A DNA stretch of 64,000 nt from Aplysia californica. Lineage: Eukaryota. Under the pieces are notes generated by a model that saw nothing but the letters and a program-made list of their open reading frames with translations, ran no database searches and was not told where the DNA came from. Below are positions 1 through 64,000 of this stretch, piece after piece (the first letter of the stretch is position 1; each line of letters starts with the position of its first letter). A program made the translations under genes and the position numbers. Location: the NCBI RefSeq assembly GCF_000002075.1, contig NW_004797286.1, forward strand, positions 2,226,053 through 2,290,052, given 5' to 3'.

Positions 1-60
1 CCCCCCCTAATAAAAAAGACCCCCCCAAAAAACAAGAAGGCAAAATTTTATATAATATAT

Positions 61-293
61 GTGAGGCGAGTTGACAAAATGATTTTCTTCTCACAATCCA
101 CAAATTGAGACATTGGCCACAAATCGACACTAGGGTCAAATTTATAGATTCTCTGTTGATACCGTATTTTTAAGTATAACATGCCTTATATTATTTTATA
201 CTTATACTGTGAAAACTTCACCAATAAGTGTGATGTAGCGATTTCCATAGGGCTCGAATCCGAGCAGTAACTCATTTAGTCAGCACGCTTCAC
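61..293. mobile_element. MITE with ATAT flanks (probable Sola1-type non-autonomous element)
   Basis: Imperfect TIRs GTGAGGCGAGTTGACAAAATGA...TCATTTAGTCAGCACGCTTCAC with ATAT on both sides; a second copy lies at 35904-36139. Confidence 0.8.
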
Positions 294-919
294 ATATAAA
301 AGTCAAGTTAATGAAATGATTATACCTATCAATGTCCATTTTCGTATAGTAACCTCCCTTCCGACTAAAAGCGCACCAAGGCTCATATATATTCTCACCC
401 CCTCTCCAAAAAGAAACTAAAAGGCACACACACACTTCACGATTCATCTTCAGAGTGGGAAGGGTTATCTGCCCTTCGCTGCTAAGGTGGACAATGGCTT
501 CCAGATTTCCAGAGTGGCTCAAGGTCAGTTCAGAAAGCACTTTCCCATGTACCCCTTTTACCGCCAAACCCCCTAGGCTACGCAATTTCGACGGCTCAAA
601 ACTCGCTGACTCACCCCTAGGTCGCTTCCTGACAAACGTGAAGCACAAGGACCGCCAAACACTGGCAGAACTGCATGTGCTACCGCCACAGTCTTAGGGC
701 AGGATCTTATCCACAAGCTGGGTCTGTGGGTCTGCTGATCGACGGCCAAGCAAAGGGGGTACGCAGAGTCACAACAGATTGCGTCACCTGTCATAGGAAC
801 TGGGCACAGATCCGGATCAACGTAAGAGTAACAGATCACGTCCCCTACCTCTCACAAGGAGAGACAATTTCCAATGGTAAGCCGCCTGTCGACAAGCTTC
901 CGACAAGCTTTAACAGCAG

Positions 920-1340
920 ATCGTAAAGGGGCTGGAGACGTTCACCTTCGACCCCAACGCTCCAACCTTCGTCCCCACACATTCCTCTGACGTGGGTCTG
1001 GGAGCAGTCCTGTCACAGATTCAACTCGGCAGGGAAGTGCCTATCACGCACGCCTCTCATACGCTCCAACCAAGGGAGAGGGCGTATGCAGTACCGGTAT
1101 ACGAGAAAGACGCTCTCGCATGCGTCTGGGCTTGTGAGACCCGGGAGAAATGCCTGCTAGATCGACCTTTTATTGTCAGGATCGACCACTCCGCATTGAC
1201 AACGCTTCTCCAGGCTACAAGCGACACCCGTAAGTAAGCCAGATTCTCTTGTCGGCTCGACAGGCTCTCTGCTTTCGACTACAAAGTAAAGTATCGTAAG
1301 GGAAGTCGAAATGTCATCGCCGACTCACTTAGCCTGCTGT
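920..1340 (+). mobile_element. Ty3/Gypsy LTR retrotransposon pol remnant (RNase H-like domain), degenerate
   Basis: Translation FDPNAPTFV..SSDVGLGAVLSQIQLGREVPITHASHTLQPRERAY..EKDALACVWACE..DHSAL..RLSAFDYKVKYRKGSRNVIADSLS, with an internal stop. Confidence 0.85.
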
Positions 1341-1961
1341 CCCAACGGTCAACACAGAACGTCTCTGCTGATTTCACTCAGCAGCGCCTCGATCGCGCGC
1401 TCAACGCTTATCAACAGTTACTGTCTGATGTGCGTTCACAAACCCAATCAGAAGACACACTTTCTCAGGTGTACAGCTACATAAGCACCAGCTGGCCTGA
1501 CAAGAAAGGTTTACCACCACATTGCCCCGTGAGACAACCTTTTTGTCCTACAGCGTCTCCACTAGCAGCACCAGATCCATGGTCTGCTGAGAACACACGA
1601 GCGTCATCCGACCAATGCTGTCGAGGCCCGTATATCGTGTTGGCGACAACGTCCTTGCCCGCTGCCCCCAAGTGCTGAAAGGTCAATCGCCTTGGAGTCA
1701 GTCTTTGACGGTCATACAAGTACTTGGACATTGGCGCCCTACGTTTGGCTGATGGTCAACAGTGGAACGCCAGAAAGCTACAGTGATTCAACGCACCAGA
1801 ACTGCAATGGACCCTGCCGGAAAGTCACCTTCCCCAAGATCGCAGACGGTCAGCGCGACACGACCGTAGAGTCCCTCCACTCCGATACCAACCTTGAGAC
1901 AATTAACTGTTTGTTCTGTTGTCTTAAACGTATATTGTTGTTATTTTAGGAAAGGAGAGGA

Positions 1962-2250
1962 TGTTGTGTTGGCTGTCTGTTATTTTTTGTTTGTCCGTGA
2001 TCCTGGCTTCCTGGTACCGCTCCCTCAGGTACCATATAGACTGCATGACCTCTACTTCAGGCAATAAACTAAGATAGGAGAGCTCATAGGGTGGAGTCCA
2101 AAGCTTTGAGTGTGAGTTAGTTGTAGCGTAGACGCGGGGTAGAAAGGGCGTAGAAACGTTTGTTTGTGTGTGCCCTATTATAGCGAATAAACTACACTTC
2201 TTGAACTCTGTGTTTGTTTCAATTTCAGTATACCTTAAAGAACCCACACA
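1962..2250 (+). mobile_element. 3' LTR of the Gypsy remnant
   Basis: Polypurine tract AGGAAAGGAGAGGA immediately before TGTTGTGTT; ends ..ACCCACACA (TG..CA, short inverted ends); internal AATAAA near 2186. Confidence 0.65.
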
Positions 2251-2299
2251 AGGACACCACCTAGGCTGTAGTTGATATCGTTGTTTCTACTGGCAAGGT

Positions 2300-2930
2300 A
2301 GACGGCTCTGCGCCAAGCGCTCCTTTCGGTGTCAGTTCTTTCGAGTTCTTTGGGGGTAACCTGTGCAAACAGGAGATTTGCTTTTCATCGAGTCATTGAA
2401 ACGTCTTTTTTTGCTGTTGTTGTTTTTTGTGTGTTTTTTTTGGTCTCCCGAGATTTCTTGTGCCACTTGCCATTCGCCGTACAGCAGTTGTTTGGGCATT
2501 CGGTGGTCTTCATGCTGATGACATGGCCGACTCACCTCAGTTGGGCTTTGACAAGTATGCATCTTTGTGAGCTTGATCGTTTGAGGACCTCAATATGTTG
2601 GTGATGCGGTCTTATCACCGGACGCCAAGTATGCTTCAGAGAGCCGTTTGGTGGAAGTACTTTAATTTAATGTGCTTCATGTAGAGTGTCCAAGTCTCCG
2701 AACCCTAGAGGAGGTGGGAGAGCACAACGGCTTTGTACACTTTGATTTTTATTGACAGCCGGACATTGTGCTGGTTTAGTACCTTATTTTTCAGTCTACC
2801 GAGAGCTTGGCTTGCTTTACTAATTCATTAATCAATTTCCTGATCGATTTAGCCGTCCTTAGAGATGATACTTCCAAAGTATTTAAAGTTCTTGGTGTTC
2901 TTCAGGCTGTTGCCATTGATAGTGATGTTT
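2300..2930 (-). mobile_element. RTE-clade LINE fragment (RT C-terminal region), degenerate
   Basis: Minus-strand EDHRMPKQLLYGE motif and surrounding frameshifted RTE-like peptides. Confidence 0.75.
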
Positions 2931-2931
2931 G

Positions 2932-2938
2932 TGTGGGC

Positions 2939-2997
<59 letters not shown>

Positions 2998-3006
2998 TGT
3001 GTGTGT
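2932..3006. repeat. (GT)n microsatellite
   Basis: Direct reading. Confidence 0.95.
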
Positions 3007-4823
3007 TATCATAATATAGTAAAATATATAGAAGATAAATTTAAAAAACCCGGAAAGGAGGATATGGGAGGGAAGTGCATGGCTGTTTGTAATGTGATTG
3101 TCTTATATAGGTGGCCGTTAGAGCAGGTTGGATTGTAATAACCTATTACATGTATTATATATGTACACGCAAATCCAATGTTGCAGGGATTTCGCTGTCC
3201 AGACAAGTAATAATTAGTGTGGTCTTATGCCATATACTAAGCTTATATCAGGCTATTATAAGTATGATACATAGAGTTACCCCTTTTTAAAATAGTGTAC
3301 ATCTATGGAATGAATAAATTCTTTAGTTTATACCATCTGAGCGTGAAGGCCATGTATTCCTACAATAAGCCAACATGGCAACTCGTACGGTATCTTTGAT
3401 GCTAGAATTCTGTGCTTTGATGTCATGAATTTGCTGACTTAGCCAGTTCCTCCTCCGCGTAGTCAATAGTTTTTAGAGCTTCCTACGTATTTTCTGTAGT
3501 ATTTAGAAAAGCTTATATCATTTTGTCTTATTATTGATTAAAAATACAAGTGTTTTAAAGACAATACATTAAATACTAACCTAACGGTAAGTATGAAAAA
3601 AATATGATTTTTGACATTATTTCTGTGTCTGTCGCCAACTTGGCAAGGGCTAAATTTGGGAAAATATCCGACTACAAACAGCAATTTTAAAGATCGAAAC
3701 ATCTTGAGAAACTGTTACATTTCGGAAAGGAGCGGCGAATAAGCAAATAAAGACAAATTATTTTTAAAAAAAATTAAAAACAACGTTACACTACTATAGG
3801 TTAGGTTGTTTTCATATTATACTACAATTAAAGAATATTTGACTAGCTTTGGTGCAATCATTAAAAGTCATTAAAACTCAATCGTTTATGAGAATAGGGT
3901 CTTGCTCTATACACGAACCAGCTTAGAATTTCTAAATGCTGTAAATTAACCGACAGTAAAACTACCTATTAATGTTATAATTTAAAGTTACTAGTGAGAC
4001 AAACAGACATAATTAAAATTAAATATTTTGGTGGGATTTTTTGTGGGAATGAATTCAAAAATTAATACAGGTCCTTGGCTGATCACAAAGGAAAACTTTC
4101 CAGAAAAGAAGAATCCCATGGTTGGAGCAAATACACTTATATTAATAAGAAGAAAGCGGTGAAAATACGATTTATTTTTTACAGTATAATTCTTTTTGCT
4201 TCAAGAATGCAGCCCACTTAATTACTTATTTTTCATTTAGACCCCACAGAGACGGAAAAGCCAAGGTAGCCTAAGCCTAGCAAAGACAGTACATAACTAG
4301 ACTCTTTGGGCCTAGGCTGTTAAAAAAATATCGATAAAAATCTCACAAACGTTTATACTCGATTACTATATTCGTACTTAAATTTATGGCGGACATTTTA
4401 AATGTAAACAAACAATCGTTGAGTCGCTAAGCCCAAGAGAGAGAAAACTTTCTTGTAAGTGTTTAACATTTGAATTATGAATAAATTTAGTTTTTCGTGG
4501 AGGGGTGGAGTCTTTCAAGATCTTTCTCTAGAATTCTGTTACCCTCACTACAGCTGTTGTTGCAGTGTGAGTGAGTGCTTGACTGTCTAAACTCAGTTGA
4601 GTAGAATCTAACTGTACCCCCTATTGAATTGACCTTATTGAGGCTACTGCTGTACAACCAACCAACTATGGAGATTCTCACATTTTAAATTTTTAGTGTC
4701 CCCAGTCCAGTTGATCGGGTCAGCAGGAGTCGTCTTAGGGCAAATTAGGGTCTTGTTAGTTCTAGTCAGTTTAGTAGTATCTAGACCTAGAAGTCAGTTG
4801 CAGACTCCTTGTTGTCAAAAGAA

Positions 4824-5609
4824 GGCCACCTCTATTCTCACCCGGAGTGAGAATAGTGCAGGCGAGTCTTTTGGCTATTCTCACCCGGTGCGCGTTCACC
4901 GTTATAGCCTAGATCTAGGCCAACAAATTTTGCTTTTACCCTAAACCACAGAATTCTACACTGTATAACAGAAAAATTGTAGAATTCAGTGCCGTGAACA
5001 AATGTTCCATTACAACTGTAGCCTACTACTAAAAGCGTACAATTTTGTCTGTGTGGGCAGTGGAGAGAGAGAGAGGAGTAGCGCGAGAACTTCCGCTCAA
5101 AACAAAATGGCGACCCGCGTAGTTCGGCTCGATTCGAAAAGTTAAATAGATCTAGCCGTAGCATCTTTGTAGACAACCAAATTAATATACTTTTGTGTTT
5201 TAACATAATTTTTTAACTTTGTTTTGGTCAATAAAAAATCAATTTGATCGTCCACACCGATAGAATGATAGACAGTATTCAGAAAGAGACCGAGAGAGAG
5301 GGGAGGAGTAGATCTTGCAAGAACTTTCGGGCAAAACAAAATGGCGACCCGTGTAGTTCGGCTCGATTCGAACAGTGAAATAGCCATAGCAACTTTGAAG
5401 ATCAAATTAGCTTACTTTTGTGCTATAACGTAATTTTTTCTTGGCTTTTATCAATTTGATCATCCACACCGATAGACAGTGTATTCCGAAATGAGGAAAA
5501 GCAGGTCTTGTTTCGCACGGGGTGAGAATAGCCTACGCTGGCAAGTCTCACCCGGGGTGAGAGGTAGATCGTTTTTCTATTCTCACCCCGGATGAGAATA
5601 GCCACTTCC
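4824..5609. mobile_element. Non-autonomous DNA transposon with 9-bp TSD (Mutator/MULE-like), copy A
   Basis: TSD TCAAAAGAA (4815-4823 and 5610-5618); GG..CC termini; subterminal palindromes CTATTCTCACC(C)GGGGTGAGAATAG; reverse-oriented near-identical copy at 45525-46369. Confidence 0.85.
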
Positions 5610-5621
5610 TCAAAAGAAACG

Positions 5622-6784
5622 GAGCTTTTTAGATCTAAATCTAGATCTAGATCTAGTTCCCACCCCGCCATGGGCCATTGTTCGCGGGTTTTGGCCCCCC
5701 AAGAGTAGGGGGTTTTAGGGGGGCTTGCCCCCTTGACCTACTAGATATATCTAGATCTAGATCTATCCTAGAAAAATAAGGTAGGGGGTTTCATTCGGCT
5801 AGACTGGCAGTCTTAAGTACGGCTAGACTTGCAGTCTAGCCGTACTTATTAGATTCATATGATGGCTAGACTCACCATTTACAAAAAATAGGCCTACTGA
5901 ATTGTAAATATACATTTTTAGTGTGCAGTACCTAAAGTATTTGTATTTTCTTGAGACGAAACCAGGTGCATGTATTTTAAACCTCCTGTTTTCTAATGTT
6001 AGTAGGGCCTAGTATAAGTACGGCTAGACTGGCAGTCTAGCCGTACTTAATATTGATGGCTGAATTGTAAATGAAATTTTTAGTTTGCAATGCCTAAAGT
6101 ATTTGTATTTCAGACAAAACCAAAAGGTGCCTTACTGACTTGCATGTATTTGAACCTGAATAATTACTAGATCTAGATCTAATGAGACCTGTGTACTTAA
6201 CAGGCTTGAGTCGATAGGGCCAAACCTAGATCTAGATCTAAGTACGGCTAGACTAGCGGTCTAGCCGTACTTAAGTACAGCTAGACTCTCAGTCTAGGCT
6301 GTACTGCTAGCCACTTCGTACCATAATTTGATGTTTTGCAGTTGTTAGATTTGTTATAGAGTAGCCTATATCTTAGCTTGCCGCGCATCAAACGTATATC
6401 TAGATCTAGCTAGATATCTAGACTAGACCTCTAGAATCTAGGGTGCTTTTTTGGTAGATCTCGATCTAGTTCCCACCCCCCTTATTTGAGCCTGACCTAG
6501 ATCTAGATCTATACGTCTGATTCGCGTCGAGATAAGATATCAAACCTAACAACTGTAAAACATGAAATTGTTGTAAAATTCAGGGAGGCATGCCCCCCTG
6601 AAAGTGATTCTAGGTCAGGGGGGCTTGCCCTACTCTTGGGGGCTAAACCTGTGAATAACAATTGCGGGGTGGGAACTACCGAAAAAGCTCTGAATCTAAA
6701 GATCTAGATCTAAATCTAGATCTAGATTTTCTAGATAGATCCTGAGGCTCAAATAAGGGGGGTGGGAACTACCGAAAAAGGACC
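5622..6784. mobile_element. Second 9-bp-TSD (MULE-like) element with nested insertions
   Basis: TSD AAAGAAACG (5613-5621 and 6785-6793); termini GAGCTTTTT..TAGTTCCCACCCC / GGGGTGGGAACTACCGAAAAAGGACC; contains a reversed short copy of itself (about 6442-6690) and a block of GTACGGCTAGACT-N3-AGTCTAGCCGTAC palindromes (about 5790-6310). Confidence 0.7.
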
Positions 6785-6978
6785 AAAGAAACGGCCCTTC
6801 GGCAGATTGGAAGGATTTATTCTCAGCAAAACAGGTTTGAAAAATAAGAAATGTGATGACGAAGGTGGCCCTACAGATTCCCTAAACTAGATTCTAGATC
6901 TCTCTTATAAAAAAGGAAGGACATCCATAAAGAGCGACCACCCCCCAACAAACACTACAAAAAGAAGAAGATGAAGAG

Positions 6979-7090
6979 CCCTAACCCTATCCAAACCAAA
7001 CCCTAAGCCTACCCCAAACCTAAACCCTACCCCTACCCTTAACTTAAACCTAAACCCTAACCCTACCGCAAACCTTACCCCTACCCCCTG
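6979..7090. repeat. Degenerate (CCCTAA)n-like tract
   Basis: CCCTAACCCTATCCAAACCAAACCCTAAGCC...; a similar tract in the opposite orientation lies at about 50790-50930. Confidence 0.7.
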
Positions 7091-8178
7091 CCCCTCTGTT
7101 CTACTCTGTCTCAGTGGTTGCTTGTTACGGAAGTCCTCCCATAAAAAATTGTAAATAAATTGACAATCTCAGGTTTTTGCCCCAAGATCAAGCCAAGAGG
7201 ATGATGAGTCATTAGATCCAGATGTAGAAATATTAGCTCTTGCTTGTCCTGCGTCTGTGCTGAGATACGAATCTTAGCAACCGATAACGTCGGACGTTCT
7301 GGGCAGTCCGCTGGGGTCACTCAGTGTGTAGGCCTACTGTTGGTGTACGTACAGCGTGCCCGCCTGGAACCTGGAAACGTGTGTTTTCGCCATGAATAGA
7401 CCAACCGCGGGAGTTGTGTGTTAATCAATGATGAAAATAACGCTGTCTTTCATATATATTTCTATTTATAAAGTGTTACAAACACATGAATAACCCCCTC
7501 TCTTAAGCTAAGACATTACGAGTAGTTACGACCATTCGAATAACCTTTCTAGACACTCTTGGTGTTATGAATGACCTGGGGTTCGAAAGGGGATTATCTA
7601 TAGACTATAGAGGTCGGTTTCCGAACGTTTTGCACTCAAATTGTTCTTCGTACCTGTGTAATGGTATTAGCTTATTTTTTATCAGGTATTATCATGTCAT
7701 ACAAAATAAGCTCATTTGACTCCCCTGGGGCAGTGCCACTGACTTTAGTTAGTGTCTTTAGACTATTTCCAAAAGGGGGACATTTCTCGTTCAAGCACAG
7801 TAGAATTGATTTTTGTAAATGGGGTGATTCATCATGTCACGCTCATATAACTGTGCCTGATCTGCAACAGGGAACTGCTGCTTTTTCTTTCCTAATCCTC
7901 ATGTACTATTGTCATTTCTTCTACTTCTTTTATATTTTGTCACTCTTGTGACCCGCTATTTCCTGGGTGCCTTGATAGTCGAAGCAGACCTTGTGCTGTT
8001 AAAGCTAGAGAGGTGAGCAGAGTAAGTCTGATTCCCACCCTTTGGCGCTCATATATATATATGACCTAATGCAGTTGCGAGCACCGTAAATCCCAACTCA
8101 TTTGAAAGATTTTGAATAGAAAAATGGAAATCTTGTTTCCTGACTATCCTTTCGAGCTCCTCATGTCTAAGTTGGTCA

Positions 8179-8707
8179 GGGGGCTCTCGTGGCCTAGAGG
8201 TTAAGGTGTTGGTCTCTCATTCAAAGGTCCCGGGTTCGATTCTGGGTGGCGACCAAAATATTTTCTTCTCTAAAAGTGTCTCCTTTCACCTCCTTTCCTG
8301 ATCTCTAACAATGTTCTGTTGTCTGCTTTCATTTCCACTTTCTGCCCCCGCCCCCTCACCTCCTTTGCCCCCTCCTCTGGGCTCCTGACTCTTTCTGCAG
8401 CCTTTCTACTGCTACTCCTTGGCTCCTCCTAACTGCTGTCTTTCTGCCACACCCCTGATCTTCTGGTAGGAAAGATCTACACCTAGCCTTCTCAGACAAG
8501 GGCGAAAAATCTCGGAGGGCCAGTGTGCAAGTTGCGCACGTTAAAGATCCCTTGGTGGTCTAAAATCGATAAGAGTAGGCTTCGGCCGCCACCCGGGCAA
8601 AATTCAAAATTTCCTACCAACGAAAAAGTATAAGGTGTGTCCCGCGCGCTCATATGACCTTATGCAGTTGCGAGCGCCGTAAAACACTTTACTAAACAAA
8701 CAAACAA
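8179..8707 (+). mobile_element. Full-length tRNA-derived SINE with Nin/Deu-like central domain
   Basis: A box GTGGCCTAGAGG, B box GGTTCGATTC; core GCACGTTAAAGATCCC..GATAAGAGTAGG resembles the Deu/Nin domain; hairpin tail GCGCTCATATGACCTTATGCAGTTGCGAGCGC; 11-bp TSD TAAGTTGGTCA (8168-8178, 8708-8718). Confidence 0.85.
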
Positions 8708-9785
8708 TAAGTTGGTCAATTTGTTCTATAATTTCATTGGACGAACATCTTGAGCTAACAACTTGGTGTGTTTTGAATGAGGCTGAGACTTATGCCTCGG
8801 TTACGAACCAACGTAAGCGGTTCTAGAAGAAGGCCACAAGAAATGCACACAAACTCAAGCAGACTGATGCACACGCACTTGAGCTGCGTGAATGCGGATC
8901 GGACACGGGACCCGAATTGAAGGGGGGATGATGCTCGGCACGCATATGCTGAGCCAGGGGCTAGACTGACGCGGGACCAGAACGCAGGCGAGGTGCCGAA
9001 ATAGGCTTATCGGGTGACATAAACCAGACTCCCGCAGGACGAGGGTTAAAATTAGGCCTAGATTTAGATCTAGATTCTAGATCTAGTAGATCAAGTTTTT
9101 ATTACTATTATTACATGAAAGCTATTATAATAGGCCTACTTATTACATTACAGCGAGCACCTTGCACAACTTTCGGTTAAATGTAGAACGACACATCTTC
9201 CTGATTGGCTGCTAATTTTAGTAATGTCATGTCATCACTCTCTAGGATACCCACAGACTATTTTAAGGAAGCCATGGAGGTACCGCATGAAACGATGTGT
9301 TTTCGGTATGTAATAACATTTCAGAATTCCTAGTACTTGGGCATGGTGGATGGAAGATCGCTTAGATAGACTAGATCGTTGATGCTCAGAACAGTAAGAT
9401 TAAGAACGCTGATGCTTGAAGTTGAAACACGGTAAACTCAAAGACAATAAACCGCTCGAAAACTGCCGTAATGACGCCGGAGGATTATCCCCAAACTCCT
9501 CCAGCATGCTTACTTCATCACTACGTTAAAAAAAACCTACAAAACAACAAATATTATAGTTTATTGGACAAATTGTTGGTCAGTCGCGAGGAGGAGGGAG
9601 GTGAAGAGGAAAAAAAAACCTTCCGGGACCGGGATTCGGTCCCACGCTCATATGACTTCAAACGCAGACATGCTGACGCTGTCCATTCGTCCATTAGAAC
9701 TTCCAACAGCGAAAGGTAGATTAAGCTTGATATACATAGACACTTCCATCTTTAGTGCCGTGCGGTTGGCTATAATTTAGATGTA

Positions 9786-10100
9786 GTCACGTGATCGGAG
9801 GGGTATCCTGGTCTGACGTCAAACAAGATGGCCGCCTTACCTAAAAATAGTTTGCGTCGTTCTACGTTTAATCACATGTCCTAGCACACCTCTGTGATTG
9901 GCCCAAATTTAGATCTAGATCTAGATGACATATATATATTTCCACCATCTATTTTTGTTGTCTTCCAGGGTTTCCCTTCCCGGTTGACTAGATCTAGATC
10001 TCGCCATGGCGAACCCGCTTAGCGTGCGATGGGCTACGTCAAAGGTCTCATCAGCGACTGCTTGGGCTGTGTGCGCACGTGTGTGTTTTAAAATTGAATT
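9786..10100 (+). promoter_or_regulatory. Probable NCAPG promoter region
   Basis: CpG-rich; E-box GTCACGTG 9786-9793, CRE TGACGTCA 9814-9821, YY1-like CAAGATGGCCGCC 9824-9836, reverse CCAAT 9897-9901, CHR-like TTTAAA 10087-10092; 200-500 bp upstream of the ATG exon. Confidence 0.55.
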
Positions 10101-10293
10101 ATTTTTTTTCACTTTGGGTACCCTGAACCCATCATCATGTTATTCTTCACTTTTATCGTGCTTTCCATACTAAATGATTTTAAGTGTAATTTTTTTTCTT
10201 TTGTATGATTCCATTTTCATGTTTTAAACATTGACTTTTGTATTAACAAATTTTCCCCCAGAAGCTGAGCAAGTTTTGTAACCCACAAGAAGG

Positions 10294-10389
10294 ATGACCG
10301 TTGAAGCCCTGAGGGACATATTTATTGAATGTCAAGATTCACAGAATCAGCACCAGCTGGTTAAAGCCTTTAAAAAACTTTACAATGAA
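10294..10389 (+). CDS. NCAPG: NCAPG coding exon 1 (MTVEALRDIF...KKLYNE)
   Basis: Acceptor ccccag ending at 10261, ATG 10294, donor GTGAGT. Confidence 0.85.
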
Positions 10390-13300
10390 GTGAGTGGTTG
10401 TGATTGGTCTTTAACTACTTTAAGATTTTGGGAATATTGTACGTTATAAAGTTGGATTTTAAAATATTTTGTTAGGAAACGTATTTGGTGCAAATTATAT
10501 TCTTGAAGAAAAAAATTATACACAGTCAAAATTGTCTAATAGAAACGGCCACCCATTGTCGAGGAGAAAAGTGGCTGTCTTAGATAAAGACAAATGGATG
10601 TCTTACACAGTGTCATGCGAGGGGGGAACTGGGATGTGGTAGTTTGTTCTGGTGATTATCTTTTATACAGGTGGCCGTTAGAACTGGTTCGACTGTATTT
10701 TGAATTGCAGTGAACTGAAGGGTGGGGGGCTCAGCTCACAATGTTAGCTTTGAATTTTCACACATTATATTATAGCCAACTGAAGGAATGTGTCTTGTAC
10801 ATCTGCAACTTTAAAATGAACTCCCACATACTTGATAAGAAGCATTGTTCCTTGGGTTTGGGTCCCTTTTTATTTTTTTTCAATTGAAAGGTTTGGGTCC
10901 CTATTTTTTTTTCAATTGAAAAATATTCTGACATGTCATGATGTAAAAATATTGTTTTTTCTTCTCTTACAATACACCACAGGTGCCCTTTGACACATTT
11001 TGGCCGGAATTTCTATACCTGGTGAAGCACCCTTTGACAGTATATGACAGACAACCAGCTGTAGAGAAAACAATTGAGTTCTTGTCCAAAGCTGTTACTG
11101 AGCTGGCAATTGCACATGCCAACACAACCGGTCAATCTGCAAAGAAAAAGAAAGATGACAAAGAAGCACAGAAAGAGGATGATGCTTCGGATGAAGAGGA
11201 AGGCGATATGCATCCCCTGCTGATGAATTTTTTTGAGTTTCTCCTTGATGTAAGTCCTATGCATCTGTCTTTATGGAAAATATTTCTTCCTTAAAATATT
11301 TCTGTCTTAGCGAAAGCCAGATTATGCCAGCCTCCATAAATGCCCTGTGAATTTGAGAATAAAATCACTTAGACCCAGGAATTTAAGGAAATCTCCAGAA
11401 TGACCGGAGAAAGCCCAGAGAAAATGAGTTTTGTTCTACAAACAGCGAAAACCTAAGCTGATATGGTAAAGAGGTCCAGTTTTTTGGTGGCATTTGTAAT
11501 TTATTTGACTTTCCCCGTTCTGTGAATAACTTTTGTGTTAATAAGCGGAAATGGCAGATGTGAGATGTCATTAAAAACTCAGATAAATCAAGGCTGTGCA
11601 ATCTCTATTTGAATAATTATGTTCTAATTTTTATTGCCTTACCACCCAGAATCCTCAAATTATGGCCTGATAACTGTCATAGTTATGATACGCGAATGAT
11701 CAATGTTCGTTGTTATTGTGAAAATTAGTTTGATTAAGTCTACTTTTGCACTATTTTCTTCTCAAGTTGTGTACACCCTTCATTCATAGTTTTAGAAATT
11801 CATGTACTTTTGATGGGAGAAGAAATCTGTTTTAAGCATCTGCTCAAAGAAATGTGCTGTTATTGGCTCTTCACATTGAAGAGTAAGTCTTTTCCAGGGG
11901 TCCTCATTGTAATGTCTTCTTCCTGGAGATCATGTACCCCAGTGTCTACCTATGTGTTAGAATTGTTAGCTCTCTGAACTCTCTATCTTTCTGCAGGTTC
12001 ACTGTGCAAAGGATAAAGGCATAAGATTCAGAGTGTGCCAGTTGGTCACCCGATTGCTTCAGAATCTTGGTGAAGGAGCCAAAATTGATGACAGCTTGTA
12101 TGTCAGGATTTATCGTTGTATGGTGGAGCGCCTGAGAGACAAATTTCCTCTTGTCCGAGTCCATGCAGTTTTAGCTCTTACAAGACTTCAGGATCCATCA
12201 GATGAAAACTGTCCAATCACCAAAGGTTTTTATCTGTGTTTTTGATTTTGTTTAAGTCAAAGTGTTGAAATTCCTTTGAAGATTGATCTTGTTACTTTTA
12301 CCAACTTTTCAATGTTGTTTAGTTATTGGAAATACAGTGAAAAAAGAGCAATGATTTGTCGCCTTTCGCGTTAACAAATTGCTTGCAACTTGGAAGATCA
12401 GGTCTGATAGCATGCTGTAAGTGTACAGCCTGTGTTATAGCTCCTTCAACGTAAGATTTATCAATGGTGTCCCATGTTGAGAAATTGGTGTCTTAGTGCT
12501 TAGACCAACAAACTTATGATCCACATGGCAATTCAAAAGCATCCCTGGTGGAAATATCAGCTACAATTTTTTTATTTTTTTTACATCAGTCTTGCTCATA
12601 GTTTTCAAGTCTTTCATTTGGAGGATCAAGTATGGTTAAGTAGCGACTATGGCAATGAACTAGTGGAAAACTATCTTCATTTATATAAATGTTTTCCACT
12701 TCATCTGCAGCCTATATCATTTTGATGACAAGAGATCCAAATGTAGAAGTGAGAAGAATCATCCTCACTTGCATTGCGCCATCCACATTCTCTCTTCCTG
12801 CCATCATTGGACGCACCCGTGATGTCAAGGACACTGTCCGGCGGACTGCTTACACTGTCATTGCTGAGAAGATTCCTCTGAGGGCTTTGAGAATCGAACA
12901 GAGAATTAGACTCTTGCAAGATGGTCTCAATGACAGATCAGGTAATGTCCAAAGTGATACTGTATGTAATGTCTCTTAATTGAGCTAAAAGACAACCAGC
13001 ACCCATGTGCTATTAGATTCATTATTTTGAGAACGGTTCTTTGTGTTTGTTTATTATTGTTAAGGATTTTGTAGTGTTTGACACGTAAACTAATATTTCA
13101 AGCTTCTTTCATTGTAAATTTGATTACACACACTTTAATAATAATAATAAATTTCAGCTTTACTAAGAAAGTGCTCAATGCACATGACAATTATTCAAAG
13201 AACACATAGAGGGTTCCAATAGTGGTCCTGTCTCTNNNNNNNNNNNNNNNNNNNNNNNNNNNNNNNNNNNNNNNNNNNNNNNNNNNNNNNNNNNNNNNNN

Positions 13301-16300
13301 NNNNNNNNNNNNNNNNNNNNNNNNNNNNNNNNNNNNNNNNNNNNNNNNNNNNNNNNNNNNNNNNNNNNNNNNNNNNNNNNNNNNNNNNNNNNNNNNNNTC
13401 ACTCACAGCATAGGGATGAACAGAAACACCTCTGGCTTGGGCGAAATACAGGTCTAGGTCTGGACCTAAATCCACTGAATTTGAAGTTGAATCCTCGCCA
13501 TTACCACTGTCAATGCTTTCACTACTACAACCACTACTGTACTCGTAGTCTTGATCAAGGTCTCCTGTATCACACAGGTTTTCAAACATTACTCGCCTGG
13601 TAATTTGGCCAATGAGACGTGGCTCTCTTTCATCCAAGTAGAAAAAGTGGGTGGTTGGCGGGTGTTCTGGTGTGGTTTGCTTCTTCTTTCCTATCAAACA
13701 TCTATCGTACTTTTCTCCCCTTCTTCTTTTTTATGTTTGTTTCTCTCTTGTAACACCTCTAATCTTCTGGCGCTCATATGACCTTATGCAGTTGCGAGCG
13801 CAGTAAAACTCTCTACTAAAACTAAAAACAAGTAGAGAAAGTACTACAGTCCAACCTCATGGAGTTCACTGTTTGTAGAGACCATTGCCTGCACCAAGTG
13901 CAGAGTTTAGAGCTGATTGGCTGACTATTTTTAACGCATAATTATCTGATGAGAGGTTCTAGTAGACAGGGAATCCGACATAATTAATGGTTTCTTTTTC
14001 AGATGTCTGTTTTGGAGCAGACATTGACGATCTTGGTACCCCATTCCTTCCTGCTGTCTTGTCTTCATGATCAGCTCAGTTTTTCTCTTTTTTGTTATTC
14101 GTTGTAAAGTTGTTCAGGCCATCTGTGTATGTTGTTCTTTGTTTTCCTCTGCTCTTTCCCTCTATCTTTCCACACAACAGCAATTTCTCTTGTCCAATTG
14201 ATTTCAAAGAATCTCAATTGTCTTTTTCTTATTGTTTTGATTATTGATCTTTCACAACCTGCCATTTGGAGCACTTCTCTATTTGTTTTCCTCTCTGTCA
14301 ATGAGATTCTAAGTATTAAATACCACATTTCAGCAGCCTCCAGTCTTCTCTCTATGTCCTTGTTTTGAGTCCAGCTCTTGCATCCATATAAAATGACTGA
14401 CCATGCATATGCTTTCAGGATTATTTTTTGTTCACTGTTATGTTTCTGTTTGAGAGGATGGGTGTCATCTTGATGAAAGTTTCTCTAGATATTGCAATCC
14501 TCTTTATATATATAGATCTATATATTTATTTTTTTAAAATTTTTTTTTTTGCATCTGGTGTAATTGTGCAACCAAGGTGTGTAAAACTTGACCTGTTTTA
14601 TTCTTTCATTCTTACATGTGATGTTGCATACTGGGATGTCAGCACTTTTTTAGATCACCACACATTTCATTTTCTTAATGTTCAGTGGTAGGCCCTTCTC
14701 TTCTCTTTTCTCTGTCACTCTAGTTAGAATCTCCCGGAGCTTAGACTCAGAATCAGCTATTAAGGGTTTGCATTGTGTATTCCAGGTAAACCAAGAAAAC
14801 GGCTGACAGGGGTTTTAAAAAATTTCATTCATGACTTTTTAAAATTTTTATTTGATCCTTCAATTTTGTAGTGTAAATTCTCTACGAGTAAAGTATGTAA
14901 AGCTAGAAAAATAATTGCATTTGTCTGCTTTTATTTTATGGTATTACTTATTACATTGAAATGGGTGGCACATAATGTTGTTTTTAATTTTGAAAGTCTT
15001 TATTCCTACCTCCACATGCATTATGTTGTATTATGTTCTTCTAACTTTGTGGGTGGTTGGCAGGTGCTCTAGTGTGGTTTGCTCCTTCTATCCTATCAAG
15101 TCTCTATCATCTTTATCTCTCCTCCTTTTTGCTCTTACTCTCTTGTAACACCTCTAATCTTCGGCACTGATATGACTTAATTATGTTGCAAGTGCCGTAA
15201 AGCACTTACAAAAACAAGTTCTTCTCTTTGATGCACAGAGATGGTTAAAGCTGCTTGCTCCAACAAAATGCTTCAAGCCTGGCTTTGTGCCAGTGAGGGC
15301 AATGTCCTGGATTTACTGACCAGACTAGATGTTCAGAGCTCTTCAAAGACTTGTGAATCAGCACTCAAGATTCTGTTCAAGAACTCAAGTGTTTTTAAAG
15401 TTATTGAACTGTTTACCATCATTGATGAGAAGTAAGGTTTTCCATTTGCCGTCTTGTTTTCTTCCCAGTATGTTGTTCTTAAAGTGATAGAAGAAACAGT
15501 CTGAATTCATAAATAATAATAATAATAATAGATAGCATTTGTATAGCGCATATCCCCGCTCAACAGCAGGCTCTATGCACTTTACACTATATTATTACCC
15601 CAGCAGACCATAGAACACTCCGAAACATTCTCAGCTTCCCGGGAAGCATACAGTGCAAGCAGCTGATTAAGCGCTCAAACACTAACAAACTGACAAGATC
15701 TTTCGCTGTCTATAGCCGGGTACCCATTCACACCTGGGTGAAGTGAGGAAAATTCGTGTAAAGTGCCTTTCCCAAGGACACAACGTCGGGTCCCTGACGG
15801 GATTCGAACCCACGACCATACGGTTGCGAGTCCGAGAGCCTAACCAGTAGGCCACCGACGCCACCATCTTGAAGGACATCTCAGATTTCTAAAATCTTCC
15901 AGACACTTGTATTTTATTTCTTATCTGTGTACTTGCTTAAAATATAATGGTCCTTTATGACTCTCGATAGAAGCTAGTCTTCAAAAATTGTCAGAAATTT
16001 TGTTTTTATGGCTATGTGGGCTTTGTAGTGAGGACAACTCCTTATCTCCGGCAAGCAGTCCCACTGGCTTGCGATCGAAACAGCTGTGCATTTATTTACG
16101 ACTTCTATGTCAGATTAGTTTTCTGCAGTTGCCAAAGACAGGTTCCAGTAAAAGATGACAATATGAAATAGGTTCATTTATTTTAATTTTATGACCAATT
16201 TAATATGCTCGTATATGTCACTTTTAGATTTCACATTAAAAAAGGGCCCTGGCATCATGGGCTTACCCTCCTCGGAGATAAAGAGTTTAAGAATTACTAA

Positions 16301-19300
16301 TTGGTTTTTGCTGTTTGAATTACGGGAATATTTTGCTTTCGTGTCTCTCAGAGCTCTTGTTCCAGAGGAAAAACTGACGTGTGAAAGTGCCTTCTATTGG
16401 CGCAACGTGGTGCAGTATGTTCAGCAGGCTGGAAATGAGTATGATGAACAACTGGACAAAGTCAGACCCAACTGTTTGGATTTTTGTGATTATCTGGAAG
16501 GGTATGCTTCTCTGATTGCTGTACAATTTTTTCTTGCACTCGTTTCATTTCAAAATTAAATTTTTATATCAAGAATGTAAAGAGATAGGTTTAATCCTCA
16601 TTCCAGGTGAATGTTTGAGAAGCGAAGGTCGAGAAACATTGAGATTTAAAAAGAGAAGGCTGATTTTTCTTGGCGATGATTCTATTTATTTCAGACTTCT
16701 TGGTTCAATCTGGAAATTAATTTTGTTTGCTTAATCCGCTATAGGACAGAGAAGAAAAACGCATTACCAACTTCAACTGGGGTAAGGGTGGAGGAGGGTT
16801 GATGGAAGAAAGCCAAATCCTCATGGAATTGTATTGGCTATGAACTTTCTGATTTCAGAGTAACAAAACAGCTGATGAACTGCACAGACCTTGACAAAAT
16901 GCTCGACATAGAATTCATGATTCAGCAACTTTTACAGATCCTCCTGTGCATGGATCTGTCTGATCAAGCAAGCAGGTGTGTAAGAAATGATTGAACCTTT
17001 TTTACTTGCTTTGCAATTGAATGTTTGAACTTTCCAATTTATATTATCTCAAAGTTGTAGTGTTAGAAATTGAGTAAAGAAGTAAAGATCGGTCTGCCCT
17101 GTGTACGAAAGCCCAAGTATGCCTTGCTGTCCTAAAAAAATGTATAACTGAGTTTTAGACAAAATTATGTGATTGGTATTTTCAGAAAGGTGATTGCAAA
17201 CTCTTGGTGACATTGATTATTTATTTTGTAGAATGTGAAGTTATATGAAAAGGTGGAGGAGATAAAGCACGTTTTCTTGAAAATGTACAGTTACATTTTG
17301 TCATTTAGCACATTTAGTAAATAACGTTATGAAGAACATTGTTCTCTCACAACATAATAGCTTTCTTAAAATCTTTTGTTGATATCAACTATGACTATTT
17401 GTTGCCGCACCATTGAGTCCTCTCTAATTTTCATTTGAATTGTTATTGTGTGATAGATTTTTTGGTCTTTGTACACATGCAATTGGCTTTAAACTCAATA
17501 GTTTGCTTCTTTATACTTACAATTGGCTTTACACTTTGAAGACAGTTACCTCTCGCCATTGCTGTTTATCTCGCTTCTTTCTCTGTTCTTTCAGTCTGTT
17601 GTGTTACTTTTTCCCCGCACTATACTGTCATCTTTGTGCTTTGAATCATCTTGCCATCTGGTTTTGTACACATACATGATGCATTTTTTTGTCAGAGCTT
17701 TAAATGTGACAATAATCATTCTTTTAGTTGTCCCAACTTATTGTTGGTGGGACACTTGACTGCTGTGGGTTCCTGATTTTCAAATTTCTGCAAGGATTTC
17801 TCAGAACTGAAGTCTTCTCTGCCTCACTCTGTGCTACTTTGAAGTTTACATTGTGTGGACAGGGGTGTAATACTCTGATCAAGAGTCTCAGATTCCCTGG
17901 ATTGTTCTACCTGGAAGCCATTTTTTTTCTATTATTTTCATAATTTTCATTAAAGTCGGTAAGAACAGTTATTGTGGGTGGTTGGCGGGTGCTCTGGTGT
18001 GGTTTGCTTCTTCTTCCCTATCAAACATCTATCGTCCTTATCTCCCCTTCTTCTTTTTTATGTTTGTTACTCTCTTGTAGCACCTCTAATCTTCTAGCGC
18101 TCATATGACCTTATGCAGTTGCGAACGCCGTAAAACCTCTACTAAAGCTAAAAAAAACGTTATTATTCTCAATATTTGTTTCTGTTTAACCCCATATCAA
18201 CAGTCAATTAACTGTCTTTTTGTTTGCAGATTAAAATTAATAAATTTTGTGTTATTTTCACAAAATGCACTTTGTGTCCCTGGTTCTAATAATCAGCCAT
18301 ATTTCACCACAGGAAAAGGGCAGAGAAACTTTTGAGGAATCTGTTGCTGTCAGACCATGTGGGTTCTTCTCTCGTGGATCACATCTTACCTTGCCTTGGC
18401 CAGCTCCATACAGACACAGAGGAACTGGTCAACGTTGTAGCTGAGATCATCTCTGAGATCAGGGAGCCCATCACATCTGTCGAGAAAGAAATCTCAAAAG
18501 CTGACCGCAGAGATTTAGATAAAAAGGTTGTTCTCTGGCTGTGATACTGTTTCTGGATAAAATGTTAATGTCTTTTTTTTTTTAATTTCTAAAAAAACTT
18601 TGGTTTACTAACAGTTTGAACCTGTAGTAATTACTATTTTCTCAATTATGATAACATCAAAACGAAAAGACATTCTTGACCAAACGATGGTTTTGTTAAC
18701 CTCTCGAGTGATCGTATGTTAAGGAGAACAAAAAAAACCTTAATCCTCTAAGATGGAAAGCTTTAATTTATTATGTGCTGATATGTTCCTTGCTCTTTGG
18801 CGTAGCAAAGAGTAAATTATAGTCACAATCAGCAAGTGCCAGATGTGCGACAGACATCCAAGATCATGGTTCTCCTTTATTCCTTTTCTCAGATGCTCTT
18901 AAAAAAAAGCTATATTATCCTGATTTTTTCCCCTATCACCCATCTGTTTAGGCTGTCCAAGTTCATTGTTCTGGGTCTTCTCTGCCTCGTTTGCCTTCAA
19001 TTTTGTTAGTGAGAGCATAATCCTCTAAGAATACAAATAGCTCCAGTTATCTCTGCTTTTTTATTTGTAACATTTTTGTTTTACTTTTTAAGTACGTACT
19101 GTGTATAAAGATGTGATGGTGCTGTTTATACTGTAATTGTTTTGTTTTTCTTTCACATTATCAGATTGCTGGTATCCGAGTGAAGCTGAACCAGCTGAGG
19201 GAAGAACTCGGGGAGTGTATTGAGAAGCAGGATTTCGAGAGGGCAGCTCAACTAAAAACTGACATCTCTAACCTAGATGCTGAACGATCCTCTCTATTGG

Positions 19301-22300
19301 AAGAGACAGAACCCAAACTGGAGGAAGTACGCACCCAAAGGGTAAGCTGTTTTCATTCACTATAAGGATTTGGCTTAGATATATGTCTTATTACTTTGTG
19401 TATGTGTGTGTGGTGAAACACAAAACCAGTGTGCCAGCATCTGGACAATGAAGATTTATCTTATCTTATCTATCTTATTACTCTATTTAAGTTTGTTGGG
19501 TTTGTTTTTTTCTCACTATATTACATATTTAAGTTTGATTTAGCTTTTTTGAAAATCATTGTCCAGACATTATTACATAAAAAGCCTATTGTTTCCCTTG
19601 GAAAAAACTTGTTCCTGCCTTGGTGATATGTTGTATTTCAGTGACAACTTTTCTTTAGGATGGCAAGTTACAGCAGTTAGTGACTTATTGATTATAATTT
19701 ATAAATGCAGTCCTGTGCTTTGTACCGCCATCGTACATTCTGTACTTGTGTACTTTACTTCCTGTATATGTTCAACTACCAGTCTAAACGGTGTCAGTCG
19801 AGTTCTGATATACAATTACCTTTTTATGAAAAGATGTTTTGCACCATCTAAAGAAATGCTCATCAGTACTAGTTTAGTTAAATGGCACCCAGCCTTTTGA
19901 AGAAAGAAGGGTTGCAAATGAAGCAGATAGAAGTAGCCTCAACCTTTCTTTACAAATTGATTTATTGATTTTCCTAATTTTTGTCCACTGAATTTTTTTA
20001 CAGGATGACCCTCTCACAATGTTGAAATGCATTACCGTTGTTTGTGAGCTGCTGACTTCACCCAAGATCAAAACATTGACATCTACTCTCCAGATGCTTA
20101 TGGAAGCTCAGGTAAGAGTTTTGGTGGAACTGACCTTTTAGACTGGGGTTGTTTTCACTCTTCAAACACTGATGTTGCTGTCTATTATTAGTGATGTAGG
20201 TCTTCTTTCTTTCACAAAATTAGATGTTATTTAACGCCAGTACTATCTGTGCTTACTTTCAAAGTCACCTTCGCCCCTACAGAATGTTTCTTGCAATTGT
20301 TTTATATTTGTAAATGCAACATTTTAACAATCTTTTACCTAGGTGTTGCCAGGTGTTAACATTGTAACAATCTTTTAACTAGGTGTTACCAGGAATGACC
20401 AACGAAGAAGCTGAAGTGAGGAATGCTGCTGTCAAGGCAATTGGTCTTTGCTGTCTCATTAAGAAAGATGTCATCATGCAGCATTTGCCTCTTCTGTTGC
20501 AGGTATAGTATTCTCATGCAGACCTACCAACTGCAGTCTAGCACGCACATAGTAAAATTGCCAGGACCCGGAAATCTTCTCACTATGTAGATGTTTTTTA
20601 ATTTAAAGAACATGTAAGAACATATGGGGACCTGGAATTCTGTTTGTTATTTGCATGCAAGATTGTATTTTAAAAAATCTGATTCCCCAAACTTTTGCCT
20701 CTTCTGTCGAATTTCAAGTTGGATTTATTTTATGAAAATGCTTTTCCAGTATTTCTCTTATACAAGGGCATGGTTTTTATAGCTGACTTTTGAGCTGTTT
20801 TCCATCTCTTCTTAGTTGACATTTGAATTCTAATGATAACTGGACTTGTTCGGGTGGTTTGAAGACTCTAGACTGGTGGGTCTTCTTTTCTTTCCCTCTG
20901 TTGTTTCTGTCTGTGTGTCTTACTTTTTCCCTCTGTTTCTTTTTACTCTAACAAATCTGTGCTTTCTTGAATTTGCGTATTCAGTTGAGTTCAGCTACCT
21001 TAATATTGGGAGATTCCTATTGTTGTTGGGGGTAGGGGATTGTGAAAAGACTGAGTGGAGTGAGACAATGGGACAATTTTCCTTTCTTTTCTTTTTTTAA
21101 CTCTTCGGGGGTTGGCAGGTCTGCTTGATATGGGCGTTGTTCGTTTTGTCTCTGTACACAAAGCACTTCTTGACTCTAACCCCATCAGGGATTTTGTAAT
21201 AATCTCTTCTTTTGAGCAATAAAGATCAGCTTTTGTGATTTGTCTACCCCAGTGGCAATCCAAAACCCATTAATTGTACGGTATTCCATTCCTTTTTCCC
21301 TTTGTGCTCCACTCTCATGAAACTTTTCAACCTGTACAAGTAACAATATCTATCACTGAACATTTTGGTTTGACACAAGCATAAATTTTAATTTCCATTA
21401 TAAGAAAATTTCAGTTACTGGCCTCTCCCAACATCACATTCAATGTTCTACACACTGGCCTGACACAAAAGTTGAAAACCTTCCTGGAGTTAGGCTTGTG
21501 TTCCAGACTCTAAAGTTGGATAGTGAGCATTCTTTTCTCAACTTTACGCCGTTGCTATTTTTATATCTTTTTCTGTTGTAATGTGACATCTCTTCTTTGT
21601 AATCAGGCCACCCAGATGGACACTCACCTTGTCAGAACTACTGCTATGCAGTGCATCTTTGACATTGTGCATGTGCATGGCTTGGACACCTTCAGTGATG
21701 AGGGGAATGCTTCCAGTCAGGAAACTAACAAGTCTTGTGCAGAGAGTGAAGCTGACCACACAAATGTCACTGACGCATCAGAGCTGGCTGACTCTACTGT
21801 CGGCTCTGTTAATGAAACTGCCGATGAGACAAAGGATGCAACTGCTGCCAGTGAAAAGACTGGGTGGAGTGAGACAGCCAGTAAAATCATTGCCATCCTA
21901 AGTGCATATTTAGATAATGAGGTATTAACTGTTCATTTGTGCTCATTTCATGTTATGACATGCATTTTATCAGAAAATGTTTCTGGAATCTCTTCTCTTT
22001 TTTTTGTACATACTTGCTCTGTGTATTACTATCTCGTAATATTTTCCTTGCTTCACAATGCGTTTTTCATCCAGTCTCTTCAACGATAGTGGAGGTGAAA
22101 AAATTTAACTTTAAAGGATGTTTTAATCATAGATTTTAGAGTTTCATTATATGCCTATCTATTACAAAATGAAATGGTTCGGGCAAAATAAGGAATAGTG
22201 GAAGTGTATATATATGTAAGTATAAACTTTTGTTTGTGAAGCAGTCTGAATGAGAATTTATGGTGGCATTCAACAGCACAGCTCAGAGATGTTTTGATTG

Positions 22301-25300
22301 GTTTTTTTTCTTGGGGTGAACATTTGGCAGTGTTGTGTGAGAGAAGGAAAAATTAAATGAAGAAAACCCTTTCTTTCTTTCTTTTTTTTTTTTTTGTTTT
22401 GTTTTTTTTGGTGTGTGTGTGTGTGAATATTTTACGATGCTTGCAACTGCATATATGGTCATATGGGCGTACTGGACACGTTAACAGTGCTTCCACTCTT
22501 CTGTATTTTTACGGAAATCCGTACTTTCTGCCAGTTCCGTATGGTTCCTCCATCATTATGAACTCCCTCCGTAAAAATATGCGACAGCATTGGACTGCCC
22601 AAATTCCGTACTCGCCTTCGTATTGTGTTGTATAAGTTACGGATATTTACGGTAATTCTCTCGGCAATAAGTTAATGTTTATAGAAACCTGCAAAATTGT
22701 TCATTTCCTTCAGTCGGCCATTATTCTGCTATGCCCCATGCATTCATTGCGGTGCGGTTGGTCGGCAGTTCATATTTTACATGCACATGAATCAAAATCT
22801 GGTGTACTTTTTGTGCCAATTTCCTCCTTTCTATCATTCACTCATTCCTTCTGTCTATCTTCGGATTGTTGCCGCGGCTGGAAAATTTGCGGGTTGATCA
22901 AGTAAATTGAGTTGTGATCTTAGACAGAAAGTTACTGTCAGAAAGAAACTTTTTTTGCAAATTTGTCTAGATCTAGAGACATTATCAATGTGAAAATTCT
23001 ACGGCACGTGAACGCGATAATATAAGGGCCGCGATGAAAGAAATATTATATGCTTATACGGGGTGCCACTAAGGATGGGATCCGGCTAATCGCCCGACTC
23101 GGTCGCCTCAAAAACAAACGCGTTTGTTTTCAGTTTCAGACGATGGAGTCGGGTGATCGGCCCGATCCAGCCGTAGGTAAAATCAAGAATAATTCGAAGT
23201 GGTGTTCCGAGGTTGTGACGGGTGACATTCAGACGTGAAAATTGAGGAAAAATTAGAGTTTATGCTGGGCAACTGTATTGTAAAGGAACATATCTATTCA
23301 TTATTCCCAAGTTTGCCTGCTATCAATGGTGCGATGACAAATTGATTGAATTATAGTACAATGAAATAAACATTGCCAGCAATGGAAAGATACGGTGTTG
23401 AAGAAATCAAACAAGACAAAATGTTGGTGAAAAAATAAATGTTATGGGCTGTAGGAAATCTCTTCAAATGCCATTTTTACCCCTCTAAAAGCACTAAATT
23501 TCAATTTCTTCGGGGGCTTTGCCCCCTGGACCCTGCTGGAGCAGCCCCCAGACCCCCAGCAGAACATTCCTTACTTTTAAGCTTCAGCTGGTGGAAGCAC
23601 TGCGTTAAGCATATTCAATTTGGTAGGAATTTAATTTTGCCTGGGTCGCTGCTGAAGTCTCCTCTTATCGATTTTAGGACTACCATAGGATCTTTAACGT
23701 ACAACTTACACTTCAAGATATTTTTGCTCTTGTCCAAAAAGGCTAGGTGTTAGATCTTACCTACCCTAAGATCAGGGGTGTGGCTGAAAAGCAGCAGAAA
23801 GAGTTAGGAGCCCAGAGAAGAGGGGGGGGGGGGCGAAATTGGACAAAAAGCAGACAACAGAACCATGATTAGAAAGCAGGGAGAGTGAAAGAAACATTTT
23901 TAGAGAAGAAAATTCTCTGTCACTGTCAGGTTTCGAACCCAGGACCTATTGTATGTGAGGCGAACTCTGAAAATGTTTAATGTGTCCAGCGCGCTCTTTT
24001 GACCTTTTGCAGTTGTGAGTGCCGTAAAACAATTACCAAAAAAAGAAAAGAACCAGTTTTCTCTTTGTGAATATTTCAGTCTGTCAATACTGTGTATATT
24101 TCAGAGTTTGTGAATACTCTCCGTATATTACATTGTAGATTTGTAGAGCCCATGGGTGGTTTCACTATTTTCATCTTCTTTCTGACAGAGTTCAGAGATT
24201 CGTAATGTGGCTGCGAAGGGGCTGGCCAAACTCCTGTTGTCTGGCAGAGTCATCTCCCCCAAGCTGGTGTCTCACCTGCTCCTGCTGTGGTACAACCCCA
24301 TGGTGGAGGAAGACGAGACGCTGCTCCAGTGTCTGGGCATTTTCTTCCCGCTGTTTGCCTTCAGCAGCAGGTGCGCAATGGGCAAGTGGGTCCCATGTAT
24401 TCAAAAGATGTTTCTTTATATTTAAAAAAAAATTTTTTTTTTTTAAAGGGGAGGGGAGGATGTCTTCTGCTTTAACGCTTTATCTCCAAGGGTGGTGAAC
24501 CCACTGTGCCAGGGCAATTTTTTGGTATGAAATCTAAAAGTGATATATACGTCACTAAATTGGTCGTAAAATCAAAACAACTGAACCTATTTTGATAGTT
24601 CTCCATCTAATGAATGAACTCCAGGTAAAAGAGACCTGTTTTCGCAAATTTGCAAAAAGTAGTTTGATGCTGAAGTCGTCCTAAAGGAAAGTGCACTGCA
24701 GCTTCCTGGAGATAAGGAATTAAGGCAGTTATATTCTTGGAGATGAGACGAATAGAAAAATATGCGTTGGTAAAAACAATTTTTGTGTCCACTTGTTCTT
24801 TTATGTCTCTTTCTGGTGTTTTGAGATAATTCATGATAACTTGATGCAGGGAAGATACAATTTTCAGGGTCATGTATCTTCTAAAAATTTCTAGTTTTGG
24901 AGTTGTTGATGTTGTCATGAATATAGACAAGATGGATTGTTGCAATACGCTTGGTCCAGGAGAACAATGTGTAAGAATGTGCGTGCATTAGTCCTGTATA
25001 CCAGCATTGTAGAATTTTCTTTTCAACAAGACTTTCTACAAAATATGGCTCATCATGTCCTTTTTTTTCTTCTTTTTTTGGGTGGAGGGGGGTCACCCAT
25101 TTCACTAAACTGAATGTTTTTTTAGGAAAGATGACATGGTGTGTCTTCTTATCTGTTTGCATACTTTCTAGATAAATCGTTATTGACTGGTCTGTTACTA
25201 TGATGTCATTGATGTTTGTTTCCCTCAGCACAAATCAGGAGGTTATAGAAGAGGCTTTCCTGCCCACTTTGAAGACTCTTCTTAAGGCACCATCCACATC

Positions 25301-28300
25301 TCCTCTGGCTGAGATAAACGAGGGCAATGTGTCCAACTTTCTGGTAGAACTCACTAATGCCCAGCACTTGGCCATTAACCAACAGTCTCAAGTGGAGCTG
25401 ACGGTATGGAGTTTCTAATATTTTTTTGTACTTGTTCTCATAAAATGATTTGTAAGGCTGGTTGCACTTTCAGTCATGTATGTCTGATGGCTCAAGAAAT
25501 CTCTTCTCATTGGTCCCGTAGCCAGTGTTCATATAATGACTGCTTTGCTGTCATCAGCCAACTCTGAGCATTTTGCTTCTTTTTAAAAGTCAGTAAAAAG
25601 AGCGATGTATTCAACAAGGGTAGCTATTTAAGTGGAGAACCTTTACACTAGCTCATCTTTATTCTCACACTTGCCGTTTCAAATTGGTTTTCCTGGGGCC
25701 CCACACAATAAGTTCCCTCCATGTCAATTGTTACTGTGACTCCTGGTTATGGTGTCTCGCACTGAACAAAATCTCAAATTATATTCCGCATACTAAATAC
25801 AAATTACTGTTTATTTATTTATTTATTTTTTTCCCTTGCCCGTTTATATGAGATTGACGCCATCTGATTAGTAGATGATAGTCCAATAGTGTATTACGGG
25901 CATACTTCGTATAACTAGTAACTGAAATAGCAGATAGAGATTCCAGGATTATAGATGTACGTCATTGATATGAGAGCGGTGATGATTTTAGATATAATGG
26001 CAGTGACGAGTGATGATGAGGGTTTGCGTTTAAGTAATGTTAGCGTTAGTCCTATCTTCCTCTGCTCCAATGAGTCACGAGGGATGTGGGCACCCTCTAT
26101 CCCATTCCAAATTACTGTTTAATTAATATAGATGCAGAAATGGCAATAGGCTTTGAGCAAAGACGTCAACTGAAAATATGTCTTTATGGTTCTTGGAGTC
26201 CAAATCTGCATTGACCTACCCTACAGGACAACCCTTGTCACGACAGCCTGGCTGTGAAGCTGTGCAATGAGGTGCTGTCCAAGCCAGACTCTTTCAACGT
26301 GAAGCTTTGGCTGAAGGTTCTCAACCAGCTGTTTCTCAGCACTGACAACATCATCTTGCTCAAGGATCTGTGTACCATGTGTGAGGACATGGCCATTGTG
26401 AGTTTTGCTTCACTTGAGGCCTTTACTTCAGGGATGTTGATCTTCTGAAATTTGTGTTGCAATTGCTATAAAACTCTTTGGAAAACTAAACTAAACTAAT
26501 CTTCTGTCAGTTTTATAAGGTAAACTGTAAGAGGTTATTTGCTATATAGACTGCAAGTATGCTCAAAATGGGAAGACAATAATTTGGAGGAGATGTGTAT
26601 GTCATATTGAATATACCCTCCCGGATATTCCTAGCATCTGCGTTTGTCGCGGCCACGAATCGCGGTCTCGATTTTTGGCATTTTTTGGTCCACGAATCAC
26701 AGCCGTGATTTTTGTATTTTTCCAACAAATAAAAACTTCGCCGGGAAGAAAAAATAATTTAAAAACTACAACAAAGACGGGGAATAACATTCGGGGGGGG
26801 GGGGGGAAAGAAAAGAAATCTAACCTCTTTAGATCTACTTTTAGAAAGAAAGTTTATTTTCACTTTCGCTTCACTTCGTCTCTTTCTCACTTGTTAACAC
26901 CACGTTGATTTATAATTTTCATGTGAAGAATATAAGTAGGCTACATTACATACTATTTTGCTGTTGCTATTTCATGTTTCCCTCTTTGTTGTGTTTTAAT
27001 TTGTTGGTGTGTTAATTTTTTTTCTTCTTGCTTTTGTTCTGATGTGTTGTTTTTCTATTTTTTGTGTATATAGTATAGCGTAATAATGTTCTTCCTACTT
27101 TTTTTTTCTTCTAATTATGTGTTATGTTGGAGCGTGTCTCCACCAAAAACCGAATACTGACACGGGCAGGCCCCTTGTGTGTGATTCCGTAATTTACATG
27201 TAATATCCTGTACTTTTTCTTGAATTATACAGGTTTAGGGTTAAAACGGCCAATCTATGAATTGGGTTGACACTCGCCCTTATTTGCTAATTTTTGTGGT
27301 TGTTTATTAATTTGCTGTTCTAATTTTGATTTCATTCTGTTTTGAAACTTTTATTTTTCACGTTTTTACACTCTCTGTGGCTACAAATGGTATTCTGGAT
27401 GCTTAAAACAGCACAAGAAATTCTAGTGTTTTAGATTAAGTTACCTCTATCAACATATTGCTATATTATGTCGTCACGAAGAGTAGAAAGCTTGAAAATG
27501 AATGGCAACTTTTGTGGAAAAAATGGCAACGAACGCAGATGTTAGATATTCAGTGCATTGGAAGCCCTCTGAAAGGTAGCATATAAACGTACATTTTTTT
27601 TTGTTTTAATGAAATGATAACTTTGAGTTAAAAAATTTAACTTCTTTTCCCCAGCATGGAATTTGAAACATAGTAATGCTGAGATATAGTTACGTTTATG
27701 GTGCAAAAACATTGGCATTATATAACTATTATTGATCCCTTACTTATTTTGGAGGAAAAGTCACACATTTAAAGGTTCAACGTGTTACTCTGATTCGTTA
27801 AATCAAACTATGGGCAAGGCTGTTTGAAAACGCCTGAATTCTGTTACATTGACAAAAAAGTACCACTTTTTATAGAGCAAAAACTTGACATGATACGAAA
27901 AAACTAATGTCATTTCTGGCATCAGCTATCCCAAATAAGCTTTGAACAATACTTAAACTTAATCCAGCAAAATGTGTGTTGAAAAGTGTGATCTTCCAAG
28001 GAAGTCCATGATTTCTAGGGGGAGAAAAATATTCCCATATGAATTTCCACAACCCAGTTTGGGATTTTAGGGATTTTCTGTCCACTGATGTGGAAATTGT
28101 GTTAAAGAAATGGAGGGCTTTCATACAATTTGATGTTGCAGTACAGTGCATTTGGCTGCTTTTGGTGGTAATGTGAATTATGCCTTGGGTTTTGAAAAGA
28201 ATGGGGGGGGGGATGTTTATTGTTAACTTGGGATTACGTTTTTATTAATTTATTAACTTTCATATGTTAGTTTTATTTTGTATATTTATTGTGTGGTCCT

Positions 28301-31300
28301 GAGTTATTTCTATCTCTTTGTCCTTGTACTGTTATTCATCAGTGGGGGATTTTTTGGGGGGGAGGCGGGGGTTAAAATTATATTTTTTAGTTGTTGGACA
28401 AAAAAGATCGTGATCAATTTAGTTTCAAGACGTATTGTCCCCTATCATCTCTCCTCAATAATAGAGTGTAGACAGTATTTTGTCATTTTCTTCAAAATAA
28501 ATCAGAAGTGTTTGTCTAGTCTATTCTGCCTCATGAGTATACATGTTAAATGTAAGTGTGGCACAGTTGTGGACATATTGAATGGTTCTACTGACAGGAC
28601 TTGTTAGACCTGCTCCGCTCTTTTTCACAAATATAATTTTTAATAGAATTTGATAAACAATTGTAGAGAAAGAACAGTATACCGTATACAGTATAGATAA
28701 GTATAAGCTATTTGGTTGTTGGAAGGTGCCACTGGCAAGTTCATCATTCTGTTGGTAATTTCTGTCTATTGCTTTGCCCAGCACTAAAAGGCAATAATAG
28801 GTCAGATAGCATGCCAAAATAGAAAGTCAGTTCTCCTACCTGCTATTTTTTGGTTGTTGACATCTTCTTAGATTTTTATACCCTCTCAGCAAGGCCGAAT
28901 GAATTGTAATTTGTGCTGTTTTTCATTTATTTAAACTGTTTTACAAGTCCCATGAAAATTTACTTTGGAAACTGATTTAACCACACACACACACACACAT
29001 ACACTCAACTACTAATCTGCAATTACAAGGCAAGGTATGTGAAAATTGCAAGGGACTCTTACATGTCGAGGTAGTTGTTCTGCTGCAGTTACATTGCAGA
29101 TACTCACATTCATAGGAATGAAAGCTCCTTTATTTTTAGTTTTTATTTGATTTTAATAATTTCTTTTGAATTACCTGTTGAAGTATTTACCACCACGTTA
29201 TTATCAAACCTCAGGTTATTACAGAGAAACAGTGTGTGAAACTTTTGGAGAAATTCAGAGAAAAGGTGAATGACCTGTATGACTTCCTGAAAGAGAAAAA
29301 TACCCAACCGACATCAGAAACGGGGAATGTTGGTTCAAATGAAGAAAGCTCTCCGACGGCTGAAGGAGATGACATTGTCCAAAACATGTCTGGCCTGAAA
29401 ATCAATGAGGAGACCAGTGGGAACCCAGAAGTAGCTAATGACGTAACCCCTGTCGTGGCTCCATCTGCACGGAAGACACGAGGTTTGTGTCACAATGCAC
29501 TGTCAGCTTTAACTATGTACTTGGGGGGGGGGGGGGGCTCATTGTCTAATGGTAGGGTGTTGGCCTCTCATTGCTAAGTACTATATACCTGTTTCATTCA
29601 GGTGTGTTTTGGATAACTACAGGGAGGTTTTTGGGGGGGTTTTTCTTAGGTTTTGCTCGCTCTAGGTTGATGATGCGGAAATTTAATGGTCTAGGGAGAA
29701 AACAGGGAAGTGAAGTACAGTCGAACCTGCCTTAACGGAAACCTGTGTAAAACGGAAACCTGTCTTAACGGAATCTCCCCGCTCGGCCCTTGATATGTTC
29801 CTCTTTAATTACCTGTATAAAACGGAAACCTGTCCAACGCGGAAACGGAAAGAAAAATCCACTCCCTTCCGAGGGTTTCACCTGTCTAAGGTTCTTTGCC
29901 CACTCAGCTCTGATTTGAAACAATACTCGCAAGTTTGGTTCCGCCGGCACGGAAGGGGAGTAGCGGTGCAATTTGGGGGTAGATGTTACCTCATCGTGTG
30001 AGCCCTGAACGATGCAGATGGTCAGGGTAGTGTAGGTGTGAAATCTCACGACTACCCGTGAGCCACTATGAAAACTTTTTTGGGTAGCCAGAAGCCTGAA
30101 GTGTGAAATTAGATTGACCAATGCCTGCCACCCTGATCGTACGCAAGCCGAGATAAGAGTTCCTCGAATCATAGTTACATGATGGCAGTGATGGGTGGCA
30201 CTGGTTGACTGTGCTTGTTATACCGGTGGATGGGGCTACGGGTGGAAGCAAGGAGATGTTCAAACGTTTCTGTTTTTAATAGGTCAAAGAGTGGTCCTAT
30301 GAACGGCAAGCACTGGTGGTAATTGGATAAGTAAGACTGACGCATGTCATTATCAGACAGGATAGCAATTGAGAGGTGTGAAATTTTGACCACTGCTTGC
30401 CGATCAGACAAGCGACCCTTGACCCCACCGGCTGGGCTTTTTAACCCCTCCCCCTAAATTCCCCTGTCTAAGACGGAATTTTTTTCTGGCTCCCTTGCGA
30501 TTGAGATTTTACGCAGATTCGACTGTAATTTAATTTAAGTGTGTATACTGCATGTTTATTATGCCAAGTTTAAGATTACTTCAGTGGGGGGGGGGGGGTA
30601 TAAAAATAAAGACGAAAAACAAGATGCCTTTGTTCACTTTCCTTTCATGGTACTTGTTAACTCACTTCAGACGGGTCACACAACAGTTGCGTGACCCCCG
30701 CCGCGACGCTCGCGACGGATCTCACAAGCCTTGCGTGACCAACTTTGGAATTTTTTTTTTCGCTCTACAAATCACGCACGGATCGCGAGACCCGCCTCGT
30801 ACCCTTGTTTGGCCAAGCCTGAGCTACTTAGACTTCGTTTCGTATCTCTGGGGCCGGTAGTTTTTAAGTTATTGAAGGTGAAGGACAGTGACCCCAACTG
30901 GGGTTGAACAGACAGGAACTCGCGCTTTGTTTTTTTCTATACAGCTCATAGTAATCCGACAGTCGCGTCGTAGTAATGGTCGAAGAAGTCGCATGAACAA
31001 GAATCACATAATTTCGCCGTTTTATATACTTCTGTGCGTTTTACTAGTTCTAGTGTCTCAGAATATGATGAGTTTAATAGTTAGGATCCTGGATATGTAC
31101 CCGCGCAACGAAATCACAACGTTGTGCCGTACATCTGTCTCATGTAATTCAGTATATGGGTCTGAATCAATGCACAGACCAGCTTTTATATTTTCACCAA
31201 ACACTCGCACATGTATGCAAATCAAACCAGAACACTTTGAACTTTTATTTTTGTTGTTGCAGTGAATTTCATTCTACTTGTCACGTCTCTGGAAATTTTT

Positions 31301-33027
31301 CGGAAAATCAAATTCATGCCAATTTTTTAAAAATCATACAAATTAAAGTATTAGACTTAGACAACTTTAGTTTTTTGTACTAAATTAAGCTTGAATGTTA
31401 CTTTACTGTGTAAAAAAATGATTACAATAGGGTAATTCTGAGAGTTGTGGTGATTTATTGAAATACCCCCAAAAACTCCAGTCTTCAACGCTTGTGACTG
31501 GTGAAAGGGCCCAGTCGCAAGTGAGTTAAGACCCCCCAAAACATAGTGTTTTCTTTGTAAAGGTGGACTTTGCCTATGCACACTGTTGCATGCCTTTTTT
31601 ACTATTTGACTGCACATACCTTTCAAGTTATGGTTATTGTGTCAGCATTACTTTAGGGTCTATGCATGGGGCAATGGATTTCACATTTGTTAACATCAAT
31701 GATCAGTGAATTCTTTGGCTGCGACTTCGGGAACTTTTCTTTCTCTCAATTTTGACTGTGAAATATGAGGGTTGGTTGGTTGTTGGGTTGTTTGTTTTGG
31801 TGTGGGGGGGTATTAAAATTTGTTATACATACATACCTGTCATAACTGTCAAGTAATTTTTAAAGTGTGGGATCACTTTGACTGTAATGTACATTGAGCA
31901 TTTCTAGAAAATGGAAAGGCACAGCTTAAATTTTTTATATTATTTATCATTATTAGTACCAGTAGTAGTAGTAGTATGCTCTGTTGGTTTGGTCATGGGG
32001 GCAGTCTTTCTTTTTTTCTTTTCATAAGGAATTTTATTAAATGTACAACATTTGTTTTTCTCAAATGTATTTGATGATTTTGCTTTCAGTTGCCCTTGTC
32101 ATGCATCATTACTCTCTATCATTTTGCAGGCAAATCTTTGAAAACCCCAATGTTGACCAAATCAACACAAGGTTCCAGGTTAAAAAGTGCCTTAAAATCT
32201 GCCAGCAAAAAGTTGGACTCAAGGTATGGTACCAATAGCTTTTTAGCTTCTCCTGTCTCAAACCTGTGGGATTCTGGTGTGAAAGACAGAGTTGTAATTT
32301 CTTTTCCTTTTACTTGATAAGAGAGCTTTAATGTTTTCAATAAGCAGTCATGCAGTTCTGTTTGGCTTGCTATGAGAAAATGTTGATATTTGCACTTTCT
32401 ATAGTAAAAGTAAAGGCAATATTCTTTCTTTTCAAGTATGAGTTTAGTGGTCCTTATGTTTTCCCTATTTTTCATGTTGTTAAACACAATTAGTAAAAGA
32501 AAACCACACATTAAACTACAGTGGAAACCTGATATAACAGGGATGGTGGGAGTAGAGAAAAGGTCCTGTTATATCCGATCCCTGTTAAATCCGAAATTAT
32601 GCAAGGAAAGTGAGCATTTGTGGACTAATCTAGCTGTACTTGCTCATGGGTAGTTTCCCTAGCCACAAGCACCCACAAACATGGATTTTGGCACCGAATT
32701 TCTCCTTGCGTCCTTAAACCACATCAGAAGAGCTTGGTCCTCAGCATCTGCATCGGTTAGTCTCATCTTCTTTCGATCCAGAGCAAACTTTTCATTGCAG
32801 TATGCTGCCACTATCTTCTCTCTATCCTTGATAATGGTGGGAATCGACCCTTGTGGAATGTCGAACTGACAACATATTTCTGCCAGTGGAGCTTGCTTTT
32901 TTGTCAACAGTCTGGATTATTTCGTATTTTGTGTCAATTGAAAGGCATTTTCTCTTGCACTTGACATCGTTGGTGATCATAATGAAAGAAGTAGGCTTAG
33001 ATTTAGGCCGACCGGTCGTCCCCCCCT

Positions 33028-33112
<85 letters not shown>

Positions 33113-34671
33113 TTTTTACACATTGTTAACGAGCCTTTGTCCCTGCTATAACCGGTTGGGCTCCGATGAGGCCCTGTTATTGCCGATAAAGATTAGGTAA
33201 AAAAACGGGGATTTTAAACATCCCTGTTATTACCGGGCCTGTTATATATGGTTTCCACTGTACTCTGTTGCACAAAACTCAATTTTTTGTTAGAAAATTG
33301 AGACTTTTCAGTACCATACTTAGGAGAAAAAGTAATGAAAAGACTGCTGGTGCATAAGAGAGAGATGTAATAATAATAATAATAGATAGCATTTTTATAG
33401 CGCATATCCCCGCTCAACAGCAGGCTCTATGCGCTTTACCCTATATGTACAAATCAGTACTTGTTTCAACTTGCATACATACCCCATTTACCTCAATCCA
33501 CCTCTAATCTGGATGAGACCTACATATTTTCTTTTTTGCTTCTGTATTTCTCTTGAAAGGGCTAAAGTAGCCTCAAAGATGCAGTCTCTTCTTGAATATT
33601 TTAAGGAAACTCGTCAGTGACAAATCATGGACATTGTATGCTTTTTTTTGTATATCCTTCCCTCAGTGCCCTGGACGACAGTGTTTTTGCCACCCCCGCT
33701 CCTCTCAAAGGTTCAAGATTGGCGTCAGATGTTGAGGAAGCAAGAGTCAATTTGGAAAACCTGCTGGTGGAGAGTAACAGCAAAACACCAGGAAGACCTG
33801 GGAAAACACCAAAAACTCCTAAAAGGTTAGCTTTTATTTTTGGGTTTGTTTTTTTTTACTATGCACTGACTTTGTTTTGGAGAAAACTTGTAGAATGGGA
33901 ATCTTTCCTTTCATTGCAGTATTCTACTGAACTTTCAGTAGTATTTTTTTTTTAAATAAATGTTATAGCCTTGTGCTTTTCTTGAAGGGGCTGATTGAAT
34001 TATTTTAGTTTTGATAAGACAGTTAACAAAGCCTCAGTAGGTTGTGAATTGAAATCGAATCATTTACTTCCTATGTTTTTTGCAAAGGTTAACGTAAACG
34101 CACACTCTGTGTAAACATACGATTAGGAGCCCTCCAGAGCATCTTGCTTTTAGACAAAAACTACTGTAATTAAGACCCACAGGACTCTGGCAGAAGGTGG
34201 AATAGAACACATTAACATATCTACACAGTTAGTTACACATGTATGGTTTTTAGTAAGGTGTATCGTCTCAGCCTTTTTTCTCCCTTATTCTTTACTTTAC
34301 CCATTTCAGTGCAGCTGCACAAATAATATGCAAAACGACCTATTTGTGTTTACAGCGAGCCATGGAGGTAAACTTACAAAAATACACAAAGAAATCTGTA
34401 GTCTTCTCTTTTTTGTCTTCAAAATCAATAGTAGGCCTGTGAAGCTTTGATTTTCATAGTTTTCATTAGCACACATATTTTTCTCTTCCCCCTCCCCTGA
34501 TTCAAGATTCCATGCCTCCTGTTATTCAGCTTCATTTTCATAGATGGTAATGATTTTATCACGATGTAACACATCTTGTTTACTGTAACATTATATCAGT
34601 ATTAATTCCCCTTTTCCTTCTTTGTCAACAGGCCGCTGCACAGCATTCAGGATCCTGCTTTCACTGGCTGA
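10294..34671 (+). CDS. NCAPG: Condensin complex subunit 3 (CAP-G), complete spliced gene, 19 coding exons, 1101 aa
   Basis: join(10294-10389,10983-11249,11997-12225,12711-12941,15239-15431,16352-16501,16859-16975,18313-18526,19165-19341,20004-20111,20383-20502,21607-21921,24189-24370,25229-25403,26227-26397,29215-29482,32130-32223,33667-33825,34632-34671). All introns are GT-AG with consistent phases; total 3306 nt. Hallmark CAP-G HEAT-region peptides include RFRVCQLV, RLRDKFPLVRVHAVLALTRLQDP, IIGRTRDVKDTVR, EIISEIREPI, LLLWYNP and HDSLAVKLCNEVL. Confidence 0.95.
10523..10695. mobile_element. Short pogo/Tigger-type MITE
   Basis: CAGTCAAAA...TTCGACTG(TA) termini; a related right end (AGGTGGCCGTTAGA) lies at about 3105-3137. 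Confidence 0.55.
10983..11249 (+). CDS. NCAPG: NCAPG coding exon 2 (VPFDTFWPEF...FEFLLD)
   Basis: VYDRQPAVEKTIEF motif; AG/GTAAGT, phase 0-0. Confidence 0.92.
11997..12225 (+). CDS. NCAPG: NCAPG coding exon 3
   Basis: VHCAKDKGIRFRVCQ...RLQDPSDENCPITK; phase 0-1. Confidence 0.93.
12711..12941 (+). CDS. NCAPG: NCAPG coding exon 4
   Basis: AYIILMTRDPNVEVRR...LQDGLNDRS; phase 1-1. Confidence 0.93.
13647..13828 (+). mobile_element. ~180-bp short retroposon, copy 1
   Basis: Starts GTGGGTGGTTGGCGGG and ends with the hairpin tail shared with the Nin-type SINE; TSD CAAGTAGA(A/G)AAAGT. Confidence 0.85.
14030..14770 (-). mobile_element. RTE-clade LINE fragment, degenerate
   Basis: Minus-strand AAEMWYL..ILRISLTERKTNREVL..IRKRQLRFF motifs. 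Confidence 0.75.
15049..15217 (+). mobile_element. ~180-bp short retroposon, copy 2
   Basis: Same family; TSD-like GTTCTTCT(AA)CTTTG; ends about 20 nt before an NCAPG acceptor. Confidence 0.8.
15239..15431 (+). CDS. NCAPG: NCAPG coding exon 5
   Basis: MVKAACSNKMLQAWL..EGNVLDLLTRLDV; phase 1-2. Confidence 0.92.
15511..15865 (-). mobile_element. tRNA-derived SINE with CORE-like body and L2-like (TTA)n tail
   Basis: Minus strand: GGTGGCCTACTGGTTAG (A box), GGTTCGAATCCC (B box), GTGTCCTTGGGAAAGGCACTT core, tail GATATGCGCTATACAAATGCTATCTATTATTATT; a tail-only copy lies at 33368-33439. Confidence 0.85.
16352..16501 (+). CDS. NCAPG: NCAPG coding exon 6
   Basis: ALVPEEKLTCESAFYW...DYLE; phase 2-2. 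Confidence 0.9.
16859..16975 (+). CDS. NCAPG: NCAPG coding exon 7
   Basis: VTKQLMNCTDLDKMLDIEFMIQQLLQILLCMDLSDQAS; phase 2-2; not in the ORF track. Confidence 0.88.
17974..18157 (+). mobile_element. ~180-bp short retroposon, copy 3
   Basis: Same family and same 5' start. Confidence 0.85.
18313..18526 (+). CDS. NCAPG: NCAPG coding exon 8
   Basis: KRAEKLLRNLLL...EIISEIREPI...DLDKK; phase 2-0. Confidence 0.92.
19165..19341 (+). CDS. NCAPG: NCAPG coding exon 9
   Basis: IAGIRVKLNQLREELGECIEKQDFERAAQLK; phase 0-0. Confidence 0.92.
20004..20111 (+). CDS. NCAPG: NCAPG coding exon 10
   Basis: DDPLTMLKCITVVCELL...MLMEAQ; phase 0-0. Confidence 0.9.
20383..20502 (+). CDS. NCAPG: NCAPG coding exon 11
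   Basis: VLPGMTNEEAEVRNAAVKAIGLCC...HLPLLLQ; phase 0-0. Confidence 0.9.
21607..21921 (+). CDS. NCAPG: NCAPG coding exon 12
   Basis: ATQMDTHLVRTTAMQCIFDIVHVHG...ILSAYLDNE; phase 0-0. Confidence 0.9.
22380..23968 (-). mobile_element. Nin-type SINE (minus strand) split by a DNA transposon
   Basis: B box and body at about 23603-23968 are the reverse complement of the 8179 copy; the tail resumes at about 22380-22484 on the other side of the hAT-like insertion. Confidence 0.8.
22485..23602. mobile_element. hAT-like non-autonomous DNA transposon
   Basis: Perfect 12-bp TIR CAGTGCTTCCAC/GTGGAAGCACTG; CGTTAA duplicated on both flanks (an 8-bp TSD is not fully preserved). Confidence 0.7.
24189..24370 (+). 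CDS. NCAPG: NCAPG coding exon 13
   Basis: SSEIRNVAAKGLAKLLLSG...LLLWYNP..LQCLGIFFP; phase 0-2. Confidence 0.93.
25229..25403 (+). CDS. NCAPG: NCAPG coding exon 14
   Basis: TNQEVIEEAFLPTLKTLLKAPSTSPLAEI; phase 2-0. Confidence 0.92.
25814..26107 (-). mobile_element. Truncated retroposed insertion with (TAAA)n tail
   Basis: Flanked by the direct repeat CAAATTACTGTTTA (25800 and 26108); TTTATTTATTTATT at the left end; family not recognised. Confidence 0.5.
26227..26397 (+). CDS. NCAPG: NCAPG coding exon 15
   Basis: DNPCHDSLAVKLCNEVL...EDMAI; phase 0-0. Confidence 0.9.
29215..29482 (+). CDS. NCAPG: NCAPG coding exon 16
   Basis: VITEKQCVKLLEKFR...SARKTR; phase 0-1. Confidence 0.85.
29718..30525. 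mobile_element. pogo/Tigger-type MITE
   Basis: TA|CAGTCGAACCTGC...GCAGATTCGACTG|TA; repeated AACGGAAACCTGT subterminal motifs. Confidence 0.8.
30661..31525. mobile_element. TTAA-flanked non-autonomous DNA transposon (piggyBac-like)
   Basis: TTAA|CTCACTTCAGACGG...CCAGTCGCAAGTGAG|TTAA. Confidence 0.65.
32130..32223 (+). CDS. NCAPG: NCAPG coding exon 17
   Basis: GKSLKTPMLTKSTQGSRLKSALKSASKKLDS; phase 1-2; low-complexity tail. Confidence 0.75.
32519..33260 (-). mobile_element. Internally deleted pogo/Tigger transposon retaining CENP-B-type HTH coding remnant
   Basis: TA|CAGTGGAAACC..ATATAACAGG TIRs with TA TSD; minus-strand KRKCLSIDTKYEII..EICCQFDIPQGSIPTIIKDREKI..RKKMR..DQALLMWFKDAR. Confidence 0.88.
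33667..33825 (+). CDS. NCAPG: NCAPG coding exon 18
   Basis: ALDDSVFATPAP...KTPGRPGKTPKTPK; phase 2-2; clustered TP (CDK-type) sites. Confidence 0.8.
34632..34671 (+). CDS. NCAPG: NCAPG terminal coding exon (RPLHSIQDPAFTG*)
   Basis: Strong pyrimidine tract then caacag; phase 2; TGA at 34669-34671; poly(A) signals follow. Confidence 0.7.
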
Positions 34672-34760
34672 TGTCTCCTACAACTTGTCCCATGCTATTA
34701 TTGTTACTTACTATGTCTAGATCATTCATTCTACTCTTGTACGCGCACTCACTTACATTT

Positions 34761-34800
34761 ATTAAATTGTAACATTTGGCTCATTAGAAAATGGAATAAA
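34761..34800 (+). terminator. Candidate NCAPG polyadenylation signals
   Basis: ATTAAA 34761-34766 and AATAAA 34795-34800, about 90-130 nt after the stop. Confidence 0.6.
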
Positions 34801-35414
34801 TGCAATTGTATGCTTTTAATGGGAGATGTACATGATACGAGGAAAATTCTAGGGGTTTGACTTTCTTTCAATTTTTAAAGGTGATATAGGTTGATTATCG
34901 ACTAATTAGAAGAATTAGGACGGAATTTTTAAAGTTTTATGAAAAAGATGGTCTCCGTGGCAGACATCTTGGATTTTTTGCCATGTTGCGAGGACAGACG
35001 TTTTCCACAGAAAATACTGGAATATAAGCCTCAAACTTGGCACACAAATACACAAACCTGGTTGATCGGCTGTGTCCGCCCGGCTGTTTGTTCCGTAAAT
35101 TATTATTTGAAATGCGGCATTTTAGCCCAATGTTGACCGTCAGAGTGAATCAGAACAGGATCTTATGGGTCACTTTAGTATAGTATATTTCTGTTTTCTT
35201 AAATTAAAACAGAGGGGGATCGTACACGGAGAGATCTTAGGCGGAGACTAAATCATAAGATGTAATCCTCATTTTTCTACTTACTAACTTTCAAATTTGA
35301 TGACGATCGTGTAACAAATAAACTGTCAAGAGCTTTTTTTCAAATTTCACTAGAGTTGGAACAACTGATACAGTGTGTGTGCGGGTGTGTTTATGTGTAT
35401 GTGTATATATATAC

Positions 35415-35847
35415 GTTCACCCATGTGGTTCCCGGGGCCCTGTCCAAGAGACAGAGGAGCAAAGAATAGGACGACTGTATACGTACCGCGCATGTCGTGG
35501 AAGGCGACTAAGGTCGGTTGGGCAAAGGATTAGCAACCCTTTCCCGTAAAACAAAAAGCAGCTACAAAAACATCAACAGCAAAGACAACACGACCGCCAG
35601 CTCTGAAGGATGGAGGACCTTCATCACCGAGGAGAGGAGAGAATATGGAGTGTAGAATGACAGGGTGATGAAAGCCGAAAGGAACCCACCAAGCCGAGAA
35701 ACCTCCTGTCGACCATGATATGGAGGCGAGTGGTATGCGGGAATGGAAGAGGCGGGGGCATCATAGAAACAGCTAGAAAAGGATGCACAGGACAGGCTTC
35801 AGAAATGTTGATGACCTATGCTCCACTGGGAGTTGGAAAGGGCAAGA
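35415..35847 (+). mobile_element. Bipartite (internally deleted) non-autonomous RTE element
   Basis: RTE-like 5' motifs GTCGTGGAAGGCGACTAA and GGTTGGGC..TTAGCAACCCTTCCCGTAAAA joined to an RTE-like ORF end (WRR..AQDR..VDDLCSTGS) and tail; sits in TA-rich flanks. Confidence 0.6.
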
Positions 35848-35903
35848 CACATGTATATACAATGTATAGGGCAAGAGATAGAGAGAGAGAGATATCTATA
35901 TAT

Positions 35904-36139
35904 GTGAGGCGTGCTGACAAAATGAGTTACTTCTCGCAATCCACAAATGGAGATATTGGCAAAAACTCAACACCTAGGTCAAATTAGTAGACCCTCTATT
36001 GATGCTCTTCTTTTTTTATGTATAACTTGCCTCTCATTATTTCATTCTTATAAATTCTAAAACTTCACTTATAAGCATGGCGTTTCTATTTCCAAAGGCT
36101 TGAATCCGAGAAGTAACTCATTTTGTCAGCACACTTCAC
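35904..36139. mobile_element. MITE with ATAT flanks, second copy of 61-293
   Basis: About 33-bp TIR GTGAGGCGTGCTGACAAAATGAGTTACTTCTCG / CGAGAAGTAACTCATTTTGTCAGCACACTTCAC. Confidence 0.85.
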
Positions 36140-36151
36140 ATATATATATAT

Positions 36152-39100
36152 CGCTGGTGGAGTGATGAAACCTCGTAACCCTCAATTTTTTCTAAATTCG
36201 TTTTTTTTTTTTTTTTGGCTTAATGTCTTCTCCCAGTCCTTCTTCACATTGTGTCAAAAGCACTAGCTCATATTAGTAAGAGAAAGTATGAAAAATACTT
36301 AATAAGAAAACCTTGTATGTTTGCACCCATGATATCCTGGCGTGATGAAACCTCGCAACCCTCACCTGGTGCGCCGATCTGCTTTTGCGTGGTTTCATCA
36401 CTCCAGGTTTGAGAGAGCGGCGTGCTTATACGAGGTTCTGGACAAGTCTTCTATATGAACCGGCTTAATTGAAGCGCTCATAACTGACATTGTCTGGTGG
36501 ATTTAATGTATCTGACGGAATAAAGAAATATTTCATTCCTTCATTCATCCATACGTTCATTCATTCTTTTATTCATTCACTTTATTTCAGTCAGTTCAGA
36601 AGTTCAAATATGGTCATACGTGAAGTACTTACATTGTGTAAATCTATTAAAAATCCTTTCATAAGGATGACTAACTCGCTGATAATCAAGATGTTCTGAT
36701 CGAGCACAAACGTAGTTAACATTTAAGTTAAGGCAACAGTCACACCTTGAAATGGCAGGTGACGGTAGTCCTTACTTAGACTAGGTGACAGATCTGTGCA
36801 CTCTCCAGATGTCAACAGGCCATTCTGTTTATCAAAGAGAGGGTAAGGTTTTGCATCTTCTCAGACTATGAATCCGCTGTGTAGTCAAATCCTCCAGTTG
36901 TGGTTGAGACCGAATAGTATTGAACTTAACCATGGTCTTGATGACTCTGAAATCTGTAGAGGACATTGTGACAAATTTGTGCCTCAACAACACAAGTAAT
37001 ACGGACATTTCCGAATCTGTATTGAATATCTCCTTCTGTGCTCATCACCTAGATCTTTATACCCTACAAAGGCTGGTTCGGAAACCACTGAGCAGACCAC
37101 GTTCATTGACTTGACCCCAGCCACCATGTCGCAGTCCTTTCCAGGGCTGTCACTGATATGTGGAGACAAGGAAGTATCAGCATCATCTCAGACTGAGTCT
37201 GCACCAACAATAGTGTCGCCTGGAATCATACCCCAAACCATACTGACGTTTCACCAGACAGCTGTAAGTCAGATGCTGAATTATTACCTTCGAGGTCACA
37301 GCAACACAATCTGTAGACCATATTTAGGCACCTTAGCCACTTTTCCTAAAGCCTGATCCCGAGAGACAGCTCATTTGTTAAAATTGTTAGGCCAGCATAA
37401 ATGATGCTCCACAGAGGAAAAGAAAGGGTTTTAAGGAGTTGCAACAAATAAGCGAAAAGCTATCCGTGGATCGGGACAAGATCGGAATACATAATGGTTC
37501 AATGAAAAGCCCAGGTAAGTTATCGAAACCAATCTGTGATTGCAAGAGCTGGACTGTGAAATATAAAGGGCTCTCTGAAGTTGATAGACATTCTCATTTT
37601 GATTAAGTGTGGACCCTCTCATGGGATGACTAGTGGACATCGGAGGAGGTATTCAGAGACTAACCAGAGACGGAATACCCTCAATAAACACTTTTAAAAG
37701 GTGGCCATAAGGTGCCATTGTGTTAAAAGGTGTTCCTGAATTGAACTGGGTTGGATGAATGATTTGTAAGAAATATTTAGAACCAATAATTATCAAAGTA
37801 ACTCGGATATCTACAAAATATATGCACAAGTCTGCCAAGACCACGGGAGGCGGCCTCTCAAAAGACCCGCCCTCGATGAAGCTTTCAAGCAGAATAACGT
37901 GTCGCTGTTCCTGTCAAAGATAGATATGCATCAGTCGAGAATTTGACAAAGTGCTGGAGGATCTTTGGAATGCTCACATTCTAGAAAAGGAGGCAGCGCG
38001 CAAAGAAAAGGAACGAGATAAATCAGAACCATCAAATCTCTCGCCAGTAATGAACCTAGAACGGCCGTACTTTCAATGGATCTTCAGCATCGGCCTTATA
38101 TTACAAAACAAAACTCGCCGTTCATAACTTTACGCAATTGGATGCTGCAACACGCCAGACTACTTGTTACGTGTGTGATGAAGCAAAATGGGGACTTAAG
38201 ACAAATGAGTTTGCTTCATGTCAATTGGATTTCCTGAAAGAAAAGCTGGACCTCCAGAAAACCATCATCGACAGCGACAACTGTGGTTACCAATACAGAA
38301 ATGCCACACTGGCCAATGTTTCTCTAAGCCTGTTTTCAACAACAAAAGGAAGCACAATTGAACAAAAACATTTTATCAAAGGACACACACAAATGGAAAT
38401 TAACAGTGTGAACTCAACTATTAAGAGATCGCTTCAAAAAACACGCATCGAGGTCCTCCAAGACTACCTCCATTTCTTCAGGACGGCAAGAGCAAAACAA
38501 GAAACTTATCAAAACAAATAGTTGGATCACACATTCTTCAAGGAATATTCTAAGTGTAGAAGCTACGACAAGTCTATATGACTAGGTAGAAAAACGGGTG
38601 ATCCTGTTGTCACCGACATCAGGTGTTTGAAGTACACCTCAAACATGAACATCCTCATCCAGTTCAAGCCGCACCTCAGTGATGAATGGGCTGACGTTCC
38701 GAAGGCAGGACACAGAAACATATTAATAAGGTCCACCCTACCTCACAACTCTACACAAAACGTTTTAAGTTCCAGCACTTCAAATACAATCACATAGAGG
38801 TGCTTAAATCTGTTATTTCCAATATATGCATCGTCACTTTATGACAATTACTACCATTAACATTTATGGCTGTTCATTATGATTCAACATCTCTTATGAA
38901 AACCATCTGTAGTGCAAACAGAGACCACATGGCAGAGATTTATAATTGATTTTTTTGTGCTCTTTAGTAAAAACTGGAAGTAACCAGATCTAATATTGGC
39001 AAATTATAGTGAAACAAATTGCATTCATTGCAATCCGTTTGCGGATTCAAACATAAATTCTGCAGGTAACACACTTTTATTTGACTTCAGTTGGCCGGGA

Positions 39101-39492
39101 ATCAAACTCCAAACTAATTGGTCTTGAAAAAACATCTTTATCACTTTGTGGCGTTTCAAACAACAGACGCATATTGCAACCAAAATGAGCAGAGAGAAAA
39201 CTCGCAACCCCCAAACTCTGTCCTGATGAAACCTCGTAACCCACCCGCCGGCTGACTACGAGGTTTCATAACGACAAAAATGTTGTAATGAAACCTCGCA
39301 TCCCACAGCGTAACCCCATAAACTATAGAAAAGTTATTTTTATGTACTAACCACGTTTCTAATGTGTTTTCATTTATCTGTACCAGCTTTGGTTCATATT
39401 GATCATTTTATTCAAGAGTAAATCAGTTTTTTGTCTCTCCTGTAACATTTTCCTTTCTGGGGTTACGACGAGGTTTCATCACTCCACCAGCG
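36152..39492 (+). mobile_element. Sola1-type DNA transposon, intact ends, degenerate transposase
   Basis: 25-bp TIR CGCTGGTGGAGTGATGAAACCTCGT with ATAT flanks; repeated subterminal TGATGAAACCTCG(C/T)AACCC; frameshifted transposase at about 37850-38860 with SMDLQ, YYKTKLAVHNFT, NEFASC, SDNCGYQYRN, KGHTQMEINSVNSTI and GDPVVTDIRCLKY motifs. Confidence 0.85.
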
Positions 39493-39499
39493 ATATATA

Positions 39500-39542
39500 T
39501 CTTGCCCTTTCCAACTCCCAGTGGAGCATAGGCCATCAACAT
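39500..39542 (-). mobile_element. RTE 3' tail fragment
   Basis: Reverse complement of 35805-35847 (GTTGATG(G/A)CCTATGCTCCACTGGGAGTTGGAAAGGGCAAGA). Confidence 0.8.
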
Positions 39543-39625
39543 ATATATATATATATGTATGTATACGTTGCATGTATATTAATATTATGCATATATACCA
39601 TGTATACATAAATAATATATCAGTG

Positions 39626-39840
39626 TCTGTGGTGTAGCGGTTATGTGCTTTTCCGTCGCCCGCAGAAGACCCACGTCTGATTCCCAAGTAGGCTAGAGAG
39701 AATTTTTAAAGGGTATCTCGGTCTTTCTTCTGGGATGTTGTTTCCTAATCAGCCCATGTTGGCCCTGATAGTGATAAGCAGGATCGAGAGTTTGCCTTCT
39801 AAATGATCCAAGTTGTGTTAATGGAGGTGTAAAACACCTA
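39626..39840 (+). mobile_element. Old tRNA-derived SINE (related copies at about 41500-41600 minus and 42560-42690 plus)
   Basis: TCTGTGGTGTAG head, decayed B box (TGATTCCC), shared GTATCT(C/T)GGTC body. Confidence 0.5.
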
Positions 39841-39932
39841 TCTTTCAAAATGTATGTATAATATAGAAAGACACGTACACATACACACACACGCACAAAC
39901 AGAGAGAAAGGGAAAGAGAGAGAGAGAGAGAT

Positions 39933-40092
39933 GTTTGTTTTTGAGGAGGTTTTACGGCGCTTGCAACTGCATAAGGTCATATGAGCGCCAGAAGATTAGA
40001 GGTGTTACAAGAGAGTAACAACAAACATAAAAAAGAAGAAGGGGAGATAATGACGATAGATGTTTGACAGAAAAAAGAAGCAGAGCACCCGC
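39933..40092 (-). mobile_element. ~180-bp short retroposon, copy 4 (5' end damaged)
   Basis: Reverse complement of the family sequence. Confidence 0.8.
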
Positions 40093-43000
40093 TAGAGAGA
40101 GAGAAAAGGTACAGCGTAATGGTAGAGAGAGGGAGTGGGGACGGACTCAAGTAAAATCCTCCCATTTCTCCGTTTCAACTCTCCTTCTTTGAAGCACCCG
40201 CTGTTTCTACAGAGCAACGTTTCGTTAGGTTTAGCTCACTAACACAGTGAGAACATAATATAATACTCTATTGAGATCAGAATGATGAGAAAAAAACAAC
40301 AACCTGAACCAGGGCTGCTTTGTAGTGTAAGCTATTTAGTTTCCATTTAAAGGCATGGTCACTTTTCCTAAAGAGTCCCGATCCGTCATTCCATATGTTT
40401 TCTTTTACTCATCCGCACCCCATGTCACCCTACCATGGAACATAACCGGACATTGAATGCATCTGGAATGCCCCTCGAACGTTTGTACATATACGAAGGC
40501 CTCTTATTGAGGACCCAAAAGTGACACCGTTTTTCTGATAAGTCATACTCATACTGTACAATCTATTGCAAAAATGATCTACAGTATGCACATGTCATGT
40601 CAGAGTCTGACCAGCTTGCAGGACAAACTGTTACGTTAGGTCGTAGGTCTCTTGACTTGAATATCTGTCGAATTCAATTGATTGTTGTAAACCACTTCAC
40701 ACGGGTGCATCTGATCTTTAGTGGATTGCATCAATGAGCTGAGCTTGCCCCCGAGGTGTGAAGTTTTTCTATACCGAGCAATCATAGACAACTACCGTAG
40801 GACAGTATTGTTAACCCTCTCATGCTGTCCGCCCACCATACTTGGCGGAGCACCATAGATACATGTATAATTATGTGGAGCACAGGCTTTATAAATTGCT
40901 TTGTCGTCTCATATCATTATCATGTCCCTATGTCTTTTTCTCCCGCAAATTAAAGTTAGAAAGGAGGGCGTATGGCGTTTGCTTCCCACCCTTCCATATA
41001 TATGCTCCAAACATGATGTTATAGCTGATCAGTTTCAAAATTTACTAACACAGGAATGATCATGCTGTTGTTAGATGAAGTTTTCAATTTGAAATGTGCA
41101 CTTGTGAGTGAGACTGTAACTGTAATAGAAAAAAAATCAGTTCCACACTGACAGCATTTTTTAAGGCAGATCATGCTTTTACCCGGTGTGCTATTATTAC
41201 AGTATTAGCCAGAGACTAACTTAGCTAACGTTGTCATATGTTGTTGTTAAATCAACAGTGTAAAGTATCGTGACGGCACCCTCCTCCTATTCCTTTAGTG
41301 TCACAGACCTCTCTGGTCTGATGGCCAAATGCTGTTTACAAAGTGGACTGGCGAGCACAAGAACAACATCATCTTGTCAGCCGTGCTAATTTTAATTTAG
41401 ATTGTAAGTGTTTTTACGCTCCCTTCAACACAATTTAGATCATTTGGAAGACATTCTTCGACCCTGCCAGGAGTAAACCTACTGAGAGGGATACAAAAGA
41501 AAGACCAAGATACTCGCTAAGAATTCACCTTGCTCAGGAATCGAACTAGGATCTCCTGCAAACAATGGTTAAGCACCTACATGCTACACAACAAACGCCA
41601 GCTCAAGGTAGCCTACTTTTTGGCCGCATTTTCTGGCCTGCAGAGGAACAATTAGCATTACAATATAAATTACATGTAGTAGCCTACTAGAAGTAGTAAC
41701 ATGTGCCACCGTTACTACAGGATAAGTCATAAATCTTTTTTTTAAAGAAATAATCATAGTAAAAATGTAGTTCATCACAGCACAAAGTAGGCTACAAGTC
41801 CATATGACACAGCAGTCATGGATGGGTACGCCTATTACATGCACATGTACCGCAGTTGGTATCACGCTGGATTATAATGTACATGTGTCATGTAGTAGGA
41901 GCACTTGAATTTGAGTTGGGTGGAATTCTCCCCAGTGTTTTTGTTAATGTGTTTTTTCAAGGCTTCCACTGTTTTGCTCATTACTATCTAAAGGGGATGT
42001 AAATTCGCAAGGGGACGTTCAAATATAATCTTACGTCCTGGAAGGGGTGTGTGTGTGTGGGGGGGGGGGGGGGGGGGGGGGGGGAGCTTTTGTTCCTCCC
42101 AAAGAAAAGTGTAAGATGGGGGTTGGGGGTGGGGTGTCTTGAACCAATGCAATATTGCACTTTTTCGGTCCCGGGGGGGGTTTTTTTTTAAAATTCCACT
42201 GAAATTTGTTTTATTTGTAATTAAGGGGGGGTTTTGGTGTATATTGTCAGGGGGAAATTTTTTAGCCCTTTTTTTACAACCCAATGCAACTTTTCTTTTT
42301 CCCCGGTTTTTCTTTTTTTAATTGCCCCTTTTTTTTTCCCCGGTTGGGGGAGGGGGGTGTAAGAGGCAAATGTAAGTTAAGTGTAAGATTAAGAAAAAGG
42401 GGGGGGGCTAAAAGGTGTATGATTAGATCTTTGAACAACCACTAAGTCCCACCTTATGACTAGTCTTTCAGTTTTCGGTGTTTCAAGTTAAAAGGATGTT
42501 TTAAACTACAATGTATTACCATGCCAACAACTTAAAAGTCGTGACTACCAGTCGAACACGGGCATCTGTGGTGTAGTGCAATGGTCAGGCATTTTGCCGC
42601 CGGTCACACGAGACCGACCTGAGTTTGATTCCCGAGTGGGGAGAATCTTTGTTGAGTATCTTGGTCGTTCTGCTGAGGATGTTGTAGCTGTATTCATCTC
42701 TGCCCATTAAAAAAACAATTATAATAATTGAAGCTACTCTAACGATCACCTGCCTCAAACAATCACTTGTACAAACGACCCCCCCCCCCCCTTGCGCGTT
42801 TTTCTCTTATTCATGATACAAGTTTAATGACACCGTCCATAAGCGCCACGTGTCTAAGATGGCTACTTCCCCCTCCTCATTAGGCGGTCATCTTGGACAG
42901 GATCGACTGCAGTTTATAGGGTCATCCTATCCATAGATGGATTTCAAAAAAAGAAAAAGTAATAATAAAAAAGGGAACCATCAGACTGAAAGGGAAGGTT

Positions 43001-44214
43001 GAGTTTTGTTTCAGGTACCGGTACATCACGTATGCATTCAGGCTTTGATTCATTATAGTGCACCGGTAATTAAGTTACTCCTAACTCAACGTTAAAACTA
43101 CTAAAATAACGGTGAAACTCATTTTAAGAAAGTAACCCAATACGTGTTTACTAGCTATCACTTAGCATTTCTTCATGCAAAACGTCATATACCACGTACG
43201 TACAGGTACATGTATTTCGCAGCCATGACACGAAATAAACAAGTGTGGATGTTTTTGCTTTTGGGTGTTGTTGTTTTTTTGGGGTTTTTTTTAGGAGGGG
43301 CATTGGTTGGTCCTACTTCTTTCCTTTCTCTTTGTTGGTTCTGTTTGTCGTACATTTTCCCAGCACTAGATGACCATTACTGCGTCGATGTGCCTCTTTC
43401 TACTCAAACAAACGAAATTTAATAATTAGTTCAAATCTTAACAGCAGAGTAATAATACATGAAAATACATAATTGTGCATAATGAATCAAATACATGTAC
43501 ATAATACTACAAAATGTAGTGTGTTAAGTGTTCCCAGGCGCAGAACATATTAATAGAATGGTGTTATTGAAACGTTGTGTTAACTCGAAAGTCCGGTCTA
43601 CATTACACATGGAATCTTACACTACTCTCGCTTGTAATTGAAAAAAAATGTTGCTCACACTCATGCCATACTGTTGCGTCCCGAGTTTATTTTTGTAGTT
43701 CACCATGAACTTTGACGTCCTTTATGGAACTATGTTATACACATGCAGCCTGCTTTATAGACGGAGATTGAGTTTTCTTGCACTACAACTAATGATTAAC
43801 AAATGGAACACTTATTACATATGTATATAGATTAGCCATCAGTTTTGTATTCTTTCTTTTCCATTTATGTTATTTGCTCCTAATTCTTATCTTTTTTTCT
43901 GGTAGGCCTACAAGCCCTATAGTCTCACATGCATATGGAGGTTGACTAGACATCATTTGCGACGCACAGAGGTAGCTGATGTTTGCGTTTGAGTAAATTT
44001 AAGAAGCACATCGGCACAATAATGTTCATCGATTTGGCGAACGCCATGCTCTACAGCATGCGCTTTTTTTTTTACAGCTCTTGTATTTTTTTAAAAGCTA
44101 CCTAGAATCTACACGTAGATCTAAAATGCATCAACATTCCCTCAATACTTTTGAATGAATTCCAAAACGTGTCTTTTTAAGGGAAAAAAATCGCGCACTA
44201 GCACGTTTTTAAAT

Positions 44215-44228
44215 GTCACCATAGCAAC
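44215..44228. promoter_or_regulatory. RFX X-box motif upstream of kinesin heavy chain
   Basis: GTCACCATAGCAAC fits GTNRCC-N2-RGYAAC exactly; lies in a CpG-containing unique region. Confidence 0.55.
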
Positions 44229-44802
44229 GGCGGTTGTAGCGGGGAATGACCTCAGGAATATATCTTTCAATTTCAAGTTCGTATTTTTTCATTTAAGCAT
44301 TGTAACTGATTTTTTTTTTTTTGCTTAAAGAAAAAAGACGAACTTCTGTGTACAGCACGGCTCTTGCTAATTGACACTGTATTTCACTGAAGAGACGTGA
44401 TGATAAAATGTTTTCCAGGTCTTCTACGAGGATGAAAGTGGAAGAGCGAATGGTGGTGTTCCCTGGTGTGGTGAGTTTATAAAAAATCAATGGCCTACAC
44501 TCCTCGACAATAAATTTTCTTGGACAAAAAAAGGCTTAAAAATAAAAAGGGGTGTATTTGCTTTTTCCCATCGTGGTATTCAGATGCTACCTGGAGGGAG
44601 TTTATTGTCTTAACGTTGACGACGACGACCTTAGAATTAATTATTTATTATGTTGTACTATTCACTGCGAACTGCGTACCTCAAATCCGTTCATTGTCCC
44701 GTCCTCATTTGACCCGAGAACAAGAAAGCTTGAGGTCAGAGGCCAAAAGGTTTCAGATTCTAGAGCATCATGGGATAGACTGAGTGAGGGCATGTAATGA
44801 GA

Positions 44803-45147
44803 TGACGTCATTAAATTCCCACAATTCACAGGGAGCAATGGCTGCCTTGTCCGATCAATAGTGTAGTCTGCTTGCTCTTGAATGGATCTTTGTCGACAAA
44901 GTCCGTGATATACTCCATTTGAACTAAGTATAGTGATAAAGGGTGCACATTTGAAAGCTTATAGTTCTTTGCTGTTGTTTTAAGGGAGTATTCGGAACAA
45001 TACGGCTGAAGTTATTGCGTTCCAGATCAAACCTCTATGTCGGCGCAGCGCTTCCTGTTTTTCTGAGCAGTTGGAGCTCTGCCTGTGTTTAGCAAGCTCG
45101 CAGTGACATCATCTATTAATGCCACTGTAGGGCTGTTTGTATTTCAG
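44803..45147 (+). promoter_or_regulatory. CRE plus candidate non-coding first exon of kinesin heavy chain
   Basis: TGACGTCA 44803-44810; consensus donor CAG|GTGAGT at 45147/45148; the ATG exon has an acceptor (cttacag, 52027) and so needs an upstream exon. Confidence 0.5.
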
Positions 45148-45524
45148 GTGAGTGGCAATTATATCATGGCTATTGAAGCTAGGTCTATATTTGAACCTGC
45201 CAAAGCGTCTGGTTTGAATCCACACCATTCTAGCTTTTGTACTGTTATTGTCTGCTTTCTTGTCTGTGGGGAGCAGGAATAAAAAAATCTGACGCATTGC
45301 CTGGCCATTGCTGCTATGATGATGAGTAGGCCTAACAAAACTCCACAGAGTTCAAAGGCAGAGGAGAAACTGTTGCTGTTATTCGACCGGGATAAGCGAG
45401 GAGCATTAGCTTGTGTTTTCTTGTTGGGACATTGATTGAGATCGAGATCTTTATATTTCTAGCTCAAGTGCCTTCTCTCAAACAGCCTAGATCTAGATCT
45501 AGATCTAGATCTAGATTTCTAGAT

Positions 45525-46082
45525 GGAAGTGGCTATTCTCATCCGGGGTGAGAATAGAAAAACGATCTAGAATATAGATCTACCTCTCACCCCGGGTGAG
45601 ACTTGCCAGCGTAGGCTATTCTCACCCGGTGCGAAACAAGACCCGCTTTTCCTCATTTTGGAATACTGTCTATCGGTGTGGAGGATCAAATTGATAAAAG
45701 CCAAGAAAAAATTACATTATAGCACAAAAGTAAGCTAATTTGATCGTCTTCAAAGATGCTATGGCTATTTCACTGTTCGAATCGAGCCGAACTACGTGGG
45801 TCGCCATTTTGTTTTGCCAGGAAGTTCTCACAAGATCTACTCCTCCCCTCTCTCTCTCTCTCTGTCTCTTTCTGAATACTGTCTATCGGTGTGGACGATC
45901 AAATTGACCAAAACAAAGTTAAAAAATGGTGTTAAAACACAAAAGTAAATTAATTTGATTGTCTACAAAGATGCTACGGCTATTTAACTTTTCGAATCGA
46001 GCCGAACTACGCGGGTTGCCATTTTGTTTTGACGGGAAGTTCTCGCGCTACTCCTCTCTCTCTCTCTTTCTCTCTCTCTCTT

Positions 46083-46136
<54 letters not shown>

Positions 46137-46369
46137 CTACCCACAGACAAAATTGTACGCTTTTAGTAGGCTACAGTTGTAATGGAACGTTTGTTCACGG
46201 CACAGAATTCTACAATTTTTCTGTTTTCAGAGTGTAGAATTCTGTGGTTTAAGGTGAACGCAAAATTTGTTGGCCAAGATCTAGGCTATAACGGTGAACG
46301 CGCACCGGGTGAGAATAGCCAAAAGACTCGCCTGCACTATTCTCATCCCGGGTGAGAATAGAGGTGGCC
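45525..46369. mobile_element. MULE-like 9-bp-TSD element, copy B (reverse of copy A)
   Basis: TSD TTTCTAGAT (45516-45524 and 46370-46378); GGAAGTGG...GGTGGCC. Confidence 0.88.
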
Positions 46370-46535
46370 TTTCTAGATCTAGAATCAAGTCAGTGCAGCA
46401 TGCCAGTGGAATTGACATTGTGTCATAGTAACAGCAACAGTAGAATCTAGATTAGTCTAATCTGTAGACTAGTGAGTAGATCTAGATATCTAGATCTAGC
46501 AACCCACACACTATAAAATCACTAGAATTCTAGAT

Positions 46536-47455
46536 GGAAGTGGCTATTCTCACCCGGGGTGAGAATAAAAGGAAGTGGCTATTCTCACCCGGGGTGAGAA
46601 TAGAAATACGATCGACCTCTCACCTCGGGTGAGACTTGCCACCGTAGGCTATTCTCACTCGGTGTGAAACAAGACCTGTTCTTCCTATCGATGTGGATGA
46701 TCAAATGGATAAAGGCAAAGAAAAGATTACGTTATAGCAGCTCACAAAAGTAAGCTAATTTTATCGACTACAAAGATGCTATGGCTATTTCACTTTTCGA
46801 ATCGAGCCGAACTACAGGGGTCGCCATTTTGTTTTGCCCGGAAGTTCTCGGAAGATCTAGGCCTACTCCTCCCCTCTTCTCTCTCTCAATTTCTTAAGAC
46901 TCTTTCTGAATACTGTCTATCGGTGTGGACGATCAAATTGACCAAAACAAAGTTTAAAAATGATGTTAAAACACAAAAGTAAATTAATTTGGTCGATAGA
47001 CAGTATTCCAAAATGAGGAAAAACAGGTCTTGTTTCACACCGGCTGAGGATAGCCTACGCTGGCAAGTCTCACCCGGGGTGAGAGGTAGATCGTATTTTT
47101 ATTCTGGCCACCTCTATTTTCACCCCAGGTGAGAATAGTGCAGGCGAGTCTTTTGGCTATTCTCACCCGGTGTGCGTTCACAGTTATAGCCTGGATCTAG
47201 GCCAACCAATTTTGCTTTCACCCTAAACCACAGAATTCTACACTGTGATAACAGAAAAATTGTAGAATTCTGTGCCGTGAACAAACGTTCCATTACTACT
47301 GTTAGCCTACTAAAAGTTAGTAAAAGCGTACAATTTTGTCTGTGGGCAGTGGAGAGAGAGAGAGAGAGAGGAGTTGCGCGAGAACTTTCGGGCAAAACAA
47401 AATGGCGACCCGCGTAGTTCGGCTCGGTTCGAAAAGTTAAATAGCCATAGCATCA
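46536..47455. mobile_element. Rearranged cluster of three partial copies of the same MULE-like family
   Basis: 46536-46992 (duplicated terminus, B orientation); about 46993-47105 and 47106-47455 (A orientation). Confidence 0.8.
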
Positions 47456-50400
47456 TTTTATTATGTCTGCTTTGAGTGGTGACCTACTTTAACTGTTACT
47501 AAAAATAGATTGCACACACAATTTTTTATGAAACTGACAAACATAAAGAAGGGAAAAAAAGTATGATCAGATTGACCCAAAAATTTATTGAAAAGAATGT
47601 CCATTTCTGCTCATGACAGACAAAGAATGAATAATTTAGGACCCATTTATATATGAACACTTTGGTGGCACATGGAAAATTACATGTATTTTGGTGATAA
47701 TTGTTACCGAAAATATAATTTTCACAAAATTCTCTGATTACTCCCATTGTGCCAAGATTAGGCTATGACATTTCTACAAAAACATTCAAATCACATTATT
47801 TGACAATAAAAGAAGAGAATTCATCATCTAAAAGGTTTATAAACCAACTGTGATGCTAGAAAAATTAAAACTTGAGTTGAAAAATAGTGACAAAAACATT
47901 TGTGCATACATATTTCCACCCAGAATATAATGTCATTGAATACAAAAACGTCACTCATACTCATTAGCTGGATGATCTAGAAGACAGTTTCTTGTGCTAC
48001 TAAAACAGAAGTTTTTTCCACACTTGTTACATTTGACACTAGACTTTCTCTCAACTTTCTCAAGACGATAACAACGAAAACAATTTCTGCGCTAGAGATG
48101 GACGAGTCTCTTTCATTGCTGCAAGGTTGGCCTACTCGTAGCTGTATGTGCAGATCTGCAACACAAATGCCTCCATTCGAAAGAGAGAAGAAAGCACCTG
48201 TTGGAAAATAGATACACAAGAAAGAATTGATGATAAAATCCATCCATGATAAGAGATGTTTATATATGATAAGATAAATTTGATGGATCCACGAGAGAAA
48301 TTTTAGGTGGATATATAGGCTATACCAACGTTATATCAACATACAAAATTCAGCAACAACACAGCAAAGTACACATTACAAATTATACTACGCATGCACC
48401 AATGCACCATTCAATCAGACAAATGTACACACACAGTAGGCCTACATCTGTGCAGGATTAACCTTTCTCTTCGTCTTGCTCATTCTTTTATCCTCTCCCC
48501 CCCCCTCTGTTTCTCTCTTCNNNNNNNNNNNNNNNNNNNNNNNNNNNNNNNNNNNNNNNNNNNNNNNNNNNNNNNNNNNNNNNNNNNNNNNNNNNNNNNN
48601 NNNNNNNNNNNNNNNNNNNNNNNNNNNNNNNNNNNNNNNNNNNNNNNNNNNNNNNNNNTAATTTTGAACATAACAGACATCCCAATTTGTCCGTAAATTC
48701 TTGTTACAGCTAAAGTAAATGAATAGAGTCAAGCAAAGCATATGAATTGTTTCATTATTTGAGAAAAAAAGCCTGAGCATTAGCAATATCTACTGATTTT
48801 TTATAGTCTTGTTGTAAAAAATAAGGATTATAAAAATACAGATCGACCGGGGAAAAAATTCACCTGGTGTCAGATATTTCCGCATCTTGTTTGGTCCGGT
48901 CTTCATCGAGATGCAGGCCTGGCCGCAGCATCGGCTTGAACTTGGGTACCTTGCATCGTCCGCATCACGTTACGCACCAATGAAGTCACCCCTGTCGGAA
49001 AATGCACAGGAACAAGGCATGTTAGAACAAGTCCAGCAAGACTTTTTTGTCCACCACTCCAATCATACCACTCTCCGATTGTCAGACTCAGTTTACAAAA
49101 ATGACAACTCACAACTCGCCTGAGCTGAGGCCACATAGATCTAAATAAATTATTCCCTTGTTCACATAAAAATTAAAAATTGATGATACATTTAAATTGA
49201 AACAAATAATAACAAACTGCAGTAGATAGCAAACATTATCAATCAGTTGTAATGTTGAAAACTAAGAGAATCGTCTCAGGATCCGGCATTTTGAACGTAA
49301 ACAAGCAGCTAGCAACCGCACCTTGGGTAAAAAAAAAATGCCAAAAAAATAATAAAAGCGAGAAAAACTTGTCAAATTTAACCAATTTCATAAGAAAACA
49401 CCAAATTTTAATCATTTATACAATAAAACACACGTTTTAGTACCCACCGCAGGCCAATATTAGGTTTCGATAGGTCTAGCTGTTCATAGATGCTCAGTGC
49501 AATCATCACTTGACTTACCCGTTGGCAGTTGGCTGCACCACTTGGTCCTGGTTGAGGACTTGCTACGTCATTGTCAGATTCTTTATCTGATTCAGTCTCT
49601 GTCATCTATAGAAAACTCACTAAATGAGTCATCCAGACCATAATCGGGGTCAGAATCGAACATTTTACAATTTTACTTGAAAACTTGTTAGTTTTTTGTG
49701 AAGTCAGTCGAGCAGCTGTTCTTTGTTTACAAAATGGAGGCGAAGGAAACGAAAGTAGTCGAAAAATTGAGGTAATTATCCCTGCACCTCTAACGGCTAA
49801 CTCTTTCAAAAAAGGAGTTACAAATTGTGTATTTATAAAAGTTTAGCCATTCCTTTACCGAAATAAACCACATAGCAGACTCTAGGCAAATTATTATAGC
49901 GACAGCCGGCTTCGCTCAGGGCCCACCGGCGATCGACCGATCGGTCGATATACAATTAAGGGCGTGAACTCGAGAGCGTTAATATCCAGTTACTAGATCT
50001 ATCTGAACTGGCCCTCCCTGCATCTTTTGTATGAACAGAAAAGCCAAGTTGATTTGACATTACCGGGGGCAAAGTTAATTATGTAGACCAATGAGATTGC
50101 TCATAGTGATCACGCTGTCTCGGCTTGCTGGGGGAAGAGGTGTTCAGAAGAGGCCATGGCTGTCGATTTTGTGCTATGTGATTTTTAAAAGAAATTAATT
50201 TCGGAAAAAAACTAACACAACAAAATAAAATTAAACATCGGGAAAGACAAATGGTGGTGGAAGTAATGATGATGTTGTAGTGGTGATGGAAAGACCCTGA
50301 GTTGTCGGTTACCGTGTACTTAACTTAACTGGCATTGAGCAATGAGAGTGTAGTCTTTTGACTTTTGACACAATTACACAGTCCTAGTAGGTAATTCTAG

Positions 50401-52072
50401 TTTTAATTCTGGTTTTACATAAAATCCCCTGACAACAGTTAGGCTATATTATATATGTAACCTCTTTACACTCACATAAGTCACTTAAAAGCAGAGTTTG
50501 AATATGAAATCTAGGTCAGATCTCGTTTACTTCATATAATCAATGGCCATCAAAATCATATATTATGAGACTTAGAATTGATCTATAGGATAGGCTTTCC
50601 CTTTAGACTTTTTGGAGGAATTCTGTAAGGAGCGATCACTATGAAATCTAGGTTAGATCTTGTTTACTTCATATAATCAATGACCATCAAAATCATATAT
50701 TATGAGACTCAGAATTCATAATAATTTTCATTTATAGTTCCTACAGTGGGGGTAGGCTCTTAACCCCCCCCCACCCCCCACCCCCCCGGATCAGGGTTAA
50801 GGTTAACCTAGTGCTAGGTTTGGGTTAAGGCAAAGTTTATTTAGTCTAGTTCTAGTTTCGAGCTAGGATTAGAGTTAGGGAAATCGTTTATGGTTAGAGC
50901 TAGGGAGGGTTAGAGTTAGGGTTAGGATTATAATCTAGGTTTCTAAGTGATCGCTCTTTACGGAAGGCCTTCTCTTTTATATTTTGTATCACTTGATGGT
51001 TGAATCCAATTTTTGTTTCGCAGTGGCTATTTTTACGGCGAGCCGTAAAGATAGCCTCCCAGGCTATTTTTACGGCGTGCCGTAAAGATAGCCTCCCAGT
51101 GAGTCCCAGGCTATTTTTACGGCGATCCTTGAAAAGCGACCCTACTCCGCCTCTCATGTACGCGACATGCCTCAATGACAATGTATTAGATCTAGGCCTA
51201 TAGGGGCCGTTCAAAATATAAACTTACACCTCAGAGGGGAAAGGGTGTCTTTGGATTCTGTAAGAAAAGTGGAAGATTGGGTGAGGATGTTAACCAAATA
51301 TGACACTTTTGTGAGATGAACGTTTTGCTCATGACTGGGAAGAAAAGGTAAAAGAAAAAGTGGATAAATGCCAGTAACAAGACCCAGATCTGCATGATCA
51401 CTGCAGATCCCCGTTGTTGTTTTTTTTGCTTTTTGTTGTTGTTTTTTTTGCTTTTTGTTGTTGTTGTTTTTTGCTTTTTGTTGTTGTTGTTTTTTTAGGG
51501 GAGGGGGGGTACAAATAATTTTGAAATTATGATGAAAATTCTGTAGGTGGACATCTAATTTCTTAATGTTTCTTTGTAACTTTGCAACTGTTTTGTTGAT
51601 CTTTTAATGTCTTGATGTCTTTTATTTGTAAGGCACGTACCTATTGCATTGACAACAGTCTCAAAGTCTTCCACATATATGCGTTTCTTTTTAGTCCATA
51701 TGGTTTGATTAAATTGTATTCTGCCTTGGCATTGAACTGTAGTCTACACAGTCACTTACTGTTCATGCCACATACTTAAAATCAATATATATGGTATTAT
51801 GCCTCTACTGGCTCTACAGAGAGTATTTTGGACTAAGTTTCTCTTCCCTCCTCTGTTTTCACATAATGAACAACATTTGTTTTAATATACCAAGCAATTA
51901 TAGAGTAATGTTGTATAAGTTGGACTTAAATTAATTTCATGAGAATGTGAGAATACGATTATGTTGCTTTCTATAATTGTTGTTCCTGTGGGTGACGCTC
52001 TTCATTTTTACTTTCATTCTCTTACAGACACCAATATCTTCCTTGGATTTGGTGAAAAGACAATAAACAACC

Positions 52073-52198
52073 ATGGCGGGGGAAAACGAATGCAACATCA
52101 AAGTCATATGCCGTGTTCGGCCTCTGAATCAGTCAGAGGAGAGGACTGGCAGCAAGTTTGTTCTCAAATTTCCCTCAGAGGAGTCCATTGGTATCGGG
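52073..52198 (+). CDS. KHC: Kinesin-1 heavy chain, coding exon 1 (exon starts 52028)
   Basis: MAGENECNIKVICRVRPLNQSEERTGSKFVLKFPSEESIGIG; Kozak ACCATGG; donor GTGAGT; typical KIF5/KHC N-terminus. Confidence 0.93.
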
Positions 52199-53726
52199 GT
52201 GAGTGTCATTAGTTTTTGTTGTCTTCGATTTGAAGGATTAAGGCAGACATTTTTGGAGACACCTGTTCTTACTTTTGTGCTGTCTTAGTGCTTCAGATGT
52301 CTAAGTAAGTCGCAGTTTGTCCGTGATGTTTAAAGAAAATGCTGCTTTTAGATTACTTTTTTTTTACTACAATAAAGCCATTCTCAAAACAGTGGGTTAA
52401 AAATGTGGAACAGAATTATTTTAAACAGTTGACGATTATGGCCATCATTTGAATACTATGGTATCAAACTTTCAGGCAAGAAAATAAAGACGATGCTTTA
52501 GCTTGAAAAATTATACATTTTTAAATTCACCTATCGTCATGGAAAATGTGCAGGTAGCATGGGAATTTTTTTCCCCAGTTAAAAAGCAAGGCTAGTGGTA
52601 GCACTGAGCATCTTTGGATTGAAATGCAAACATACAGGTTGCTTTTTGGGGGGTTTTCATTCTTGGGATCAACTTGGGGGAGGTTTTAAATGTAAAAAAA
52701 AAAAAGATGTGTAGTGATACAAGTAGAACCATTAATTTAAACACCTGTGACAAAAGAAAAGGGATAAAAACTCCCATTGTCATGCTTTCTACTTTTAATT
52801 TGAGTGCTTTTTACTTTTTGGGTGTTTAATTAATTTATATTCTCTTTGTAGAACACACCCATGACTAGATAAATGAAAAAGATGCCTACCGGAATCTGTA
52901 TTTGATTTAAATGAATTCTCCTTTTGTGGTGTGTCATGGATGGTTCCATAGAGCAGGAATGGTAATGTGGTGTTTTGTTCTGGATTTTAATCAAAGTTTT
53001 AAAGTATAAGGTTGCACGCCCTTGCCTTATTTCACATTGCATTCAGCACAATGATTCCTTGTAAAGTCATCAAAGATTAAAATCACATTGTGGTTTCTCC
53101 CATAATTTTATCAGAGTATATGAACTTGAAAAGCTGAATCAATTATCTTGTATTTGTCGTTAATTAAATAGTTACTTACTTGCTATGGGATAGGATAAGA
53201 AATGCTTTGGTAAGTATTTCGAACTTGCACTTTCATATTCTGGACATTCAAAAAAGCTTTAAAATCATTTATCAGGGCAGTTGCGTAGGCCACAAATTTG
53301 ATTTTGAAGGCATATTACTGAAAGTTCGAAGTAAATCAATTTATAGCTGTTCTTGTTTTTAGATCCTATCAAAATCCTACATCATGGCCCTATCACTGAA
53401 CAGTAAATGATGTTAAAGTGAGTGATCAAACATTATCAACGTTTTTCCGTATTATTCCATCGTATGAATTGTAGTGGTATATATAAAGATACCTTTGAGT
53501 ACAACTGTGATGTCATAAATGGAATAGCGTTTGATCTAAAGCAAAAGGCTAAGAGGTTTTAAATGAGTGCCAGTTTCATTTGAACAATCATGTTATTCTT
53601 CCATTGTGTTGCTTTTCTCTTTGTTGCCAGTTGAGTTGATCTAATACTTTGAGGAGTGCCTTTAAAATTAATCAATAGGCCTATGAAAAATTTGTTGCAA
53701 AAATTTTTATTTTATTTTCATTTCAG

Positions 53727-53814
53727 GGTAAAATTTTTATGTATGACAAAGTGCTAAAACCAACTGTCACTCAGGAGTATGTGTACAATGTAACAGCAAA
53801 GCCCATCGTAGCTG
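53727..53814 (+). CDS. KHC: Kinesin-1 heavy chain, coding exon 2; gene continues beyond the window
   Basis: GKIFMYDKVLKPTVTQEYVYNVTAKPIVA(D); tttcag/GTAAGT; 88 nt; the next exon (GTIFAYGQT) was not found before 64000. Confidence 0.92.
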
Positions 53815-54869
53815 GTAAGTTAATTTTCATATGTTGTAATTTTTGTTGTAGTTTCCATTACTTATAATTTTTTATCTTATGATTGAGTCGAGAAAGGTCT
53901 GTAGCTTTGAAAGGTGTAGTTTGCAGTTGCCTAAAGATGGTCTGCTCAGAGTGTTTTTTTTTTTTATTTGTGAAAAAATATTTTGTAGCTTGTCATCCAC
54001 TGGTAACAAATATGTCATGACATGGTGTTTTCAGGCCCTCATTAATTTTGCTCATTTCGAGTTATTGGGACCATCTTAAAGCTTTTTTTTTTTTCTTCCT
54101 TTTGCTAAAAGAATACCCATCTCATGAATTATAGACAAGATGTTTACGGTTGAAGAAAAGGGGTCGCTTGGTGTCAGTGGTAAAACTAGTGGTCACCAAA
54201 GTTCCCTGCTTGAATGTCCTTGGAAATGAGCTTCACATTTTTCTTTTTTGTGCCTTTGATCAACATTTTTCAGTTAAATCCACTCAAAAATTGTGTATTT
54301 CGATGGATAAGGTATTGAGGCCCCCCCCCCCCTCCAAGAAAATGTTGGTAACTTCGATTTCATCATTTTGATGAGAGCCTGGTTTCATCACGATGCCACA
54401 AGCTTCTACATGGGGGTCTGAAAATAAGATGATTTGCACCAGTGTACATTAATTTTGCATATTTTGCCTTAATCGCCAAGCTTATTCCTTTTTGAAAAAG
54501 TTCTCTCCCCGTAAGTCTTTTGACTTTTTAAAATATTCTTTTTATTACCAATTATTAGATTTTACTTCGCCCATTGGTAGTTCTCTTTGCATAATCTGCC
54601 TTCAAATCGGTCACTATTTTCTTGCATGTAAATGCAGTAGTACTAATTTACAGTAGCAAGGGTTTGACATTTTATGGGGTTCTGATGTGTACCGTCTGTT
54701 GGAGAATTACTTACCTTTATTAATTTAAGGACTCTCTCTTCCCTTATTTTAAATTTTTTTTTTTATTGTTAACGGTTACATGAGAGGGTTGTTAATAAAG
54801 CACTCCTTTTCTGGCACATTTTTCTGTAGGTCTCATATTGCAAGTCTCCCAAAATAATTGCTCAAGGAG

Positions 54870-55350
54870 GCCTCTGAAAGTTTCTTTTGTCCTCATTTTA
54901 GGGGTTTTGTCTTCTCTTCCACCCGTTCAACAATGGCTTTCTCTACCTGCTCTCCCTGTTGGCTTACTTTACTTTACTTTTTCCTTCCTCTTGTATCATT
55001 AAATGTCGAGAGGAGGTGCAATTTTCAATCAAGGGCCAGGTGGGTGGCTTCTGTTGTTGATATGAAATTCTTTTGGAGTACTTCTTTAACGCCATCCAGC
55101 CAAGTTTTGCATGGTCTACCACTGCCATTATATATCCTGACTCATTTGGATTGTAAGCTTGTGCTGCTGGTTGATTTGGAGATATTCTTATTCTCATCAG
55201 ATGACTGAACCACTTGATTCTTTGATGTTCTATGTGTTCCTTAATGGGTTAAATTTCGGACAGATTTGTTCCTTATGCAGTCTTTCTTAGTAACGGTAAT
55301 TACTTTTCTGAGGAATTTCATCTCATTGGTAATGATCTTCCTTTTATGTA
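54870..55350 (-). mobile_element. Highly decayed LINE fragment (probably RTE)
   Basis: Minus-strand remnants resembling an RTE RT C-terminus (W.GH..R, RGRP.KTW.D-like). Confidence 0.4.
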
Positions 55351-55774
55351 CTGAGCGTTTAAGATCTTTTCTTTTATTCTTTGCTCTTCACTACCTTTAA
55401 ATAGATATCCCCCCCCCCCCCTTCTTATTTGTTGTGTACAGCATCAGTTGATTTTCTGAACTATTCTAAAATTAAATATCCACCTGATTTCGGAGTTTAT
55501 AATCCAACCTTTCAAATCAAATTTTTATATACGGAACAAAGAAGTACTTTTGTTTCCCAACTGTTGCGTGCTGGCTTCAATATGCGACTCTCATGTCCCT
55601 ATTCTTGAAATGTTTTGAGAGAACTGAAACTGAACAAAATTATGTTTCTCGGCTGAGGCTGGTGCTCTTGGTAACAACAGTCACTTTCAGTACAGTTGTT
55701 AATTGAGTTTATGCTGAGACATAAACTGAATGTTCTTATGATAAACATAAATATTTTTTCATTTAACATTATGT

Positions 55775-55950
55775 GTGGGTGGTTGGTGGGTGGTCTGGTG
55801 TGGTTTGCTCCTTTCCTACCAAACATCTATTGTCCTGATCTCTCCTCCTTTTTGTAGTTGTTGCTCTCTTGTAACACCTCTAATCTTTGGCACTTATATG
55901 ACCTTATTGTGTTGCAAGTGCTGTAAAACTCTTACTAAAACTAAAAACTA
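55775..55950 (+). mobile_element. ~180-bp short retroposon, copy 5
   Basis: Same family and same 5' start. Confidence 0.8.

Positions 55951-64000: not shown

Follow-up and report, generated by a model that had tools for sequence, protein, structure and literature searches.

Tc1, Tc3 and IS630 make 2-bp staggered cuts and Sleeping Beauty has a 3-bp footprint (bioRxiv 10.1101/659086), and the taCATGta of Tc1 has been termed "rare footprints" (PMC3520976). In the pogo superfamily, the Fot and Fot-like elements are described as having a DDE_1 core with DD35D spacing, HTH_psq plus HTH_Tnp_Tc5 domains, short TIRs and a length of 3-5.4 kb, with a TA TSD listed for part of the Fot and for most of the Fot-like group (Gao et al. 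2020, PMC7386202). Passer, a pogo element with DD35D, has a TA target, leaves 0-4-bp footprints and displays a measured bias to TSS and active promoters (PMC9976928), and its N-terminus is of the BrkDBD/Tc5 type (PMC7386202). In the genome of Aplysia californica, 6-bp insertions at TA that give TAGATCTA and TAGGCCTA are real and very common. As in the Tc1 and Tc3 footprints described in these sources, a duplicated TA encloses terminal bases of both ends in the 2+2 geometry of TA-CA-TG-TA. The Aplysia scars differ in the G-started ends and the resulting GATC and GGCC, in their number of about 1.8 x 10^5 marks, and in that the GATC mark recreates the preferred target of its donor and iterates into runs. 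The comparisons presented below make it probable that TA-GATC-TA and TA-GGCC-TA are Tc1/Tc3-type 2+2 excision footprints of resident pogo-type transposons, and that re-targeting of the scars builds (TAGATC)n.

The stretch analysed, here called the window, is 64,000 nt of assembly GCF_000002075.1 (contig NW_004797286.1, positions 2,226,053-2,290,052), and it contains 36 copies of TAGATCTA and 10 of TAGGCCTA. Genome-wide, TAGATCTA is found 177,062 times, the GGCC words are estimated at 50-64 thousand, and each of the two words is about 12-fold above Markov expectation. A similar excess is found in 320 kb outside of the window, with 60 TAGATCTA where 4.8 are expected and 23 TAGGCCTA where 1.9 are expected. 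The fillers are symmetric: none of 20 matches had a mixed GA/GG filler, though the search pattern permitted these, and mixed-filler words are about 3-fold above expectation as against 12-fold for the symmetric words. The filler letters are also fixed and independent of the flank, e.g., GATC after a TAGC parent and GGCC after a CTAC parent.

The sequence-only reading of the window had compared paralogous repeat copies at 5147-5154, 46858-46865, 45568-45582 and 6455-6468, and had taken the longer TA-NNNN-TA alleles as insertions. These four comparisons match the window sequence letter for letter, and the longer allele is indeed derived and not ancestral, as it is the minority state both in the pile-up of paralogues and in the tree of MITE copies. 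It is present in 2 of 135 spanning alignments for the 5147 scar, in 1 of 85 for the 46858 scar and in none of 70 for the 45575 scar. The tree, with 57 MITE copies, requires at least two independent gains at one TA; L003 is a third copy with a gain at that TA, and the rest of its clade (starred in the tree) is without the scar. At one TA the scar was gained in 3 of about 58 MITE copies, and these copies are only 2.8% from the consensus. Thus the duplicated TA around the insert and the derived longer allele, both of which belong to an excision footprint of the ITm group (Tc1/mariner/pogo), are found here. Of the 239 derived insertions in the whole pile-up, a count by eye assigns about 13 single and 4 compound cases to the scar type, and the remainder are ordinary duplications.

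Several repeats of the window record these events. MITE copy A (4822..5608, + strand) belongs to a 782-bp family with GG..CC ends, has a 9-bp TSD (4813-4821 and 5609-5617), and by its structure, i.e., G..C ends and the 9-bp TSD, is assigned to the MULE type; the TSD is exact in 20 of 26 copies of this family, for which a first look gave 2039 candidates. The TAGATCTA at 4910..4917 comes from the MITE consensus (53 of 77 spanning alignments) and was not made in place. By comparison, 5147..5154 is a single derived GATC scar at A|TA|G, and an equal gain is found in copies L016 and L003 of other clades. A (TAGATC)n run at 5630..5656 stands in place of the TA near the terminus of a second MITE family, a short TAGATC run follows at 5749..5765, and the TAGATC units at 6165..6240 lie inside a palindromic MITE family and are mostly inherited, with the exception of an extra unit at 6227 that is specific to this locus (0 of 7 other copies). 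The second host family (6442..6790, limits approximate) has GG..CC ends and an 8-bp TSD in 16 of 24 full copies, and within it lie a compound scar (6455-6468) and two runs (6497-6511 and 6700-6727). A GGCC scar at 7329..7336, placed at G|TA|C, is likewise derived, and none of four spanning copies carries it. On the far side of the NCAPG gene, a (TAGATC)5 run at 45487..45516 is the insertion site of MITE copy B (45525..46369, − strand), whose 9-bp TSD belongs to the run and which has a compound scar at 45568-45582; copy C displays the derived GGCC scar at 46858..46865. The host MITEs are ruled out as scar donors, since in spite of GG..CC ends they have 8-9-bp target duplications and merely record the scars. 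No donor transposon ends are found within the window.

Several other candidate donors were set aside. Among the PF13359 matches with resolved ends, the ISL2EU copy has an AT TSD and AGA..TCT ends, the Harbinger family has a TWA TSD, and neither corresponds to TA with GA or GG ends. Among 50 of the 150 listed matches to Tc1 (DDE_3)/IS630 elements, the ends are AAC or CAC and none is GA or GG; Tc1 with TA|AAC ends is abundant (1159 candidates), yet TA-AAC-TA is only 1.5-fold in excess, which counts against the footprint reading. A TAG-only target, whether by a Zator-like 3-bp TSD or by templating from a flanking G, does not fit, as GGCC words with C before or G after are just 23% and TTG versions are unenriched. 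The general idea of telomerase-type G addition fails as well, GATC being impossible that way. A blind search of 1.1 Mb for TA-flanked inverted repeats found no GA- or GG-ended element, the donors being too rare for a sample of that size, and PF03184 was the only route by which they were found.

The PF03184 search of the genome gave 189 DDE_1 candidates. The TA-duplicating elements with GA..TC and GG..CC termini whose existence the sequence-only reading had supposed are present among them; the probable source of the scars is of the kind proposed, but the elements are pogo-type and not Tc1 proper. TA flanks both termini in ten full-length elements, nine with GA..TC and one with GG..CC termini. 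The donor loci were selected on their transposase scores, once the pogo lead was in view, and therefore are not a random sample. The ends read GAGT..ACTC and GGGT..ACCC with TA duplicated on insertion, so that the fillers of the scars equal the bases at the two termini of a resident element. The GG-ended donors are a single family with 8 ends, set against the estimated 50-64 thousand GGCC words; in one donor family the copies are 96-98% identical. The transposases have HTH_psq, Tc5 and DDE_1 domains; of eight ORFs measured, seven have DD35D and one a spacing of 36, and psq and/or Tc5 were matched in four, the other four being N-truncated or unmatched ORFs. DDE_1 with its DDxD triad, TIRs and a TA TSD place the donors in the pogo superfamily, and in domains and spacing they resemble Fot/Fot-like elements, with which they also share short TIRs, the length of 3-5.4 kb and the TA TSD. 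They differ in having an animal host, Fot and Fot-like elements being given for fungi, protists and algae, and in a PHD finger, which is absent from the main text of that description (PMC7386202). With Passer they share the pogo core, DD35D and the TA target; they differ in psq/Tc5 in place of BrkDBD/Tc5, in a CTAG target in place of AAGTACTT, and in the PHD found in part of them (PMC9976928, PMC7386202). As the scars match the pogo tips and the donors lie mostly within such marks, the scars are likely those of elements jumping out.

The site preferences of donors and scars were compared. In TA-flanked GA-type ends, C precedes in 30 of 34, whereas in random DNA it precedes 17% of TAs, although in two GA-ended families (4 ends) it does not. 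For GG ends C precedes in 2 of 8, and the difference from GA ends has a Fisher p of 0.0009. Of 142 isolated GATC scars in non-repeat DNA, 30 are at C|TA|G (background 4%), while 36 of 77 GGCC scars are at G|TA|C or A|TA|C (background 15%); however, 7 of 9 assignable GGCC rows are at C|TA|C, so the two preferences overlap. The flank context of the scars thus fits the target preference of the donors, clearly for GA/GATC and on 8 ends for GG. IS630 also prefers TA within CTAG, a likeness that is an analogy only.

Both the GATC scar and the GA-element junctions contain CTAG, and from this we infer that each excision would make fresh preferred targets. Of the GA-type ends, 21 of 34 adjoin an existing GATC or GAWTC scar, a share that is 4% for random CTA and 17% for CTA in nests. 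Junctions of a scar with GAGT number 756 genome-wide, against 214 in the reversed control, and 30 of the first 100 fall, by eye, into 8 recurring end families. Runs of at least two units are formed by GATC in 130 of 572, by GGCC in 1 of 107 and by CATG in 0 of 56, and in the runs 299 GATC units are mixed with GAATC (35), GATTC (35) and GATATC (19). The suggestion that runs grow by repeated insertion and excision is supported, with a sharper mechanism, namely a preference of the GA-ended families for C|TA|G, a target that is restored by their own scar.

It should be considered that only the single scars are footprints, and that the (TAGATC)n runs arise mainly by slippage and by copying inside MITEs, with donors found in runs because both gather in accessible nests. 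In favour of this, a number of the GATC gains in MITE copies repeat a neighbouring unit perfectly in tandem, the consensus of MITEs that landed at 4.3-10.1 kb accounts for 7 of the 25 motifs there, and 17% of CTA in nests already adjoin a scar. However, the GGCC and CATG hexamers are equally able to slip and hardly ever run, the runs are interspersed with units of other lengths, and donor ends adjoin scars well over the nest background; we consider this explanation unlikely. Much less probable is host break-and-repair without transposons, whereby TA breaks with a 2-nt stagger, of which meiotic breaks are an example source, receive untemplated or snap-back additions. Most non-scar insertions in the host repeats are duplication-plus-filler, typical of end-joining, and the donors are low-copy, both of which would suit such repair, but fixed, symmetric, flank-independent fillers and the absence of mixed ones do not, and the fillers equal the tips of resident elements in letters and in site preference. 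It is highly improbable that selection maintains the words as binding sites for a protein near promoters, for although they form palindromes and are more frequent in CpG-rich DNA, and a similar abundant octamer in Phytophthora has been read as a factor site (PMC3520976), they arise as new insertions in young MITE copies at many different TAs and in irregular runs.

The excision footprints were also proposed to gather next to two promoters and to record open chromatin. A scar cluster (9053..9996, with scars at 9053, 9065-9086, 9131, 9910-9926 and 9989) lies upstream of the first coding exon of NCAPG (condensin subunit G; 10297..33800, + strand, 3′ limit approximate). The density of TAGATCTA is 3.6/kb at 4.3-10.1 kb, with the motifs imported by MITEs included, and 1.5/kb at 43.5-51.3 kb; the NCAPG body is CpG-depleted and, as had been noticed, scar-poor (3 in 23.5 kb, or 0.13/kb). 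A Pfam scan of 111 of the 588 window ORF candidates confirmed NCAPG (Cnd3, PF12719), but the second gene, with the presumed second promoter, is a kinesin-like gene or fragment of which the first two exons are seen (52073..53813, + strand; Kinesin Pfam match weak, E=0.0085), and the two promoters are presumptive. The kinesin-like fragment has almost no RNA reads, and none of three RNA runs yielded a usable exon joint at 42.5-55.5 kb.

With the window excluded, scars rise 4-fold with CpG o/e, from 0.06/kb below 0.45 to 0.24/kb at 0.65 and above (p=0.006 for runs); no such gradient is found for GGCC scars. In non-repeat DNA, scars are at 2.05/kb around nests of MULE-type MITEs and at 0.18/kb in random stretches, a difference of about 11-fold. 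A YY1-motif proxy for promoters was weak: the counts of clustered windows were 4 of 30 versus 3 of 106, with p=0.04 by the Fisher and p=0.29 by the Mann-Whitney test. The CpG gradient, the co-location with MITE nests and the weak YY1 result lend indirect and partial support to the idea that the scars may record open chromatin near promoters. Scar traffic is concentrated in CpG-rich TE nests, which are likely open germline chromatin.

In the mechanism proposed, a pogo-type transposase would cut each 5′ end two bases inward of its terminus, as described for Tc1 and Tc3. End-joining would then leave the 2-nt remnant of either end between the duplicated TAs, so that GA+TC or GG+CC results; an extra A or T would give GAATC or GATTC, and loss of one base GGC or GCC. 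Repeated landing and leaving would then grow the (TAGATC)n runs, probably with slippage helping, and GGCC and CATG scars, having no such feedback, would remain single. The few donors, set against the number of words in the genome, imply a high turnover. Pfam PHD matches are found at the C-terminus of donors L291, L292, L305, L294 and L309, and the nearest solved chains are Alfin-like, Pygopus, TAF3 and BPTF (E 1e-4 to 4e-3). In several donors this PHD is predicted to be a chromatin tether that would bring the transposase to H3K4-methylated nucleosomes. The PHD of RAG2 reads H3K4me3, and a recombinase possibly guided by its PHD is a parallel by analogy only. More tentatively, it is possible that a clade of PHD-finger pogo elements reads the chromatin of active germline promoters and lands at C|TA|G, that the scar left on excision is the best target for the element itself, and that through this positive feedback a palindromic microsatellite has grown to about 180,000 units, which may be a self-made safe landing pad; past jumps and the open chromatin of the germ line could then be read from the scar map by sequence alone. 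A literature search, with most subscription journals and Repbase outside its scope, found no publication on TAGATCTA/TAGGCCTA scars across a genome, on microsatellites built from scars or on pogo elements with a PHD finger.

Footprints have been recorded from individual excisions, and in Aplysia they are apparently a major source of small insertions. If the proposed mechanism is true, tandem repeats would have a new mode of origin in a transposon that re-targets its own scar, and lineage-specific TA-xxxx-TA words that are often taken as factor sites would be explained. It would then be possible to read from sequence how often transposition occurred in the past, and perhaps how accessible the germline DNA was. 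With intact PHD-bearing, CTAG-preferring transposases, the choice of target is open to direct test.

The four pairs of short and long alleles that the sequence-only reading had described are all found in the window where it placed them. The long alleles carry scars, a term used here for insertions that turn TA into TA-xxxx-TA with the filler GATC (TAGATCTA), GGCC (TAGGCCTA) or CATG (TACATGTA). There are 36 copies of TAGATCTA and 10 of TAGGCCTA in the window. The proposed clustering outside the body of NCAPG (identified by three Cnd3 matches) also holds: of the TAGATCTA copies, 21 lie in the interval 4.3-10.1 kb and 12 in the interval 43.5-51.3 kb, and the gene body, 23.5 kb long, contains 3. 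In 320 kb outside the window (100 kb on either side, plus 20 stretches of 10 kb picked arbitrarily), TAGATCTA is present 60 times against 4.8 expected from an order-2 Markov model, TAGGCCTA 23 times against 1.9 and TACATGTA 31 times against 8.8; the remaining palindromic TA-xxxx-TA words are enriched at most 3-fold, with the exception of TATATATA. Genome-wide, TAGATCTA occurs exactly 177,062 times.

An all-against-all pile-up of paralogues (0.9 Mb) yielded 239 derived insertions. Most are ordinary duplications; about 13 single insertions and 4 compound ones were judged by eye to be of the scar type, consisting of TA and an untemplated palindromic filler (GATC, GGCC, CATG, GAATC/GATTC, GATATC or GGC/GCC). 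As had been supposed, the longer alleles are derived and not ancestral. The GATC gain at 5147, inside the host MITE termed copy A (4822-5608), is the same in copy A and in locus L016 elsewhere in the genome, and a tree of 57 copies forces separate events; L003 also has this gain, and the rest of its supported clade does not. Copies of this MITE are a median 2.8% from their consensus. When the whole genome was searched with a pattern that starts from one MITE anchor and permits all four G[AG][TC]C fillers, it gave 20 rows, 9 with GATC, 11 with GGCC and none with a mixed filler. For sixteen rows, some possibly sharing descent, the TA concerned could be placed, the following base being read from the consensus: four GATC rows lie at C|TA|C and three at C|TA|A, seven GGCC rows lie at C|TA|C and two at G|TA|C, and none lies at T|TA|C. 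The symmetry of the fillers suggests a template whose two ends are alike.

Copy A belongs to a 782-bp family with GG..CC ends, an exact 9-bp target duplication in 20 of 26 copies and 2039 first-look candidates; its structure suggests a MULE-type element. A second MITE family, near 6442-6790, has an 8-bp duplication in 16 of 24 copies. Both families record scars and neither is the donor. Read depth shows that 4.8-10.1 kb is throughout a repeat nest. Among 25 motifs at 4.3-10.1 kb, 7 are shared by most copies of their family and 6 are specific to their locus, while for 12 the site is spanned by fewer than three paralogues; MITEs import some motifs already present in their family.

Elements that duplicate TA and have GA..TC and GG..CC ends, whose existence had been predicted, were found. 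The PF03184 profile gave 123 matches, and 40 examined with 10 kb of context included 10 full-length elements (3.0-5.4 kb) with TA on both sides, nine ending GA(G/A)T..A(C/T)TC and one GGGT..ACCC. Their ORFs have DDE_1, which in 4 of 8 is accompanied by HTH_psq and/or HTH_Tnp_Tc5, and a DD35D triad in 7 of 8 (DD36D in the other). By domains and triad, these pogo-type donors share the signature of Fot/Fot-like elements; the hosts given for that group in the portion of PMC7386202 used here include no animals. Copies of one donor family are 96-98% identical, which shows recent activity. Genome-wide, 756 sites have a scar with GAGT and then a base other than C directly after it, against 214 in a reversed control; of the first 100 sites, 30 were sorted by eye into 8 recurring end families, so more donor families exist than are resolved here. 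No donor ends were found within the window. Tc1 and PHIS elements were also considered as donors and rejected, since those recovered have other ends or target duplications. In the donor transposases of five loci (L291, L292, L294, L305, L324), long tandem repeats rich in proline separate the DDE core from the C-terminus.

Tc1, Tc3 and IS630 make 2-bp staggered cuts, according to the part of bioRxiv 10.1101/659086 consulted. Such cuts, with both remnants filled in, predict TA-GA-TC-TA and TA-GG-CC-TA; GATC and GGCC scars would be the two 2-nt end remnants retained between duplicated TAs. Runs hold few units of the 3+2 type, GAGTC/GACTC (8, compared with 70 of GAATC/GATTC), which would fit a 2-nt remnant with an added A. 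The scars are very probably footprints. Excision footprints as such are already known: TACATGTA is described in the consulted part of PMC3520976 as a rare Tc1 footprint, and is rejected there as an origin for a motif abundant in Phytophthora. A literature search, with Repbase and most subscription journals outside its scope, turned up no description of GATC/GGCC scars on a genome scale or of microsatellites built from scars. The scar process is real and well supported, and related to known footprinting. If the mutation rate is taken as 3-10 x 10^-9, maintaining 177,000 eight-letter words would require about 0.004-0.014 new scars per haploid genome per generation, or about 10^-5 to 10^-4 per element given a few hundred elements; with that assumed rate the required excision is plausible.

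TA is present at 34 of 35 distinct GA-type ends and is preceded by C in 30 of the 34, against 17% of TAs in random DNA; 21 of the 34 adjoin a GATC, GAATC or GATTC unit, against 4% of random CTA and 17% in nests. GG-type ends have TA at 8 of 8, preceded by C in 2 (p=0.0009). The preferences of the ends are mirrored by isolated words in non-repeat DNA, where GATC is found preferentially at C|TA|G, GGCC at G|TA|C and A|TA|C, and CATG at A|TA|C and A|TA|T. In a GATC scar the second TA is preceded by C and the first is followed by G, so the scar restores the favoured target, as do the element's own junctions. Runs of at least 2 units make up 130 of 572 GATC arrays, 1 of 107 for GGCC and 0 of 56 for CATG, and variant units occur inside runs. 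Slippage would also contribute, in a share inseparable here from that of insertion and excision. Growth by feedback, in which repeated insertion and excision at scars would build the runs, is the probable course.

Several other elements were seen. Elements ending TA|CAC and TA|CAG (L088:5857-6060, L061:672-875, window 32517-33262, L316) are candidate donors of the third scar class, TACATGTA, which is 3.5-fold enriched and never in runs. An abundant Tc1 family (L192-L220; TA|AAC ends, 1159 DDE_3 candidates) has scant matching footprint excess, and L241:4552-5811 is an intact IS630-like DDE_3 ORF (420 aa) with tandem subterminal repeats. A young ISL2EU element (L081:1560-6180 and L082, copies 99% identical; derivative at L171:384-1251), with THAP-DDE_Tnp_4 and YqaJ ORFs, an AT duplication and AGA..TCT ends, inserts in the same MITE nests; the terminal cysteine pattern of its YqaJ ORF is PHD-like by eye, but has no Pfam PHD match. 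The window also has an RT/RNase H fragment of an LTR retrotransposon (914-1234), an ORF with a weak DUF7869 match, possibly transposon-derived (38060-38518), and degenerate telomere-like CCCTAA/TTAGGG arrays (6979-7087 and 50888-50930) inside a repeat family also in L103 and L125. First exons of a kinesin heavy chain-like gene are at 52073-53813; no more were recognised within the window, RNA reads are nearly absent, and the sequence may be a fragment or a long-intron gene.

In 2-kb windows outside the 64,000-nt stretch, TAGATCTA density is 0.06/kb at CpG o/e <0.45 and 0.24/kb at >=0.65 (p=0.006 on runs), a trend that GGCC lacks. Around MITE nests, the density in non-repeat DNA is 2.05/kb, compared with 0.18/kb in random stretches; the loci of GA-ended donors stand at 1.44/kb. 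At YY1-motif loci it is 0.48/kb, and 4 of 30 windows contain clusters, compared with 3 of 106, which is a weak signal. A PHD finger ends five donor-type ORFs, and its nearest solved chains, at modest E-values, are the Alfin-like, Pygopus, TAF3 and BPTF fingers. These fingers read methylated H3K4, and donors might, tentatively, be tethered through theirs. For the pogo element Passer, a TSS and promoter bias has been measured (PMC9976928, in the part consulted). Taken together, these observations make it somewhat likely that the donors target promoters.
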